From Thermoplasmatota archaeon (GTDB lineage: Archaea > Thermoplasmatota > JAKEGO01): a DNA stretch of 64,000 nucleotides. The notes beneath the pieces are model-generated. The model was not told the DNA's origin. It saw nothing but the letters and a program-made list of their open reading frames with translations, and ran no database searches. The stretch is from the NCBI GenBank assembly GCA_028279595.1, contig JANQNK010000006.1, positions 128,001 through 192,000 of the forward strand, given 5' to 3'. Both the position numbers and the translations under genes were made by a program. Shown piece after piece: positions 1 to 64,000 of this stretch. How positions within the stretch are numbered: position 1 is the stretch's first letter; every line of letters begins with the position of its first letter.

Positions 1-1
1 G

Positions 2-241
2 CAGGACCAGTACCAGAAGCTCGCAGACGCTGTTTACTTCCGCAGGGGATGGACACACAACGGCGTCCCAACGCCCCAGAAGATGATATCACTCGGGTTC
101 GGTGACGAGGCGGACATGCTCAGGATGCTCCAGGACCGGATCGACGCTGACACAGCAGCGGGACTCAACGACTGGGGCGGTAATTACGACGAAAGCGAAG
201 ACCCGCCGTCCGACGATCCCCTGTACTGGGAGAAATGGTGA
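2..241 (+). CDS. C-terminal end (partial) of an aldehyde:ferredoxin oxidoreductase family (W/Mo-pterin) enzyme
   Basis: Frame 2 translates to ...QKLADAVYFRRGWTHNGVPTPQKMISLGF...EKW*, matching the AOR C-terminal Y-x-x-RGW-x-x-x-G-V-P-T motif. Cofactor-maturation genes follow. Confidence 0.75.
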   Translation, partial: QDQYQKLADAVYFRRGWTHNGVPTPQKMISLGFGDEADMLRMLQDRIDADTAAGLNDWGGNYDESEDPPSDDPLYWEKW

Positions 242-444
242 ACAAGGACGCCATTGCTAAATGAGAGTCGGACCGTATCCAATGCCCGCGCTTGAATTGA
301 ATAGGTAGTAGGTTTCAACCTGGGTAATCCTGCCCATGCTAAGGCTCGTCAACATTATGTCAAGGATGACAATATGTGGTACTGGCTCCCTTTCCCGACA
401 TTAGCGGATAGTTTTAAACGGAAAGTTGGCAATTCGGTTCCATC

Positions 445-1035
445 ATGCAGAACAGCGAGATCACCGCCAGGCTGAAGGAGGCCTCTGTGGGCATTGCCGG
501 AGCCGGCGGTCTTGGATCGAACGTTGCCATGACCCTGGCGAGGGCCGGGGTGGGCCGTCTCGTCATCGTCGACATGGACCTCGTGGAGAAGGGCAACCTG
601 GACAGGCAGTGCTTCTTCCTCGACCAGGTGGGGATGCCCAAGGTCGAGGCACTCAAGGAGAACATCGAGCGGGCCGTGGAAGGCGTCGTGGTCGATGCAC
701 GGGAGGTCATGCTCGACGAGGGAAGCATGGACGAGCCCTTCAGGGACGTCGATATCATAGTCGAGGCGCTCGATCTGGCCGAGACGAAGGTCCGTCTGAT
801 CGAGGAGGTCCTCATCAAGCTTCCGAAGACACCGATCGTCGCCGCCTCGGGCGTTGGCGGCATCGGCGGGAGCGAGCGCGTGTCGCTCAGGGTCTCCGGG
901 ACCCTGTATCTGATCGAGGACCCCCACGGCATCCCGTGCGAGGAGGGCATCCTCACGGGGCCGAAGGTCGGACTCATGGCCCACTGGCAGGCGAACACGG
1001 TCATGGAGATCCTTCTGGGAGGTTCCTGCGAATGA
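445..1035 (+). CDS. thiF: ThiF/MoeB-family sulfur-carrier adenylyltransferase (E1-like)
   Basis: GIAGAGGLGS nucleotide-binding motif and D-x-D-x-V-E-x-x-NL-x-RQ motif; overlaps the downstream sulfur-carrier gene. Confidence 0.9.
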   Translation: MQNSEITARLKEASVGIAGAGGLGSNVAMTLARAGVGRLVIVDMDLVEKGNLDRQCFFLDQVGMPKVEALKENIERAVEGVVVDAREVMLDEGSMDEPFRDVDIIVEALDLAETKVRLIEEVLIKLPKTPIVAASGVGGIGGSERVSLRVSGTLYLIEDPHGIPCEEGILTGPKVGLMAHWQANTVMEILLGGSCE

Positions 1036-1229
1036 TAACGGTCAACGGCAATGGAAGGGACCACGTCCCCGATGAGACCGTGTCCGGCCTCCTGAAGCGC
1101 CTCAACTACATCTTTCCCTTGGTAATAGTCAAGATCAACGGAACGGTGGTCCCGCGGGATTCGTTCCCGTCGGTCAACGTCCCCGACGGGGCCACGGTCG
1201 AGGTTATCCACCTGACCAGCGGAGGATGA
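1032..1229 (+). CDS. thiS: ThiS/MoaD-family ubiquitin-like sulfur carrier, 65 aa
   Basis: MITVNG...VEVIHLTSGG with C-terminal diglycine; ATGA overlap with thiF. Confidence 0.9.
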   Translation: MITVNGNGRDHVPDETVSGLLKRLNYIFPLVIVKINGTVVPRDSFPSVNVPDGATVEVIHLTSGG

Positions 1230-1234
1230 TACAT

Positions 1235-1405
1235 ATGGACAAGCTCGAGAGTGCACTCGCGGAGAGGGCAGTGGACGGGAGGATACCATGCAAGGTGGCG
1301 CTCGCGACTGCGAACGAACACAACGTCTCTCCGAAGGTCGTCGGGGAGGCCCTCGACAGAATGGATATCAGGATCGTCAACTGCCAGCTCGGCTGCTTCG
1401 AGTGA
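1235..1405 (+). CDS. Small Cys-containing protein, 56 aa (IPC...NCQLGCF); not in the ORF track
   Basis: GGAGG SD upstream; MDKLESALAERAVDGRIPCKVALATANEHNVSPKVVGEALDRMDIRIVNCQLGCFE*; fills the gap between thiS and mobB. Confidence 0.8.
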   Translation: MDKLESALAERAVDGRIPCKVALATANEHNVSPKVVGEALDRMDIRIVNCQLGCFE

Positions 1406-1410
1406 ATCGA

Positions 1411-1941
1411 ATGTTGATCGTTTCGCTGATGGGATTGAAGAAGTGCGGAAAGACCACGACCGCCGAGGCATTGATCCGTGAGTTAAAATCCCGAGGTATG
1501 AACGTCTGCGCTGTCAAGTTCATGCCCCACTCGCAGTTCACGATCGACGTGGAGGGCAAGGACACCTTCAGACAGTTCAGTGCGGGCGCCGATATGGTGA
1601 TATCTCTTTCCGAGGGCCAGGTGGCAACAGTGGAACGGGCAGAGGGACGTACGGGTCTGGATGATGCCCTCGACAAGGTCCCGGAAAGCATCGACATAGT
1701 GATCTGCGAGGGCCTCACAGCCGAGCATCCGCGTGCTTGTACCGTCGTTCTCTCAAAGAGCGTCGATGGACTCGACGAGACGTTCAGGGTGAGGGGTAGA
1801 CCATCGAAGATCATCGCTTTCGCTGGTGTAATGGCCAACGATCTGGACCCTGGTGCCGAGATAGACGGAATTCCTGTGTTCAACGTGAATTCGCACGATG
1901 ATACGGTGCGTTTGGCCGATGTCGTCCTCTCCTGCCGCTGA
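1411..1941 (+). CDS. mobB: Molybdopterin-guanine dinucleotide biosynthesis protein B
   Basis: P-loop GLKKCGKTT, AVK..H..F.ID.EGKDT and DIVICEG motifs. Confidence 0.85.
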   Translation: MLIVSLMGLKKCGKTTTAEALIRELKSRGMNVCAVKFMPHSQFTIDVEGKDTFRQFSAGADMVISLSEGQVATVERAEGRTGLDDALDKVPESIDIVICEGLTAEHPRACTVVLSKSVDGLDETFRVRGRPSKIIAFAGVMANDLDPGAEIDGIPVFNVNSHDDTVRLADVVLSCR

Positions 1942-2081
1942 AGGGCCGATTTTGGGCATTTTAAGCCTTTTGTGGGCATTCTACAGGATTGGATAACAGG
2001 ACTGGGGGGGGCAAAACGGTTAAAAAGGCCCGATGAATAACATGACACCTTCCACGTGAACGGAGGATATGGAGTCACTGA

Positions 2082-2915
2082 ATGAGCCCGAGGAGCATGA
2101 AGAGCAGGAGGAGCCGTTTCGAGGAGTACGAGGAAGACGACCTCCCCGACGAGCCGGACGACGGACCAGTCACGGACAGGCCGAGGGAGGAACCCCCGGC
2201 AGAGGAGGAGGAAGTGGAAGGGGAGGAGGAAGAGGCCGAAGAGGAGGAGGCGTTCCCCGACTTCGACAAGGAACTCGCCGACAAGGCTACGGCCCAACAG
2301 GGCGCGAGCCTCTCCCAGACATTCATGATCTTCCTGTTCATGATGACGATCATAATCATCATAGATCCGTCGATGCGTCGCTCTGCAGGACTCACCGTGG
2401 GCGCGGTCTTCGAACCGCTCATCGGGTTCGACGGAAAGTATCCTGTGTTCACGTTGATGTGCGCTTCCATGATCATGGTGAGCTTCTCATCCGTGCTGAG
2501 GCACTTCTTCACGGACTGGTACGAGACAGCCAGGTCCCAGAAGATAATGTCTACATACCAGAAGGAGCTCCGAGAGGCGCGGATGGCAGGCAACCAGAAC
2601 AAGGTGAAGAAGCTCATGGAGAAGCAGGGCGAGATCATGGCATATCAGTCCAAGATCATGCTCTCATCGATGAAGTCCATGGTCTTCACGACGATCGTCG
2701 CGATATCGATATTCACATGGCTGTTCACCTTCTTCGACAGCCTCGACTATCAGTACATCTCGCTCCCGTGGGCGGCGAGGTGGTCCATGATGGACAATCC
2801 GTACATTTTCCCAAACTGGGTACTCATATATTCCCTGATCTCGATACCCACCGGACAGCTCATCCTGCGTATATTGAAGATAATCGAGTTCCGGCCGAAG
2901 GGGTATAACGCATGA
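2082..2915 (+). CDS. DUF106 / EMC3-TMCO1 (Oxa1 superfamily) membrane insertase with a long acidic N-terminus
   Basis: TM, coiled-coil (QKELREARMAGNQNKVKKL), TM, then W..Y.L.S; canonical position upstream of cmk. Confidence 0.85.
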   Translation: MSPRSMKSRRSRFEEYEEDDLPDEPDDGPVTDRPREEPPAEEEEVEGEEEEAEEEEAFPDFDKELADKATAQQGASLSQTFMIFLFMMTIIIIIDPSMRRSAGLTVGAVFEPLIGFDGKYPVFTLMCASMIMVSFSSVLRHFFTDWYETARSQKIMSTYQKELREARMAGNQNKVKKLMEKQGEIMAYQSKIMLSSMKSMVFTTIVAISIFTWLFTFFDSLDYQYISLPWAARWSMMDNPYIFPNWVLIYSLISIPTGQLILRILKIIEFRPKGYNA

Positions 2916-3457
2916 TCACGGTCGGCGGACTCCCCGGGACCGGGACGACGACCGTCTGCAGGCTCCTCTCCGAGGCTCTCGGTCTCGAACACATATACGC
3001 AGGAGACATCTTCCGCAGGATGGCGGAAGAGAAGGGGATGGACCTCGTGGAATTCAACGTGTATTCCGAGACCCACCCCGAGGTCGACCGCGACCTCGAT
3101 GCCAGACAGATCGAACTGGCAGGCAAGGGCGGCCTGGTCCTCGAGGGAAGGATGTCCGGCTTCATGCTTCACAGGGAAGGTATACGTTCATTCAACGTCT
3201 GGCTGACCTGCTCGATCGACGAGAAGGTCAGGCGACTCGTGGAGAGGGAGCAGGGCGATCCCGAGGAGAGGGCCAGGGAGATCGAGGCGAGGGAGGCCTC
3301 GGAGCGGAAACGGTACACCGACCTCTACGGTTTCGACCCGGCTGACAGGCAGCAGCTCCTGACGACCTTCGACCTCGTCCTCGACACCACCGAGGTTCCA
3401 GCGGAGGACGTTGCCTCACTCATCGCAAATGCGTACAGGGGGTGGTCCTCTGGATGA
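2912..3457 (+). CDS. cmk: Cytidylate kinase (archaeal type)
   Basis: ITVGGLPGTGTTT, AGDIFR, D..LD.RQ, LEGR and RE.SE.KRY motifs. Confidence 0.92.
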   Translation: MITVGGLPGTGTTTVCRLLSEALGLEHIYAGDIFRRMAEEKGMDLVEFNVYSETHPEVDRDLDARQIELAGKGGLVLEGRMSGFMLHREGIRSFNVWLTCSIDEKVRRLVEREQGDPEERAREIEAREASERKRYTDLYGFDPADRQQLLTTFDLVLDTTEVPAEDVASLIANAYRGWSSG

Positions 3458-4346
3458 CCCCTACACCAACGGAATAATATTGCTGGACAAGCCCATGGGG
3501 CCTTCCAGCCATCAGGCATCCGCTTGGGTCCGGGACATCTTCGGCATCGATAAGGCGGGACACGGAGGGACCCTCGACCCACGAGTGACTGGCGTGCTCG
3601 TGGTCATGCTCGGCAACGCCACCCGGGGTGCCGGTGCACTCAATTACGGGGAGAAGGAGTACATCGGCGTCATCCGGTTCCACCGGGACGTCGACATCGA
3701 TACGGTATCCGAGACCGTGGAGCTCTTCACCGGCCGGATCTATCAGACGCCTCCTGTCCGGTCAGCGGTCGCGCGGAGACTGAGGCAGAGGACCATCCAC
3801 GAGCTCGAGTTCATCGAGATGGATGGACGGGACGCCCTGATACGCGCCAGGTGCGAGTCGGGTACCTACATCAGAACACTTGCAAGGGACATGGGGCGTG
3901 CGATCGGCACCGGAGCGCATCTCCAGGAACTCCGCCGGACGCGGTCATGTACCTTTACCATCGATGAATGCGTGACACTCCAGGACGTCAAGGACGCCCA
4001 TCACTTCTGGAAGGAGGAGGGCGACAGCACAGAGATGGACAGGATAGTGCAGCCCTTCGAGAGGCTGTTCGACCATCTGCCCGCGATCGTTGTCAAGGAT
4101 TCAGCCGTTGACGCTCTATGTCACGGCGCACCGCTGATGGCCCCTGGCGTCAGGAGCGCTTCTGGAGAGATCCGCAAGGGATCGATGGTCAGTGTCAAGA
4201 CCACCAAGGGCGAGGTCGTGGGCCTTGCCAAGACCGTCCTCGACGTGAAGACGATGGTCGAGGAGGAGAAGGGATTCGCAGCTAAGATGACCCGGGTCTT
4301 CATGGACCCGGGCACCTATCACAGGGTATGGAAGGTGAAGGGATGA
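3450..4346 (+). CDS. cbf5: Cbf5/TruB H/ACA RNA-guided pseudouridine synthase with PUA domain; probable CTG start
   Basis: DKP.GPSSHQ, GHGGTLDP, QTPPVRSAV, CESGTYIR and ELRR motifs; GGGGGTG SD followed by 5 nt then CTG at 3450. Confidence 0.93.
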   Translation: MDDPYTNGIILLDKPMGPSSHQASAWVRDIFGIDKAGHGGTLDPRVTGVLVVMLGNATRGAGALNYGEKEYIGVIRFHRDVDIDTVSETVELFTGRIYQTPPVRSAVARRLRQRTIHELEFIEMDGRDALIRARCESGTYIRTLARDMGRAIGTGAHLQELRRTRSCTFTIDECVTLQDVKDAHHFWKEEGDSTEMDRIVQPFERLFDHLPAIVVKDSAVDALCHGAPLMAPGVRSASGEIRKGSMVSVKTTKGEVVGLAKTVLDVKTMVEEEKGFAAKMTRVFMDPGTYHRVWKVKG

Positions 4347-5041
4347 TCGGTATATCTCTCGGGACCGGATTGAGCGACGCAGTGTTGATGGGCTTCACGC
4401 CGACATCGGTCGACGTGGGCGGAAAGCAGGTGGACCTTTACGTCGGGAAGATGGAGGACGTGGATGCAGTGCTCCTGCCGAGACATGGAATGACCCACCA
4501 GAACCCTCCTCACATGATAGACCACGGAGCCAACATGAAGGCGCTGCAGCAACTTGGCGTGGCCTCGATCATCGGTCTGTCATCCGCTGGAAGTCTGAAA
4601 CGGCTCATCAGGGCTCCATCGCTGGTCATTCCCGACGATTACATCGAGATGATGCCCGCGACGACGTCGCACGAGGGACCTATACATGTCATACCCGGAC
4701 TCTCGGAGAGGATCCGGGACATCCTGATATCGACCTCGAACGAGCTGAACATCAGGCCGCTGTACGACCGCGGCATATACTACCAGACACAGGGTCCAAG
4801 GCTCGAGACACTCGCCGAGGTCAAATATCTCTCATCGTTCGCGGACGTCGTCGGCATGACGATGGGCAGCGAGGCAACGATATGTTGCGAACTCGGTCTT
4901 GAGTACGCCTCCCTCTGCACCGTGGACAACTATGCCCACGGCGTCGGTACGGAGGAGGAGCTCAGGACCATCGGGATCCGTGCCAAGGAGAACACCGCCA
5001 ACGCATGGAAGGTCGTCGAGAAGGTCGTCTCCCGTTTGTGA
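4343..5041 (+). CDS. mtnP: MTAP-family purine nucleoside (methylthioadenosine/inosine) phosphorylase
   Basis: LPRHG..H..PPH.I, GPRLET.AE, DVVGMT and DNYA motifs. Confidence 0.88.
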   Translation: MIGISLGTGLSDAVLMGFTPTSVDVGGKQVDLYVGKMEDVDAVLLPRHGMTHQNPPHMIDHGANMKALQQLGVASIIGLSSAGSLKRLIRAPSLVIPDDYIEMMPATTSHEGPIHVIPGLSERIRDILISTSNELNIRPLYDRGIYYQTQGPRLETLAEVKYLSSFADVVGMTMGSEATICCELGLEYASLCTVDNYAHGVGTEEELRTIGIRAKENTANAWKVVEKVVSRL

Positions 5042-5153
5042 CCTTGCCATCCAGGCAATAGACCAATTCCTCATGTCCAGATCGGCTGCCCATTCGATCG
5101 GAAAATTATCGAGCCGGACCGGCAGTATAGAGACCGGTCCGGCCATGTGTGGT

Positions 5154-5744
5154 TCAAGCCTTGAGGGCGTTCAGGATGTCGTCGCCGAAGGTCTCGATCC
5201 TCGTCTGTCCTAGGCCGTAGACCTCCGACAGCTCGTCGTGGTCGTTCGGACGCCTCCTGACGATCTCGAGCAGGGTGCGGTTGCTGAAGATCCTGTACGG
5301 CCTGACGCCCTCTTTCTCGGCGAGGTCGCTCCTTATCTTCAGGAGCTTGTTCAGGACCTCCTCGCTCTCGGAGGAAGGCTTGTAGCCGTCCACGCCGAGG
5401 ACCTCCTTGAGGAAGTGGGGGACCTGTCCTCCGGACATGTACCTCTCGCCCTCCTCCGTCACCTTGAGCACGGGGCGCGCCCCGTCCGTCCTCTCCACGA
5501 GCCCGAAATCGGTCAGCCTGTCTATCAGGCCGTAGATCTGGCTCCTTCTGAAGGAGCCGAGCATCCCGTAGGTCTCCAGCGTGTGCAGGTTCATGCTGAA
5601 CACGTATGGCGAGACCGATCCGCGGAGTATGTCGCACACCTTCCGCCTTCCCAGGCTCATGGGGCATTCGTAGATGCTGTAAAGCACCGTTCTAGCGATC
5701 GAACCCTCCAGGTCCGATATGATGTCATGTTCCCATATTTCCAT
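5154..5744 (-). CDS. Stand-alone RQC (winged helix) + HRDC domain protein
   Basis: G...DILRGS...TYG.L (RQC) and R..LA....V.PY.IFSN.TL.EI...P....EL..V.G.G......G..IL (HRDC); GAGGTG SD followed by 5 nt then ATG. Confidence 0.85.
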   Translation of the reverse strand: MEIWEHDIISDLEGSIARTVLYSIYECPMSLGRRKVCDILRGSVSPYVFSMNLHTLETYGMLGSFRRSQIYGLIDRLTDFGLVERTDGARPVLKVTEEGERYMSGGQVPHFLKEVLGVDGYKPSSESEEVLNKLLKIRSDLAEKEGVRPYRIFSNRTLLEIVRRRPNDHDELSEVYGLGQTRIETFGDDILNALKA

Positions 5745-5875
5745 TCCATCACCTCGGGGAACACTAGGGGTCATAGTCCATGTAGGGTGGTTGGAAGTTA
5801 CCGTAAGGGAGAATGGTAGTCTCTTCGAGAAATCCTTATAACATATCCACTCCTTTCGAATCCAGAGGGGATCAT

Positions 5876-6433
5876 ATCAAGAAACTTGGAACAATAATGT
5901 GCATATTCGTTCTCGTAGGGTTGGTCATGACTGCGGGATGCAGCGAGGACGATGACAGTGACGAAGGCGAATGGGAGCAGGTCGGGGTGTCCATCGCATG
6001 GGACCTGAACGTACAGGTGGACAACTATCGAATCGATATAATCCACGTCGAAGCCGAGAGCTTGGATGTCGTCACATGGTCCGTCCATGACGAGGACATG
6101 CTGGTGGTGGACTGGGACGATCCCGATGGCCGAAACGTCAGGATGCAGGACGACCTGTCGGAGATAAATCATTCCAGCGATGACTATGATATCGCAGTGA
6201 CGAAGCTGTCCGGAACGTTCTACTCCCGGAACCGGACCGGTTCCGCAAGCAGGAACCAGACCTTATGCGTGGTCTTCATGGACATCAACGCAGACGGGAT
6301 GATGAGCAGCGGTGACGCGATCTGGATCCGCTCGCTGGACAATGACGGATGTGCTGGAGAGAACTACAGGTTCAGATTGTTCAATGAACGTGTCGGCGAT
6401 GATTACGGAGAGAGGACATTGCCGGCAACCTGA
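5876..6433 (+). CDS. Secreted lipoprotein of unknown function; probable ATC start
   Basis: KKLG-hydrophobic-TAGC lipobox followed by an acidic linker. A TATA at ~5836 lies downstream of the ORF-track start at 5813. Confidence 0.7.
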   Translation: MKKLGTIMCIFVLVGLVMTAGCSEDDDSDEGEWEQVGVSIAWDLNVQVDNYRIDIIHVEAESLDVVTWSVHDEDMLVVDWDDPDGRNVRMQDDLSEINHSSDDYDIAVTKLSGTFYSRNRTGSASRNQTLCVVFMDINADGMMSSGDAIWIRSLDNDGCAGENYRFRLFNERVGDDYGERTLPAT

Positions 6434-6499
6434 TTGGGAATAATCATCACCGAACATAAACGTTTTAAGCGGCCAGGCAGTTCCCTGCCCGGTGATGTA

Positions 6500-7444
6500 A
6501 TGCGTATAGTGTTCCTAGAGGTGGAGCCGGTGGACGAGCAGTCCGTCTACGAGATGTTCAGCGGCCATGATGTCACGGTCTATCACGAGATATTCGACAT
6601 TCCCAAGTTGAGGGAGGTCTGCGCAGATGCGGAGGTCATCTCGCCCTTCATCTACTCGAAGATCGACAGGAGCGTCATCGACGCCGCACCCGACCTTAAG
6701 CTGATAACGACGAGGTCCACCGGGTTCGACCACGTCGACACGAAATATGCCGCCGAGAAGGGGATCCCGGTCTGCAACGTTCCGCAGTACGGAATGAACA
6801 CCGTCGCCGAACACGCTTTCGCGCTGATCCTCGACATAATCCGCAAGCTCTCGCCCTCTTGGGACACGGTCAAGGCCGGAAAGTTCTCCTATGAAGGGTT
6901 CCGGGGGCGCGACATGAAGGGAAAGACCATCGGCGTGATCGGGACCGGCAGGATTGGTCTCCATGCGGTGAGGATCGCCAACGGCTTCGAGATGGACGTC
7001 ATCGCATACGATGTCTATCACAACGAACCTGCCCGTGCGGAGTTGGGATTCGAATACGTAGAACTCGACGAGCTGATGGAGAGGTCGGATATTATCACCA
7101 TACACCTGCCGTTGCTCGAATCGACCTTCCACCTCATCAACAGGGAACGGATCGACCAGGCGAAGAAGGGAGTTATCATAGTGAACACAGCGCGGGGTCC
7201 GATCGTGGACACCGATGCCATCGTGTACGGTTTCGAGAAGGGCATACTAGGTGGGGCTGGCCTCGACGTGGTCGAGGATGAGCTCTCACTCACCACGGAC
7301 CATCCGCTGCTCGGTTTCGAGAACGTGGTTATCAGTCCGCACACAGCCTTCTACACTGACGAGGCCATGCTGCGGATCCTCGGGACGACGCTGGACAACG
7401 TGAACGGGTTCATCGATGGCACGCCGGTCAACCTGGTCGAGTGA
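6500..7444 (+). CDS. D-isomer-specific 2-hydroxyacid (D-lactate-type) dehydrogenase
   Basis: TRSTGFDH, VAEH, GVIGTGRIG, NTARG, GLDV.E.E and PH.AFYT motifs. Confidence 0.92.
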   Translation: MRIVFLEVEPVDEQSVYEMFSGHDVTVYHEIFDIPKLREVCADAEVISPFIYSKIDRSVIDAAPDLKLITTRSTGFDHVDTKYAAEKGIPVCNVPQYGMNTVAEHAFALILDIIRKLSPSWDTVKAGKFSYEGFRGRDMKGKTIGVIGTGRIGLHAVRIANGFEMDVIAYDVYHNEPARAELGFEYVELDELMERSDIITIHLPLLESTFHLINRERIDQAKKGVIIVNTARGPIVDTDAIVYGFEKGILGGAGLDVVEDELSLTTDHPLLGFENVVISPHTAFYTDEAMLRILGTTLDNVNGFIDGTPVNLVE

Positions 7445-7458
7445 GAGAGGGTGTGTGT

Positions 7459-8385
7459 ATGGTCCTCCTGGAAGAAGCGGACCTCGATGCCTTTCCCTGT
7501 GACGACTGTGACCTGTGCGATGCTGTCTGTCCTGTATTCAGCCTTACCAGGTCGGAAGAGGACTCACCGCGCCATCGTGTCTCCACGGCTCGACAGCTCC
7601 AGAAGGGCGAGATAGAGCCCGATGGGGATGCGTTCGAGGTCATGTTCCGTTCCTCCCTGTGCGGCAGATGCGACGACGTCTGTCCGTCGGAGCTTCCGAT
7701 CTCCGAGGTGATCATCGCAGCAAGGCAGATGCTCATCTACAGCGGACCGGACCGGTCCCGCGGGATGATGGACCGTCTCCTGCGTGAGGGAACACCCTTC
7801 GATCCCGAACCGGCGGTCGAGATCGAGGGGGACGGCACTGTCTACTTCGCCGATCCAGTATCCCGTTCTACGGGGGTCGCTAACTCGGTCGTGAGGGCAT
7901 TGGCCCTGTCTGACACAGGTATCGGCGCCATCGGAGGAAACAGCGGGCTCTACAATCGCATTCTGGGGGATCCCGAGGGCCTTGCAGAGAACTATTCGAA
8001 CTTCATCTCCGTACTCGAGGAGCGCGAGGTCTCCCGATTGGTGATGTCGAACCCCGAGGAGATGGAACATGTCATGCATCACCTGGACCTGGAGGTCGAG
8101 GTCCTGACGCTCGACGAACTGGGCGCCATAGGACCGACCGACCGGGAATACCTGATGACGCCATTCGAATCCCGGGATCGGGTGCCTATGCCCCAGGTGA
8201 GGTCGGCGGGTACCCTAGACATCGACTGCTGTCTCTGGGGAGGTATGCTTCCCCTGAACAAACACACTGCCAAGGACATCGCGTCCGTCACCGGCGACCA
8301 CCTGGTCACGGGGGACCCGCTGACCTGGCAGATACTCGTCAACATGGGCAGGGATATCGTACACGTGGTCGATCTTCTTCAATAG
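7459..8385 (+). CDS. (Fe-S)-binding protein, GlpC/HdrD-like, with degenerate CCG domains
   Basis: CDDCDLCDAVCP, SPR.R and SSLCGRCDDVCP motifs; only one CC remains in the C-terminal half. Confidence 0.75.
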   Translation: MVLLEEADLDAFPCDDCDLCDAVCPVFSLTRSEEDSPRHRVSTARQLQKGEIEPDGDAFEVMFRSSLCGRCDDVCPSELPISEVIIAARQMLIYSGPDRSRGMMDRLLREGTPFDPEPAVEIEGDGTVYFADPVSRSTGVANSVVRALALSDTGIGAIGGNSGLYNRILGDPEGLAENYSNFISVLEEREVSRLVMSNPEEMEHVMHHLDLEVEVLTLDELGAIGPTDREYLMTPFESRDRVPMPQVRSAGTLDIDCCLWGGMLPLNKHTAKDIASVTGDHLVTGDPLTWQILVNMGRDIVHVVDLLQ

Positions 8386-8388
8386 AAT

Positions 8389-11025
8389 TCACTTCATGCT
8401 CTCGAGCTCGTCGAGTATGGGCTGGATGTGATGGGTGTCGCCCCTCTCCTTGAAGATCTTCTTCGCCTTGTTGAAGAACGTCTTCGCCTGCTTGTCCTGC
8501 CCCATGTCCCTGTGGACGCGGCCTATGAGGAATAGCTTCTCGGCTATCCTTATCGGGGCGTTCCCCTTCTCCGCAAGCTCGAGGCTCTTGTTGAGGTACT
8601 CCAATGCATCCTCGTGATTCCCCTTGCTGGCATGGACGATCCCGTAGGCCATGTTGAGGTGTCCCATGAGAATGTGGTCCATGTCCGATCCGTGGATCCT
8701 CTCGGCCTCCTGGAGCCTCTCCAGGGCGTCGTCGTGCTTCTCCATCTCCGCAAGCGCCCTTACGGAGTTCATCAATGCGAACCCGAGGAGTTCGTGGGAA
8801 CCGCTCCTGCGTCCGGATTCGACGGCCATCTCCCAGTAGTGGTGGGCCTTCTCGATGTCCCCCTTGGAGAAATGGCACTCGCCCATGAGGTCGTAGACAC
8901 GACCGAGCTTGAAGACGTCCTTTCTCCCCTCGAAGAAGTCCAGGCTGACCTTCGCCAGTTCGAGGGCCTTGTCCATGTCGCCCATCGAGATGTAGATGGA
9001 CCCCATGTCGATCAGAAGGTCGTGATACTCGATGTCATGGGTCCCTTCCACGGCGTACTGGATCGCGAGTTCGAGGAGCTCCTTGGCCTTGCCGTGCTCC
9101 CCCTTGTGGATGAACAGCCTGGCAATTGCGCCGTTGACCATGGCCAACAGCCCCTTGTCCTTGGACTGGTTCGCCATGTCGAGAGCGATCTGAAGGTTGT
9201 TGTTGGCGTCGTCGACGTTCCCGAGGCTGAGTTCGAGCAACCCGAGCTGTCTGAATGCATGCGAGCGGGCCACGAAGTTCGTCGTGGATGACGAGTTCAG
9301 CGCCTTGTCGTAGTACTCCCTGGCGTTCTCGTGATCGGTCTCGAGGAAGTACATGTCCCCCTGGAGAATGTATATCTTGTAGAACTGGTCGGTCGGGATA
9401 TTGCCCTCGAGGTCCGTCAGTATGCTCTTGACCTCCGCGATGAGGCCGCGGTTCAGGGACTCGTTCCCGACCTTTCCGAGGATCTCGCTGGCGTCGTCGT
9501 AGTACTCGCCCTTGAGCAGATACCTTATCCCCTTCAGCGAGTCGAAGACCGTCTCCTTGCCGATGAAGTAGTCCGCTGCGTTCTTGCAGTGTTCCTTTAT
9601 CTCGGCCTCGGAGAGCCTAGAGTAGGTCACCTCGCGAAGGAGGTTCTGGAGATAGATCATGCCCGACGGCAGGTCCTGGATCAGGTGGAGGTCGATGAGG
9701 CGGTCGAGCGCCTCCATTGGTGGGTCGATGTAGAGCAGAGCGTCGATCTCGTTGGGATATGTGAGGACCGACGCGTAGTTGAGCAGTTTCCTCTCCTCCT
9801 CCTCGAGGCCGGAAAGCAGTTCGTCCTGGACGAACCGGTAAAGGTCGCTGGGCTTTTTCACGTCGTCGGGGTTCCTTATCAGTTCGAGGGACAGGGGATG
9901 CCCGCCCGTGATCTTGTAAAGGATATCGATGTTCGGTCCGGAGAACCCGCGCGAGCTGAGCATCTCCTCGGTGCCCTCGAAGCTCAGTCCCGACAGCTTC
10001 AGCTCCCCCACGTGGGAACGTATGTTGACGTCCCTCCTGTCGTAGAACTCGGGGGTTGTCCTGGATACGACGACCATCTTGAGGTCCTTGCCCGAAAGGG
10101 CCTCGAACATCTGTCCGAAGAAGCCGGCAAGCTCATCGTTCGCCTTCTCGTAGTTGTCGAAGACGAAGAGCGATGGCACGTCGCCGAGGTTCTCGCCGAT
10201 GAGTTCGATCGCCTCGTTGGTCTGGAACGATGACCTCGAGATCATCTTCTTGAGCTCCCTTGAAGCGTTTAGCGAGAAGAACTCGGCAAGCCTCGAAAGG
10301 ATGCTCCTGATGGTGTCCCATTCCGTGACGTTGCACCACAGTACGCTGTAGTCGCTGGTGAACTCGTCGATTACCTTGGCCAATAGAGTGGACTTCCCGA
10401 TCCCGGTTATCCCCGTGATGACGAGGACCTTCCTCTCGGATATGATCTTCCTCACGGACTCGAGTTCGCGGTCTCGTCCGATGAAGTTGCGTGGCTTTGG
10501 GGCATCGCTCAGCATGTGGACGCGCGTTGACATCTCCTTGTCCTCGGAGATGAACTTCTCGAGAGCCTCCATCTGAACGACATCCTTCCCGTCGTTCGCT
10601 ACCACAAGGACGGTCAATGGGGAGACACCGCCTCCCAGTCTCTCTACGAGGGTGAAAATGGGGACGTCCTCGACCTCGTCGCCGGTCCTTATCTTGATCT
10701 CCACGGCTTCGAGCTTCTCCTTGATGTCCTTCGCCTCGTCGATACCCTTCATGGTGAGGAAATAGATGTTGACCCGTCTCATGTGGCCTTCGACCATTCC
10801 CGTACGGACCTGAATGAGTTCGTCGTTGACGAGTCCCTTGAGCGAACGGGGGACGTGGTTCCAACGGATGCCCACGGCGTCCGCTATGCCCTTCTGGGAC
10901 AGGTCGTGGGGAAGAACTCCGAATATCTCGGTCTGCGACTCGTCTGAGACGTACCTTTCCGCAGGAAACTCGGAAAGATGGAGCAGTATCTTCTCCTTTA
11001 CCGTAAGCAAGCTCTTCTCCGTCAT
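8389..11025 (-). CDS. STAND-class NTPase: N-terminal winged HTH, NB-ARC-like domain and TPR repeats
   Basis: FIGRDREL, Walker A GITGIGKS, Walker B LFVFDNYE, GGHPL and ~8 TPR-like repeats. Confidence 0.9.
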   Translation of the reverse strand: MTEKSLLTVKEKILLHLSEFPAERYVSDESQTEIFGVLPHDLSQKGIADAVGIRWNHVPRSLKGLVNDELIQVRTGMVEGHMRRVNIYFLTMKGIDEAKDIKEKLEAVEIKIRTGDEVEDVPIFTLVERLGGGVSPLTVLVVANDGKDVVQMEALEKFISEDKEMSTRVHMLSDAPKPRNFIGRDRELESVRKIISERKVLVITGITGIGKSTLLAKVIDEFTSDYSVLWCNVTEWDTIRSILSRLAEFFSLNASRELKKMISRSSFQTNEAIELIGENLGDVPSLFVFDNYEKANDELAGFFGQMFEALSGKDLKMVVVSRTTPEFYDRRDVNIRSHVGELKLSGLSFEGTEEMLSSRGFSGPNIDILYKITGGHPLSLELIRNPDDVKKPSDLYRFVQDELLSGLEEEERKLLNYASVLTYPNEIDALLYIDPPMEALDRLIDLHLIQDLPSGMIYLQNLLREVTYSRLSEAEIKEHCKNAADYFIGKETVFDSLKGIRYLLKGEYYDDASEILGKVGNESLNRGLIAEVKSILTDLEGNIPTDQFYKIYILQGDMYFLETDHENAREYYDKALNSSSTTNFVARSHAFRQLGLLELSLGNVDDANNNLQIALDMANQSKDKGLLAMVNGAIARLFIHKGEHGKAKELLELAIQYAVEGTHDIEYHDLLIDMGSIYISMGDMDKALELAKVSLDFFEGRKDVFKLGRVYDLMGECHFSKGDIEKAHHYWEMAVESGRRSGSHELLGFALMNSVRALAEMEKHDDALERLQEAERIHGSDMDHILMGHLNMAYGIVHASKGNHEDALEYLNKSLELAEKGNAPIRIAEKLFLIGRVHRDMGQDKQAKTFFNKAKKIFKERGDTHHIQPILDELESMK

Positions 11026-11143
11026 GCTGGTACATCCATCGCGGTCCTAGGTTAGATAATTCGGATAGGACATAAAACACTTTGCCATACGTGTCTACCT
11101 GTAATGTTTAAAATTCAACGCTCACAGGGTATTCGGACCTGGA

Positions 11144-11881
11144 TCAATCAAGGGGCCTGTACTTGACGGTCGGTGTACCGTCTGTCTTCTCATTGCCGTC
11201 GAGGGGAATGACCACGGCCTCCTGGGCCTGTTCCTCGAACGGGACCTGCTCTGCCTGTATGACGTTCTGGTCCGCTCCCGGGGGATGTACGACCGGGCCG
11301 CCGGCCTGATATTCTTCCGCCGGACGGTCCTCCCTCGGTGGTTCGTTGCCCGGTTGCGATTCCATGAATGTGGGGGAATGGCCTTGCTGCTGGGGCTGCG
11401 GGGAAACAACTGCCGGCTGCGGCTGCTGGACCGCCTGCTGGGGCGGTTGCGGTGCGACCTGCTGTTGTGGCGCCGGCGGTCGGGGCTGCTGGGTCGGTGC
11501 AGGCTGAACCGGCTGGGGTGGTTGTGGGGTCCCCCTCCTAAGTTCGAGCGCCTCCGCCTTCAATCCCTCGACCTGTATCTTCAATTCGTCGATGTTGTCG
11601 TGGAGATTGGCGATGATCTCGACGTCCCGGACGTGCCTGTCCTTGAGCCGGGCGATCTCCTCGTCACGCTCCCTGATCTGCTTGGTGATGACCTCCTGTT
11701 GGGCGCCCGCCTTGGCAGCATCGATCCCGCCTCCAGTCCTGAGCCTCTCTATCTCGGCCTCCTTGGCTGCCAGTATGTCCTTGAGCTTCGCCAGTTGAGA
11801 ATGGATATCAGGACGCTTCGGCGGTCCAGCGCTCTTCTCGGTGAGCGAGCGCATCTCCTCTTCTTCAACGATCCTGATCAT
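11144..11881 (-). CDS. Coiled-coil protein with a Pro/Gln-rich tail; last gene of the coiled-coil operon
   Basis: GGTGA SD; starts MIRIVEEEE; heptad-rich E/K/L segments followed by PQ low complexity. Confidence 0.8.
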   Translation of the reverse strand: MIRIVEEEEMRSLTEKSAGPPKRPDIHSQLAKLKDILAAKEAEIERLRTGGGIDAAKAGAQQEVITKQIRERDEEIARLKDRHVRDVEIIANLHDNIDELKIQVEGLKAEALELRRGTPQPPQPVQPAPTQQPRPPAPQQQVAPQPPQQAVQQPQPAVVSPQPQQQGHSPTFMESQPGNEPPREDRPAEEYQAGGPVVHPPGADQNVIQAEQVPFEEQAQEAVVIPLDGNEKTDGTPTVKYRPLD

Positions 11882-11894
11882 GTCCTGATCACCG

Positions 11895-12713
11895 TCAGAC
11901 CTTTCCGGCGCCCCTGCAGTTGGGACATACCTCTTGGACGATGCTTCCGTCCTTCTTCCTAACGCCGATGACACCCTCTCCTCCGCAGACGGGGCAGATG
12001 GCCTGTTCCCCGATGTCCTCGGGTATGGGTATCGTCTCGGGTACCTCGGCGACCTCCGCCGGGATCGGAGCCTCCTCCTGCGGTTCTGGGGCGGCTTCCG
12101 CGCCCTTTACCGTTTCCACCGTCTGGGCCTTCTCATCCTGTTGCTTGGCACCCAGGATAGATCCTGATCCTTCGGGCTTTCCACCGAGGAGTCTACCGCG
12201 CGACTCGGGTTGTGCCGGTGCAGCCTCCTCGACCGGAGCGAAGACCGGGGTCGGTCCCGCCTGGGGCTTCTTCATCGTGTCGCTCATCTGATGGAGCTCT
12301 CCGGTAAGATCGGATATCCGCTGTTCGAGCTCCTCCTTGTAAGCTGTGGTCTTGTCGAGGATCTCCTTGTCGAGCTCGATCTTCTTGTCCCTCTCCGTGA
12401 TCAGTGCTTTGAGGTCCTGTATCTCGCCCTTGAGCGTCTCCAGGATGCCAGGGTCGGTCTCTGCGGCCGGTGGGCCGTCCTTGGGAGCTGGAGCCTTGGC
12501 CTTCTCCTGCTCGAGCGCGGCCTTCGTCGCGTCGAGCTCCTCCTGGAGCTTGGTGTTCTCGTCCTTCATCGTCTTGAGCTCCTGGATCGCCTTGTTGAGC
12601 TTCTCCTTGAGGTTCTCTACGATGTCGGTGATCTGCTTCTTGAGCTTGAGTTGCTCAGACGTCTTCTCCTGCTTCGACCGCTCCATCTCGTCCTCGGTGA
12701 TCATCCTGACCAT
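11895..12713 (-). CDS. Coiled-coil protein with a C-terminal DnaJ-type zinc finger
   Basis: Starts MVRMITEDE after a GGAGGG SD; ends CPVCGGEG...CPNCRGAGKV. Confidence 0.85.
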   Translation of the reverse strand: MVRMITEDEMERSKQEKTSEQLKLKKQITDIVENLKEKLNKAIQELKTMKDENTKLQEELDATKAALEQEKAKAPAPKDGPPAAETDPGILETLKGEIQDLKALITERDKKIELDKEILDKTTAYKEELEQRISDLTGELHQMSDTMKKPQAGPTPVFAPVEEAAPAQPESRGRLLGGKPEGSGSILGAKQQDEKAQTVETVKGAEAAPEPQEEAPIPAEVAEVPETIPIPEDIGEQAICPVCGGEGVIGVRKKDGSIVQEVCPNCRGAGKV

Positions 12714-12726
12714 TCCGACCCTCCAT

Positions 12727-13521
12727 TCATGTTCTCCCAGTTCCACCGCACCGCGGACATGAGACCTCCTTCTCGGCGTCCCCGTCCTGCACGATCACCT
12801 TCTTTCTCCCCTTGCAGAGGTCGCAGCGTTTCGACCTTCCAGCCAGGGGAGGCGCTAGGTTCAGCACTATTGTGTCGTTAGTGCCACTTTCCTTATTTAA
12901 ACTTTCCAACTGCTGCTTGGCCTTCCTGAGCTCTGCTACGATAGCGCTGGACTTCGTCTTGAGCTCATCGTATCTCGCAGTGTGCTTCTGACCATCCTTC
13001 CTGAGCTTCTCGTTCTCGACAGTCAGGTGCTTGATCCTCTCGATCGCAGCGGGGTCGGGCCCCGATTGGGTTGCCGTCGATGGCGACGCCCTCAACGACT
13101 CGACCTCCGCGAGCAGGTCCCGTCTGATCTGCTCGTACTGGGACTTGATGCCCTCGAACGAACGTATCTGCTGGTCCCTGTCGGTTATCATACGCTTGAG
13201 GATGTCGATCTCCTTCTCTTTCTCGGCGACGCTCTTCGTGATCGCCTGTATCCTCTTCTGCATCTCCCCTACCTTCTGCCTGAAGGATTCGGGTATCTCG
13301 CTCTGCGCCTTGGCCTGACGGATCCTCGTGACCGCCCATTTGAGCTCGTTCTGAAGCGTCTCCTTGGCCGCCGCGCTCTCCTCGAGGTCGGTCCTGAGCG
13401 AATTGATCTGATTGGTCAATGTATCGATGGTCCGAAGATGGATCTCCTCCTCCGCCTTGCCCTTGGCAATGAGCTGCTTGAGACTCTCGACCTGGGCTTT
13501 AAGCGGATCGGACCCTGTCAA
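12727..13521 (-). CDS. Coiled-coil protein with a C-terminal DnaJ-type zinc finger; TTG start
   Basis: TTGA overlap with the upstream stop; ends CDLCKGRK...CPRCGGTGRT. Confidence 0.83.
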   Translation of the reverse strand: MTGSDPLKAQVESLKQLIAKGKAEEEIHLRTIDTLTNQINSLRTDLEESAAAKETLQNELKWAVTRIRQAKAQSEIPESFRQKVGEMQKRIQAITKSVAEKEKEIDILKRMITDRDQQIRSFEGIKSQYEQIRRDLLAEVESLRASPSTATQSGPDPAAIERIKHLTVENEKLRKDGQKHTARYDELKTKSSAIVAELRKAKQQLESLNKESGTNDTIVLNLAPPLAGRSKRCDLCKGRKKVIVQDGDAEKEVSCPRCGGTGRT

Positions 13522-14975
13522 ACTATACCAGCTCCGTCACACCTAGGACACGTCTCCTCCCTGACGTGGCCGTGCCTGTCCTTGACCCCGACCTTCCCGA
13601 GGCCACCGCATACCGGACAGACCTTGCCCAATGTGTCGCTCACCGGCACCTCGGCCGGCGGAGGGGGCGGTGCGGCCGCCTTGGCCGGAGGTGCCGCCTG
13701 TGCCTCTGCCGGCGCTGCGGGAGGCGGTGGTGCCGCGGCCTTGGTCTCCAGCCTCTCGTTGAGCCTCTGTACGGCGGTCTCGAGGGCAGTGTTCCTTCCG
13801 TTAGCCTCGTCGAGCTCCTTCCTGGTCTTCTCGAGCTCGGCGTTGAGTCCGTCCCTCTCGGCCATGATCATCTTGACGTCGCCGCTCTCCGCGGCGATCT
13901 TCGCGTTCTCTGCCTCCAGGTCCGCGATCCTCTTGTTGAGGCCCTCCCGTTCGGTCTTCCAGGAGGCTTCCTTCTCGGTGAGGGTAGCCTTGACGGCCTC
14001 CATCTGCTCCGACTCTCCGGCCTTGTCGCCCTGGAGCTTGACGTATTCCTGCTTGACGGCCGCGATGGTGTCCTTGACCTCCGTGAGGTCCTTCTTCAGC
14101 TTGGCGTTCTCCTCCTTGAGCTTGACGACCTCAGCGGAACCGGCCTTCTCGAGTTCAGCGATCCTCATGTCCCGCATCTGCACCTCCTTGTTGAGGCGCT
14201 CGATCTCGCGGGTAAGGCCCTGTACCTTGTCCGTGGAACCCGAGCTCTGCTTGACGATCTTGGCGTTCTCGGCCGTGAGCCTCTCGACCTCCCGGGTCAG
14301 GGCGTCCGCCTTCTCCTTGACTGCGGCCGAATCCTTCTGGACCTTCTCGTTCTCGGCGGCGGATATCTCCGCGGCCTCCTTCATGGATGCCAGCGAGGCC
14401 TCGGCGGTCTCGATCCTCTTCGTGAGCTCCGCCCTCTCCTTCTCGACGACCCCGATCGCGGTCTTCATCTCCTCGATCTCGTCGTTCTTCGTCCTCAGGG
14501 AGGTCGTGACCTTCTCCAGCCTCTCCTTGTCAGCGGTCCTGTCCTTGTCGGCCTTCTCGAGGGCCTTCCTGGCGGCCTCGAGACCGGCCAGCGCCTTCTT
14601 CGCTTCCTCGAGCTCGGCAGCTGCCTTTCCTGCCTTCTCGAGGTCCTTCTGGAGCTGATCGTTGGTGGCCTTGAGCCCCTTCAGGGTCTCCTTGGCCGCA
14701 CCGACCGTCTTCTTCATCTCCTCCCTCTCCTTGTCGAGGGAGTCCACCTGTTTCGTAAGGTCTGCGATCCGCTTCTCGGAGGCTGCGGTATCCTTCTTGG
14801 CCGCATCGGCGTCGGCGGTCATCTGTTCCACGACCACTTTTAGGCGCGATATCTCACGCGCCCTTTCCTCGATCTTCCTCTCTGATTCGGATATCCTCTC
14901 CTTCAGTTGGAGGTTCTCAGACTTCTTCTCCTCGTCGAAAAGGTCCTTCTCGTCCTCGGATATCACCTTGATCAT
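13518..14975 (-). CDS. Long coiled-coil protein (~400 aa helical) with a Pro/Ala linker and a C-terminal DnaJ-type zinc finger
   Basis: Starts MIKVISEDE (ATGA overlap); no NTPase motifs; ends CPVCGGLG...CPRCDGAGIV. Confidence 0.87.
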   Translation of the reverse strand: MIKVISEDEKDLFDEEKKSENLQLKERISESERKIEERAREISRLKVVVEQMTADADAAKKDTAASEKRIADLTKQVDSLDKEREEMKKTVGAAKETLKGLKATNDQLQKDLEKAGKAAAELEEAKKALAGLEAARKALEKADKDRTADKERLEKVTTSLRTKNDEIEEMKTAIGVVEKERAELTKRIETAEASLASMKEAAEISAAENEKVQKDSAAVKEKADALTREVERLTAENAKIVKQSSGSTDKVQGLTREIERLNKEVQMRDMRIAELEKAGSAEVVKLKEENAKLKKDLTEVKDTIAAVKQEYVKLQGDKAGESEQMEAVKATLTEKEASWKTEREGLNKRIADLEAENAKIAAESGDVKMIMAERDGLNAELEKTRKELDEANGRNTALETAVQRLNERLETKAAAPPPPAAPAEAQAAPPAKAAAPPPPPAEVPVSDTLGKVCPVCGGLGKVGVKDRHGHVREETCPRCDGAGIV

Positions 14976-16123
14976 ATCTTACCCGCTCCTTTGCATCTCG
15001 GACACATCTGTTCGTTCAGTTTTCCGCGTTTGCCCCTCACCATCACGCGTCCCTTGCCCGAGCAAACCGGACAATCCTTCTTCCCCTTCTTCGAGCGCTT
15101 TCCACCCTTCTTCTTGACGGGCTTCCTGGGGGAACTATCCACCTTTGGAGGTCCCGGAGGTTGTACGTCGGGTTCCTCGGGCTCTTCTTCCTCGGCACCC
15201 TCGAGTATCCCCTTGACGTTGACCTCGTTGTGACACCATGGACAGATGGCCTTTTGAACCTTCCTGTCCACGATGAACGTACCGTGGCAGTAGGGGCACT
15301 CCACCTCGGTATCGCTCCTCGTCCTGCGTTCTGGATTGAGAGTGAACTCCACGGTCCTGGACGCATACGGCGGTATGTTCACATACGCCTCCGACGGCAC
15401 CGGAATGAACCCTTCCGGGGAGAATGGTTCTATGTGCAACGTCTCGAGGGACCGTTCCGACTCGTTCCTTATCTTGATCCGATAGACCAGGCCCTCACCC
15501 TTCTCGGTCAGGACCGTCGATATCGAGGCGTCCCTGCCCGGGACGAACTCCTCGGCGGTGTACGCATCGGTGTTCATCGGATTGAGCTCGAATATCCTCG
15601 CCTCTTCGCCGAAGGGCTTGAGGCTGATGACCTCGCTCTGCGGGGTCGGGACGAATATCGAGTTGGATGTGTCCGGAATGATGTTGATCCGGTTCAGGGG
15701 CTGCCCGAGGTTGTTTCGAACGAGGACCTTGTAGAGGATCCTGTTCTCGACCCGGGCGAAGACCGTCTTGATAGTGAGCTCGCGTCCGGGCTTCGGCTTG
15801 ACCATGGTCGCTGCCACGGCGCGTTCCGCCAGGGAGATGCACTCCTCGAACTGGTTCTCCTTGAGGGCGCGCTTGGCCTTCGTCAACAGGTCCTTCGCGC
15901 TGTTGACATCGATGCGTGCGTCCTGTGCCTTCAGGATCGAGCGTTCGGCGAATTCGACGGCACCCTTGGCGCTGTGCGCCATGCTCAGCTGTTCACGGAC
16001 CATGTTCTCGGCCTTCTCGGAGAGTCCCCGTGCCCTTTTCGGCTTTTCCTGGTCAAGGGCCAGTCTCGCCTTAGCGAGGACCTCCTCAGCCTCCGAGGTG
16101 TCGATATCGATCCTTTCGTCCAT
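14972..16123 (-). CDS. Multidomain protein: helical N-terminus, two tandem beta-sandwich repeats, zinc ribbon, basic linker and DnaJ-type zinc finger
   Basis: Internal repeat PGR...Y[KR]..[VI]RN.....L....I.P...F.P.P...F.LNP (x2); CPYC..CPWC; ends CPVCSGKG...CPRCKGAGKI. Confidence 0.85.
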   Translation of the reverse strand: MDERIDIDTSEAEEVLAKARLALDQEKPKRARGLSEKAENMVREQLSMAHSAKGAVEFAERSILKAQDARIDVNSAKDLLTKAKRALKENQFEECISLAERAVAATMVKPKPGRELTIKTVFARVENRILYKVLVRNNLGQPLNRINIIPDTSNSIFVPTPQSEVISLKPFGEEARIFELNPMNTDAYTAEEFVPGRDASISTVLTEKGEGLVYRIKIRNESERSLETLHIEPFSPEGFIPVPSEAYVNIPPYASRTVEFTLNPERRTRSDTEVECPYCHGTFIVDRKVQKAICPWCHNEVNVKGILEGAEEEEPEEPDVQPPGPPKVDSSPRKPVKKKGGKRSKKGKKDCPVCSGKGRVMVRGKRGKLNEQMCPRCKGAGKI

Positions 16124-16124
16124 G

Positions 16125-19100
16125 TTACTCCTCCCCCTCTTTTACCGATTCTATGAACGCCTTGGCATGCATGTAGGCGCCCTTTGCCGTCTCCAGCATG
16201 GAGACGATGATGTATACGGCTATAAGACCGAGTATGAGTGCGATGAGCGGATAGATGAAGGTCGGGAACGGCAGCAGGTCAGGAGTGAGGAAAAGGCCTT
16301 CGAGCATGGTGCCGATCGATCTCCCCGAGGATAGGCTCAGGAAGAATATGCCGAACATCAGGCCGCATATGGCGAGCGTGCTGATGTATGACTTCGTTCT
16401 GATCCCGGTGATGATGGTGTAGAGCGGGACTATCATCACGAGCATTATGTACGCGAGCGGAAGGGCAGCCGCGTCGATCGCCGCGCTCTCGACCGGCAGG
16501 AGGACGAACAAGGAGATCGCCGTCGTCACGACCAGACCCTTGATGAGGTGCTCGTTCCGCCGCTGTTTGAGGCTCACGCGCTTCGCGTTCGCCCTTAGCA
16601 TCGCGAAACCACCGAGAAGTATGATCGGCAGTGCGATGAGGACGATCGGGTTGGGGCGTTTGCTGACCTTTATCTCCGTAGAAACGACGTTGTTCCTCCG
16701 CCGTCCCGGGTCACTCCCCTCATAGCCTTCGCTGGCCGCCTTGATCGTCAACGTGTGTCGCTCCGAACGGTTGAACCAGTCGAGCTCCGGGATCTCGATC
16801 TCGATTGCGAGGGTCCTCTCCCCCTCCATGGGAAGGTCGATCTGGACCTCGTGGATGAGGTCTCCGTCCCAGTAGACCTCGATCGGCAGGTTCGAGAGGG
16901 TGTCGATGACCGGGTCCCCCGTCTCCCTGCCGGTGGACCTAACGGTGAACGTTACGGTGAGCTCGTCCCCCTCCTGTGCGATGTCATCGATGTCCACGTC
17001 CGAGATGGATATGTCTGGCGAGAGCGTGATTATCAGGAAGTTGAGCTCCTCGGGCGTCGGCAGTGCGTCGACCCAGACGTTCACGGTGAAGTCGAGTTCG
17101 GAGAAATGGGGTATCGAGGGTGCGGAATGTATCGTCGCATAGATGATCCGGTCCTGACCGGGAGCCAGCAGGAAACTGGAGTTGTCGAGCTCGATCTCCC
17201 AACCGGAATAGAAGGTCGTGGAGTTGAGCGTGAACGTCCGCTGTACGGGGAACTCGTTCCTGATGAGGATGCCGTAGTCGATCTCGGAATCCGGGAATAT
17301 GTAGACGAACGGAGGTCCGTAGGGCATGACGAACGAGGTCTCGACCTCGATGCGTACGTCGTCGTATCCCGGACCCTCGACCACCGAACCGGACACGTCT
17401 ACGTAGTTGATCGGGTCGTTGAGGGAGTTGGACGGCGGCCTGATCGTAACGTAGACCGTAGTGCTCTCGTCGAAATCGAGGGTGACCGATGGTCTGTCGA
17501 GCCACACGGTCCAATCGCCGGTCTGAGAGACGTCGAGTGTGACGTTCTCTCGGCCGTTGCCGGTGTTTATTACGTAGACAGGGACGATCAGAGGTTCGTT
17601 GGGTATTACCTTCCACACGTCGCTCCCGCCCCAGATGTCCAGGTCCCGTGTCTGGAGGTCGACACCCGTGACGAGGTCGACGATGACCTTCCCCCATTCG
17701 GAGTCGGACACCTTGCTGTCGTGCTTCGATGTGAGGTTCAGGATGATGGTATCGCTGCTGTCCGCGATGAGTCCGTACGGGATGTACACCCTGATCTGGA
17801 GTATTCGGGTCTCTCCGGGATCGACGAGGTCCAGGGCCTCGGGATTGATCATGTCGGTCTCCCAATCTGAGGTCGACACGATGTCCTCGTTGTAATTGTC
17901 TATCCCGTTCCCAGTATTGTTGAATGTGAAGTTGAGGACAGTCTCCCCTCCAGGGGGCCCCCTCGCCGTCATCACAGGGCGTATCTCGACCCCTCCGACC
18001 TGGGTCAGCGATATCGTGCATGTGGAAAAGTCGCTCTTGGTCGGGTCCGCAGTGGAGTTGACCTCGACGACGATGATGTAGACCTCGTCCTCGAGCGCGT
18101 CCTCCGGTATCTGTACCCTCAGGGTGATCGTCGTTGTCAGACCTGCTAGCACCGAACCGGTGATATCCCCCGGTAACAGGGAGATCGAAAGGCTCTGATT
18201 GTTCACTGTCCTCAGGCCGAAGGAGTCCTCGCCATTGCCCGTGTTGGTCACGATGAGCTCCATATCGACAGTGTCGCCCGGTTCCGCGGTGGTAGCGTTC
18301 TCCTCGGGTTCGATGGTAACGGAATAGCCCTGAAGGACGTTTATGTACGAGAAGGCGCTATCGCTCGTGGTCCCATCACCACAGGTGGCGGTGAGGACAA
18401 GGGTCTCGTTCGTTCCGACGGGAGTTCCTGGATTGATGGTGACGTTCACGATGATATCCACATTCTCGTCGTATTCGAGGTTCACCAGCGGCTGTGAATC
18501 GACGACGAAGGTCAGATTGGTCGATCCGTCGATCGAGAACGAGTCCATGTCGTTCCCCTGGTTGCGGATGTTGAACGTGAACTGGACAGCTTCCATCGGT
18601 TCCCCGGACTGGATAACTGGATCGATCGCGGTGACCTCGACACCGTAGACCTGGGGGATCATCGCCACGAGGTCGACCACCCGGTACTTCGAGCTGTCGG
18701 CGTCGGACTCGGCCCGGACAGTGATGTGGGCCCGCCTGTTGTCCGGCCTGTCCCTCGATTCCATCGTAATCGTTATTATCTCAGATTCGCCATTATCAAG
18801 TGTAATGCCGTCCGGAGGTGCTCCATTCTCAACATTTACCAGCCAGTTTGGGGGCGCTGTTGAGTTGGTAATGTAGAACGTGTCAGTACTCTCGTAGTTC
18901 GCCACGTTGGTCACGTTGACGAGGAATACCGCGGTCTCTCCTATCCCGATCTCGACGGGAGATTCGCTGATGAGCCTGATGTCGACGTCATTGGATTCGG
19001 AGACGTCGATGGAGGCCTGGGATGACGCGTCGACGTAGATGTCATAGTCGGATGTCACCTGGATACGCAGCGTTGCGGTGGTGTCGGCGGCTATGACGTT

Positions 19101-19736
19101 GTTCCACTCGGATCGCGGCACGATGACGTCCACGCTGACGGAGATGGAGTCACCCATGTCGAGGTCCTCTATCTTGTCGTCGAACGTGACGTTCCAGACC
19201 CTGTACTGGGTGTCGATGCAAAGGGCCTCGACTGTGAAGTTGTCCATGGCATTCCCGGTGTTCCACACGGTGAAGTTGATGGTGATGGTCTCGCCGGGAT
19301 CGCCGAAGAACGTGCCTGGAGTGTTGATAGCTACTCCGGCCACGGGAAAGACCCTGGTCGTGGCCTGGGCCGTGTCGGTGGCGCTCGACGCCTGGGATAT
19401 AGCCTGGAGGGTGACGTAGTCGACGGTGTTGGCCTGTGTCCCTGCCGGGATGGAGACGATGACCTCGATATCTTCCTCGATCTGGCCGGATGATAGTGTG
19501 ATGTTCGATGGCTGGACCACAGTCCAACCCCGGGAGGAGTTCGCCACGAGATCGTAGGAATCGGTTTGGCTACCAGTGTTCTCCACATCGAAGTGATGGG
19601 TGATGTTCGCGCCTGGAAATCCCCATCCGCCACCTCCATCCGGTCCCCGTACATCGACGTCGTACTGCGCCGCCCCGGGACCGCAGAGGAACAGTGCGAA
19701 GAAAACGACGCACAAGAACAACCAATGCAGCCTCAT
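16125..19736 (-). CDS. Cell-surface protein, 1203 aa: signal peptide, ~8 Ig-like (NEW3/COG1470-type) repeats, CARDB-like domain and ~5 C-terminal TM helices
   Basis: Repeated N[TQ]GN..D.[FY] motifs, many N-x-S/T sequons and a hydrophobic C-terminal bundle; its stop is 1 nt from the next start. Confidence 0.85.
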
Positions 19737-19935
19737 ACCTTCACCTTTTCGCGATACGCCTGGACTCCAAGTTATTCAATTCTGTCTATATATAGTTTGT
19801 TTGGTGGTATTTTCCGCGTTCCGTGACAAATCGAGAATCACCAGCGTCCGGTGGTTTCCGTGGTTTATTGGTCACGTTCGTATCCCAATCACTATCTTTT
19901 TATCCGGCCGGGGCCTTCTGCGGAACGGTGATCCA

Positions 19936-21585
19936 ATGCACGAGATAAGGGCACCCAGGGGAACGGAGCTGACATGTAGGGGATGGGCCCAGGAAGCGGC
20001 TATGAGGATGCTGATGAACAACCTCGACCCGGAGGTGGCCAGGGACCCCGAGAACCTGATCGTCTACGGGGGCATCGGAAAGGCCGCCAGGAACTGGAAG
20101 GCGTTCGAGGACATAGTGTCTACCCTGAGGACGCTGGAGGACGATGAGACCCTTCTCGTACAGAGCGGCAAACCCGTTGCCGTGTTCAGGACCAACACCT
20201 GGTCGCCGCGCGTTCTTATAGTGAATTCCATGCTCGTACCTAAATGGGCGACCTGGGAGCACTTCAACGAACTGGATTCAAAAGGACTGATGATGTACGG
20301 CCAGATGACCGCTGGCTCCTGGATATACATCGGGACACAGGGGATCCTCCAAGGGACCTACGAGACACTAGGTTCGCTGGCGACCGAGCACTTCGGAGGT
20401 TCGCTAAAGGGAAGGATAACACTAACTGCAGGCCTCGGCGAGATGGGCGGGGCTCAGCCTCTGGCCGTGACCATGAACGAGGGTGTCTGCATAGCTGTCG
20501 ATGTTGACAGGAGGATGATCGACAGGCGTTTGGACACTGCATACATGGACACCTGGACCGCCGATCCCGGGGAGGCTCTCGACCTTGCAAGGGACGCCGC
20601 TTCCGAAGGGAAGGCGTTGTCCATAGGCGTGTTCGGGAACGCGGCCGAGGTACTCCCGGCCTACGTGGACCAGGGATTCGTACCGGACGTGGTGACCGAC
20701 CAGACGTCGGCGCACGATCCACTCAACGGTTACGTTCCGGTTGGATATTCCGTCGATGATGCGGACGTCCTCCGGAAGGACGATCCAGACGGCTATCTGG
20801 AGCTATCGACTTCTAGCATCGCCGACCACGTCCGTGCGATGCTTGCATTCAAGGAGAAGGGTTCGATAACCTTCGATTACGGCAACAACATCAGACAGGT
20901 CGCATTTGACAAGGGTGTCGAGGATGCATTCTCGTATCCCGGTTTCGTTCCAGCCTACATCAGGCCTCTCTTCTGCCTCGGCAAGGGACCCTTCAGATGG
21001 GTTGCGCTCTCCGGTGACCCCGAGGACATCAAGGTAACCGACGAGGCCATACTTGAGCTGTTTCCGGAGGACGTCGGACTCGAGCGGTGGATCAAGAAGG
21101 CATCCGAGAAGGTCCACTTTCAGGGTCTGCCATCGAGGATCTGCTGGCTAGGATACGGTGAAAGACATCGGGCCGGCCTTGAGTTCAACAAACTTGTGAG
21201 GGAGGGGATAGTCTCGGCGCCGATCGTGATCGGACGCGACCACCTGGATTGTGGATCCGTCGCTTCCCCGAACAGGGAGACCGAGGCGATGAGGGACGGA
21301 TCGGATGCAGTGGCTGACTGGCCGATCCTGAACGGACTGCTCAGCACGGCCGGCGGTGCGACCTGGGTGAGCGTCCACCATGGCGGCGGCGTCGGCATGG
21401 GATATTCCATCCATGCCGGTCTGGTGATCATTGCTGACGGCACAGATCTATCTCGTGAAAAGCTCGAGAGGGTGCTAACGAACGATCCGGGGATGGGCGT
21501 CGTCAGGCACGCTGACGCCGGCTACGAGGCCGCCCTCGACTGCGCCCGCGAGACCGGGGTGGTCCTGCCTTCCGAGGACCTCTAA
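19936..21585 (+). CDS. hutU: Urocanate hydratase
   Basis: [36 protein letters not shown] and HHGGGVG motifs; GGTG followed by 5 nt then ATG at 19936. Confidence 0.97.
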
Positions 21586-22678
21586 GCTCGTCGCGCATCG
21601 TTCGCTGTCTCACTACCATATATACGCCAAGGGCGGCGTAGGCCATTATCGCCGCTGCCATTATGTTGGCGGAATATCCGAAGTACTGGGCGATGACGCC
21701 GCCGATTAGTGGGCCGATCATGCCCGATAGACTGATCGTCGAGTTGAGCAATCCGGTAGCCGTGGCCATCTCGTCGTTCCGTTCGTTCAGCTCCTTTAGG
21801 ACACCGATGTAGAGGAACGACCAGGACGCCCCGAGGATGAGCATGCCCGGGATCAGTCCCCACCACGAATTGAATATGATGAAGAACAGGAAGGCGGTCC
21901 CAGCGGCGAACAGACCCGTCTTGACCATGGGGTGCGGTTCCTTGAGCCTGTCCACGTAGTTCATGAAGATCATCTGGGCGACGAAGTTCGGCACCCACAT
22001 GTATGCGATCATGTCACGTGAGAGACCGAGGGACTGCTGGTAGAGTGGGAAGATCACCCATGCGATGGACGCTCCGGTGTGCCTGAACAGCATCGCCGCG
22101 TAGAGGTGGGAGTTCTTCTTGATCATGGCCACAGGGATCCTCGGGACCTTGAAGGTCCTCTCCGGGGCCTTCGGCAGTGAGAGGGCGACGAAGAAGGAGA
22201 CCATGTACACGGCCGAGGCCGCGAGGAAGATGGTGCCCGTGGCGGTGTCCAGGGTCATGATCGTCCCCGAGATGACGAAACCGATGGTGAATCCCAGGGC
22301 GCCGAAGGAGGAGAACCTTCCAAGGGCCGCCTCCCTCTCGGCGACGTATGCGACGAGAGCGGAGTGGAACATTCCCACTGTGAACCCGCAGATGAACCTG
22401 TACATGAGCAGTTCCTCTGGGGAGTTCGCGAGACTTAGAAGTGCGAAGGACCCGGAGGAGAAGAGGAGACCGAAGATGACGATCTTCCTCCTGCCGTACA
22501 TGTCGGCGGCCCGGCCGAAGATCATCGATGAGAGGAATACGGCCAAGGCATACGATGCGACGATCACACCGAGGAACATCGCGCTCGAACCGAGGTCGTC
22601 GGCATAGAGGGGAATGAACAGCCAGGTCATGGAACCGGCAGCCGCGGACAATAGCTTGATGAGTGCCGGCTTCCTCAT
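21503..22678 (-). CDS. Major facilitator superfamily transporter
   Basis: ~12 hydrophobic helices and MFS motif [11 protein letters not shown]. Confidence 0.9.
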
Positions 22679-22794
22679 TCGATATACCTCTGATGGATCC
22701 CTTCAGACATTCTCGTTCTTACCGGTACATCCCTCATGGCTCAGTCCCTTGAGTGGGACATCCATGTATGGCTAATAAACGTTTAGGAGGGAAA

Positions 22795-23907
22795 CTAGTC
22801 GATCTTCTCTACCCACGGATCACCGTGATAGTACTCGATGTTCATCTCGATCCGATACAGGTTGCCAGGATCGAGAATGACCGCATCCGTGATGAGACCT
22901 ATGGTTATGTTGTAGTTGCTGCTCCACTTCATGTTGGTCATGTTCTTGTCGGCCGCGAAATCTTGAGCGTCAGCAATTGATGGTGCCCAGAAGTTGAGTG
23001 TCGGATAGGCCCTGTCCCACATGAATGAGAGTGTCCCCTCCTGACCGGTGACGGTATGATCTATCTGGTCGAACGGATTGTCCACTCCGAGCGTGAACTG
23101 GTCAGGCTGGGAGAGAAGGATCTCATCGTCAGTCCAACTGAGATTTACCCATACCTGGGTCACGTTGGTATTAAGAACGATATTGTTGTACTCGTCGGTG
23201 CCGTTGTCCTCGAGGTATATCTCCGTGTTCTCGATCTCCTCGTAACCGGTGTTGTTCCAGGTCGCCTTGAACCGCTGCATGGTCACGACGACGTTCTGTG
23301 ATACCGTGGTCGTGGCCTCGTCCGTGTCCTCCACGGTCAGGTTGACCTTGTAGGTCCCATTGGCGAGGAACGTATGTGTCACATCCGGTCCGGTCGCTGT
23401 ACTCCCGTCGCCGAACTCCCACTCGGTCGATGCCGGAAGGATCGCACCATCGTTGTCGTACGAGCTCGATGAATCGAAGAATAGTTGCTCGCCGACCCAC
23501 GCCTCGTTGGTCGGGACGCCGCCCCCGTCCTTTATCGACATGTTCGCCACTGGAGGCTCGTTGATCTTGATTGTCCCGGTGGTCGCTGTGCCTACCGCAC
23601 CGTCGTCATCCCAGACGACGAGGGTTATCGTGATCTCACCGGGTTCTGTATAGACATGTGTGTCGAACCCAGTGTCAAGGACGCCGCTGTTGTCGCCGTC
23701 GCCGTACCAGAACATGTACTGGACGATCTTGCCGTCGGAATCCTCGGAATCCGTTCCCTCGATGGTAACGGTGTCACCGAGATTGAAGGTTGACTGTCCC
23801 ACGTATATCTTCGCCGTAGGGTTCTTGTTCTTCTCCTCCGAATCCTCCTCCAGACACCCTGCGGAAAGGACCAGCATCACAACGATGAGAGCGATGTGCA
23901 CCTTCAT
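22795..23907 (-). CDS. PKD-domain lipoprotein
   Basis: LSAGC lipobox; two PKD domains (S.D.DG.I, W.[YF]GDG, H.[YF]...G.[YI].[VI].L.V.D). Confidence 0.85.
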   Translation of the reverse strand: MKVHIALIVVMLVLSAGCLEEDSEEKNKNPTAKIYVGQSTFNLGDTVTIEGTDSEDSDGKIVQYMFWYGDGDNSGVLDTGFDTHVYTEPGEITITLVVWDDDGAVGTATTGTIKINEPPVANMSIKDGGGVPTNEAWVGEQLFFDSSSSYDNDGAILPASTEWEFGDGSTATGPDVTHTFLANGTYKVNLTVEDTDEATTTVSQNVVVTMQRFKATWNNTGYEEIENTEIYLEDNGTDEYNNIVLNTNVTQVWVNLSWTDDEILLSQPDQFTLGVDNPFDQIDHTVTGQEGTLSFMWDRAYPTLNFWAPSIADAQDFAADKNMTNMKWSSNYNITIGLITDAVILDPGNLYRIEMNIEYYHGDPWVEKID

Positions 23908-24025
23908 GACTCCAACCTCACTGCGAACATTCATCAATTCCTTATAAATAGTTTGCTTGAAGCACGTTACCGTTCCAGTACCGGTGGCTTGGGTCGAGTT
24001 CAGGATGGTTCGCCCTGTTCCAGTC

Positions 24026-25522
24026 TCATTCGTAACCCGGCGGATTGACGTTCTCGTTCCAGTAGTGGTGTGGATGGGTCAGCTTCTGGGCCTCGGTAAG
24101 GTCGGAGGCCATTCCCTCCTTGAAGGAACCATACCTTACGCGTATCTGCTCCTCGGCCGGTACGCTGATCGTCTTCGCCTTCTCCACGTGGGAGCCGTCG
24201 ATGGTCTCCGATCCCTCGGCGACCGCTATGTCTCCAGCGCAGCGGACCAGTCCTCCGAGGTCCCGGAGTCTGAGCGTGATCGCCTTGGGGGCGTTGTCTA
24301 TCCGCCTCGCCCTTGTGATCGACTCCACGATGATACCGTCGATGGCGGTCCTATCCGCGTGGGGGATCCTTCCGTCCTGGTGGACCTCCTGGGCAATGAA
24401 CTGCGCGATGGAACTCCGGTTCGACGGGTTGTCCTCCATCGTTGTATCGAGCACCACCTCGTATCCCGAGCCCAGTATCCTCGACCTCAATGGGGAAAGG
24501 ATCGCTGGAAGGTCGTTCACGTTGCATGCGGCGACGAGTATGAAATCGCAGGGGACGTCCTCGACCCTCACCGAGGCTCCCGAGCTCTGCGGGTTCCTTC
24601 CGGATATCGGGAAGTTCCTGTCCTGCATCGCCGTCAATATGTACCTCTGCAGTCCGCCGAGATGTGGCACCTCGTCGATGAAGAGGACGCCTTCGTGGGC
24701 CTCGTGGATCGCGCCAGCTACGACCCTGTCGTATGCCGGTGTCCCGATGTTAGGATGACCGCCGTATGGATCGTGCCTGACGTCTCCGAGCAGCTCGGTC
24801 TCGCTCGCACCTGTGGCCATGATGAAGGTCCGCCTTTCTATGGGCATCAATACCTTTCGAGGTCGTGCCATGTCCTGTTCGCGCCTCTCGCTGAGGGCCT
24901 TCTCGTCGAGGACCATGACCATGTCGCCGGCGAGTTCGTAGACAACGACCTCCTCGGTGCCGTCAGCCTTTGTCCTGGTGGTACGCACTTGCCCGGCCTT
25001 GCCGGCCATCTGCCCTATGGAGATCTCCAGGAAGCCCACGAGGTCCTGGAAAGGATTGTCCGACTTGGGCTGCCTCGCCTTCGGTGCTCCGCAGTTGTTG
25101 CAGATCATCTCGGAGGCGTCGGAGTACGATTCGCATCTGGAACAGAATATCCCGAGCTTCTCGGCCGCGTGGAGGGGTACCTCCTGGGGCTTGACGAGCT
25201 TGCCGGTACCAGCGGCAAGGCGTTCCTCCCGCTGTGCGACCTCCTCCCGGGTGAGCGTCTCGATGAAGGGTCTTTCTGGATTCGCCGGATTGTGTACGAC
25301 CTGGACCTCGTGGTCCGGGTGCGGAAGGTCGAAGGAGATGGCCTGTGCTATCATCGATTTACCGATGCCAGGCGGTCCGACGAGGAGAAGGTGCCGCCTC
25401 TGGTGTGCGGCCCTCCGGGCCAGCTTGACGGCGTGGTCCTGACCGATGACCCTCGATAGGGGGTCCCGCGGGATCTCTATCTCCGAGGTGTTCTCCCACT
25501 CGAGGGTATCGGATCCTTCCAT
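24026..25522 (-). CDS. LonB-related AAA+ ATPase lacking the protease domain, with a zinc-ribbon insert
   Basis: VIGQDHA, GPPGIGKS, LLGDVRHDPYGG, GAIHEAHEGVLFIDE and LRLRDLGGL motifs; no Ser-Lys protease domain follows. Confidence 0.9.
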   Translation of the reverse strand: MEGSDTLEWENTSEIEIPRDPLSRVIGQDHAVKLARRAAHQRRHLLLVGPPGIGKSMIAQAISFDLPHPDHEVQVVHNPANPERPFIETLTREEVAQREERLAAGTGKLVKPQEVPLHAAEKLGIFCSRCESYSDASEMICNNCGAPKARQPKSDNPFQDLVGFLEISIGQMAGKAGQVRTTRTKADGTEEVVVYELAGDMVMVLDEKALSERREQDMARPRKVLMPIERRTFIMATGASETELLGDVRHDPYGGHPNIGTPAYDRVVAGAIHEAHEGVLFIDEVPHLGGLQRYILTAMQDRNFPISGRNPQSSGASVRVEDVPCDFILVAACNVNDLPAILSPLRSRILGSGYEVVLDTTMEDNPSNRSSIAQFIAQEVHQDGRIPHADRTAIDGIIVESITRARRIDNAPKAITLRLRDLGGLVRCAGDIAVAEGSETIDGSHVEKAKTISVPAEEQIRVRYGSFKEGMASDLTEAQKLTHPHHYWNENVNPPGYE

Positions 25523-26821
25523 CTACTCCAGGTCCTCCTTCGTCAGTATCCTCACGGATGAGGGGACCTTGATGACGTTCCCGACCTTCACGCCGATGAG
25601 GTTCTTCACGTCCTTCTCCGCGCTGATGTCGAGAAGCCTCTGGGAGATTATTCCGTCGAAGACGACGGAGTCGACCTCCTTGTTGCTCTCCTTGAGCTTG
25701 TCAGCGAGGTCCTTGACCAGCACTTCCTTTATGACCTTGGTGTTGTTGTCGAAGAAGACCGCCTTCTGCTTCCCCGCAAGCCTCTCGAGGGTATCCTTGA
25801 ACTTCTCCTGTTCCTTCGACAGGGTCGGTTCGGGCTGTGCGGGTTCCTGGGGCGGCTCCTCCACTATGGGCGGCTGTTCCTGAGGCTTGTTCTGGCCCCT
25901 GTTCTGGTTCTTTCCGCCCTTGTCCTTTCCCTTGCCGCGTCCGGAGTCCTTTCCACCCTTGCCATTCTTGCCCTGACCGTTCTCGTCACCCAATCCGAAG
26001 ATCGAGATGTACTGGTCGACGGGCATCTTGTTCCTGACGGATTTCATCATCTGTTTGAGTGTCAGTTCCTCGACCTCCGTGTTCGGAGGTGCCCTGGCGA
26101 TGAAGTCGACCTCGGCGCGCTGAAGAAGCTCCCGTATGATGAGCTCTCCGCCGCGGTCGCCGTCAACGAACACGGTCACGACGCGTTCCTTCGAAAGGTC
26201 GATGACGGTCTTGGGTATGTTCGTTCCCTCGACGGCTATAGCGTTCTTGATGCCGTACTTGAGTAGGTTGATCACATCGGAGCGTCCCTCGACGACGATG
26301 ATGTCGTCGGACGTCTCGAGTGTGGGTCCCGCAGGGCACTTGTCGTCGCCGTAGATGACGATCTCTTCCATCTGCACGGCCTGCCTGACCGTCTGCGTGA
26401 TGTCGAGACCCGCTGTCTTCGACTTTTCTAGGATCTCTCCTAGGAGGTCCTTCGCCCTGTCGACGATCTGCCTCTTCTTCTGCGCCCGGACATCATCGAT
26501 CTCCTTGATGCCGATGTGGGCCTTGCACGGTCCGACGCGCTCGATCGTCTCGAGAGCGGACGCGAGTATGGCGGTCTCCACCTGGTCCAGGCTGGACGGC
26601 AGAATTATGGACCCCTCCGACTTCCCCTTCTTTGATGAGATGTCAACCTCTATCCGGCCGATGCGGCCGGTCTTCTGAAGTTCGCGCAGGTCGAGCTCCT
26701 CTCCAAGGAGCCCCTCTGTCTGTCCGAAGATCGCACCGACGACATCGGGTTTCTCCACCACGCCGTCGGTCGAAATTGTTGCTGTTATCACGTATTTTGT
26801 CGTATTCGGGTCGATGTTCAT
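25523..26821 (-). CDS. dnaG: Archaeal DnaG (primase-like, exosome-associated)
   Basis: GVVEKPDVVGAIFGQTEGLLG, TOPRIM VVEGRSDV...DGDRGG and FDGIISQRLLD motifs. Confidence 0.97.
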   Translation of the reverse strand: MNIDPNTTKYVITATISTDGVVEKPDVVGAIFGQTEGLLGEELDLRELQKTGRIGRIEVDISSKKGKSEGSIILPSSLDQVETAILASALETIERVGPCKAHIGIKEIDDVRAQKKRQIVDRAKDLLGEILEKSKTAGLDITQTVRQAVQMEEIVIYGDDKCPAGPTLETSDDIIVVEGRSDVINLLKYGIKNAIAVEGTNIPKTVIDLSKERVVTVFVDGDRGGELIIRELLQRAEVDFIARAPPNTEVEELTLKQMMKSVRNKMPVDQYISIFGLGDENGQGKNGKGGKDSGRGKGKDKGGKNQNRGQNKPQEQPPIVEEPPQEPAQPEPTLSKEQEKFKDTLERLAGKQKAVFFDNNTKVIKEVLVKDLADKLKESNKEVDSVVFDGIISQRLLDISAEKDVKNLIGVKVGNVIKVPSSVRILTKEDLE

Positions 26822-26948
26822 TACACCACCTTCCCAGAATCACATCGACATAACTCTGCTACACGCTCCATCCTCCCGGCCGTTGCCGGGGGGTGCGTGT
26901 CGTATGATCGTAAGACCGTGAGTGATGAATCATGTGATTCTGATGGTC
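26822..26948 (-). promoter_or_regulatory. Structured 5' leader of the dnaG-lon operon (TATA at ~26963-26972)
   Basis: Perfect 11-bp inverted repeat at 26835-26845/26932-26942 and a GC hairpin at 26861-26900. Confidence 0.55.
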
Positions 26949-26990
26949 AATACCGAATGCCTGTATATATACTCTCCCCTGACCGTCCTG

Positions 26991-27005
26991 TCATTTCCAC
27001 TGGAA
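26991..27005 (-). promoter_or_regulatory. ORB-like (Orc1/Cdc6 binding) box
   Basis: Minus strand reads TTCCAGTGGAAATGA, the euryarchaeal ORB core, with GGGG ~11 nt further on. Confidence 0.6.
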
Positions 27006-27187
27006 TCAAAGGTACTGTCAAACAACAAATGAAGGCAATAAATTGTACTTCTTTTATATAACAAACTCAAATTCTGCCATTTCGATGCTACACGTCGTTC
27101 TACGATAACCCGCAATAATGAGGATATATGTTCTCGATGCGGTCCGCTTACATTCTCTTTTTATAATCCCCGGGAAATGACGTCACG

Positions 27188-28573
27188 ATGAGCCGGACCA
27201 AGATCGTGTGCACGATAGGACCAGCGTCGGGATCCAAGGAGACGGTTACGACCATGCTAGAGTCGGGAATGAACGTGGCGAGGATCAACTTCTCGCACGG
27301 GACGGCAGAGGTGAATTCTCGATATATCGGCAACGTTCGTTCGGCCGCGAAAGGGATCGATGGTCATGTCGGGATATTGCAGGACCTGCAGGGACCGAGG
27401 TTCCGTGTGTCCGGTGTTCCACAGGATACTGTCCTGGAACCCGGAATGACCGTGACCCTGGGCGGTCCGGGCGCCGACATCCAGTTGACCTCACCGGGAG
27501 TGCTGCAGCTCCTTGACGAGGGGGACAGGGTGATGATCGACGGAGGTCTCATCGAACTCGGGCTCACCGGTATGGGAGACACGCCTACGTTCGACGTGAT
27601 AACCGGAGGTCCCGTAACCCCTGGAAGGGGCGTCAACCTCCCGGACACGACCATCGACCTGCCACCTCTGACGGGCAAGGACCTCGAGGACCTCAAGACA
27701 GGTAAGGAGATGGGGGTTGACATCGTCGCCCTGTCGTTCGTTCAACGCGGGGACGATGTACGGCTCCTCCGCGACACACTCGAGGAGATGGGCTCCGAGG
27801 CATGGATAGTGGCCAAGATCGAGAGACGCCAGGCCGTCGACGACATAGACGAGATACTGAGGCTCACCGACGGCATCATGATCGCAAGGGGCGACCTCGG
27901 GGTCGAGATGCCTATGGAGGAGGTCCCACGGGTCCAGAAGCTCCTCATCGAGAGGGCCAACAGGCGGTCACGGTTCGTGATAACCGCGACCCAGATGCTG
28001 GAGACGATGATGGATAGTCCCCAACCGACAAGGGCAGAGGTCAGCGACGTCGCGAACGCGATCATCGACGGTTCGGACGCCATCATGCTCTCGGGGGAGA
28101 CGGCAGTGGGCAAGTACCCGGTCGAATCCGTCAAAAGGATGGAGAGCATCGCCCGCGAGACGGAGCAGAACCTGGAGAACGACCTTACCTATCACGTCCC
28201 TGACGAGCTCGTCGTAAAGGAAGCCGTATCACACACGGCATGCGTCCTGGCGACCAACCTCGAGGCGAGGAGGATCGTGGCATTCACCGGGTCCGGATCG
28301 ACGGCGAGGCGGTTATCGAAGTACAGACATCCCATCCCCGTAGATGGATTCACACCTTCCGTTGGCGCGGCCAATCGCATGTCCATCCTGTGGGGTGTGA
28401 CCCCACACGTGGTTCCCGTCGTCAATGCGACTGACGGGATATTCGATGTAGTGGACTCCACGATGAAGAAAAAGGGCCTGGCAGAACCGGAGGACCTCGT
28501 CCTCGTCGTGGTGGGCCTGCCCATCGATGAACCCGGGACGACCAACATGGTCAAGGCCCATCGGATCGGTTGA
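27188..28573 (+). CDS. pyk: Pyruvate kinase
   Basis: RTKIVCTIGPAS, DLQGP, AKIE, IARGDLGVE, ATQMLE and MLSGETA motifs. Confidence 0.97.
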   Translation: MSRTKIVCTIGPASGSKETVTTMLESGMNVARINFSHGTAEVNSRYIGNVRSAAKGIDGHVGILQDLQGPRFRVSGVPQDTVLEPGMTVTLGGPGADIQLTSPGVLQLLDEGDRVMIDGGLIELGLTGMGDTPTFDVITGGPVTPGRGVNLPDTTIDLPPLTGKDLEDLKTGKEMGVDIVALSFVQRGDDVRLLRDTLEEMGSEAWIVAKIERRQAVDDIDEILRLTDGIMIARGDLGVEMPMEEVPRVQKLLIERANRRSRFVITATQMLETMMDSPQPTRAEVSDVANAIIDGSDAIMLSGETAVGKYPVESVKRMESIARETEQNLENDLTYHVPDELVVKEAVSHTACVLATNLEARRIVAFTGSGSTARRLSKYRHPIPVDGFTPSVGAANRMSILWGVTPHVVPVVNATDGIFDVVDSTMKKKGLAEPEDLVLVVVGLPIDEPGTTNMVKAHRIG

Positions 28574-28639
28574 GCTCAGTTCCACTCACCTTTCGTCAAA
28601 CCTATATATCGCTGGATTGTTACACGAACGGGGGTAGAT

Positions 28640-31063
28640 ATGAAGTGGAACGTACGTTTGGTCAACGGCTCCTACCGGCGCAGCGATCGCGCCGTGACGG
28701 TAGAGCTGTTCGGCCGTACGGACGACGGACGTTCCGCAACGATCCTATACGACGGTTTCCGGCCATACTTCGTCCTTGTGGAACCCCCTGCTGACGTCAT
28801 CGAGGAGCTGGAGTCCGATACGGACGCCGAGATGGAGAACCTGACGCTCTGGGTGGAGGGCGCTGACCGTGAATGCATGAAGGTGACGGTGAGGTTCCCG
28901 TGGACCGTTCCCGATTACCGCCGGCGTTTCTCCGACAGATGCCAGGTCATGGCGGCCGACATCCCGTTCTACCAGAGGTTCATCTACGACATGGACCTGG
29001 GATCGTGCACTGCGGTCGAGGGCACCGAGGTGACCGACGACTCCAGGAACATGTACACGACCGAACTGGTGATCCAGGCCGAATCCTTCCTCGAGGCGGA
29101 ACCCTTCAAGCCTCCCCTGTCGATCCTGTCGATAGACATTGAGAACAGGATAGAGAAGGTCCTCCACGACGGACGTATCCTCGTCATCGGATGGGCCTAC
29201 CGGCGCGTGGACGGAGAGCTCGAGACCGGCCGCCTCCTGTCCGAGAACGAGGGTGAGATGATCCGTAACCTCGTCGAACTGGTGGCCAAGACCGATCCCG
29301 ATGTCATCACCGGATACAACATCGAGGGGTACGACCTGCCGTTCATCGCCGCCAGGGGCGGTCGGTACGGACATCCCTTGGCGATCGGGAGGGACCGGTC
29401 GGAGGCCCGCGAGGGTGGGTCCGGCGGCTACTATCAGCGCGTTAAGGGGAGGGTCGTCGCCGACGCATGGAAGGCGGTCAAACGCGAGGTCCGTCCGAAG
29501 AAGGAGACGCTCGGTTATGTTTCGCAGCTGCTGATCGGCGAGACGAAGCACGATGTCGATTCTAGGAAGATGAACCAGCTGTGGGAGACCGAACGTGACA
29601 AGGTGGTCGAATACTGCATCAACGATGCGGTGATCACATTGAAGATCCTCGAGAAGCTCAACGTCCTCGACAAGGGAATGGACCTGGCGACGGTGTCGAA
29701 GGTCCCGCTCGACGACGTTGTCAACGGGCGTACCTCGTCGCTCATCGATTCCATACTCATACGGAAGGCGGACCGCGAGAACATAGGTGTTCCAGTCACC
29801 CATCGCCGATCGTCCGATAGCAAGATCGAAGGCGGGTACGTCCACAGCATCAGGGCCGGACTGTATCACTGGGTATGCGTCCTCGACTTCAAATCGATGT
29901 ATCCCAGCGTTATCATCGGCAACAACATCTGTTTCACCACGCTCAGCGACGAAGGCACGATACAGAGCCCGATAGGCGTCCGATTCCTGACGAAGGACAA
30001 AAGGGAAGGGCTCCTGCCGCGCATCCTCGAGGACCTCATGCGCCAGAGGGACCTCTTCAAGAGGCTGAGGAACGAGGCCCAGGACGAGGAGATGGAGAAC
30101 TACTACAACGGCCTCCAGGACGCGGTCAAGATCCTCATGAACTCCTTCTACGGCGTGTTCGCATCGAGCTTCTACCGGTTCACAGACAAGAACATCGGCG
30201 CCTCGATCACGGCATTCTCGAGGGAGAACATCAAGCGCATCATCAAGGGCCTCGAGGACGAGGGGTACGAGGTCGTCTACTCGGACACCGACAGCATATT
30301 CGTCCTGTCCCCGGTGGCCGAACTCAACGGGTCGGTGGAGTTCGGCGAGACCATGGCGAAGAGGTACACCGAGGGTTCGATCGTACTGGAATTCGAGAAG
30401 ATCCTCGACCCGCTCTTCTCGCACGGTGCCAAGAAGAGGTACGTGGGCAAGGTGGTGTGGCCGACCGAGCAGATGCTGGTCCGGGGATACGAGACGCGCC
30501 GGACCGACTCCTTCGACATGCAGACCGACGCGCTCAACGAGATCTTCAAGCTCGTCCTCGACGGTATGACGGATGAGGCCGTCCAGCGGGCAAAGGAGAT
30601 CGTACTCGACATCAGGAAGGGGAATGTCGAGCCCGAGAGGCTGGTCATCTCCAGGTCATGCCAGCCCTTCGAGACCTACAAGAACCCGGAACGACTCGCA
30701 TGGGTGCAGACCGCGAAGAAGATGATGGACCGCGGTTTCGAGTTCGTACCCGGAATGAAGGTGTCCTGGATCGTGACGAACGCGAAAGAGACGCCTCAGC
30801 GGGTCGAACCATTCGTTGATGACGTCGACTTCGAATACGAGCCCGACTGGAACTATTACGCACACAGGGTCGCAACCTCCCTCGCGAGGGTGACGGACGT
30901 CTTCGGTTGGGACGACAAGGCGCTCCTTGAGGGGCGACAGCAGAAGACGCTCGGCAGTTTCACGGGGGATGAGGAAGACCCGCAGGTGCATCAGGAGGAT
31001 GTCATACTGGACGTCGTCCCTGAAAAGAAGGTGAAGGTTAGATCACTGGAAGATTTCCTCTAG
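28640..31063 (+). CDS. polB: Family B DNA polymerase (no intein)
   Basis: Exonuclease SIDIE / GYN..GYD / YC..D; polymerase DFKSMYPS, KILMNSFYG, YSDTDS and KKRY; PIP-like QKTLGSF. Confidence 0.96.
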   Translation: MKWNVRLVNGSYRRSDRAVTVELFGRTDDGRSATILYDGFRPYFVLVEPPADVIEELESDTDAEMENLTLWVEGADRECMKVTVRFPWTVPDYRRRFSDRCQVMAADIPFYQRFIYDMDLGSCTAVEGTEVTDDSRNMYTTELVIQAESFLEAEPFKPPLSILSIDIENRIEKVLHDGRILVIGWAYRRVDGELETGRLLSENEGEMIRNLVELVAKTDPDVITGYNIEGYDLPFIAARGGRYGHPLAIGRDRSEAREGGSGGYYQRVKGRVVADAWKAVKREVRPKKETLGYVSQLLIGETKHDVDSRKMNQLWETERDKVVEYCINDAVITLKILEKLNVLDKGMDLATVSKVPLDDVVNGRTSSLIDSILIRKADRENIGVPVTHRRSSDSKIEGGYVHSIRAGLYHWVCVLDFKSMYPSVIIGNNICFTTLSDEGTIQSPIGVRFLTKDKREGLLPRILEDLMRQRDLFKRLRNEAQDEEMENYYNGLQDAVKILMNSFYGVFASSFYRFTDKNIGASITAFSRENIKRIIKGLEDEGYEVVYSDTDSIFVLSPVAELNGSVEFGETMAKRYTEGSIVLEFEKILDPLFSHGAKKRYVGKVVWPTEQMLVRGYETRRTDSFDMQTDALNEIFKLVLDGMTDEAVQRAKEIVLDIRKGNVEPERLVISRSCQPFETYKNPERLAWVQTAKKMMDRGFEFVPGMKVSWIVTNAKETPQRVEPFVDDVDFEYEPDWNYYAHRVATSLARVTDVFGWDDKALLEGRQQKTLGSFTGDEEDPQVHQEDVILDVVPEKKVKVRSLEDFL

Positions 31064-31086
31064 GCTCGAATAGGGTAACGTCCTCT

Positions 31087-31887
31087 CTAAAGACCGTCTG
31101 CATATTCTCTGAAAGCGGGATCGGTCTCGCCGATGGTCGGCCTGAACGGTCTCGATGCGGCGACCGTTTCGGGGTCCAGGTTCACGGATACGATCCCTTC
31201 CTCGAAGTAAGGTCCTTTGGCTATGAGGTTGCCTCTCGGGTCCAGTGCCTGACATCCGCCCCAGAAGACAAGGCTCTTCTCCGTACCCACGAGGTTGGTG
31301 TAGAGTGAATAGATGGTGTTCTCTATCGACCGCGCCGGAAGGACACGCTCGAAGTAGATCCGAGTGACGGACGGCGAGGCGGACATGTCGACGATCGCGT
31401 CGACGCCCCTCATCGCGTATGCCTTGACGAGCTCGGGGAAGAACACGTCGAAGCAGATGATGATGCCGAAGGTCATACCGCCGAGTTCGAACGTCGTGAG
31501 TCCCTTCCCGGGACGGAAGTAGTACCTTTCGTCGAAAGGACCGAAGTTGACGAGATGGTGCTTGTAATAGACATCGACCTCGCCGCCAGGGGCCACGTGG
31601 ACGGCGGAATTGTGGACATAGCCTCGGTCGCCCGCCCTCAGCGGAAGACCCGCGAGGATCGAGGCTCCGTGTTCTGCCGATATCTTCTTCAATCGCGCTA
31701 TCGACGGGCCATCCACGGTCTCGGCCATGGTGTAGTTGTCATCGAGCAATGAATAACCGGTCACCGACATCTCTGGAAAGATGTACATATCATGGTCGCC
31801 GGCGGAAACGATCTCCTCGGTCCTGTCGAGGTTGGTCTCCTTGTCGCGGAGCGCAGGCCTGAACTGGGCGAGGGCCGCGCGGACCGT
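31087..31887 (-). CDS. Carbon-nitrogen hydrolase (nitrilase family); probable ACG start upstream of the ORF-track start
   Basis: Catalytic triad in IFPE, YYK.HL and IICFD; the in-frame first strand VRAALAQF...DKETNL lies upstream of ATG 31788. Confidence 0.85.
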   Translation of the reverse strand, partial: TVRAALAQFRPALRDKETNLDRTEEIVSAGDHDMYIFPEMSVTGYSLLDDNYTMAETVDGPSIARLKKISAEHGASILAGLPLRAGDRGYVHNSAVHVAPGGEVDVYYKHHLVNFGPFDERYYFRPGKGLTTFELGGMTFGIIICFDVFFPELVKAYAMRGVDAIVDMSASPSVTRIYFERVLPARSIENTIYSLYTNLVGTEKSLVFWGGCQALDPRGNLIAKGPYFEEGIVSVNLDPETVAASRPFRPTIGETDPAFREYADGL

Positions 31888-31891
31888 CCAA

Positions 31892-32053
31892 TCACTTCCC
31901 GGACGTGAACTCGGTGTAACCGCAGGCGCCGCAGGACTTCCTGTCCTTGTGCTCGGCGAGGAAGATGCCGGGGCCGCATCTCGGGCACTCGGTCTTGAGG
32001 CGCTCGATGCCGTCGCCGACCTTGTAGAAATCGCCCTTCTTTATGGATGTCAT
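31892..32053 (-). CDS. rps27ae: 30S ribosomal protein S27ae, 53 aa; not in the ORF track
   Basis: [12 protein letters not shown]...[27 protein letters not shown]; follows rps24e. Confidence 0.97.
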
Positions 32054-32054
32054 T

Positions 32055-32597
32055 TCACTCATCCTCCTTGACTTCCCCTTCGGGGTCCTCAGCGTCCGGT
32101 TCTTCTGCCGGGGCTTCCTCTACGGCCTCGGGTTCAGGTTCTTCCGCAGGCTCCTCGGCCGGTTCCTCCTCTGCTGGAGGCTCTTCCGCAGCTGGTTCCT
32201 CGGCGGGTTTCTCCTCGGCCTTCTCCTCGGCGGGGGCCTCTTCGGCCGGTTCCTCGGCCGGAGCCTTGGGTGCCGGCGCCGCTTCGGGTGCCTTCTCCTC
32301 TGTCCCCTCGTCTGCCGTCTGAACGCTCGCCCTCTTGAGGATGTGATCCCTCTCAGTCTTGAGCATCATCTCCTCGGTCTTGTAGGCCTTCGCGTAGCCC
32401 TTGGTCTCGGATATACCGAACTCGACGTCGAGATGGTCGACTATGACAAGGCCCTTCTTGGTGCCAAGCAGCGCTGCGATCTCGCCCCGGACGACCGACC
32501 TCTTCGGCGTCCTCTCCTTGGGGTGGGCGATCCTGAATCGGACCTCGGTCCGCTTCAGAAGCGGATTCTCCTTCTGGGAGGTGATCTCTATCTCCAT
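32055..32597 (-). CDS. rps24e: 30S ribosomal protein S24e with a long acidic E/A/P tail
   Basis: MEIEI...ENPLLKR.E...TP.R...FG....GYAK.Y. Confidence 0.95.
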
Positions 32598-32694
32598 GAT
32601 ATCACACCGCCTAATGCGATGGGTATTATAAGGTTTGCTACGGACGATGAACGCTCCAAAACCCTTTTCTACCGGACCGGCCATGGGCGGAACG

Positions 32695-32913
32695 ATGCAG
32701 AGGCCACTCGATACCCTCAGGAACAACATCGGCAAGCGCGTCATAGTCACCCTGAGGATGGGACGCGAGTACCGTGGAATGCTGGACGGCTACGATCCGC
32801 ACATGAACATCGTGCTGAAGCAGTCCGAGGAGTACGTAGAGGGCGAGAAGGTGGCCACGGCGGCGGTCCAGATCATCCGGGGAGACAATGTCGTGTACAT
32901 CTCACCCCCTTGA
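32695..32913 (+). CDS. Sm-like archaeal protein (SmAP/Lsm)
   Basis: RPLD.L, G.L.GYD.HMN.VL (Sm1) and IIRGDNVVYISP (Sm2). Confidence 0.95.
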   Translation: MQRPLDTLRNNIGKRVIVTLRMGREYRGMLDGYDPHMNIVLKQSEEYVEGEKVATAAVQIIRGDNVVYISPP

Positions 32914-33015
32914 CCCTCTCCCCCCATGCTGGCCAGTGCATTTGACGATTCCATGTGTTCAAATAGCCTTAAATAGCATTTTTTACATAATACGGACATC
33001 AATCGGAGGGATAAC

Positions 33016-33192
33016 ATGGCGAAGAATGTGGTAGGAACGGTCATCGAAGAGGTTTCGGGCCAGGTCGGCAACGTGCTCGCTCTGGCAAAGGAGCTGGAGG
33101 GAAAGCAGGTCGAGGTGAAGCTGAAGTTCGAGAACCTGTCCCTCAACGGCGACATCGCGCTCTCCTTCATTCCCGTGAAGAAGGAGTCGTAG
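33016..33192 (+). CDS. Small hypothetical protein, 58 aa; not in the ORF track
   Basis: TATA and GGAGGG SD; host-like codon usage; MAKNVVGTVIEEVSGQ...NGDIALSFIPVKKES*. Confidence 0.75.
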   Translation: MAKNVVGTVIEEVSGQVGNVLALAKELEGKQVEVKLKFENLSLNGDIALSFIPVKKES

Positions 33193-33194
33193 AA

Positions 33195-33767
33195 TTGAAC
33201 CGTGGAATAGCCTTCTATCTGGACCTGATGGACCTCATAGCGGACGGTTCCGTTACGGTCCAATTACACAAGAACGAGAACATAGCCAAGCTTACCGTGT
33301 CCAGGGACGAGATAGTCGCCGATATCGGTAAGGCGGGCATGGCATACGATATTCTGCACCCTATGTTAGTCGTCCGCAAGGACGGCAAGGAGATAAAGGC
33401 GGAGAAACGCGGGAAGAAATGGCGCTCCAACACCATGTTGATAAAGCGCTTCCTGAAACTCTTCGAGGGGATCGAGGAGACCTTCGTCGAGAAGGGAAAG
33501 GTCCTGAGGATCAGGTTCAAGGGTACCGACGTGCTCGTCATCGGTCCCGAGGAGGGAAGCCTCGTCGCCAAGATGGCCGGGCTCAAGAACACCTCGCTGC
33601 CTCACAAGGTCCACCTGCTCCTGCTAGCCAAGGACTTCTGGCTGTCGAGACCCGATGAGAAGAAGGGGGAGCCCGACAAGGATATCCCGGCGGAGAGGCC
33701 GAAGAGGACCAAGAAGCCCGTCAAGAAGAAACGGAAGGGATTCCTGGGCAGGATATTCAACCGGTGA
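33195..33767 (+). CDS. Hypothetical protein with a basic amphipathic C-terminus
   Basis: TTG start 2 nt after the previous stop; ends KKKRKGFLGRIFNR. Confidence 0.7.
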   Translation: MNRGIAFYLDLMDLIADGSVTVQLHKNENIAKLTVSRDEIVADIGKAGMAYDILHPMLVVRKDGKEIKAEKRGKKWRSNTMLIKRFLKLFEGIEETFVEKGKVLRIRFKGTDVLVIGPEEGSLVAKMAGLKNTSLPHKVHLLLLAKDFWLSRPDEKKGEPDKDIPAERPKRTKKPVKKKRKGFLGRIFNR

Positions 33768-33799
33768 ACCCCCGGAACGTTGAGAATTGCACCATTGCC

Positions 33800-34294
33800 C
33801 TATTCGGAAGTCTCCTTCCACTCGTTGAACGTCATCTCCAGGGCCTGGTTCGGGGTCAGGCCGTCAAGGTAATCCTTCACTGTCGATGACCATTCCGTCT
33901 CGAACTTGGCCACCAGTTCGGGGAACTCCTCGTCCGTGGGAAGGCGCTCACCATGGGTATCAACGAACTCTCTCTGGAACTCGTCCATGATGTCGATGGA
34001 GAACCTCTGATTGAGGAGCTCGATCTGGAGGTAGTGGTCCATGTTCATCGATATCACCATGGCCTCCTCGGGGGGGACTATCGTGAGTATGTTCTCCAGG
34101 ATGTCGAAGGATATTATCCTGTAGAGTTCGGTGAACCGTTCGGTCGAGATGTCATCGGGGAGGTCCTCGAAGAGGTCCGATGACCACAGGTCGGCCATGA
34201 TGCGGGACCTCATCACGTTCCGTCTCAGAGTGTCCGTGAACATGTCAACGAACTCCTCCTTGTCTGAAGTGACTGGATCAATTCCTTCTGACAG
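33800..34294 (-). CDS. Hypothetical acidic protein co-transcribed with cdc6; start is CTG 34294 or ATG 34243
   Basis: Open frame with host codon usage; W......LDGLTP.QA motif near the C-terminus. Confidence 0.7.
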   Translation of the reverse strand: MSEGIDPVTSDKEEFVDMFTDTLRRNVMRSRIMADLWSSDLFEDLPDDISTERFTELYRIISFDILENILTIVPPEEAMVISMNMDHYLQIELLNQRFSIDIMDEFQREFVDTHGERLPTDEEFPELVAKFETEWSSTVKDYLDGLTPNQALEMTFNEWKETSE

Positions 34295-34308
34295 ATCAAT
34301 ACCCCCGA

Positions 34309-35571
34309 TCAGATGAGCGACATCTGCTTCCAGCCATCGATATCCTTCCCCTTAATTGTGTCGATGAGCTCATTGAGGAACTGGTCGGTGCGGAGGACGG
34401 TCTTCACGAGGTCGGGGTCCACGGCCATCTCTATCTCCTTGGTGCGGCCGTAGCGGCCCTTGGAGATCAATTTCGCAGTGATTATCCCGAGCATGTCGAG
34501 TTCCGAGACCATTCCCGAGATGCTCCTCTGGGTCAGGACGTTCATGTTCAGCCTTCTCGCTAGGTAATTGTATGTCCTGTAGACCTCGCCCGTGATGAGC
34601 TTCTCCCCGGACGAGAGGTCCTCCAGGGTGATCGCGAGCAGGACGAGCTTCTGCTGAAGCGGAAGGTCCGAAATGACCTCGGCAACGACGTCCTTCTCTA
34701 TCTGGACCGTCGCCATGCGGACGTGGTCCTCCTCGATCTTCTCGTCGCCCTCCCTGTTGGTGATCTCGGCGGCGATCCTCAGGAGGTCGATGGCCTTCCT
34801 CGCGTCTCCGTTCTCCTCGGCGGCAAGTGCCGCGCAGAGGTTGATCACACCGCTGTCCCACGAACCGGGTCTGAGCGAGTTCTCGGCCCTGTCTGCGAGT
34901 ATGTCGAAGAGCTGCGATGCCTTGTAGGGTTTGAAGGTTATCCTCTCCTCACCAAGACGCGAGCGAACCTTGGGGTTGAGGAGCTCAGTGAACCGGAGGT
35001 CGTTGGAGATCCCGATGATGGAGACCTTCGCCTCCGAAAGGTCGGTGTTCATTGTGGAAAGGTAATAGAGGACATCGTCACCGCTGTTGTAGAAGAGCTG
35101 ATCGACCTCGTCGAGGAATATGATAGCGACGCCGTTCTCCTGGTCAATGCGCTGCTTGAGCTGGTCGTAGACCTTCTCCGTCGGCCAACCCGTGAAGGGA
35201 ATGAGGTCCTTCCCCCAGTTCTTGATGAAGCTGTTCCCGATGTTCGCGAGTACGCCGTAGGTCGTGTTCACGATCTTGCAGTTGATGTAGATGTGGGTGA
35301 CCTTCTGCTTGAGCCCGGAGTCGCGCCTGTTGATCTTGTCGATCTCCCGGCCGATGTACTTGGCGACCGCGGTCTTCCCCGTTCCGGTCTGCCCGTAGAT
35401 GAACATGTTCGAGGGTGTCTCACCCCTCAGAGCGGTCGAGAGAACTGCCGCGAGCTGGTTGATCTCATGGTCCCTGTGAAGGAGCCTTTCAGGTGTGTGA
35501 GAAGCCCTTAGAACCTCCCGGTTCCGAAAGATGGACTCTCCATTGAGGTACCTGTCGAAGATCGTTTCCAT
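34309..35571 (-). CDS. cdc6: Orc1/Cdc6 replication initiator
   Basis: IF.NRE.L, Walker A GQTGTGKT, LDEVD, GDARKAIDLL and C-terminal wH KGRYGRT motifs. Confidence 0.97.
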   Translation of the reverse strand: METIFDRYLNGESIFRNREVLRASHTPERLLHRDHEINQLAAVLSTALRGETPSNMFIYGQTGTGKTAVAKYIGREIDKINRRDSGLKQKVTHIYINCKIVNTTYGVLANIGNSFIKNWGKDLIPFTGWPTEKVYDQLKQRIDQENGVAIIFLDEVDQLFYNSGDDVLYYLSTMNTDLSEAKVSIIGISNDLRFTELLNPKVRSRLGEERITFKPYKASQLFDILADRAENSLRPGSWDSGVINLCAALAAEENGDARKAIDLLRIAAEITNREGDEKIEEDHVRMATVQIEKDVVAEVISDLPLQQKLVLLAITLEDLSSGEKLITGEVYRTYNYLARRLNMNVLTQRSISGMVSELDMLGIITAKLISKGRYGRTKEIEMAVDPDLVKTVLRTDQFLNELIDTIKGKDIDGWKQMSLI

Positions 35572-35611
35572 TACATCCCAGCCTCACTGCGATAGCCCTC
35601 GCAGACATGTG

Positions 35612-35830
35612 ATGTCCACGAGAAACCCCCCTGTTCATTTCCATAAAGGACGGACCCTATTTATGCCTTTTGAATGACACTGTTTAACACGCCACGGGGG
35701 TGTTGATAACTATTGAGATTGCTGTATGAATTTAATAATTCGTATAATAACTAAACAATCAATTAATATTGTTGGATGGTCGAGTTATTTCAGCATATCA
35801 TTCAATAATTAGTCAAAACTTATTATCTCC
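35612..35830. other. Candidate replication origin (ORB-like boxes plus an AT-rich unwinding element) upstream of cdc6
   Basis: TCCACGAGAAAC (35615-35626, +), ATGGAAATGAACAGGGGGG (minus strand, 35626-35644) and a strongly AT-rich stretch at ~35705-35830. Confidence 0.6.
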
Positions 35831-35887
35831 GATCAGGGCTCGAATACGTTCGTTAGATTTATCTACGACGGCGGCGGTCCACTGGCA

Positions 35888-37654
35888 ATGGAGGATGATG
35901 AGGTCGGCCGGATCCGCAAGGTCGTGGAGCGGCGTTTCCGTGTCTACGACGTCCGCTGGGACGAGTCCGGGGTGATGTTCTACATAACGCTCACACCTCC
36001 GGAACGCAAGGACTTCCAGGCCGTTCAGGAGGAACTATCGAGGATCGGCTACATTGCCGGATTGAGGAAGCTTCGGGGTGAGGACATCATCATCGTCGGG
36101 ACCCGGAAGGTGCAGAAGGAGAGCAAGCCCTTCCTAAATGTCGCCCTGCTGATACTGACGATATTCACGACGATAATCGCAGGCTCGATCATGTGGATGA
36201 CGGGCTACGGCGACGGCAACGAGATATGGGACGCCTTCCTGCCCGAGAACATGTTGATGGGCGGCCTTACGTTCGCCCTTCCTCTGATGTTCATCCTCGG
36301 GGTCCATGAGATGGGGCATTATCTCATGGCGAAACGGTACGGGATGAACGCCTCGCTCCCGTACTTCATTCCGGCGCCGCCGATACCGTTCGGGACCTTT
36401 GGCGCCTTCATCAGCATCAGGGACCCGATGCCCAACAGGAAGGCGTTGTTCGACATCGGGATCGCGGGTCCTCTTGCAGGGTTCATAGCCGCCGTCCCCG
36501 TTATCATCATTGGTCTACTCCTGAGCACAGGCGAGGTAAGCGACATAGAGGAATCCGGTGACATGCTGATCTACAACCTTCCTCTCCTCTATCTGATCCT
36601 GATAGAGATAGTACCGCCTCCGGGAACCCTCCTGCATCCTACGGCCTTCGCGGGATGGGTCGGCCTCCTCGTCACGGCGATGAACCTCCTTCCCGTCGGT
36701 CAGCTCGACGGAGGACATATCGCGAGGGCATTCTTCAAGGACAATGCCCGGTATGCAGCTTACGTATCCGTGGGTATTCTCATATTCCTGGGATACTTCT
36801 TCACCGGATGGATATTCTTCGCCCTTCTCATCCTGTTCCTCGGGGTCCAGCATCCGCCGCCACTGGACGACATCACCGACCTCGACGGGAAACGAAAGGC
36901 CCTCGGTGCCGTTGTTCTGATAATCCTCGGTCTGTCATTCGTCCCGATACCACTGGAGACCGTGTACTTCGAGGCGGATGATTATTCTTTCAAGATAGGC
37001 GAGTTCCAGGAGGTCGGCGTGGTCCAGGCAGGCGATGCATGGACCTTCGAGATCCCCGTCGATAATTCCGGTAACAAGAAGGACCTTTTCGATGTCAACA
37101 TCACCCTGAACTCGACTACCTACACGGGTCCAGGTGAATGGACCATAGCGTCAGATCCTCTGAACTTCACATTGGACGAGAAGGAAGATCGGATATTCAA
37201 CCTGTCGATATCTGCTCCCGCTGATGCACTCATCTGGGACAATGCCACCTTCAACATGACCTTCGACATGGACGATGGGCCTAAGCGAACCGTCGAGTTG
37301 ATGGTGGTCGTGGGCGACGTGACGATCGCCATCGAGGACCACGAGGATGTCCTACCGAGGATCGACGATGTCTATCTCGTCATCAACTTCACGCTGATCG
37401 ATTACATCGGACCGGGACCTGTTCTGCTATCGGTGAACTCGTCGAACAGTACTGGATTCCTGAGTCTCGCTGATTCGGCCCCGGTCGACCTGATCAATGG
37501 GTCCATAACAGCCGAACCGATCTCCGAAGGGGATCATTCCCTTCTCATCCGGTTCGATCTTCTCGGGTCGAATACCATCGGGTTCAGGATCGATTCTGCC
37601 GTGTCAGACTTCTTCATGGAGGTCGAAACGACGGTCGTCATGAAGAAGGGTTAA
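35888..37654 (+). CDS. Site-2 (M50) intramembrane metalloprotease with a C-terminal extracellular extension
   Basis: HEMGH, GTFGAFI, IAGPLAG and NLLPVGQLDGGH motifs; ~230-aa beta-rich tail with sequons. Confidence 0.92.
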   Translation: MEDDEVGRIRKVVERRFRVYDVRWDESGVMFYITLTPPERKDFQAVQEELSRIGYIAGLRKLRGEDIIIVGTRKVQKESKPFLNVALLILTIFTTIIAGSIMWMTGYGDGNEIWDAFLPENMLMGGLTFALPLMFILGVHEMGHYLMAKRYGMNASLPYFIPAPPIPFGTFGAFISIRDPMPNRKALFDIGIAGPLAGFIAAVPVIIIGLLLSTGEVSDIEESGDMLIYNLPLLYLILIEIVPPPGTLLHPTAFAGWVGLLVTAMNLLPVGQLDGGHIARAFFKDNARYAAYVSVGILIFLGYFFTGWIFFALLILFLGVQHPPPLDDITDLDGKRKALGAVVLIILGLSFVPIPLETVYFEADDYSFKIGEFQEVGVVQAGDAWTFEIPVDNSGNKKDLFDVNITLNSTTYTGPGEWTIASDPLNFTLDEKEDRIFNLSISAPADALIWDNATFNMTFDMDDGPKRTVELMVVVGDVTIAIEDHEDVLPRIDDVYLVINFTLIDYIGPGPVLLSVNSSNSTGFLSLADSAPVDLINGSITAEPISEGDHSLLIRFDLLGSNTIGFRIDSAVSDFFMEVETTVVMKKG

Positions 37655-37679
37655 ATATCCAGAAGTAATCATCTCGAAC

Positions 37680-38084
37680 ATGGTTTCAGCCGAGAAGAAG
37701 AAGATAGCCAAGAAGGCCGCCGTTTCGTACCTGGGCCTTTCAAGTTCAACCACCAATTTCCCCAAGGGAGTGAGCTTCGAGATCATCGAGGAGAAGGAGG
37801 TCCCGACCGAGGAGGACGGGTTCTTCGACGAGCTTAAGGGCGGGATCGCCAAGATCTGGCGCGAGAACGTCGGAACGATGTCCAAGGTCCCGAGGATGTC
37901 GAACATCGACTTCGCCCATTACGTCAACCAGCTCAGGGCGGAGAGGGGTGCCAAGTCCCTCGAGCTCGACTCGCCGTTGATCGAGAGATGGATGAAGATG
38001 CTCGCGGCATCCGACAAGAAGGTCGTTCTCTGCGAGATCAAGTCCACAGAGGGCAGACGGCTACTCCTCGTCAAGGCGAAATGA
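37680..38084 (+). CDS. Hypothetical protein
   Basis: 134-aa ORF with host codon usage and a TATA-like TTAAAT ~25 nt upstream. Confidence 0.7.
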   Translation: MVSAEKKKIAKKAAVSYLGLSSSTTNFPKGVSFEIIEEKEVPTEEDGFFDELKGGIAKIWRENVGTMSKVPRMSNIDFAHYVNQLRAERGAKSLELDSPLIERWMKMLAASDKKVVLCEIKSTEGRRLLLVKAK

Positions 38085-38123
38085 GACGATAATCCTTTTA
38101 ACGCCCACCGGGGATTCGTTACC

Positions 38124-38594
38124 GTGAAGGTACTCTATCTCGGGAGGTTCCAGCCCTTCCACAACGGGCACGCCGCGGTCCTTGACCTCCTTGCTGGCGA
38201 GGACGTCATTCTCGGGATCGGGTCAGCGAACCTCGAGGTCGTATCTGAAAATCCGTTCACATACCAGGAACGAATGGAGATGGTCCTTCGGAGCGGATAC
38301 CGGACATACATCATGCTACCGATCGCTGACATCAACGACTACCCGAGATGGGTCAAGCATGTCGAGACCCTCGTCCCGAAGTTCGACTCGGTCGTCACGA
38401 ACAATCCGAGGGACAGGGAACTGTTCTCGAACGCGGGTTACCCTCTGCACGAGGTCCCGGTCGTCAACAGGGACGAGTTCAACGGGACCTATATACGGAA
38501 ATTGATGTCCGAGGGAAGGCCATGGAAGCATCTCGTCCCGGCTGGGACCGTCAGCGTCATCGACAACATCGACCTGGCTGAGAGGTTCTCCTGA
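38124..38594 (+). CDS. nadM: Nicotinamide-nucleotide adenylyltransferase
   Basis: GRFQPFHNGH, GIGSA, ENPFT..ER and GT.IR..M....W..LVP motifs. Confidence 0.92.
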   Translation: MKVLYLGRFQPFHNGHAAVLDLLAGEDVILGIGSANLEVVSENPFTYQERMEMVLRSGYRTYIMLPIADINDYPRWVKHVETLVPKFDSVVTNNPRDRELFSNAGYPLHEVPVVNRDEFNGTYIRKLMSEGRPWKHLVPAGTVSVIDNIDLAERFS

Positions 38595-38600
38595 ACCGGG

Positions 38601-39866
38601 CTAGGGGAATATGCCCCTGAGCTCTATCGCCTTGGCCATTTTGTCGAGGGAGATCATGAACGCGGAGTCGCGCATAGATACGTCCTTCTCCTTGGAGAGC
38701 TCCCATACGTCGTTGAAGCTCGAGAGCATGATGTTCTTGAGGTTCGCATTGACCTCGTCGACTCCCCAGAAGAAGGATTGGATACCCTGAACCCATTCGA
38801 AGTAGGAGACTATCACTCCACCGCTGTTCGCGAGGATGTCGGGCACGACGGTGGTACCCTTCTCGTTCAGAATGCTATCACCATTCTTGGAGATGGGACC
38901 GTTCGCGCCTTCGACGATGATGTCAGCGGATATGGAATCCGCGTTGCCGCTGTGGACCTGATTCTCAAGAGCAGCCGGTATTAGGACGTCCACGTCGAGG
39001 GCAAGGAGGGAATCGTTGTCGATGGTGTTGAAGCCCTGACATTCGGGATGATTGCAGAGGAGCGGTCTGTCCTCCGTCTCCACGAAATTCATAAGTGAGG
39101 GAATGTCAAGGCCGTCGGGATCGTAGTATCCAGCGGATACGTCAGATATTGCGACGATCTTCGATCCCTTCTCGTGGAGAAGCTGGGCAGCGACTGAACC
39201 GACATTCCCGAAACCCTGGATGGCCACCGTTGTACCCTTAGGGTCCTTTCCGAGTCGGTCGAGCACCTCGACGGTGTTGAGCATGACACCCCTACCGGTG
39301 GCCTCCCTTCTTCCGAGAGATCCTCCAAGGTCGAGCGGTTTTCCGGTGACGATGTCAAGAACTGTCTTCCCCTCGTACATACTGACGGCGTCCATGATCC
39401 ATCCCATCGTTTGGGCGTCAGTGAACACATCGGGTGCGGGTATGTCTCGCCTCGGGCCGATGATAGGGAGGATCATTGCGATGTATCTCTTGGTGAGCCT
39501 CTGGAGCTCTTTGTTGGAGAGTCCGGTGGGATCACATGTTATCCCGCCCTTCGCTCCGCCGAACGGGACGTTCGCGACCGCGCACTTGAACGACATTAGG
39601 GCGGCCAGGGCTCTTACCTCGTCCAGGTCCGTAGCTGGATGATAACGGATCCCACCCTTGCACGGTCCCCTTGCGCCGGAATGTTGGACCCGGTATCCCG
39701 TGAAGACCTCGATGTCCCCGTCGTCCTTCTCGATGGGGACTCCGACCGTCAGCTCTCGCTCTGGCTGTCTGAGCATCTTGTGGACACCCTTGTCGAGGGA
39801 TATCCTCTCGGCGGTCACATCGATCTGTTCGAGCACGCTGTCATAGAACGACTGAACCATACTCAT
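38601..39866 (-). CDS. gdhA: Glutamate dehydrogenase
   Basis: GPCKGGIRYHP, GGAKGG, PAPDV, TGKP, QGFGNVG, EGANGP and SYFEW motifs. Confidence 0.96.
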   Translation of the reverse strand: MSMVQSFYDSVLEQIDVTAERISLDKGVHKMLRQPERELTVGVPIEKDDGDIEVFTGYRVQHSGARGPCKGGIRYHPATDLDEVRALAALMSFKCAVANVPFGGAKGGITCDPTGLSNKELQRLTKRYIAMILPIIGPRRDIPAPDVFTDAQTMGWIMDAVSMYEGKTVLDIVTGKPLDLGGSLGRREATGRGVMLNTVEVLDRLGKDPKGTTVAIQGFGNVGSVAAQLLHEKGSKIVAISDVSAGYYDPDGLDIPSLMNFVETEDRPLLCNHPECQGFNTIDNDSLLALDVDVLIPAALENQVHSGNADSISADIIVEGANGPISKNGDSILNEKGTTVVPDILANSGGVIVSYFEWVQGIQSFFWGVDEVNANLKNIMLSSFNDVWELSKEKDVSMRDSAFMISLDKMAKAIELRGIFP

Positions 39867-39937
39867 CGCTCCTGTCCTTGGAATGGGTGAAAACTTTGCG
39901 AATATAAATCTTTGGGACTAACAGAGGAAGGCCGGAT

Positions 39938-40648
39938 TCAAACACCTAGAAGAACGATAGCCAATCCGGCTGCTGCGATAGTACCGCCGGACATCGCATG
40001 GATGAACCTGTCAGCACCTGGAACCTTGACCCGCGCCAGACCGACCGTGGAAACGTAGACCATAGTGAGCATTGTGGCTATCGTAGCGATACCGAAGACG
40101 AGAGAAACAAGAACAACGCCGAAGATACTGTTCTGCATGGCAGGGAACATCAGGATCGGAATGAGCGGTTCACAAGGGCCGAAGAGGAATATCGTGAATA
40201 GCGCCCAAGGAACGATGTTGCCCTTCGTCTTCGTGTGGGCATGAAGGTGACCGCGAGTGTGCCGATGTCGATGAACGTGGCTCCTCCCATCCTTATGAAC
40301 GTGCTTGTGTACGTGTTCCGTCTTCCTGAATGCTCTTTTCATACCCCAGGCGAAATAGACTAGGCCAAATGTGATCAGACCCCACGCGGCGATCTCACCC
40401 CTGATCGATTCGACACCGACAAGGCTTGTAAGCGCAATTCCTGCTGCGATCCCGATGGTGCCAATGACTATCGAACTGGTGACGTGGCCGATACCGGAAA
40501 TTCCTGTGATGAACATCGTCTTGCGAAGCGACCAGTTCCTTGCCTTCGACATCATTATGAATGGTACGTAGTGGTCCGGACCGAACAGAGTGTGGAAGAA
40601 GCCCAAGAAGGCTGCTGTGAAGGTCAGCACTATCAGATCCTGAGACAT
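39938..40648 (-). CDS. Nickel/cobalt transporter-like membrane protein (NicO/UreH/RcnA-type) with a His-rich loop
   Basis: H...GPDH.P motif, HVHKHVH...HRHRH loop and PCEP; ~6 TM helices. Confidence 0.8.
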   Translation of the reverse strand: MSQDLIVLTFTAAFLGFFHTLFGPDHYVPFIMMSKARNWSLRKTMFITGISGIGHVTSSIVIGTIGIAAGIALTSLVGVESIRGEIAAWGLITFGLVYFAWGMKRAFRKTEHVHKHVHKDGRSHVHRHRHTRGHLHAHTKTKGNIVPWALFTIFLFGPCEPLIPILMFPAMQNSIFGVVLVSLVFGIATIATMLTMVYVSTVGLARVKVPGADRFIHAMSGGTIAAAGLAIVLLGV

Positions 40649-40756
40649 GTGATGGTATCATGTATTTCTCGTTTATTATAATTTGCTAAATATAGAACAA
40701 TTGGGCAAGACCGATGATGATTAATATCATTTGACGTATAAGAAATCGGGACCGAT

Positions 40757-41317
40757 ATGAGAATAAAGCGAGACAACAGAGGTTACTCGGACAAGATAGA
40801 GGTATTGATGATCGCTGTTATCGTCCTGGTCGTCAACGTTGCTTTCTTCTATGTAGGAGGATACTTCAACGAGAAGGGGTCGGTAACACTGTTTCCAGCT
40901 CCTGACCCATTGGTACGTTATGAGTCAAATATGACTTTCGAAGGAAACCAATCAGAAGGGAACAGTACATTCTACAATCTCACTCTGAACAAGACCTCAA
41001 TATGTTATATTAATCTCTCTTGGGAGGACGAGGACCATGGAGGGATGTGGGAGAACGAACCAGATCGATTCTCATTAGAGGTTACAGACCCGATAAATGA
41101 AACCGAAAGGGAAGAAGAAGAGAATGAGATCGGTAAGGAGGGCCGGATCGAGATCATTTTCGATTATCAACCATATTCTATGTTTCCAGGAAATTGGTCC
41201 TTAAATGTAACATTGGAGGAGGCAGGAGATTCATGGGCGGTAGGTGTACCCTCCGTCGGAATTGAGGACAACTACTGTAATTACACATTGGAGATCAACA
41301 TGGTCGATTTCAGGTGA
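40757..41317 (+). CDS. Surface protein with a class III (pilin-like) signal peptide
   Basis: MRIKRDNRG|YSDKIEVLMIAVIVLVV; many N-glycosylation sequons; lower GC than its neighbours. Confidence 0.65.
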   Translation: MRIKRDNRGYSDKIEVLMIAVIVLVVNVAFFYVGGYFNEKGSVTLFPAPDPLVRYESNMTFEGNQSEGNSTFYNLTLNKTSICYINLSWEDEDHGGMWENEPDRFSLEVTDPINETEREEEENEIGKEGRIEIIFDYQPYSMFPGNWSLNVTLEEAGDSWAVGVPSVGIEDNYCNYTLEINMVDFR

Positions 41318-41348
41318 TCGGCCTGGATATTCTCAATATCGACGTGAA

Positions 41349-41573
41349 TCAAATGATGGGATCTGTGTCTAGACCGGACCGTTTTACTCGCTCTGCTGTA
41401 TAGTCCCAGCATTTCTGGAACCGTTCCAGGGTCTCCTCGTCCACGTCGACGTCCTCCCTCTTGATGAGTTCGAAATCACCGCAGATCGATTCCCAGAACT
41501 TGAACATCACTGCCTGATCATGGATCCCAGCGGGGGATCTCTTCAAACGCTCGAACTTCTCGATGAGTTGCAT
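41349..41573 (-). CDS. Small hypothetical protein, 74 aa
   Basis: GGAGGT next to ATG 41573; open frame with host-like codons. Confidence 0.55.
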   Translation of the reverse strand: MQLIEKFERLKRSPAGIHDQAVMFKFWESICGDFELIKREDVDVDEETLERFQKCWDYTAERVKRSGLDTDPII

Positions 41574-41741
41574 TACCTCCGCTGTCATCTCTTCCCCGGA
41601 ATGCACATCCTCGGTCAGACGAATCCCCACTATCAATCGTTGAGAAGGTTTATACACTTTTTCCCGACAGGACCAGTTCTTAATATTAATATTATTTATG
41701 TCAATGAAAAATTTATCATGTTCAAGGCAAGATAAGAATTC

Positions 41742-41813
41742 GGCCCGGACGGAGCTCGATGCTTAAGAACCAATTAATCTGTTATATTAACATCGAGCGA
41801 GGCCGGGCCCACC
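41742..41813 (+). ncRNA. Candidate small hairpin ncRNA with a tRNA-acceptor-like end
   Basis: GGCCCGG/CCGGGCC and GCTCGATG/CATCGAGC stems; BRE/TATA GAAAAATTTATC ~25 nt upstream; pyrimidine tract downstream. Confidence 0.5.
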
Positions 41814-41836
41814 TTCTCCTATTAACTTTTAAGAAA

Positions 41837-41913
41837 TGGTGGGCCCGGCCGGATTCGAACCGGCGACCAACAGGTTATGAGCCTGTCGCTCCGCCAGGCT
41901 AAGCTACGGGCCC
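41837..41913 (-). tRNA. tRNA with CAU anticodon, most likely tRNA-Ile2; CCA encoded
   Basis: GGGCCCGTAGCTTAG...CTCATAA...GGTTCGAATCC...GGGCCCACCA. The GGGCCC acceptor and the tandem with tRNA-Asn favour Ile2 over Met. Confidence 0.92.
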
Positions 41914-41916
41914 AAG

Positions 41917-41989
41917 CGCCGTCGATCGGGTTCGAACCGATGACCTCTCGGTTAACAGCCGAGTGCTCCACCTGCTAAGCTACGACGGC
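41917..41989 (-). tRNA. tRNA-Asn(GUU)
   Basis: GCCGTCGTAGCTTAG...CTGTTAA...GGTTCGAACCC...CGACGGCG. Confidence 0.96.
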
Positions 41990-42152
41990 ACAATCGAGCC
42001 CACTATATTGAGGTTGGTTATAAATCTTACCGTTGGAGCGGTTCGGATTCCGTTTCGAAAAACGGCGAAATCAACCTTCAAAACTACCGTAATCCATCAA
42101 AAAGAGGATAATCTTAAAATAACCGTCATCCATTCTGGAGGGAGGTGACATA

Positions 42153-42320
42153 ATGATTGTCAAGAAGGCAGAGGTGAAGGCTATAGCTAGCGAGCGCAAC
42201 TACAGGGTCTCGAAGGAGTTCTACGAGGTCCTGGACAACAAGGTGCTCGAGATGGTCGAGAACGCGATCATCCGTGCCAGCAACAATGGCCGTAAGACCC
42301 TGCAGGGTTACGATATCTGA
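42153..42320 (+). CDS. Histone-fold protein, 55 aa, non-nucleosomal (face-to-face type); not in the ORF track
   Basis: GGAGGTGA SD; MIVKKAEVK...VSKEFYEVLDNKV..MVE.A..RA..NGRKTLQGYDI with a short alpha3 RxTxxxxD. Confidence 0.85.
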   Translation: MIVKKAEVKAIASERNYRVSKEFYEVLDNKVLEMVENAIIRASNNGRKTLQGYDI

Positions 42321-42331
42321 GACCCCTGGAT

Positions 42332-42405
42332 GCCACCGTAGCTTAGCCCGGAAGAGCGGCTGACTTGTAATCAGCAGGTCGGGGGTTCAAATCCCTCCGG
42401 TGGCT
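42332..42405 (+). tRNA. tRNA-Thr(UGU)
   Basis: GCCACCGTAGCTTAG...CTTGTAA...GGTTCAAATCC...CGGTGGCT. Confidence 0.96.
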
Positions 42406-42525
42406 CCTTCACGGGGTCACCGGGGAGCGGTCCGCGGTTATTATGTGGATGCGTGGACCGATGGGCCCGAGCCCTGCTCCATTCGGACCAATCAGTTATA
42501 AATACGGAATCGGGGATGGATTCTC

Positions 42526-43725
42526 ATGCACCCGTCAGGGGACATCAGGGGGGTCACCAGCGACCTCCTCCTGGGAAAGCGCATCATTCTCGGAGTCACA
42601 GGCAGCGTCGCTGCCGTCAAGTGTGTCGAGCTCGCTCACGAACTAATCAGACATGGTGCCGATGTGATCCCTGTCATGTCCCGCAGCGCGACCAGGATAA
42701 TCCATCCGGATGCGCTCGGTTACGCTACTGGACACATGCCGATCGTGGAACTAACAGGTGAGATAGAACATGTGGCACTCGCCGGGGACAGGGAGGACAG
42801 TGCAGACCTATTCCTGGTCGCTCCCGCCACCGCGAATACGATATCCAAGATGGCGTACGGCATCGACGATACGGCCGTGACTACTGTGGCGACCACCGCC
42901 ATCGGTTCAGGGATGAAGGTCGTGGTCGTACCGGCCATGCACGGTTCAATGCAAAGGCATCCGGGGGTTTCCGAGGCCATTGCCCGATTGAAGACCTGGG
43001 GAATACAGGTCGTCGATCCTGTCATCTCGGAAGGCAAGGCCAAGTTCCCGGCCGTGGAGACGGTTGCCGCTCATGTCATCCGTGCAGCGGGCAACGTCCC
43101 GGATCTGTCGGGGAAGCGCGGACTCGTCGTATCGGGACCGACCTACGAGATGATCGACGGGTTCAGGGCTGTCACCAACCTCTCAACCGGGAACTCAGGG
43201 CGGGCACTCGCAAGGTGGGGTTTCTACTGCGGGGCAGATGTCCAGATGTGGAGGTCGAACCCTCCAGACGTTCCCTTCATCGAGTCCAGACCCTTCAGGT
43301 CCGTCGACGACCTGCTCGACATGGTCAGATCCGCGGACTTCGACTTCGTGATCATGGTGGCCGCAGTCTCCGACTTCAAGCCGACAAGGACGGCGGGGAA
43401 GATCCCCTCGGATACGGGATTCGATCTCAGGATGGAACCAACCCCCAAGGTCATCGATGAACTGCGATCCAAGACCAAGTTCTTGGTCGGTTTCAAGGCC
43501 CTCGTCGGCGCAAGTGAATCCACTCTCCGAGATACCGGTTACGAGAAGCTGATGTCATCGGACCTCGACCTTGTCGTGGCGAACGATGTCGACCGGGTCA
43601 TGCCCGATGACACCGAGTGCGTGGTCATCACCAAAGACGGCCGAGGGCATCCGTTCAGAGGTAACAAGGACGGCCTCGCGAGACTGGTCTACGAAGAGAT
43701 CGCAAAGGGTATCGGCGGCACCTGA
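42526..43725 (+). CDS. coaBC: Bifunctional phosphopantothenoylcysteine decarboxylase/synthetase
   Basis: LGVTGSVAA, APATANT, PAMH, GPT.E.ID..R..TN.STG, AAVSDF, VGFKA and VAND motifs. Confidence 0.96.
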   Translation: MHPSGDIRGVTSDLLLGKRIILGVTGSVAAVKCVELAHELIRHGADVIPVMSRSATRIIHPDALGYATGHMPIVELTGEIEHVALAGDREDSADLFLVAPATANTISKMAYGIDDTAVTTVATTAIGSGMKVVVVPAMHGSMQRHPGVSEAIARLKTWGIQVVDPVISEGKAKFPAVETVAAHVIRAAGNVPDLSGKRGLVVSGPTYEMIDGFRAVTNLSTGNSGRALARWGFYCGADVQMWRSNPPDVPFIESRPFRSVDDLLDMVRSADFDFVIMVAAVSDFKPTRTAGKIPSDTGFDLRMEPTPKVIDELRSKTKFLVGFKALVGASESTLRDTGYEKLMSSDLDLVVANDVDRVMPDDTECVVITKDGRGHPFRGNKDGLARLVYEEIAKGIGGT

Positions 43726-43794
43726 AGGACCGTCCCAGAACGTTCGCCAAAGGCTTTTTAAACGAGGGCATTATACCAGGCCCGAGGGAGCGCT

Positions 43795-44946
43795 ATGAGG
43801 CTGGAATTCACCAAGGAACAGGAGCTGATAAGGCGTACGGTAAAGGACTTCGTGGACACGGAGATCGTTCCTAACGCATCGGAGCTCATGGAGACCGCCA
43901 GGTTCCCCCTTGACATCATGAAGAAGGCAGGCGACATATCCCTCATGGGCATGACGATACCGCAGAAGTACGGCGGATCGGGCATGGACCGCGTCAGTTA
44001 CTGCCTCGCCCTCGAGGAACTTGCACGAGGGAATGCCGGTATCGGCCTTACCATCGAAGCTCACAATTCACTCGCCGTCGCTCACATCTACGAGAACGGG
44101 AACGAGGAGCAGAGGGAGAAGTATGTTCCCAAGCTCGCCCAGGGTGAGCATCTTGGCGCATGGGCGCTCACCGAACCCGGAGCAGGTTCCGACGCAGCCG
44201 CCACGAAGACCACCGCGGTCAAGGAAGGCGACGAGTACGTGATCAACGGGTCCAAGACCTTCATCACGAACGCAAGCGAGTCCGAGGTAATGGTGATCAT
44301 GGCGATGACCGACGTGTCGGCAGGGGCCAAGGGGATCAGCGCGTTCATAGTGGAACGCGACACCCCGGGACTCGAGTTCGGCAAGGACGAGGACAAGCTC
44401 GGCCTTCGCAACAGCGTCACGTCCGAACTGTTCTTCACCAATATGCGCGTCCCCGAGGAGAACAGGATAGGACCCGAGGGCATGGGATTCATCGGTGCGA
44501 TGATGATACTCGACCGGGGCAGGACCGCTGTCGGAGCATTATCCGTCGGTTGCGCACGGGCAGCTCTCGAGGACAGCACCAAATACTCGCTCGAGAGGGA
44601 GCAGTTCGGCAGGCCCATTGCGAAGTTCCAGGCGATCCAATGGAAGCTCGCCGAGATGGCCACGAAGATCGAGGCAGCACGTTCCCTGACACTGCACGCC
44701 GCTCAGCTCGAGGATCTTGGAAGGCCCTTTACCATGGAGGCGAGCATGGCCAAGCTATACGCTTCCGAGATAGCGATGTGGGCAACCACAGAGGGGATCC
44801 AGATCCATGGTGGATATGGTTACACGAAGGATTACTCCGCCGAGCGATACTTCAGGGACGCGAAGCTCATGCAGATCGGCGAGGGGACCTCCGAGGTCCA
44901 GAGGCTCGTCATAGCAAGGGAGCTCCTCAGGAAGATGCAGCGTTAG
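43795..44946 (+). CDS. Acyl-CoA dehydrogenase
   Basis: [37 protein letters not shown] and IGEGTSEVQ motifs. Confidence 0.96.
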
Positions 44947-45051
44947 GCCCGCAATTCGATCTCCCTTTCTCCATTCCCCATATCATCCACAGGTGACCAT
45001 GGGTGGGCGGGAAGGCAATCGGCAGGACGATGCCGGGAAAATCCAATATCA

Positions 45052-47340
45052 CTATCCCATCCTGTCGTGCATGTACCGGTTCCAGGACTCTCTTATGTCC
45101 TCGACGGCCAAAGATACGATCCTGCCATCCCTCGAGATGTTCAGATCGCCGCCGGTAGTGCCGATCCTCCGGGCCGGGACCGAACCGAAATGGTTCACGA
45201 AGGAATCGACCTGGTCGTCTGGAATCTCAACAAGCCACCGCGTGTTGCTCTCCGAGAAGAGGACGTAATCGTTGCGCAGGTTCTCGAGCGGTGAGAGGTC
45301 GACATCGACGCCGCGGTTCCCGGCGATCGCCATCTCAGCCAGCGCCACCGCCAGTCCGCCGTCGGAAAGGTCGTGTATCGAAAGGACATCGAAGTCCTTC
45401 ACAGCAGAGTTCATCTTCTCGGCGCTTGTCACGAGGTTCCCGATATCCACCCTCGGGACCTTGCCCTGGGATCCCAGGAGCCTGTAGTACTGCGATCCTC
45501 CCATCTCGATCGCCGTCGACCCGATCAGCATCAATGCGTTCCCGTCCTCCTTCAGTGACATCGATACAGCATCCCTCACGTCCTCGACTATGCCTATCCC
45601 GATGACGGTCGGGGTCGGAGGTATCGGACCTGATGGTGTCTCGTTGTAGAAGCTGACGTTTCCAGAGACGAAAGGAAGCTCGAGGGCCCTTGCGACGTCC
45701 GAGAAGCCCCGAAGCACCTCACGGAACTCGCCCATCCTCATGGGATTCTCGGGATTTCCGAAGTTGAGGCAGTCGCATAGGGTATGAGGTCGCGCACCTA
45801 CCGCCACGAGGTTACGAACGGTCTCGTCGATGGTCGAGCATGCGCCCCAGTATGGATGAAGCCTGACCATCTCCGGGTTCACATCGGAAGTGACAGCAAG
45901 TCCGCGGAAGGAATGCTCGAGGGGTTTCAGGACAGCGGAATCCCCGGGCCCCTCGTGACCGGGAGCACCCTGCATCGGCGTGAGGACCGTGTTCGCCCTG
46001 ACCTGGTGATCGTACTGCCTGATCACCCATTCCCTGCTGGCGATGTTGGGTGACGAGAGTAAGGAGAGGACCATCGTGCTGTAGTCGACCGGTTCGTCGA
46101 CCGCATCGTGCCTCTCCGCGGGTATCGGCTGTGTGAACGGCCTCAGGTACTCGGGACCACCGGTGTAGAAACCGAGGTCGAGGTCAAGGACCGGTTCGCC
46201 GTGATATCTCACCTTGATGTGCCTTCCAGGGATCGTCTTTCCGATCGCGACGGCCGGCACGTCCCATGTGTCGAAGAGTGCGAGAAGGTCGTTTAGCTTC
46301 GATTTCGTGCATGTCATGGCCATGCGTTCCTGACTCTCGCTGATCCATATCTCCCACGGTGCCATTCCTTCGACCCGGAGATGAACGTTCTCCAGATCGA
46401 CCTGTGCGCCGCATCCGGCTGCATAGGCCATCTCGCCTATACATGATGAGAGTCCACCTCCGCCGAGGTCCTTCATTCCGATGGCAAGACCCCGTTCGAG
46501 TGCGTCGAGACAGGCGTGAATGAGCGGTTCCTTGGTTATCGGATCGCCTAACTGAACGGCTCCTATGTCCTCCTCGGCCGAACTCTCGTCGAGGACCTCT
46601 GACGCGAACGTAACCCCGTGGATACCGTCCCTGCCAGTTCCTCCGCCGGCCAGGACGAATATCTCGTCCGGTCCTCCGGCCGCTGAATGGACGACATGGT
46701 CGGTCCTTGCGATCCCCACGCAACCCACGTTCACGAGACAGTTGCCGGTGAAACCCTCATGGAAGTTGACCATTCCTGAAACGGTCGGTATTCCAACGCG
46801 ATTGCCGTAGTCCGCGATCCCGTCGACGACGCGTCTGAATAGATACTTCGGATGCTTGACACCCTCTGGAAGTGATTCGAACTGTGCTTCGAGCGGGCCG
46901 AAGAAGAGCGGATCGATAAGTATTATCGGTTGAGCGCCCATGCAGACGACGTCCCTCAGGATCCCACCGATCCCCGTCGCCGCCCCGCCGTAGGGCTCCA
47001 CCGCTGAAGGATGATTGTGACTTTCGAAACCAACGACATAGACATGCTCATCGTCAAAACGGACGACGCCTGCGTCCTCGTTCATCATGAAATCATCCGA
47101 TGGGATGTTGAAAACGTACTGTTTAAGGAAGGTCTTCGAACTCTTGTAGCACGAGTGTTCCGACCACGCCTGGCCCAGCGCCTGCAGCTCCATATCGGTG
47201 GCGGTCCTGCCCTCCGCGGCGAAGTAATCGCGGATCCGACGCATCTCGTCGAGATCGAGGGCCAGTCCCATCTCTTGAGAGAGTGCCAGGAGCTTGTCGT
47301 CGGCCAGTTTTCCCAGGTCTATCTGGGTCACAGTGGTCAT
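45052..47340 (-). CDS. purL: Phosphoribosylformylglycinamidine synthase subunit PurL
   Basis: WSEHSCYKSS, ESHNHPS, DLGGGGL, ESQERM, LNFGNP, GNVSFYN and HDLSDGG motifs. Confidence 0.97.
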   Translation of the reverse strand: MTTVTQIDLGKLADDKLLALSQEMGLALDLDEMRRIRDYFAAEGRTATDMELQALGQAWSEHSCYKSSKTFLKQYVFNIPSDDFMMNEDAGVVRFDDEHVYVVGFESHNHPSAVEPYGGAATGIGGILRDVVCMGAQPIILIDPLFFGPLEAQFESLPEGVKHPKYLFRRVVDGIADYGNRVGIPTVSGMVNFHEGFTGNCLVNVGCVGIARTDHVVHSAAGGPDEIFVLAGGGTGRDGIHGVTFASEVLDESSAEEDIGAVQLGDPITKEPLIHACLDALERGLAIGMKDLGGGGLSSCIGEMAYAAGCGAQVDLENVHLRVEGMAPWEIWISESQERMAMTCTKSKLNDLLALFDTWDVPAVAIGKTIPGRHIKVRYHGEPVLDLDLGFYTGGPEYLRPFTQPIPAERHDAVDEPVDYSTMVLSLLSSPNIASREWVIRQYDHQVRANTVLTPMQGAPGHEGPGDSAVLKPLEHSFRGLAVTSDVNPEMVRLHPYWGACSTIDETVRNLVAVGARPHTLCDCLNFGNPENPMRMGEFREVLRGFSDVARALELPFVSGNVSFYNETPSGPIPPTPTVIGIGIVEDVRDAVSMSLKEDGNALMLIGSTAIEMGGSQYYRLLGSQGKVPRVDIGNLVTSAEKMNSAVKDFDVLSIHDLSDGGLAVALAEMAIAGNRGVDVDLSPLENLRNDYVLFSESNTRWLVEIPDDQVDSFVNHFGSVPARRIGTTGGDLNISRDGRIVSLAVEDIRESWNRYMHDRMG

Positions 47341-47372
47341 GGTCCCTGCACCGAGGTCTCCATAGATAAGTC

Positions 47373-49694
47373 TTACTTCCACCGGGTCCTTTTGTCGAAT
47401 CCGATGATCCTCAGGGCGAGCACGAGAAGGGCAGCGAAGACCACGACCATCGCTCCGACGACGACAGGTGGTATCGGGTCGAAATCATCGTCCTTATCCT
47501 CGGATCCCACCTTCACGGGTGTCGAGGATGTTATGTCATATCCCTCGAATGTCACCGTTGCGTTCCCGATCACATCCTTGGTGATGTTCCATTCGAATGT
47601 GTATGTACGCGTGCTCTCCGGGCCGAGGTCCTCGATGTCATTATCGTACAGTGTATCATTGCCCATCTGCACCAGGAGGTACAATCCCTTGGCGGTATAA
47701 TCACCGTTGCATGATACTGTAACAAGTACGGTCCTTACCTCTTCAGAGGATTTGCCGACCTCGATATCGACCGCTATCGTGGGAAGGTCCATCACCTCGA
47801 TCGGTACCCGGATACCCAGGTTCCCAGCATCGTCGACCGCTCTCAGGGAAAAATACGAGGTATAGGGATGTCCAGTGATCGTTATCTCGGTATCGTTCGT
47901 CCAGAACGAGTGGTTACCGTCGATGATAGGTTCCCGATCCATATCGAGGATCTCAACCTGGAACCCGATGACATCGAATTCTGGAGGAGAACCCCATTCG
48001 AGGTGCCATCCATGGTCCCATTCAAGGTCAGGCGTGATCGCGGATGGAGGTGTGTTGTCGATCGAATGAAAGAACAATGGATGCTCCACGACCTGACCGA
48101 CCGAATCCACGATTTCCGCATCGAATGAATATCCTCCGTCCGGAACTGTCGATGTATCAACGGAAACATTGAGTACTGAATCGAATGTCCCGTTCTCTTC
48201 AGAATGGGATTCGACATATCCGTAGAACATCTTCCCATCGACCGATATGCTGACGTTCGCGATCACCTCGTTGTCATAGCCGTACATCCTGAACGTAATG
48301 TTGCCAGAGACGTTCCCATCCTTAGGCCATGGGTGATCCTGAACATCTCGGACCACCATGACCGTTCCGATCCACGGATCCGGTTCGTTGTCCACGACAA
48401 GCACGCGATGTCGATGGACAGTGAAGGCCCCGTCACTCGCGGATATGGTGAAGGTGTGAAGCCCTTCACTGAGCCCAGTCGTGTTGACATCGGTCGTGTA
48501 TGAGCCGTTCCCGGGCATGGTTATCGTCGCGAAGTCATCGATCATCAGGGTGACCACGATATCGTTGTCATCACTCGCATTGGCGATGAATATGACCGTT
48601 CCGTTTATCGAAGGACCCTCCGGACCGCGATATTTGAGTGAAGGAGGATCGAAGTCTGTGTTCGATACATTGACTGTGATCGTTTCCCTGGTCGTCGTGC
48701 CGGTATCATCCTCTACCCGGAACTCGATCTCGTGGGTCCCGTTTTGGACATCAGTGGAGTTCCAGATCGTGGAATAGTGTCCATCCGAGCCATTTATTGC
48801 GACCCACGCACCTTCATCTACCCGATATTGGACGAGTTCGATCGATCTGTTCCTTATCTCGTTCCCAGATGCATTGAGGGCGAGCTCGAGCTGCCCGATG
48901 ACATTGCCCGGTGGCGTTATGACCTCGATCTCGGGCGGGGTGGCGATCATCCCCTGGACCGTGTACCGTGGGTTCCCCGACTCGTTTGCGAATACGGCGC
49001 AGACGATGTTGACGTTCTCATACTGGATATCGCTGAAATTGTCACCGTTCTTGTCAGTGTGATCGGCGCCGACCCAGACGGTCTCGTTCAGCCACCACTC
49101 GCCAGGCTGGAGTCGGGTATCGGCATCGATCGCCATGTCGAGGAATCCGTAGCCATAGTTGTCATTCGAGGTGTCAAGGTACCTCGATACAGGTTCGACG
49201 ACGTAAGCTATCACATTGACCCCAAAGGGGTCCTGCTCTTCGTCAAGGAACAGTCGCACCTTTACACGTATCTTTCCATCTCCAGCAGGGTGCATCTCGA
49301 GCTCCATCTCTATTTCAGGTAGATCTCGCTCTTCCGAATATTCGATGTCTGATTCGTATTCAGGCTGAGTTGCGATCCCGACCTCCTCGAGATAACCTCC
49401 GTCGAACTCGACTGTCGGATAGGACCTCTCGAAGGGATGGTACCTGTCCATCCTTTCATCGGCGAGGTCGTTCTTATCGATGATAAGTGTGACGTAGGCG
49501 AAATCGAATCCTCTCTCCGTGTAAATGTTAGAAAGTCTGACGTTCGCCTTGTGACAGTCTGGACAATCTGACCGAGAGAAGTACTCTCCGATGACCAAAC
49601 GGTCCTCTGCCTCGGATGTCCCGGATACGATGATAACGGCAGCGAACATGAGAAGGAACGCGACAAGCAGACGACTGGATGGCCCATATGTCAT
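47373..49694 (-). CDS. Membrane-anchored surface protein: thioredoxin-like CxxC domain, Ig-like/FN3/CARDB-like domains and a C-terminal TM
   Basis: Signal peptide, EYF....CPDC...YPTV.FDGG, WNST.V.NG.H-type Ig repeats, RAVDDAGN, TM and a basic tail. Confidence 0.8.
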   Translation of the reverse strand: MTYGPSSRLLVAFLLMFAAVIIVSGTSEAEDRLVIGEYFSRSDCPDCHKANVRLSNIYTERGFDFAYVTLIIDKNDLADERMDRYHPFERSYPTVEFDGGYLEEVGIATQPEYESDIEYSEERDLPEIEMELEMHPAGDGKIRVKVRLFLDEEQDPFGVNVIAYVVEPVSRYLDTSNDNYGYGFLDMAIDADTRLQPGEWWLNETVWVGADHTDKNGDNFSDIQYENVNIVCAVFANESGNPRYTVQGMIATPPEIEVITPPGNVIGQLELALNASGNEIRNRSIELVQYRVDEGAWVAINGSDGHYSTIWNSTDVQNGTHEIEFRVEDDTGTTTRETITVNVSNTDFDPPSLKYRGPEGPSINGTVIFIANASDDNDIVVTLMIDDFATITMPGNGSYTTDVNTTGLSEGLHTFTISASDGAFTVHRHRVLVVDNEPDPWIGTVMVVRDVQDHPWPKDGNVSGNITFRMYGYDNEVIANVSISVDGKMFYGYVESHSEENGTFDSVLNVSVDTSTVPDGGYSFDAEIVDSVGQVVEHPLFFHSIDNTPPSAITPDLEWDHGWHLEWGSPPEFDVIGFQVEILDMDREPIIDGNHSFWTNDTEITITGHPYTSYFSLRAVDDAGNLGIRVPIEVMDLPTIAVDIEVGKSSEEVRTVLVTVSCNGDYTAKGLYLLVQMGNDTLYDNDIEDLGPESTRTYTFEWNITKDVIGNATVTFEGYDITSSTPVKVGSEDKDDDFDPIPPVVVGAMVVVFAALLVLALRIIGFDKRTRWK

Positions 49695-49914
49695 GTACGA
49701 TATGATGTCCTCCGGGAACAAATAGGTTTCCAATAGCAGAATCCGACGAAAGAAAAGGTAATTCGACACACGCTCCAAAGCTGTCTGGGTTAATTCGAAT
49801 CCCGTTCCAATCTTTATATGAATGTTACCGAAATATATATATGAAGACGGAATATACTTCCGCAGGATGGGTCCTGGGAAGCCAGACCCAGTAGCAAAAT
49901 GTAGGTGATGTTCG

Positions 49915-52422
49915 ATGAAGACCCTCGTATTGATGATCGCGGTACTAGCCACCATTTTCGTGATCGGAAGCGTTGCTGCGCAAACCGTGGAGAACGACGA
50001 TACGACCCCAATTCGGTTGTACTTCCACTCCGACGGCAGTGATACGCAGTACAACATGAGCTCGATGGGCCCAGGGAGCGGAGATGGAACCCAGATCCAG
50101 GCCGATGACGTACGTGACTATGTGCTCAATCAGACACTCAAGTTCGATCTATTCGTCATAGGGGACGATCTCGGCGGCGGTCAGAAGGGATTCAAGGTCA
50201 ACCTCGAGGTGGATTGCGATTCCACTCTGGGTGGCGACACCGAGGCACAGTTGCAGATAGTCAACGAATCCGATGACTCCATCGTCGCCGAGAGCGCATG
50301 GCTCAGTTCACAGACGAACTGGTCCGTACCGTTCGTCGATGGGGGTATCGATAACTACACGTTCGTGATGGATTCACAGATCATCGTTCGGATAAAGGTC
50401 CGCACTGACGACGCCATAGCCGGATGGGCGAACATCGATACCATCGGTGACTACTACCTTCAGGTCATTTGCTCACCGATAGAACTCAGGATGAGCGCTG
50501 AACTCTACGATTACAGCTCCCACAAGTGGTGGCTCAGCCCGCCGGAGATGGAAGAGGTATCGGAGGAGGAGGACGAGTTCCAGCCGAACATTCCCTCGAA
50601 CCTGAGGTTCATGAACGTCACCGGAGAGGTCCGGAGCGCTTTCGGCTCGTACGATGTAAGGCACGTCACCCTTTCGCTCTTCGAGGGCAACGGCGAGGGT
50701 ACCGAGATCGTCATGGATGAACTGACCGTTCATGAGAACGAGTATCAGGGCAGCGACATCTACAAGTTCTACCACATCTGGTGGTGGAACATCAAGGACA
50801 TCGTCGCGACGGACACCGCGAACAATGCCGACGATTATCGTTGGTACCCGACCTACACGAACCCTGACGGGATCGAGTTCAGGTCCATCTACGGGAGCGC
50901 TACCTTCGACATGCTGGAGTATGCTGTTTTCATGGAGTTCCAGGACGGGAACCAGACCACCTATACCACCGGTGAGCTCGGAAACGAGACGAGCGTCCAT
51001 TTCACCGTCCATAACACCGGAATGTCCAACGAGCAGATCGACCTAGAGGCGAACTCGATCAAGGACTGGAACATCACGCTCGACAAGACGACATTCAGCC
51101 TCTCCGAGGGAGGATCAACCGAGGTGACCGCAACCATAGAGATACCCGGAGATGCCTCGGTCCACGATACGGACACAGCCCAGGTGGAGGCGACCATCGA
51201 CGAAAACCTCGCGTTCAGAGAGACGGTCAACATAGAGATCGAGGCCACCGGGAGCATCAAGTTCGAGTTCATCAACACCGGGAACCTCTCCGAGACGGTC
51301 GGCCCGGGTGAGACGGCCACATACGGATTCAGAGTGACCAACGAGGGGTCCGAGCCGGAGTCCTTCGACCTGAGGAACGACGCTCTCGACAGCGGATGGA
51401 CGATCACGTACGATCCGTCGAGCTCCAAGGACGAGCTGGACGACGGATCCTCCTGGGAGGTCGATGTCAAGATAAAGGCACCGAGCCAGGTGACCGCCTC
51501 GACTGTCCTGGTCGAGGAGATCAACATCTACGCATGGCCCGAGGGACGGAGCGACCTCGAACAGAGACTACTTACAACCACTACCCTGCAGGATTACGAC
51601 ATCATACAGGACATCACTCCCGAGACGGGTATCTCAGAGGTCGAGGAGACCGACCCCGATTTCGAGTATAGTCAGGTCACCTTCGATATCGAGGCCTACA
51701 ACGGCGAGGTCGAGACGGTCGAGGCATCCTTCGAGATCGATTACGATGCCAGCAACATCGACGGATCGGAATGGCTTATCATCGAACCGGACGACGCCGA
51801 TATCGAGGCCGACGAGACCGAGATCTTCACCTACTTGTTCACACCGATGAAGGACATCGAACCGGGATCCTACCACGTCGAGTTCATAGTGCTCTTCGAC
51901 GACGACGGAAAGAGCGAGAGCGGCGACCTCTTCATCGAGGTCGAGGAGTACATCGAGATCGCCGCCGTCACCGTCAGCGAGGACAGTGTCAAGGTCGATG
52001 CGGAGGACAGGGTCACATTCCAGTTCGATCTCGTCAACAACGGGAACGCAGACGATGTGTTCGAGGTCAGAATATCCGGTGTAGACAGCGAATGGGACGT
52101 ATGGATCGACGGGGTCAGCTCGGCGACGAACACGAAGGACATCGATCTTGACCAGGGCGACGAGAAGACCGTCACCATCGAGTTCGTGTCTCCCGAACAG
52201 GCCGAGGGTGAGACCTTCGACATAACGGTCACCGTACAGTCGGAGAACGACCCATCATACGAGGAGTCGCTATCCTTCACGATCAAGGTGGAGGAGAAGT
52301 CCGACGATCCGACAGGCCCTGAGATACTCGAGCGTATGTTACCGTTGATAGCTCTGGTGTTCGTGCTCATCATAATCTTCGCTATGTTCAAGAGGAAGTC
52401 CCGGAAGATGGAAAATCAGTGA
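49915..52422 (+). CDS. Acidic surface glycoprotein with NEW3/COG1470-like Ig repeats and a C-terminal TM anchor
   Basis: Signal peptide, repeated N[TEN]G....[FI] modules, TM followed by KRKSRK. Confidence 0.8.
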   Translation: MKTLVLMIAVLATIFVIGSVAAQTVENDDTTPIRLYFHSDGSDTQYNMSSMGPGSGDGTQIQADDVRDYVLNQTLKFDLFVIGDDLGGGQKGFKVNLEVDCDSTLGGDTEAQLQIVNESDDSIVAESAWLSSQTNWSVPFVDGGIDNYTFVMDSQIIVRIKVRTDDAIAGWANIDTIGDYYLQVICSPIELRMSAELYDYSSHKWWLSPPEMEEVSEEEDEFQPNIPSNLRFMNVTGEVRSAFGSYDVRHVTLSLFEGNGEGTEIVMDELTVHENEYQGSDIYKFYHIWWWNIKDIVATDTANNADDYRWYPTYTNPDGIEFRSIYGSATFDMLEYAVFMEFQDGNQTTYTTGELGNETSVHFTVHNTGMSNEQIDLEANSIKDWNITLDKTTFSLSEGGSTEVTATIEIPGDASVHDTDTAQVEATIDENLAFRETVNIEIEATGSIKFEFINTGNLSETVGPGETATYGFRVTNEGSEPESFDLRNDALDSGWTITYDPSSSKDELDDGSSWEVDVKIKAPSQVTASTVLVEEINIYAWPEGRSDLEQRLLTTTTLQDYDIIQDITPETGISEVEETDPDFEYSQVTFDIEAYNGEVETVEASFEIDYDASNIDGSEWLIIEPDDADIEADETEIFTYLFTPMKDIEPGSYHVEFIVLFDDDGKSESGDLFIEVEEYIEIAAVTVSEDSVKVDAEDRVTFQFDLVNNGNADDVFEVRISGVDSEWDVWIDGVSSATNTKDIDLDQGDEKTVTIEFVSPEQAEGETFDITVTVQSENDPSYEESLSFTIKVEEKSDDPTGPEILERMLPLIALVFVLIIIFAMFKRKSRKMENQ

Positions 52423-52540
52423 TACTCGATAGGCCAATCCGACGGACAAGCCCCATCAGTTAACGATCAGTGTTCACTTGGTCTGGACCATCCTGGGTAA
52501 ATGTGATCAGGCGGCCGGTGGGATATCCGCGGCTGCACGA

Positions 52541-55500
52541 TCACTCTATCGTGAACTCGTCCTCGCAACTCGGACACTTGATGTCCACCGGTCTCTCCTT
52601 CGGAATTATCAGGTTGTGTCCGCACGTCGGGCATGGAGCCACCATGATCTTCCCTATGTCCATGACCTCGGTCTCGATGGCCTTCGGTGCCTCAGGCTCG
52701 GGCTTCTTGATCGGGGCCATACCTGGAACCGTGGGTAGTTCAAGGCGTGGCGGCGGTGTGGCTGGCACCTCGGGAAACGCTTCGACCGGCGCTGCGGCCT
52801 CGGCCGGAGCTGCTTCGGCAGGTGCTGCTGCTACCGCGACTGCGGGTGGTTCCTCACCCTCTGAGAAGGCTGGTGGTCCCTCGAACTCGACCACGGCCTC
52901 GTAGACCTCCGCCTCGATGACGTCTACAGGTGCTGTCGGGGAGATCTCCTTCGCCATCTCCTCGGCCCTCTTCTTCTTCCTCTGTCTGGACATGCCAAGG
53001 AGAAGGACGACCACCACGACGGCGATCACAATTCCGGCGACGATCATGATCGGGAACTCCGATTCATCGTCGCCCTCTTCGACGTAGATCGTCGTTTCCA
53101 CGGAACTGATCTCCTCGAAGGTGTTCCCGTAAGCCTTCACCACGATATCGTGCTCTCCCTTAGGGAGCTTCGTCCTGACATAGAAGGTCATGCCGTCGAT
53201 TGACGTCCCGTTCTGCCAGGACATCTCGTATCGCGTTTCGTCCACGAAGAGGTAGACCTCCGTTGGGAAGACGTTGGGCAACTCGTAGGTGAATATAACG
53301 GTAAAGGTGATCGTGTCGTCCTCGGTCGGGAAGTCGGGACTGTAGGTGAGCGAGCTGAGCTCGGGTGGCTCGGATATCGGTATGAAGACGCCGAAAGTCG
53401 ACAGGTCCTCGAGGTCCGCTGTAATCGTACGGTCCTCGGTGTCCGTCTCGGTGTCGTCTATCGGCATCCACGCGGCGCCCACGAGGTGATAGATCTTCGC
53501 ATCCTCGATGCCGTTGGTGTCATCGAGAGATGATGGATAGGTTATCTCCATCCTTACGTCACGATACTCGCCCGCTCCGTACGGGACTACCTCCACGTAT
53601 GCGTCGAGCGAGATCACTCCTGTCGGGATGTCGTCATCGTAGAAGCCGTCGCCTCCGAGTATGATCCTGTTTCCGACCCACGTGAGCTTGATACTGAATC
53701 CTCCCGATATCGAGAATTCGTTCGTCCTCTCCAAGAGGGTGGGTGTACCGGACATGGTCACGATGGGCCCGAGGTTCCCCTCGTCGTCGATAGCCCTCAC
53801 CGCAAAGAAGTATGTTCCGTTGTCGGGGAGGACGACATGTATCCATTCGTTCTCTCCGGGCTCCTTCGGGACAAGGTCGTTCGTCACGTTGGTGGCGATG
53901 TCCCAGCGTCCCTCGCTCGTGATGTCCTCGTTGTCGTAGCGAATCAGATATGCGGTAGCGCGTCCCTCGTCACCGTCGTCTCCCGGGGCGGTCCACGTGA
54001 GGTTCAGGGTGTCTCCGAAACCAACGTCCTCCGCGAGTGGACTGCCGATGCCGTCGGGTTCGATGACGTCGCCGATGGTGATCGGTCCGTCGCTGTATAT
54101 GAAGACCTCGTTCTCGACGTCCTTCAGCTTGAACATGATGTAGTAGGACCCCTTGTCGACGCCGTCGGTGTCCCACTTGAACTCCGTCCTCGATTCCGTG
54201 AGAGCGGTCTCGGTGATCTCCTCGAACCCGCCGTTCGACCTTTCATCGTCCGTATCGTAGAATATGCGGACCTCGACCTCGTCACCGTCCTCGTCTGACA
54301 CGTTGAAGTAGATCGTGAACTCGTCGCCCGGGTCGATCATGTCGTCGACGCCGTCGGGCTGGTCGATCTCGACGGTCGGGGGAACGTTCGGGGATCCCTC
54401 GCGGATCGGAAGGACGTACTCGGCATAGACCTTCGTCGGGTCCTCGTTCACACCATCCTCGATGGTCGCATACAACCAGTAATCGCCTTCCGGTATGTCG
54501 GTGACGTCCCATTGATAGTCGTCCTTAGGCTGTCCGTTGTCATCCAGGGTGTCCTCGTAGAACACGCCGTCGTGGAGCTTGGTACCGTCGAAGTCCTCGT
54601 CGTCATCGTCGTAGTATATCCTGATCGTGGCATTGTTGTCGGGATCGTCATCCTCCCACTGGATGAAGAACCACGACTGCTCCCCCTTCCAGACGGTATC
54701 GTCCACACCATCAGGGTTCGTGAAGCTGATGAGCGGTGGAACGTTCTTCCACACCGTGACGTTGACGAGGTATTCGGGAGATACTCCGTCGCGCCTGTCG
54801 GTCGAGTTCGCCTGGAGCGTGTAGTTGCCCGGCTCCTCGTCCCGCGTGTCCCACGAAACGGTCCAGTTCCATCTGTTCCACGCGACCTTCTGCACCGGAA
54901 CGAACAGAGTGTGCTGGTTCTGGACCTCGCCGTCCTCGATCCAGAACACGGTCAGGTCCACGGAGTCCAGCTCGTCGTCCGGGTCTATCGTGTAACCGGT
55001 CACGTCGACCTCACCGCTGAGGCGATCGGATTCCTCGGGGAAGGTGATGAACGTCCGCGGTAGCGTATTGACGTTGTCGATCGATACGTTCCGACTGAGG
55101 ACCTCCGAGATGTTCCCTCCGTCGTACGACATCGCATGTATGGTGTAGTTGCCGTCCTCGATCTCCGTCGTGTCCCATTCGAACTCCCAGAACCAGTATG
55201 GGTCCTTCGATCCGGATGTATCCTCGGCGTCCTGCCAGTCGCTTCCCTCGGGCTCCACTCCCCGTTCGGTGATCGCAACGTAGACGTCCGTCACGTTCCC
55301 GTCGTGGTCGGGATCCCTCGCAGTGCCGTTGATGGTTATGATGCCGACGAGCTCGTCGTCCTTCTTCGGCTCCTTTATCGAAACAGTGGGGTCATCGGGA
55401 TTGTCAAGTGATACGTTGATGGTGACCGCCCTCGTCAGGTTCTCTCCGTCCCGAGCACGGGCATAGATATCGTAGACGCCATCATCGGTCCTGTTCGGTG

Positions 55501-58500
55501 ACATCGTGTCCCACTCGTACTCCCACGAGAACCATGAGCCGTTCCCCGATGTATCGTCCGCCTGGACCCAGTCGTTGAGGGAAGGCGACACGCCCTCGGG
55601 CATTATCGCGACCTCGACCTCGTCCATGTCGCCCTCTGGATCGTCGGCGCGGCCTTCGATCATGACAGTACCGTTCACATAGACATCATTCTCTGGCGCA
55701 GTGATGGTACAGTTCGGAGCCTGGTTGTCGACCAGTTCCACCGTTATCGTGAACACCTCGGAATACTCGAAGTTGTTGTCCTCCGAACGAACGTGGATAT
55801 CGTGATCGCCTGGACTGTACAATGAGGTGTCCCAGTCGTAGGTCCAGTCCATCGTACCCTGACAGGATTGCCATGACGACTCACTGTCGAACCTTATCTC
55901 GACGAGGATCACCTCGCCGTCGTTGTCGGTCGCGTTCCCAAGGATGACGTAGCTAGATGAACGGGAGATGCTTGCCCCGTCCTCGGGATCGAAGATCTGT
56001 ACCCACGGTTTCTCGTTGGCCGGTTCGACCTCGTCGAACCACTCGGTGTGGCTGGTCGTCATATCGACGTCGCGCTGTTCGGACCATTGGGGTGTCTGGA
56101 CATCGACCGTTGTGGTGTTCTGGGCAATCCCCAATTCACCATGGATCCTATCTGTCACTATGATCCAACGTACGTAACCATCTGAATTGGTTGCAGGATC
56201 GGTCCCACCATATCCGTTCGAAGCGTAGATGACATCGTCATTGTCCTTGACCTGGACATCGGCGCCTTCGAGGTCCTGGCCGTTCGTGTCGTTCACGTGG
56301 ATGAGCAAGTAGTTCATCACGACCCATTGCCCATCCTCGACAGAGATCCCGCCAGAATAAGAGACGTTCAGTGTGGTTACGTTCGAATTGTCAACTTCGG
56401 TAGCTTGCTGAGATGAGATGGTCGAATTCTCGAGATAGACGTCAGTATCGTTATGGAGTATCAGTGCATATCGTGTATCGTCGATGGTGGATCGGACCAT
56501 GCGGGTGTTATCTGTTTCGTATATGGTCATGCCATATACAGTGTCGATCAACTCAACATTCGTGAGGTTTAACGAGGTCGAATTCTGAGAGTAAACTCCG
56601 ATCCTGTTCCTTGAGAGGTCCCCTCTTATCGAGACCTCGTCACAATAGACGGCCAGGATACCCTGTTGGTTGTTATGGACCACAACATCGACCATCGCAC
56701 TGGAATTGACGATCCCGATGTAACCGTAAGTTCCATTGATGTAGGTCATATCAGGTTGAGAGACGAGATATATCATCTCATGACCATCGACCGAATTACT
56801 TGTGTCGATGTCATGGAGATAATGAACCAGGCTCGTCCCCTCGACACCAAAGTTGTAACTATCTCCCTCAAGGCTCACGTTCCTCATGATGATCGATGTA
56901 CTTTCGTTTAGCTTGATTCCTAAATATATGGAAATTACTTCGATGGATTCAAGGACCATATTTGATGAATTAACACAGTTGACTCCCAACGTATCACTCT
57001 TGATGTTGGAAGAAGTTATGTTGACGAAAGACGAATCGATAGATTCTATCCCGAACCTTGGCTGGTCGATATATATCTGTTCGAGATGGATCATTTCAGA
57101 TCTCTCGATAACCACACCGTTCTCGGAGGTCGAAATGTTACATGACAACATAGATATGTTCAAGGAATTGAAGATGTACAATCCATCGTCGTCTCCTGAA
57201 AGATCACATTGAGAGATCGTTACGTTCCCACAATCGTCAAGATAGATCCCAGTATCTACAGAATCGAAGGTATTGTTGAATATTACTATTTCGTCAACGT
57301 TATAGTAGCCAAGACCTTCATCATTGATATTGGTGAGTGATAGATCCATTGCTGTGATATTCCGTCCTTCAACGACCTGAATACCTGTGTCGCCCCTTTC
57401 GAATTCTGTACCTTGGATCAATACGTTCTCGCTATTGTTGATCATAATTCCATCATCGAGCGCCCAGAGTATGCTATTGCGAATCGTAAGATTATCCGAA
57501 TCGACAGCATGGATCCCTGTTCCAGTGTTGAAATTGTTAGTGATATTGACCGATTCGATGGTTACATTGTGGGATGAAATCGTTAATAGTACGATATCGT
57601 CAGAAGAAGAAATTTCTGAAGTGGATCCGTTTCCGAGAAGAGTGACCTCGAGGGTGATGTTCAGTACCTCACGATAGAGGCCATCCCAGATCCGAATCAC
57701 ATTTCCAATTGTTGCGTTATCCAGGCCCTTCTGGATCGTATCGAAGGGATGCACACGGGAACCATCCATATCTGGATCCCCCGCATTGTCGTCGTCCACG
57801 TACAATATTCCCTCCTCAGACATGTTTACTACAAGCTCTTCGACATGCGACCATGACATGTTGATCGTCAGGTTCGCCTCGGTCCCCTCGGCCATCGCAT
57901 ATGCTTTCGTCTCGTTCTCGATAGCAGTGCTCGAACCGTCGTAGATCCGATCAGTCACAAGGACCCAGTCGATGTAACCGTTCTTCGCGGTCTTCGGATC
58001 GGTGCCGTTGTAGCCTGCGGAAGCATAGACCGACTCATCATTGTCGGTGATGTTGACGTCGGCGTTATTCCATGGCTCGTTGTACTGGTTGATGACGCGG
58101 ATCTGGAGGTAGTTCTTAACTGTCAGGGTCGATGAGATATCGACTGAGACACTGGAGAAGTCCGAATTGATTGTGGTCGCGGATCCCGTGGTAGCGACCG
58201 TAATGTCCGAAGATGTCGAACTAGAGATCGTCGTGTTCCCAATCCTACCCCCTATGGTCGAGTCGACGATTATACCACGATTCGAATCCGATATCGAACA
58301 GTTCTCTACCAGGAAGTTGTCAGAGAGAAGACTGAATGCCATCCCGTCGTTCGAAGATTCCGTCACATTGGTCGACAGGACCTGGACGAGGGATGACTGA
58401 GACGAGAAGATACCAAAGGTGCTGTTGATGATCATACAACCTGATACGACGGTCTGGTCGCTATCAGATATCTCGATGCCATCATCACCGTGATCCTCGA

Positions 58501-61500
58501 TCGAAACGGCCGAAATGTAGGCTCCGGGCACATCCTCGAGGTGGATGCCGTCGTTGGTGTTCTTTCTGATCGATCCACCGGTGATCATCACATTATCAGT
58601 ATCGAGCATCCAGATGCCGGTGTTCGTGTTCCTGTTAGCGTCGATGTTGGTGATGTTGATCCACTGGGATGCTTCGGAACGGATGCCGTAGGAGCTATCC
58701 TCCGCCGTCGAATTGATGATCTCGACATCATGGGAGCCATCTATGTATATTCCATACTCAGAGCCTGCTACTAGGACATCATGAATGGTCACATTCGTCA
58801 TCGTGTTCGTGTCGATGGCAGCGTCGCCGGCTCCAGTGCCCGAGTTCGTGATCCGGACACCACTGATCGTAACATCATTTGCATACAACCAGAGGACGTC
58901 ACCGGTACCGAGACCGAAAATGGTCGTGTTCGCCGATCCGTTCCCAATGATCCAAAGCCCAGTATGGTTGACAGTGACGTTCTCGTCGTAAGTGCCAGCC
59001 CAAACGCGGAGAGTGTGATTTATTGTAGCGTTCTCCATCCCTCTGAGAATGGTATCGAATGGATGGTCGGGGGATCCGTCCATCTCGGGATCGCCTGTGT
59101 TGTCGTCATCGACGTACCAGGTCGGACCAGCATATGGTTCGATGTAGGTGAACTTCTCAGTGTGGCTCGTGGACATGTTGATATCACGATATTCGGTCCA
59201 GTTGCCAAACATCATCTCAATTGCTGTAACGTTCTCAATCGCAGTCGAGTTATCAGTGTAGGTCCTATCGGTGATGACAATCCAATGGGCCGTTCCGTTG
59301 GCACCTGTCTGTGGATCAGTTCCCCCATATCCATCGGTGGAATATACAGTTACGTTGTTATCGGTGATATGGATGTCAACGCCTTCTGTCGCAACGTTGG
59401 TCGCCTTCACAACGGAGACATGGAGGTAATTCTGAACGATGATATTCGAATCTCCCCACACATTTACCGTGGTGAATGACGTGTTCAAGGTGGTAATGGA
59501 TGACCCACCACACCAGATGTCATCACCCCAGTCATCTCCATCTTCTTCAAGTGTCGAGTTGACGATTTGGACTGAACTGTTGTCATCCAACCAAAGCGAT
59601 TGAGAGAAATCGATGACAGAAATGTTCCGCATGTAATTATCGGGCGATCCGTCAAGGTAGATCCCTGTGACATCGCTGTTTCCACTGATAGAGGTGTTCA
59701 CGATGGAGGAATCCCACATCATCACGTTGTTCGAGTCCCAATATTCGATCGCATTTCCGTGTGAATCATCCACGATGATGCAATCAAGGTTCTGAATGGA
59801 AATGTTCGTTGAGAACCACACAAAAAGACCATGCTCTGCCCGAACCGAATTATCGACCATAACAACATTTTTAGACCGATTAACGAAGTATCCTCGCCAA
59901 CCTGATGAGACCTCACAATTGCGGATCTCAACGTTCTCCGAATCACTGCTTACATTGATCCCATATGTTACGTCCTTGAATGTACAATTGGTGATCAACA
60001 TGTTGGTTGCTTCGAGCATGATTCCAGCGTGGGAACTGTCGAACCTACAGTTCGTTACCGATATGTTTGTGATATTCCAATGTCCTTTTATTCCAAACCT
60101 CAATGCTCTCGATTCTGTTTTCGTGTGATCGAAATCAATATCATGAAATGCGAATCCATTCGATCTAGACATCTGGATACGACCGTATATCGTATTCTTC
60201 TGGATCCGGGTCCTGTCACCTCTACTATGTTCAATCGATTTGAGTTCTGAGTTCACGAGAACAGAGTCGTTCGTATACATCCTTAGAGTGATGTTCGTTT
60301 TTACATCGTCAAATGTACAAGAATCACCGTAGATCCAGATGTAGCCATCCTCAGTGTAGTTCAGATTCATGCTCTGAAGTGTGACGCTTTCGTTTACGAT
60401 ATCGAAGGTATATGTATCAACGAGCACCTCTTCGGTTCCATTCCCGATGATGGTAACTGAAACGCTCACATTGACCAAGTCTTCGTAGTAGTACCCTTCA
60501 TAGACAAGGATCGTATCCCCGTCCTCAGACGCATTGATCGCGTCCTGGATGTGCTCGAAGTCCCTCCATGAGCCGTTGTCGTCGTCGACGATCCAGGTAT
60601 TGGAATCATCGAGTGACATGAGAGGATATCTATCGTAAACATCTCCAGGGTCATCGATTTCGTATGCCTTATCTCCGATGTTATCTCCATCCGTATCCGT
60701 ACCATCATAGTCGGACCAGTAATTACCATATGATTCGTAATCCCAGGTACCGTTCTCTCCACCAGCACCCTGGGAGAATTCACCACCATTATCGATGAAC
60801 CTGTTATGATGAATCTTAACCGAAGATGGTGAGCCTGAACCAGTAATTTGAATTCCATAATCCCCGTTGTCTGAGAATTCATTATCATGAATCATAAGAG
60901 AATCGAAATTCGTGAACTCGGAAAAAAAGATATGAATACCACGGTCGTTTGATGAAACTATTTCATTTTCGTTAAGGATGATAAGATCAGAATCGTGGAG
61001 CCTAATTCCATCAAATGATGAATTCGTAATATTATTCAATGAGATGTTTCCAGAAATCATCCTTGTATTTTGAATCCCATTGCCACAGCGATATATCGAA
61101 TTCAGAGTGATGTCGATATCTTCATTGTCGTCAGTGAGGATTCCCCATCCAGAATCATTAATGATGTTATTGGATATTGTAATGTTATCGGAATCCTCGA
61201 TATTTACTCCGACATTATTGTTGGATAGCATTGAATTGTTAACTTGAATCATCGTCCCATGATCAATGATTAAACCGTTCAGACTTGACGAGATACTATT
61301 ATTATTACAATAGATTGATTCTGACCTCAAGATCCTTATCCCTGCATAGGTAATATTATCATTATTGATACTAGTTACGTTGCAATTCTCTGAGTAGATG
61401 AGATCAATGCCAATAATACAACTTGAGATTCTCTGATCAGTGACGGTGATATTTGTACCATTAGCGATGATAACCTGTGCTGAATCTGTAGGAACTACCA

Positions 61501-62431
61501 ATCCATTAGCATTTGCGAAATATCGAACCGGATCTGCTTGAACCGTGTTATTGGTCGGAATATCATGAGTAGTGAAATGATATTCCTCAGTTCCACCCAT
61601 CCGAATACCTGTGCCGTCCATCATATTTGAAAAAAGTGAGCAGCTAGCAGAAGACGAAAGAGTGATTCCAGAATCTGGTCCAAAGAATCTGTTTTCAATA
61701 ACCAATGTCATTTCAGCGCCAGAAATCGTTAAACCCGAATTATTTCGGTAATTATTTTTCTGAATTGTTGAATTACTACCGACCCCATACCACATCCCAA
61801 TACCTTGACTTAGGAAGCGGTTATGTTCAATGATGTTAGTACTGCCTCGAATATGCATGCCTTGATCACTTTCGATGTGATTCATGAAGAAATGATTGTT
61901 ATCATCAACTGAATTTCTTATAGCCCAACTCTCATCATTTCCACCTTGAAAGAAACAATAGGACACTGTTGTGTTTGGACAATATGGTTGTAGATCGATA
62001 GCAAAATTGGATCGTGAAAAGGAACAATTAGTTATGGTTGTGTTTTCAACGCTCCAAAGTAAAATACCGGCCTTCTGACCACCTTGTGAAATGTTAAAAC
62101 CAGATATGTTACACCAACCGGTATTCCAGAAATACATTACCTCGGCGGTTCCGTCTCCAATGATTCCAGTACCATTAGAGTGATTTCCAAATAGATTTAA
62201 TGAGATTTCGACATGGATATTTTCCTGATAGGAACCGTTGTATACCAAAATGGTATCACCATCAACGGATGCGTTGACCGCATCCTGTATCTTGTTGTAA
62301 TCGGACCATTTGAGATCCGCATCGTCATCGTCGACGATCCAGGTTTCTCCACTCGCTTGAGTGGATCCCAAGAAAAGTACAATTAAGCCAACGGCTAGCG
62401 TGAGACGTAGAACGGCCTTAACGGTCATCAT
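52541..62431 (-). CDS. Giant surface protein/adhesin, 3296 aa: several NosD/pectin-lyase-like beta-helices, Ig-like and FN3 stalk, TM, Ala/Pro/Glu tail and zinc ribbon
   Basis: Four [WY][IV]VDDD-type caps with G.Y.E, N/I-rich PbH1-like repeats, W.[YF].WDT Ig repeats, WTAPGDDG FN3 and CPTC..CPSC. Confidence 0.88.
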   Translation of the reverse strand: MMTVKAVLRLTLAVGLIVLFLGSTQASGETWIVDDDDADLKWSDYNKIQDAVNASVDGDTILVYNGSYQENIHVEISLNLFGNHSNGTGIIGDGTAEVMYFWNTGWCNISGFNISQGGQKAGILLWSVENTTITNCSFSRSNFAIDLQPYCPNTTVSYCFFQGGNDESWAIRNSVDDNNHFFMNHIESDQGMHIRGSTNIIEHNRFLSQGIGMWYGVGSNSTIQKNNYRNNSGLTISGAEMTLVIENRFFGPDSGITLSSSASCSLFSNMMDGTGIRMGGTEEYHFTTHDIPTNNTVQADPVRYFANANGLVVPTDSAQVIIANGTNITVTDQRISSCIIGIDLIYSENCNVTSINNDNITYAGIRILRSESIYCNNNSISSSLNGLIIDHGTMIQVNNSMLSNNNVGVNIEDSDNITISNNIINDSGWGILTDDNEDIDITLNSIYRCGNGIQNTRMISGNISLNNITNSSFDGIRLHDSDLIILNENEIVSSNDRGIHIFFSEFTNFDSLMIHDNEFSDNGDYGIQITGSGSPSSVKIHHNRFIDNGGEFSQGAGGENGTWDYESYGNYWSDYDGTDTDGDNIGDKAYEIDDPGDVYDRYPLMSLDDSNTWIVDDDNGSWRDFEHIQDAINASEDGDTILVYEGYYYEDLVNVSVSVTIIGNGTEEVLVDTYTFDIVNESVTLQSMNLNYTEDGYIWIYGDSCTFDDVKTNITLRMYTNDSVLVNSELKSIEHSRGDRTRIQKNTIYGRIQMSRSNGFAFHDIDFDHTKTESRALRFGIKGHWNITNISVTNCRFDSSHAGIMLEATNMLITNCTFKDVTYGINVSSDSENVEIRNCEVSSGWRGYFVNRSKNVVMVDNSVRAEHGLFVWFSTNISIQNLDCIIVDDSHGNAIEYWDSNNVMMWDSSIVNTSISGNSDVTGIYLDGSPDNYMRNISVIDFSQSLWLDDNSSVQIVNSTLEEDGDDWGDDIWCGGSSITTLNTSFTTVNVWGDSNIIVQNYLHVSVVKATNVATEGVDIHITDNNVTVYSTDGYGGTDPQTGANGTAHWIVITDRTYTDNSTAIENVTAIEMMFGNWTEYRDINMSTSHTEKFTYIEPYAGPTWYVDDDNTGDPEMDGSPDHPFDTILRGMENATINHTLRVWAGTYDENVTVNHTGLWIIGNGSANTTIFGLGTGDVLWLYANDVTISGVRITNSGTGAGDAAIDTNTMTNVTIHDVLVAGSEYGIYIDGSHDVEIINSTAEDSSYGIRSEASQWINITNIDANRNTNTGIWMLDTDNVMITGGSIRKNTNDGIHLEDVPGAYISAVSIEDHGDDGIEISDSDQTVVSGCMIINSTFGIFSSQSSLVQVLSTNVTESSNDGMAFSLLSDNFLVENCSISDSNRGIIVDSTIGGRIGNTTISSSTSSDITVATTGSATTINSDFSSVSVDISSTLTVKNYLQIRVINQYNEPWNNADVNITDNDESVYASAGYNGTDPKTAKNGYIDWVLVTDRIYDGSSTAIENETKAYAMAEGTEANLTINMSWSHVEELVVNMSEEGILYVDDDNAGDPDMDGSRVHPFDTIQKGLDNATIGNVIRIWDGLYREVLNITLEVTLLGNGSTSEISSSDDIVLLTISSHNVTIESVNITNNFNTGTGIHAVDSDNLTIRNSILWALDDGIMINNSENVLIQGTEFERGDTGIQVVEGRNITAMDLSLTNINDEGLGYYNVDEIVIFNNTFDSVDTGIYLDDCGNVTISQCDLSGDDDGLYIFNSLNISMLSCNISTSENGVVIERSEMIHLEQIYIDQPRFGIESIDSSFVNITSSNIKSDTLGVNCVNSSNMVLESIEVISIYLGIKLNESTSIIMRNVSLEGDSYNFGVEGTSLVHYLHDIDTSNSVDGHEMIYLVSQPDMTYINGTYGYIGIVNSSAMVDVVVHNNQQGILAVYCDEVSIRGDLSRNRIGVYSQNSTSLNLTNVELIDTVYGMTIYETDNTRMVRSTIDDTRYALILHNDTDVYLENSTISSQQATEVDNSNVTTLNVSYSGGISVEDGQWVVMNYLLIHVNDTNGQDLEGADVQVKDNDDVIYASNGYGGTDPATNSDGYVRWIIVTDRIHGELGIAQNTTTVDVQTPQWSEQRDVDMTTSHTEWFDEVEPANEKPWVQIFDPEDGASISRSSSYVILGNATDNDGEVILVEIRFDSESSWQSCQGTMDWTYDWDTSLYSPGDHDIHVRSEDNNFEYSEVFTITVELVDNQAPNCTITAPENDVYVNGTVMIEGRADDPEGDMDEVEVAIMPEGVSPSLNDWVQADDTSGNGSWFSWEYEWDTMSPNRTDDGVYDIYARARDGENLTRAVTINVSLDNPDDPTVSIKEPKKDDELVGIITINGTARDPDHDGNVTDVYVAITERGVEPEGSDWQDAEDTSGSKDPYWFWEFEWDTTEIEDGNYTIHAMSYDGGNISEVLSRNVSIDNVNTLPRTFITFPEESDRLSGEVDVTGYTIDPDDELDSVDLTVFWIEDGEVQNQHTLFVPVQKVAWNRWNWTVSWDTRDEEPGNYTLQANSTDRRDGVSPEYLVNVTVWKNVPPLISFTNPDGVDDTVWKGEQSWFFIQWEDDDPDNNATIRIYYDDDDEDFDGTKLHDGVFYEDTLDDNGQPKDDYQWDVTDIPEGDYWLYATIEDGVNEDPTKVYAEYVLPIREGSPNVPPTVEIDQPDGVDDMIDPGDEFTIYFNVSDEDGDEVEVRIFYDTDDERSNGGFEEITETALTESRTEFKWDTDGVDKGSYYIMFKLKDVENEVFIYSDGPITIGDVIEPDGIGSPLAEDVGFGDTLNLTWTAPGDDGDEGRATAYLIRYDNEDITSEGRWDIATNVTNDLVPKEPGENEWIHVVLPDNGTYFFAVRAIDDEGNLGPIVTMSGTPTLLERTNEFSISGGFSIKLTWVGNRIILGGDGFYDDDIPTGVISLDAYVEVVPYGAGEYRDVRMEITYPSSLDDTNGIEDAKIYHLVGAAWMPIDDTETDTEDRTITADLEDLSTFGVFIPISEPPELSSLTYSPDFPTEDDTITFTVIFTYELPNVFPTEVYLFVDETRYEMSWQNGTSIDGMTFYVRTKLPKGEHDIVVKAYGNTFEEISSVETTIYVEEGDDESEFPIMIVAGIVIAVVVVVLLLGMSRQRKKKRAEEMAKEISPTAPVDVIEAEVYEAVVEFEGPPAFSEGEEPPAVAVAAAPAEAAPAEAAAPVEAFPEVPATPPPRLELPTVPGMAPIKKPEPEAPKAIETEVMDIGKIMVAPCPTCGHNLIIPKERPVDIKCPSCEDEFTIE

Positions 62432-62541
62432 GTCATCTCCGGGGGTTCGTATGGCTCCTGGTTATAAATACGTAGTGGAAACGACCGGACGATGGCTCCG
62501 CTGGATATGATGAATTTGAGGGGGGGAAATGTGCGGTGATA

Positions 62542-63999
62542 TCAGTTCACTGTGAACTCTTCTCCGCACTTCTCGCAGCCGATGTCGACGGGCCTCTCCT
62601 TCGGGATTATCAACCTGTTCCCGCAGGACGGGCACGGAGCGAAGATCAGTTTGCCGGTGTCGGTAAGGTCCGCCTCGACGACCTCGGGTTCGACCTCGGC
62701 GGCCGGCGCCTCGGGAACTGTCGGCAGGGTAAGCATTGCGGGAGCTGCTCCCGGCACTGCGGCAACCTCGTGTACCTCCGCGGGCGGAGCCTCTACAGGG
62801 ACTCCCTCGGGCGCAGCGGCTGCAGCCTCGGCCGCGATGTGCGGAGGCACCTCGCCAGCTGGCTCGGCCACCGTCGCTTCTACCTCGACCGGTACCTCGG
62901 CCGTCACTGGCTCACCAACGTCCTCGAAAGCGTCGGATGCCACCGTGGCCTCGACGACGTCCGGTTTCGCGGGCTCCTTCTCGACCGCCTTCTTCTTCCG
63001 ACCGCGCATGACCATCAGTATGATGAGGACCAGGAATATTCCCCCGATCGCACCGAGGATGATGCTCATCGAAATGCCTTCCTCCTCGTCCTTCTCCTTG
63101 ACGATGAGGCTCATTGGCGTGGACTCGGACTCCTCCTCCGGATCGCCCCAGTAGTACTTGGCGAACACGGAATACGATCCCGGGTCGAGCTTGACAGTGG
63201 CAGTGTAGACTATTCCGTCCTCGGGTGTCCCGTTGACCTCGGTTAGGGAGATCCTCTGGTTGTCTGCGAAAAGGTATATCTGGTTCGGCTCCCTGCCGGC
63301 GAGGTCGGTGTAGGTCACCTCGAATGTGACGCTCTGGTCCTCCTTCGGGCTCTGCGGCGACCATGTGACATCCACCTCGGGCTCGCCTATCGGTAGGCCG
63401 AGCGGGGCGAATATCGATAGCTCGTCGAGTACGCACCAGATGGTCCTGTTACCCTCATGGTGGCCAGTCCTGTCGACCTCCTCCCAGCCTGTGAGCGTGC
63501 GCCTGTAGACCTTCGCGTCCGAGACGTCCACCGATGCGAGATTGCTCGGGTAGACGAAGTTCAGCTTCACTTCGCTGACCCACCCCGTTGCTTCGAGAGA
63601 GACGTAGATATCATCCAGTGTTGCCAGACCGGTGCCGACGATCGAGTACTCTCCGACCTCTTCCTGCGCGTCGATCGTTCCGGTTCCCAGCCATGAGTAC
63701 TGAGCCCCGTAGCCGCTCGGAAGGCTCCTGATCGTGCGACCTGTCGTCTCAACGAGCGTCGGAGTGGCTGAACCGGATTCGATCGGCCCCATGTTGTCAG
63801 CGTCGTCGAACGCCCTGACCGCAACGTGGTACTCCGTATCCACCTGGAAGTCATGGCTCAAGGTGAACTCGACCTCTTCACCGGGAGTGGTTGGCCAGTA
63901 GAGTGTCATTGAATTCGATGCATCATCCCAGTCGTCCTCATCATCGATTGACGATGACGATGACCGGATCATGTAGTAAGCGATATCACCGGACCATCG
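62542..63999 (-). CDS. C-terminal part of a paralogous giant surface protein; runs off the window edge
   Basis: Same FN3-stalk-TM-tail-zinc ribbon end: APCP.CG..LIIPKERPVDI.C..C..EFT. Confidence 0.85.
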   Translation of the reverse strand, partial: RWSGDIAYYMIRSSSSSIDDEDDWDDASNSMTLYWPTTPGEEVEFTLSHDFQVDTEYHVAVRAFDDADNMGPIESGSATPTLVETTGRTIRSLPSGYGAQYSWLGTGTIDAQEEVGEYSIVGTGLATLDDIYVSLEATGWVSEVKLNFVYPSNLASVDVSDAKVYRRTLTGWEEVDRTGHHEGNRTIWCVLDELSIFAPLGLPIGEPEVDVTWSPQSPKEDQSVTFEVTYTDLAGREPNQIYLFADNQRISLTEVNGTPEDGIVYTATVKLDPGSYSVFAKYYWGDPEEESESTPMSLIVKEKDEEEGISMSIILGAIGGIFLVLIILMVMRGRKKKAVEKEPAKPDVVEATVASDAFEDVGEPVTAEVPVEVEATVAEPAGEVPPHIAAEAAAAAPEGVPVEAPPAEVHEVAAVPGAAPAMLTLPTVPEAPAAEVEPEVVEADLTDTGKLIFAPCPSCGNRLIIPKERPVDIGCEKCGEEFTVN

Positions 64000-64000
64000 A

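Follow-up and report, generated by a model that had tools for sequence, protein, structure and literature searches.

Six adjacent minus-strand genes (g1 to g6) in the 2.29-Mb genome of an uncultured Thermoplasmatota archaeon probably encode an undescribed membrane-anchored scaffold, in which a set of rods, most of them capped by zinc fingers, is joined to the protein pair that heads archaellum (arl) operons in other families of the phylum. The reading we prefer, to which we give slightly less than an even chance, is that the operon specifies a cytoplasmic scaffold anchored in the membrane, with its evolutionary origin in a lineage-specific archaellum accessory module.

Gene layout and encoded proteins

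The window is the whole 64,000-nucleotide stretch analyzed, and all positions refer to it. The six minus-strand genes of the initial annotation were recovered with the same successive gaps of 1, -4, -4, 13, and 13 nt; the starts of g5 and g6 were set by ortholog alignment and not by the longest open reading frame. From the TATA-like box to the end of g6, the sole promoter-sized intergenic space lies upstream of g1, and the six genes form a single predicted operon behind this one box. The features are as follows:

19786..19795, minus strand: TATA-like box CTATATATAG, read directly, about 54 nt 5' of the g1 ATG
19741-19745: ribosome-binding-like site GGTGA, ahead of g1
16125..19736, minus strand: g1, exported Ig-repeat surface protein (predicted), 1203 aa
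14972..16123, minus strand: g2, putative cytoplasmic adaptor, 383 aa
14981-15073, minus strand: g2 terminal zinc hairpin
13518..14975, minus strand: g3, coiled coil and terminal zinc hairpin, 485 aa
13527-13619, minus strand: g3 terminal zinc hairpin
12727..13521, minus strand: g4, three-helix protein and terminal zinc hairpin, 264 aa, TTG start
12736-12825, minus strand: g4 terminal zinc hairpin
11895..12713, minus strand: g5, g3 paralogue with terminal zinc hairpin, 272 aa
11904-11996, minus strand: g5 terminal zinc hairpin
11144..11881, minus strand: g6, short coiled coil, no finger, 245 aa
8389-11025, minus strand: STAND NTPase-TPR gene, immediately 3' of g6 after a 118-nt gap

The N terminus of g1 (residues 1-25) is hydrophobic and signal-like, and it is followed by a region of Ig-like repeats (residues 26-1027), by a membrane foot of about five transmembrane helices (residues 1029-1186), and by a short amphipathic C-terminal helix that is predicted to be cytoplasmic. 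This agrees with the earlier description of an exported Ig-repeat protein with some five transmembrane helices, and g1, which carries 20 N-x-S/T sequons, is probably both exported and glycosylated. The repeats matched the Pfam families Ig_VWA7 (8.7e-19), FixG_C (1e-14), and also CARDB, as well as the NCBIfam entry "choice-of-anchor T" (7.9e-47). The foot and terminal helix could be aligned across 23 homologues from several families, and tblastn matches to g1 in the loci L015, L004, and L016 showed 24-34% identity over 500-1250 residues.

The AlphaFold2 model of g2 (mean pLDDT of 85) presents an N-terminal module of four helices (residues 10-105) and two beta-sandwiches (residues 116-182 and 199-264). 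Beyond these lie an inner zinc ribbon with the pattern CPxC...CPWC (residues 271-302), a disordered, Lys-rich linker (residues 314-345), and the terminal hairpin. The model suggests that g2 is a multidomain cytoplasmic adaptor. Its family is small: a set of 1.84 billion proteins contains just 55 representatives.

The remaining four proteins are elongated and helical. In g3, the head peptide MIKVISEDE leads into a coiled coil of about 400 residues, which is followed by a Pro/Ala linker and the terminal hairpin. Its paralogue g5 has the head MVRMITEDE, a coiled coil, a long acidic and Pro-rich linker, and a terminal hairpin, and g6 has the head MIRIVEEEE, a single short coiled coil, and a Pro/Gln-rich tail. 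These three heads are of a common hydrophobic/acidic type, from which the head of g4 differs. In the AlphaFold2 model of g4, a monomer prediction made from only three sequences (pLDDT of 79), three long helices (residues 6-71, 78-145, and 157-213) form a bundle of roughly 10 nm, as estimated from helix length, with the hairpin tethered beyond it by a disordered linker. A rough scan gave heptad-like shares of ~70% for g3, 61% for g4, 47% for g5, and 26% for g6, compared with 3-5% in control proteins. The earlier statement that g3 to g6 are mostly coiled coil thus applies to g3 and g4 and to about half of g5, but not to g6, the rest of which is Pro/Gln rich. Neither a transmembrane segment nor a signal peptide was found in g2 to g6, and no catalytic, NTPase, or J-domain family matched these proteins at E<=0.1, in line with the earlier reading of g3 to g6 as lacking catalytic and NTPase motifs.

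The g1-g2 pair and archaellum operons

What ties the operon to the archaellum is how its first genes are placed in other lineages. Across six other Thermoplasmatota families (f9, f16, f18, f35, f44, and f45), 25 of 26 loci have a gene for a g1-type foot that is followed by g2 and then directly by the archaellin gene, with little or no spacing across the g1-g2-arlB genes; profile matches to g2 in these families have E values of 1e-72 to 1e-114. Three loci of 17-20 kb show the order g1-g2-arlB-arlC/DE-arlF/G-arlH-arlI-arlJ, and Pfam confirmed the full g1-g2-arl operon in L017; L018, L021, and L016 show it as well. By sequence, g1 and g2 are a conserved, tightly coupled pair homologous to this arl-head pair. 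In the Marine Group II motility operon (Tully 2019, PMC6336850), the head pair, a giant membrane protein and its cytoplasmic partner, appears as conserved genes that were left unannotated. Such parts are not named in the descriptions of PMC4858521 and PMC13705601. The initial annotation did not recognize this architecture from any archaeal system described so far; this holds for the published literature searched, but g1 and g2 belong to a recurrent arl-head module. Because archaellin occurs in 171 of the 301 sampled genomes, whereas g2 is matched over its full length in only a minority of families, the pair is better regarded as an accessory than as a core part of the motor.

The order to which the window belongs has the pair detached from the arl operon, which is kept elsewhere in the genome. 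In G000, the arl operon lies on a different contig, C4, without g1-g2, and a divergent gene of the beta-lactamase fold is located upstream; in G002, it lies on another contig, also without g1-g2, and a NifU-like gene precedes arlB. None of g1 to g6 matched the families of the canonical archaellum proteins ArlB, C, D/E, F, G, H, I, and J (PF01917, PF05377, PF04659, PF06745, PF00437, or PF00482), whereas the arl operons of G000 and G019 do contain these families. Since G000 retains its own ArlC/DE fusion (PF05377 and PF04659), g2 to g6 are additions and not replacements. Common to the window's pair and the arl-head pair of other Thermoplasmatota are Ig repeats, a foot of five helices and its conserved terminal helix, a helical module with two beta-sandwiches, and tight coupling; the window's pair differs in not lying beside arlB, in the terminal hairpin gained by g2, and in the four helical proteins added.

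ArlX in Thermoproteota and ArlC/D/E in Euryarchaeota form a cytoplasmic, partly coiled-coil scaffold around the archaellum motor. Like g2 to g6, they are nonenzymatic, rich in coiled coil, membrane proximal, and genetically tied to the archaellum, so that a functional analogy is possible, although no sequence similarity to g2 to g6 was detected. An apparent likeness of the g3, g5, and g6 heads to the ArlC/DE N termini of family f16 was lost in profile searches.

An alternative that we consider unlikely, if still deserving of real weight, is that g1 is an S-layer-like or coat glycoprotein unrelated to motility, fixed by a cytoskeleton-like underlay of g2 to g6, and that adjacency to arlB reflects the coexpression of abundant surface proteins. 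The long, sequon-rich, multi-Ig g1 would suit such a coat, as would an operon that does not adjoin arl genes in this genome, and S-layer-like proteins are known from certain loci for type IV pili and archaella without belonging to these structures (PMC4858521). The recurrent, closely spaced g1-g2-arlB order argues against it, and so does the finding that many families of the phylum, all of which necessarily have envelopes, yielded few or weak g2 matches. Nor do archaeal S-layer proteins usually have as their anchor a foot of five helices that is served by its own cytoplasmic partner.

The terminal zinc hairpins

Each of g2 to g5 ends in a CxxCxGxG...CxxCxGxG hairpin, two residues short of the stop, with the motif pairs CPVCSGKG/CPRCKGAG, CPVCGGLG/CPRCDGAG, CDLCKGRK/CPRCGGTG, and CPVCGGEG/CPNCRGAG. 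All four sequences are as first quoted, but the description of four finger-capped coiled-coil proteins has to be amended, as the four carriers are g2 to g5 and g6 has no finger. When all stop-to-stop frames of at least 60 aa in the whole genome were scanned, the double motif appeared in only six, four of which are the consecutive g2 to g5; in the other two it lies mid-protein, and these resemble DnaJ in the position of the motif.

The finger aligned best with CxxCxGxG motifs 2 and 3 (zinc center II) of Escherichia coli DnaJ (PDB 1EXK, residues 26-61, E=0.003). Against Pfam PF00684, the four fingers gave E values of 7e-5 to 5e-3 and scores of 23.4, 17.8, 17.6, and 20.8 bits, none of which reaches the gathering score of 32.7 bits, and their alignments spanned approximately positions 6-53 or 16-53 of the 65 in the profile. 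By these profile comparisons, the finger is a half-domain relative of DnaJ_CXXCXGXG and not a full member. It resembles type I DnaJ/Hsp40 in having two CxxCxGxG motifs that flank a beta-hairpin. Each finger protein, however, has exactly two such motifs instead of the four of DnaJ, one zinc center instead of two, and a finger at the extreme C terminus, unlike the cysteine-rich domain of DnaJ. The G/F region and the C-terminal substrate-binding domain are also missing, and the J domain with its HPD motif (PF00226) was not matched in g2 to g6 at E<=0.1, as the initial annotation had it. Matches to anti-TRAP (RtpA) were weak and not significant (E of 0.2 or worse). This Bacillus protein likewise uses an isolated DnaJ-like CxxCxGxG pair, solely for protein binding, but it is a 53-residue stand-alone regulator from an unrelated context.

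We find it improbable that the hairpins act, in the manner of the cysteine-rich domain of DnaJ, as holdases escorting g1, archaellins, or other envelope proteins, with the coiled coils as oligomerization stalks. The alignments with zinc center II and, weakly, with anti-TRAP would fit such assembly chaperones, and HP0958, a coiled coil with a Zn ribbon, is required for flagellum formation in Helicobacter, as cited in a passage of PMC4858521. HP0958/FlgZ is comparable as a helical rod that ends in a small zinc module and is tied to a motility organelle; it differs in being bacterial and in combining an antiparallel coiled-coil hairpin with a C-terminal C4 ribbon without GxG. Its family appeared neither in the Pfam matches at E<=0.1 nor in the Foldseek hit list of the g4 model, from both of which a distant relation could be missing. 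The lack of a J domain, a DnaK-binding part, and a second zinc center speaks against chaperones, and four proteins with position-specific fingers, hundreds of rod residues, and common heads have a structural look.

Still less probable is a membrane tether for nucleic acids that positions a chromosome or plasmid. Here DNA or RNA would be held by the basic fingers and by linkers rich in Lys, and coiled coils of an SMC-like kind would connect it to the membrane anchor. The linker and finger of g2 are indeed strongly basic, and g3 to g5 match, below threshold, the arms formed by coiled coil in SMC, Rad50, and an archaea-specific SMC-related protein. These matches involve coiled-coil segments only, the best reaching 60 bits against a cutoff of 300, and the ABC-type ATPase heads are absent, so the earlier statement that these are not SMC/Rad50 proteins is borne out. 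In addition, the net charge of g3, g5, and g6 is negative (-10, -18, and -12), and the CxxCxGxG hairpin of the DnaJ type is known as a protein-binding fold and not a DNA-binding one.

Proposed scaffold and its conservation

In the preferred reading, g1 would be oriented N-out/C-in with its repeats within the cell envelope, g2 would dock to the cytoplasmic side of the g1 foot, and g3 to g6 would hang from this anchor as rods. Docking knobs, by which the rods join the adaptor, each other, or some additional partner, may be provided by the zinc hairpins and the heads. The outcome would be a submembrane lattice or tether, with neither an enzyme nor an NTPase among its parts, that organizes or braces the envelope and is most likely linked to the archaellum or the cell pole. 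The earlier structural reading fits such a membrane-anchored, nonenzymatic assembly of elongated proteins, and the place of g1-g2 at the head of arl operons in six families favors the "appendage base" among its options. As the operon has no arl neighbors in this genome, its present role may have diverged.

Cryo-tomography has revealed a "polar cap" beneath euryarchaeal archaella. It is a long shot that the rods on the g1-g2 anchor form a submembrane plate or cage that is the material of this cap, with heads and hairpins as a new kind of head-to-tail docking code that dictates the sequence in which the parts assemble.

The operon would bear on how the archaellum is fixed in the envelope and how the pole is organized, especially in Thermoplasmatota, many of which have no regular S-layer (PMC12448462). 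A conserved surface protein-adaptor pair heads the archaellum operon in many families. The window offers a case in which this pair has been cut loose and appears to have recruited rods through a small zinc knuckle. If docking does run through the knuckle and the heads, these would offer a compact and portable means of building ordered coiled-coil assemblies, and also handles, through tags and pull-downs, for finding the partners of g1-g2 in motile relatives.

The gene order with g1 recurs in relatives, as the initial annotation had proposed to check. The six-gene order, with the finger at the same four positions, is also found in a second family of the window's order (G002 and L015). Among metagenome contigs, L057 carries all six genes and the short L054 and L055 the first three or four; in these three lineages every gene within reach of the contig is present, and the fingers are orthologous position by position. 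The finger-bearing g2 proteins form one clade (support of 100/99), the sister of which is an arl-linked f18 protein (100/99), with long branches involved.

That g1 to g6 are the sensor or effector of a defense or signaling system run by the downstream STAND NTPase-TPR gene is highly improbable: this gene shares the strand, follows g6 closely, and is retained there in L057, the closest relative, but the gap contains TATA-like A/T runs of its own, and what comes after the operon in G002 is an unrelated gene in a different frame, the STAND gene being absent from that contig. The C-terminal ...KYRPLD of g6 also occurs in L057, the sole close relative with g6 recovered.

Gene order and transcription signals

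The six minus-strand genes that the initial annotation had described as an operon (g1 to g6, with g1 first) were confirmed, and are followed by a STAND NTPase gene. The features are as follows:

16125-19736, minus strand: g1, Ig-like repeats and a five-helix membrane end (the foot)
14972-16123, minus strand: g2, finger (DnaJ-type CxxCxGxG double motif) at the C terminus
13518-14975, minus strand: g3, N-terminal peptide (the head) and finger
12727-13521, minus strand: g4, finger
11895-12713, minus strand: g5, head and finger
11144-11881, minus strand: g6, head
8389-11025, minus strand: STAND NTPase of the ATPase_2/NB-ARC-like kind, 878 aa; it carries a long TPR array, and the 180 residues at its N terminus are unassigned
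52541-62431, minus strand: single open reading frame, 3296 aa

For g5 and g6, the longest ORF begins too far upstream, and the starts were set at the conserved Met of the head. Because the orthologues in four other lineages start at this Met, the gaps between the six genes are 1, −4, −4, 13, and 13 nt, in agreement with the earlier count. A CTATATATAG box lies approximately 54 nt 5' of the g1 ATG, GGTGA stands immediately 5' of the same ATG, and no gap elsewhere within the cluster is large enough for a promoter. A scan for sigma-70 promoters and intrinsic terminators found nothing above shuffled sequence, and such a scan is not meaningful for an archaeon.

Long antisense ORFs of up to 558 aa (12982-14658, 13566-14843, and 15161-16156, all on the plus strand) overlap the coiled-coil genes, and AT skew there falls to −0.39. 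Biased codon usage accounts for these ORFs, which can mislead gene calling by longest ORF.

Relatives at archaellum loci

The g2 family is small: a collection of 1.84 billion proteins contained 55 representatives of it, and one of 5.8 billion gave three close relatives. The genome G002, the sole other family of the window's order in the genome set, carries all six genes in the same order, with the finger on the same four genes, each resembling the gene at its own position, and the head on the same three. The order is also complete in the close relative L057, and the first genes of the operon were seen in the short contigs L054, L055, and G001.

Outside the window's order, g2 has no finger and different neighbors. 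Among 301 sampled genomes of the phylum (Thermoplasmatota by Atlas labels), strong full-length matches to g2 occur in families f9, f16 (23 of 24 genomes), f18, f35, f44, and f45. Twenty-six loci were retrieved from these families. In 25 of them, the archaellin gene (arlB) follows immediately 3' of g2, the remaining locus stopping at a contig edge, and a g1-type foot lies immediately 5' of g2 in most of them. Three loci of 17 to 20 kb (L017, L018, and L021) read g1-g2-arlB-arlC/DE-arlF/G-arlH-arlI-arlJ, and L016 shows the opening part of this order. Pfam confirmed archaellin, FlaC plus FlaD/E, KaiC-like ArlH, ArlI, and ArlJ in L017. Since archaellin is present in 171 of the 301 genomes and the g1-g2 pair in some lineages, the pair is an accessory of those lineages and not a core part of the archaellum. 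The Marine Group II motility operon contains unannotated conserved genes (PMC6336850), and nothing more on the pair was found in the literature; surveys of archaeal type IV filament loci name no such parts (PMC4858521; PMC13705601).

The genome of the window has a complete archaellum operon on another contig (C4), with arlB, an ArlC/DE fusion, two ArlF/G-like genes, arlH, arlI, and arlJ. A divergently transcribed beta-lactamase-fold gene, and not g1-g2, lies 5' of its arlB; in G002, a NifU-like gene precedes arlB. When 32 g2 proteins were placed in a maximum-likelihood tree, the five finger-bearing proteins formed a single clade (100/99) whose sister is the archaellum-linked f18 protein (100/99), all other archaellum-linked proteins falling on the other side; the long branches at the f18 join call for some caution. 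The archaellum-linked state would be ancestral, unless the root falls within the finger clade. With the same proviso, the pair would have been detached, and the finger and g3 to g6 gained, once.

The operon represents a recurrent, uncharacterized archaellum-associated module in detached form, to which zinc-capped rods have been added. The structural complex proposed in the initial annotation is supported in part and is here sharpened to this module. Tentatively, and at somewhat less than even odds, we favor a sub-membrane scaffold derived from the archaellum accessory. An envelope-coat module with no tie to motility would fit the separation of g1-g2 from arlB in this genome, but the archaellin neighbors of the relatives speak against it; we consider it unlikely, though the most credible of the alternatives.

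Proposed surface stalk, adaptor, and rods

The N terminus of g1 is signal-like, and Ig-like repeats span approximately 1000 residues (Pfam Ig_VWA7, 8.7e-19; FixG_C; CARDB), with 20 N-glycosylation sequons and a match to NCBIfam "choice-of-anchor T" at 7.9e-47. Residues 1029 to 1186 hold five hydrophobic helices, and the C-terminal end is a 20-residue amphipathic helix predicted to be cytoplasmic. The basic loop after the first helix implies a putative N-out/C-in topology. A phmmer search of solved structures gave no match to g1.

No transmembrane segment was found in g2. Its AlphaFold2 model (pLDDT 85) comprises a four-helix module (residues 10 to 105), two beta-sandwiches, a CPxC...CPWC ribbon, a disordered Lys-rich linker, and the terminal hairpin. 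Foldseek, a check proposed earlier, returned only generic tandem Ig folds for this model (transglutaminase barrels, PapD-like chaperones, and CEP192), and a VIA-align fold search gave generic helical bundles with Z of <10. The helical module (about 105 residues, 3 to 110 of g2) recurs in giant Thermoplasmatota proteins of many genomes (e.g., G000:C7:74738-75058, in the genome of the window), a single protein having as many as 13 matched stretches; these proteins measure approximately 700 to 1,900 aa among library matches, with open frames to approximately 3,200 aa in genome searches. The module is an unclassified repeat family. The 3296-aa frame of the window, considered as a relative, was unrelated by BLASTP.

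The description of g3 to g6 as mostly coiled coil holds for g3 and g4 and fails for g6: in a rough scan, the heptad-like share was 70% in g3, 61% in g4, 47% in g5, and only 26% in g6, against 3 to 5% in two control proteins. The g4 model (pLDDT 79, from three sequences) shows three helices of approximately 65 residues in one long bundle, with the hairpin hanging on a flexible tether; its fold search retrieved designed or BAR-like bundles only, at low TM-score.

The C termini of g2, g3, g4, and g5 read CxxCxGx[GK]-x(14-15)-CPxCxGxG-xx-stop. Across the full assembly of 2.29 Mb, this double motif recurs in two other frames only, mid-protein as in DnaJ. The hairpin aligns best with motifs 2 and 3 of the Escherichia coli DnaJ cysteine-rich domain (1EXK, E = 0.003), although that domain has two zinc centers and the hairpin one, and the Pfam matches of all four fingers score below the gathering score. 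The head common to g3, g5, and g6 is an N-terminal M-[IV]-[KR]-[VIM]-I-x and then three acidic residues; that of g4 is unlike it.

In the scaffold reading, the operon would form an anchor with attachments: a surface stalk on a membrane foot (g1), a cytoplasmic adaptor (g2, encoded 1 nt on), and rods ending in two kinds of short terminal element. Zinc center II of DnaJ is a protein-binding element, and for this reason the hairpins and heads are read as possible docking knobs. Complex prediction of the g1 foot and g3 head, with g2 as partner, scored 0.08 (mark, 0.32) and was weighed neither way. Assembly chaperones built on the DnaJ-type fingers are improbable. The searches detected no J domain and no NTPase or enzyme family in g2 to g6; the initial annotation had noted the missing J domain, and for g3 to g6 the lack of a catalytic or NTPase motif. 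A nucleic-acid tether is more improbable still.

At the N termini of f16 ArlC/DE proteins, a basic stretch precedes a hydrophobic/acidic strand that resembles the heads of g3, g5, and g6. A profile of the heads found no match in five f16 genomes, and reverse HMMs (the f16 strand and the RYEVRIGPP motif) did not place g3 to g6 among the top matches in a six-frame translation of the window's genome; the likeness was dropped because profiles failed in both directions. Inspection of ArlD/E N termini in 12 families without g2 revealed no such head. Separately, the ArlC/DE fusions of L017 (11643-12602), L018, L021, L016, and L024 (6200-7297) have a common N-terminal RYEVRIGPP-type motif, AYDVILGMP in the genome of the window, which was not seen by inspection in ArlD/E of the same 12 families.

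Neighboring genes

The STAND gene with TPR repeats is next downstream of g6, and a defense system run by it is very improbable: the 118-nt spacer holds its own A/T-rich boxes, and among the relatives the gene stands behind g6 only in L057, the closest one, and not in G002. Elsewhere in the window, at 24026-26821 (minus strand), the gene for a 498-aa AAA+ protein with Mg-chelatase/Lon-like matches directly adjoins one encoding a Toprim (DnaG-like) protein, with a two-PKD-domain protein beside them at 22795-23937. This arrangement is conserved in the locus L056.

Follow-up and report, generated by a model that had tools for sequence, protein, structure and literature searches.

A candidate membrane-tethered cytoplasmic scaffold with class-specific end modules, encoded by a six-gene operon of a Thermoplasmatota archaeon

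What might an archaeon build from a giant surface protein, a cytoplasmic adaptor and four coiled-coil proteins that carry related short peptides or zinc hairpins at their ends? This question is raised by an operon of six minus-strand genes (g1 to g6), with a regulator-like gene (g7) behind it, in a 64,000-nucleotide window (the whole stretch of DNA analyzed) from an uncultured Thermoplasmatota archaeon whose assembly derives from a coral metagenome (Table 1). Thermoplasmatota have cells without a cell wall or S-layer, and the cytoplasmic scaffolds of such archaea are poorly characterized. How the archaellum machinery is anchored in Thermoplasmatota is itself an open question (PMC12448462). The operon's gene junctions consist of ATGA and TTGA start/stop overlaps (ATGA between g2 and g3, TTGA between g3 and g4, whose start codon is TTG) and 13-nt gaps, which suggests co-translation. 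Among the listed runs that hold this stretch, there is no RNA run.

Table 1. Positions in the window of the operon genes, their terminal modules and the downstream gene g7.
Feature	Position	Strand	Length (aa)	Description
g1	16125..19736	-	1203	Surface protein: signal peptide, Ig-like repeats, TM block
g1 tail	16128..16205	-	26	Cytoplasmic, amphipathic
g2	14972..16123	-	383	Cytoplasmic adaptor; finger, no head motif
g2 zinc ribbon	15218..15313	-		
g2 finger	14975..15073	-		C-terminal
g3	13518..14975	-	485	Coiled coil; head, Pro/Ala linker, finger
g3 head	14949..14975	-		MIKVISEDE
g3 finger	13521..13619	-		
g4	12727..13521	-	264	Coiled coil; no head, variant finger
g4 strand-like segment	12847..12873	-		TIVLNLAPP
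g4 finger	12730..12825	-		Variant, CDLCKGRK...
g5	11895..12713	-	272	Head, two long helices, 87-aa disordered linker, finger
g5 head	12687..12713	-		MVRMITEDE
g5 finger	11898..11996	-		
g6	11144..11881	-	245	Head, short coiled coil, Pro/Gln-rich region; no finger
g6 head	11855..11881	-		MIRIVEEEE
g6 conserved end	11147..11215	-		VVIPL...KYRPLD
g7	8389..11025	-	878	STAND-type NTPase with TPR repeats

A preliminary description of this DNA had pointed to one N-terminal peptide shared by three products, g3, g5 and g6, and we find it at all three starts. This peptide, the head, follows the pattern M-[IV]-[KR]-[VIM]-[IV]-x-acidic3 and reads as a six-residue nonhelical hydrophobic stub (of the M-I-K-V-I-S type) leading into the start of an acidic helix. 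The remaining assignments, a C-terminal zinc finger with no head in g2 and g4 and a head with no finger in g6, were also as described, and from g2 to g6 the modules thus run finger, head plus finger, finger, head plus finger, head. A loose regular expression, run over all six frames of the 2.29-Mb genome, matched the head three times, each time where g3, g5 or g6 begins. C-terminal single CxxCxGxG..CxxCxGxG fingers are likewise confined genome-wide to g2, g3, g4 and g5, the two other matches to the finger expression being internal to longer open frames. The shared head and finger pattern is real and far beyond chance; the co-distribution of the two modules is partly trivial, since both lie on the same proteins. 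Neither heads nor fingers were found outside this class of Thermoplasmatota: in a sample of about 400 other genomes from the phylum, no head turned up and no finger exceeded 50 bits. The protein family is very rare in public data: 1.84 billion representative proteins include only two clusters of full-length g5 relatives, and one of these is the protein of the window itself.

For comparison with the genome under study (G000) we used a handful of related, mutually nonindependent metagenome contigs, among them those of a relative of the same order and another family (G002; about 35% identity). Gene order and module pattern are kept in every relative found (G002, JGI contig L027 and ENA contig L064), and further single-gene relatives fit the same pattern. 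The expectation that the peptide would be conserved, and both termini held constant while coiled-coil length varied, was borne out: every ortholog found has the head, and between orthologs g3 measures 485 versus 681 aa and g5 272 versus 418 aa. Fingers are identical at 21 to 22 of 31 positions, versus about 20% identity over the remaining protein; C18, C21, C41 and C44 are invariant among eight fingers, and the hairpins are conserved in a paralog-specific manner. Even the headlessness of g4 is conserved, and directly before its variant finger g4 has a conserved strand-like segment. The conserved end of g6 is present in all four orthologs found (54 to 100% identical, plus one at 32%).

Could the head merely be left over from gene duplication, or act in the RNA or in translation initiation, without any function in the protein? 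The g3 and g5 genes are clear paralogs, their homology continuing past the head through some 50 to 90 aa of N-terminal coiled coil (E = 4e-7), and the string AAGGTGAT within the g3 head is Shine-Dalgarno-like. However, g6 keeps the head with no significant wider homology to either gene, and the head is retained at the protein level across orthologs that are about 35% identical while the rest of the protein has diverged to the extent given above. Ortholog head codons differ at synonymous sites, which indicates selection on the protein, and these changes also destroy the Shine-Dalgarno-like string. Each head start is preceded by a Shine-Dalgarno-like site or by an ATGA or TTGA overlap with the upstream gene. 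This explanation is largely refuted, and we consider it highly improbable.

The first two genes have a traceable history. The g1 product combines a stretch of Ig-like repeats (roughly 1,000 aa, 21 N-x-S/T sequons; Pfam matches to Ig_VWA7, FixG_C and CARDB) with about five transmembrane helices in a hydropathy scan. It matches the g1 of a relative, L015 (E = 1e-17), and is homologous to the first gene of relatives' archaellum operons; g2 matches its relatives at E values from 1e-16 to 1e-111, and as a profile down to 1e-138. The homology takes in the Ig repeats and transmembrane block of g1 and the helical domain and two sandwiches of g2. In other Thermoplasmatota, the homologs adjoin the archaellin gene from directly upstream and stand directly upstream of arlB and an arlCDE fusion. 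Outside the class, 25 full-length loci have 1 kb or more of DNA downstream of the g2 homolog, and in 24 of them archaellin is the next gene. In G000 and G002, by contrast, g2 is followed not by archaellin but by finger-bearing coiled-coil genes, and the arl genes of G000 lie on another contig (C4), in an archaellum operon that contains neither g1 nor g2. Homologs of g2 outside the class have no finger, and g3 to g6 show no detectable homology to Arl proteins. Judged by homology and gene order, g1 and g2 are evidently the ancestral head pair of an archaellum operon, here detached, with g2 having gained a finger and four coiled-coil genes having been added.

Structure predictions for the products outline rods with flexible ends. 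AlphaFold2 (AF2) models of g5 and g2 contain long helices, disordered linkers and folded hairpins. In g5, helices span residues 7 to 73 and 88 to 148, residues 151 to 237 fall below a pLDDT of 50, and the hairpin occupies residues 249 to 262. The g2 model (mean pLDDT, 77.7) consists, in order, of a four-helix N-terminal domain, two Ig-like sandwiches, the zinc ribbon, a disordered basic linker and the finger. Foldseek matches g2 to tandem Ig, PapD-like and ASH domains; the TM-scores are low and the fold is generically Ig-like.

Taken together, these observations lead us to propose, with moderate confidence, that g1 to g6 encode a membrane-tethered cytoplasmic scaffold in which the end modules serve as connectors. 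The archaellum-operon pair has been detached and joined to four new coiled-coil proteins, with every new element bearing one or both class-specific modules: the zinc hairpin on a flexible linker at the C termini of g2 to g5, the head at the N termini of g3, g5 and g6. In such a complex, g2 would hold the cytoplasmic tail of g1, the end modules would connect the rods to one another and to g2, and rod lengths would set the dimensions of the scaffold. The confinement of the modules to this operon and class, and the gain of the g2 finger exactly where head-bearing genes appear, argues that they are connectors. We regard the operon as a genuine, previously undescribed scaffold-like module with terminal connectors.

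How the ends would connect is a separate matter, on which the preliminary description, partly supported overall, was more specific. It proposed that each head joins the zinc hairpin of a different subunit as an added beta strand, giving a linear hetero-oligomeric chain, roughly colinear with gene order, that g2 (finger only) starts and g6 (head only) ends. One heterotypic pair of modules would then recruit all five proteins, and the sole class-specific addition to g2 is indeed a finger, as the sole shared module of g6 is a head. Strand pairing is reportedly seen in the complex of the ClpX zinc-binding domain with its adaptor. In the AF2 models, head residues 1 to 6 are nonhelical and the hairpin edges free, and the fingers are carried on long flexible linkers that would let them reach a partner. 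Docking of an adaptor on a zinc domain by a short motif, there C-terminal, has a precedent in ClpX (PMC7226468). However, the g5 monomer, which has both modules, shows residues 1 to 6 as coil by DSSP and no head-finger pairing (a weak test, given its shallow alignment). The fingers had been described as basic against an acidic peptide, but only that of G000 g2 is clearly so (+7), the others being near +1 and that of G002 g5 at -3; acid/base complementarity is absent except for G000 g2. The heads of G002 g3 and g5 are almost the same although the fingers upstream of them differ, which leaves little "code" and makes specificity uncertain. Four fingers also face three heads, a mismatch that the invariant strand-like IVLNLAPP of g4 could ease as a cis or substitute peptide. 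The end of g6, given there as EKTDGTPTV, had been likened to a finger remnant that lost its cysteines, an argument that fails: the likeness is not significant by BLAST, and that end is not conserved in G002. Head-to-finger chaining is one viable wiring among several and appears rather unlikely. Its fullest form, in which the six-residue N-terminal strand adds to the DnaJ-type hairpin, IVLNLAPP substitutes in g4, and the five proteins hang as an ordered chain of defined length from the archaellum-derived giant surface protein, we rate as unlikely.

Homotypic hubs account for the same data equally well as such chaining. Heads would bundle with heads and fingers with fingers, giving a two-node network rather than a chain, and again all five proteins would be incorporated. 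The fingers of g2 to g5 would cluster, or else all attach to a single site on g2, g1 or the membrane, and the bundled heads of g3, g5 and g6 would set the register of parallel coiled coils or trigger their formation. Near-identical G002 heads fit co-bundling, the g3/g5 head runs on into the homologous coiled coil as expected of a shared oligomerization start, and a basic linker precedes the g2 finger. Against this, g6 has only a nine-residue stub and not a coiled-coil start, paralog-specific conservation of the hairpins suggests distinct partners rather than a common cluster, and we know of no self-association of lone DnaJ-type single fingers. We consider hubs quite unlikely.

The modules could instead bind partners outside any scaffold, and here g7 enters. 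It begins 118 nt downstream of g6 with its own TATA-like box, and contains a P-loop STAND module and a TPR array (TPR_12, 107 bits; TPR_MalT, 66 bits; AAA_22, 32 bits against a cutoff of 27; NB-ARC, 26.3 bits against 23.5) behind an N-terminal region that we read as HTH-like. It also follows g6 in contig L027, and in contig L028 the same position is taken by a 769-aa gene that is truncated where the contig ends. Heads might bind this conserved TPR array, or might complement a strand in the Ig-like domains of g2; PapD-like and ASH/MSP folds, which the g2 sandwiches resemble, can bind extended peptides. Fingers might be DnaJ-type holdases or client binders, for instance in the biogenesis of g1 or of archaellum parts, as they are homologous to DnaJ zinc center II and Anti-TRAP, both protein binders. 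By analogy with DnaJ-type fingers that act in chaperoning elsewhere, they may have some role in client binding. Yet a J domain or other chaperone part is absent, four different long rods are hard to fit with a chaperone, and the g2 Ig-like domains are older than the heads and widespread without them, all of which makes this explanation improbable.

The operon itself shows that an archaellum-operon membrane protein and its adaptor can be redeployed with dedicated coiled-coil rods, and that an isolated DnaJ-type zinc hairpin can be recruited as an end module of structural proteins. If the modules are specific connectors, a short peptide and a 33-residue zinc hairpin would constitute a compact, genetically encoded assembly system, of interest to archaeal cell biology and protein engineering. 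Should the docking code hold, such a chain would be an archaeal cytoskeletal ruler or cortical scaffold of a novel type, with the DnaJ zinc module put to a new use. Even if the modules do not act as connectors, the operon remains an orphan module, clean and testable, of a lineage that has been little sampled.

Several known systems share parts of this design. The fingers resemble zinc center II of DnaJ/Hsp40 (PDB 1EXK), with two CxxCxGxG knuckles around a 14- to 15-residue beta hairpin and four invariant cysteines as in the PF00684 center, and an eight-finger profile has DnaJ 1EXK residues 27 to 61 as its best solved match (E = 2e-7). Unlike DnaJ, they have two of the four repeats, a single zinc center and neither J domain nor C-terminal substrate domains, and they form the very C-terminal end of coiled-coil proteins. 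Their PF00684 scores (23.4, 17.8, 17.6 and 20.9 bits, two repeats each) all fall below the 32.7-bit cutoff, and no J-domain family is among the Pfam matches at E values up to 0.1 (the top 25 of 32 matches in the case of g3). Anti-TRAP (PDB 2BX9 and 3LCZ), the second-best solved match (weak, E = 8e-4 to 0.1), is likewise small and uses its one DnaJ-like zinc domain for specific protein-protein recognition, but its hairpin is shorter, a coiled-coil rod is lacking and the partner is a different one (TRAP); membership in its family, PF15777, was rejected (15.1 bits against 32). Tropomyosin, intermediate filaments and crescentin polymerize their rods via short conserved N- and C-terminal elements, with rod length setting the spacing. 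Their ends are helical overlaps rather than a zinc hairpin, and the operon has a fixed set of five different subunits; matches to Filament (PF00038, 17.7 to 22.7 bits against 40) and Rod_CreS (PF19220, 17.3 against 100) amount to generic coiled-coil likeness. The C-terminal ClpX-binding motif of SspB and RssB docks on the small C4 zinc-binding domain of ClpX (PMC7226468); the two zinc folds differ and are unrelated, and the peptide that ClpX binds is C-terminal, making this an analogy and not homology. Finally, membrane-associated scaffolds of cytoplasmic coiled coils are a theme for archaellum accessories and the euryarchaeal polar cap (PMC12448462), and the operon is tied to such accessories (ArlCDE and ArlX) by its g1/g2 homologs, which sit in the archaellum operons of other Thermoplasmatota.

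The stretch from 11144 to 16123 is the downstream two-thirds of one minus-strand operon, whose six genes encode a surface protein (g1), an adaptor (g2), and four coiled-coil proteins (g3 to g6). g1 is preceded, at a distance of about 50 nt, by a TATA-like box. The Ig-like repeats of g1 match Ig_VWA7, FixG_C, and CARDB in Pfam and hold 21 N-glycosylation sequons, and its C terminus is a 26-residue cytoplasmic amphipathic tail. Behind the operon comes g7, at the N terminus of which we read an HTH-like region. The surroundings are unremarkable chromosomal DNA that encodes PolB, pyruvate kinase, a primase-like Toprim-domain protein, and a PurL-like protein of the AIR-synthase family, and the nearest protein-atlas clusters belong to Thermoplasmatota. 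Among the sequencing runs listed for the stretch there is no RNA run; the sole DNA run is a coral metagenome, a possible source of the DNA. A second protein with the same set of Ig-like domains as g1 (835 aa; 49915-52422, plus strand) adjoins a 3296-aa beta-helix/NosD/Big_7 protein (52541-62431, minus strand), which sits where the GC content is low (0.40-0.49 at 56-62 kb versus about 0.58 elsewhere).

Genes of the operon and the gene behind it, with the parts of g2 and g5 predicted by AF2
Feature	Position	Strand	Description
g1	16125-19736	-	1203 aa; signal peptide, about 1000 aa of Ig-like repeats, about 5 TM helices
g2	14972-16123	-	383 aa; start 1 nt past g1 stop
g3	13518-14975	-	485 aa; ATGA overlap with g2
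g4	12727-13521	-	264 aa; TTG start; TTGA overlap with g3
g5	11895-12713	-	272 aa; 13-nt gap from preceding gene; Shine-Dalgarno-like site
g6	11144-11881	-	245 aa; 13-nt gap from preceding gene; Shine-Dalgarno-like site
g7	8389-11025	-	STAND-type NTPase with TPR repeats; 118 nt beyond g6; own TATA-like box
g2 helical domain	residues 10-104		AF2
g2 beta sandwiches	residues 116-182, 199-264		AF2
g2 zinc ribbon	residues 271-302		AF2
g2 disordered basic linker	residues 309-347		AF2
g2 well-formed hairpin	residues 359-373		AF2
g5 coil	residues 1-6		AF2
g5 helices	residues 7-73, 88-148		AF2, pLDDT mostly >90
g5 disordered linker	87 residues		AF2
g5 hairpin	residues 249-262		AF2, pLDDT about 59

The products of g3, g5, and g6 begin with a shared nine-residue motif of the MIKVISEDE type (the head), and those of g2 to g5 end in a single DnaJ-type zinc hairpin (the finger); all three heads and four fingers lie exactly where the preliminary description had placed them. 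When six frames of the whole 2.29-Mb genome were searched with the loose expression M[IVL][KR][IVLM][IVL]x[EDA][ED][ED], the only matches were the starts of g3, g5, and g6, and from residue frequencies we estimate that such N termini would arise by chance fewer than 0.01 times per genome. A C-terminal CxxCxGx[GK]-hairpin-CxxCxGxG occurs in this genome only on g2 to g5, two extra matches to the finger expression sitting within longer open frames elsewhere. The paralogous fingers are significantly similar (E about 1e-9), as are the first 50 to 90 residues of g3 and g5 (E down to 4e-7); significant similarity among the paralogs is limited to these parts, and g6 has only the nine-residue head in common with the others. 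Against the PDB, the head profile returned coiled-coil noise only. The finger profile had its best match in the cysteine-rich domain of E. coli DnaJ (1EXK), at residues 27-61 (E 2e-7), a segment that we take to be zinc center II, with Anti-TRAP as the next match; a J domain is absent, and all scores for Pfam DnaJ_CXXCXGXG fell under the cutoff. Single fingers are also found in small stand-alone proteins of 66-74 aa elsewhere (P0012 and P0018) and, together with an extra Cys cluster, in a separate 91-aa protein in an unrelated context of G002, another genome of the class (L085; G002:C121:3806-3934).

The GTDB class holds three species, and our class and order searches cover 3 genomes. Among 5.8 billion proteins searched, each gene is represented by 4-6 clusters. 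When 1.84 billion representatives were searched exhaustively by profile, two full-length g5 relatives emerged, including the window's own protein; the remaining matches were a single fragment of g3, small single-finger proteins that are unrelated, and noise from coiled coils or low complexity. Metagenome scans with the g5 and g3 profiles, which may omit records close to the window's genome, gave no confirmed locus, despite the existence of JGI contigs that bear the operon.

The design is the same in every relative found. In G002, which belongs to the same order as the window's genome (G000) and to a different family, g1 to g6 are colinear and about 35% identical, with heads on g3 (MIKVISAED), g5 (MIKVISEDD), and g6 (MIKIIDDDD), none on g4, and fingers on g2 to g5. 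One JGI contig (L027) carries g2 to g7 and a truncated gene upstream at the position of g1; an ENA contig (L064), the g5 of which is 40% identical, has a finger on g4, a head and finger on g5, and the head MIRIVDEDE on g6. A 32%-identical g6 retains the head MIRIVDEEE, and a 44%-identical g4 retains its finger, again without a head. The head, the conservation of which the preliminary description had singled out as critical, is thus kept in the relatives found, and the pattern that it predicted, conserved ends on variable rods, holds: finger identity is 21-22/31 and the heads show conservative changes only, the rest of the proteins being about 20% identical, while rod length varies strongly (485 versus 681 aa in g3; 272 versus 418 aa in g5). 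The hairpin of each finger is ortholog specific (KVGV[KR]D..G.[VI][RK]EE in g3; [VK][IV]GVRK.DGS in g5). Beneath the heads, codons differ at synonymous sites (ATCAAGGTGATA, ATCAAGGTTATA, and ATCAAAGTCATA), so selection acts on the peptide rather than on an RNA element, and an RNA-level explanation is ruled out; that the heads are a mere leftover of duplication or an RNA signal is very improbable.

Across about 400 other genomes sampled from the phylum, the head profile matched coiled-coil columns only, never positions 1-10, and the finger profile exceeded 50 bits only in the class genomes G000, G001, and G002, so head and finger were found only in this class. Full-length g2 homologs are carried by many other Thermoplasmatota families, in which homologs of g1 and g2 (window 14972-19736) immediately precede the archaellin gene (L087, L089-L094, L097-L110, and L112-L114). 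Outside the class, 25 full-length loci have 1 kb or more of DNA downstream of the g2 homolog; in 24 of them an archaellin gene follows, which encodes a class-III signal peptide, lies on the same strand, and begins 13-543 nt after the g2 homolog; the terminal finger is absent from all g2 homologs of these loci. Where loci were fully read, the gene order is g1-like, g2-like, ArlB, and an ArlC/D/E fusion, followed by genes whose position, size, and likeness point to ArlF/G, ArlH, ArlI, and ArlJ. The archaellum operon of G000 itself (L025; G000:C4:137000-142100) comprises ArlB, the ArlC/D/E fusion, ArlG/F-like genes, ArlH, and ArlI, and has a divergently oriented gene upstream instead of the g1/g2 pair. 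Taken together, the linkage elsewhere and the G000 archaellum operon without g1/g2 indicate that these genes are an ancestral archaellum-operon pair. In the class, then, the pair became detached, g2 gained a finger, and four coiled-coil genes bearing finger and/or head replaced the arl genes. The strongest argument for the finger as a coupling device is that it was the only addition to g2 when new partners appeared.

The g1/g2 pair may serve archaea that lack an S-layer as an accessory or anchor of the archaellum that has yet to be described; for the S-layer-less Thermoplasmatales, the anchoring of the ArlF/G stators is stated to be open (PMC12448462). In the literature searched, we found no description of the head/finger module or of the linkage between g1/g2 and archaellin. 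Descent of g1 and g2 from the archaellum operon also makes a role of the present operon in cell-pole or motor-associated organization conceivable.

In every g1 homolog read, the last TM segment is followed by a terminal amphipathic helix about 25 residues long (window 16128-16205), directly preceding the g2 start, and the obvious candidate for its partner is the N-terminal helical domain of g2 (15810-16123). Throughout the phylum, this domain (profile positions about 3-100) is also part of many very long open frames (600-3200 aa), in some cases as repeats; contigs G016:C3, G005:C3, G088:C25, and G035:C157 are among the carriers. For the AF2 model of g2 (9-sequence alignment; mean pLDDT 77.7), Foldseek gave generic tandem Ig-like folds only, with low TM-scores (PapD-like chaperones, ASH/SPD-2, and transglutaminase barrels).

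We give about an even chance to the reading, which we favor, that the products of the operon form a cytoplasmic scaffold tethered to the membrane, in which g2 would hold the cytoplasmic tail of g1 and the two class-specific end modules would tie the coiled-coil rods g3 to g6 to g2 and to one another. The preliminary description had been more specific, proposing that each head docks on a neighbor's finger to give an initiator-linker-terminator chain. We consider such a heterotypic chain unlikely, and three parts of the argument for it fail. Although the fingers had been called basic, only that of G000 g2 clearly is (+7), the others being about +1 and those of G002 g3 and g5 -1 and -3, which rules out charge complementarity between head and finger. 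The supposed Cys-less finger remnant in g6 aligns significantly with no finger, nor is it conserved in G002; the g6 C terminus, VVIPL...KYRPLD (11147-11215), is kept in the four g6 orthologs found, down to 32% identity, and is absent from G002 g6. In G002, moreover, the heads of g3 and g5 are near-identical, yet the fingers encoded upstream of each differ. A docking code written in heads and zinc hairpins is doubtful, slightly more so than the chain itself.

In the AF2 model of g5 (6-sequence alignment; mean pLDDT 67.9), the head is predicted to be a six-residue nonhelical hydrophobic stub that leads into a helix with an acidic start. The stub makes no pairing with the finger of the same chain, which is a weak negative for docking because the alignment is shallow and the model is of a monomer. 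In favor of docking, the headless g4 has a strand-like IVLNLAPP (12847-12873) that precedes its finger by about ten residues and is invariant in all G000-lineage g4 relatives, down to 44% identity; KVVLKFDPP stands at this site in G002, and the first finger knuckle of G000-lineage g4 is a conserved variant, CDLCxGRK. IVLNLAPP, a point that the preliminary description missed, could be a cis-bound or substitute docking peptide and would then help to reconcile the four fingers with only three heads. Homotypic hubs, in which like modules would meet, are less probable than either docking proposal, and less probable again is that the modules serve outside partners or have a chaperone-like role.

A tethered scaffold of rods would be of a kind already known, a coiled-coil scaffold with terminal connectors. 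New would be the connectors themselves, an isolated DnaJ center II hairpin and a nine-residue head, as well as the fixed five-protein set and its descent from an archaellum-operon pair. Tropomyosin and intermediate filaments are rods that assemble head to tail, an analogy only for rods with heads and fingers. Likewise by analogy only, the single DnaJ-like finger of Anti-TRAP recognizes a protein, and a short motif docks on the zinc domain (ZBD) of ClpX (PMC7226468).
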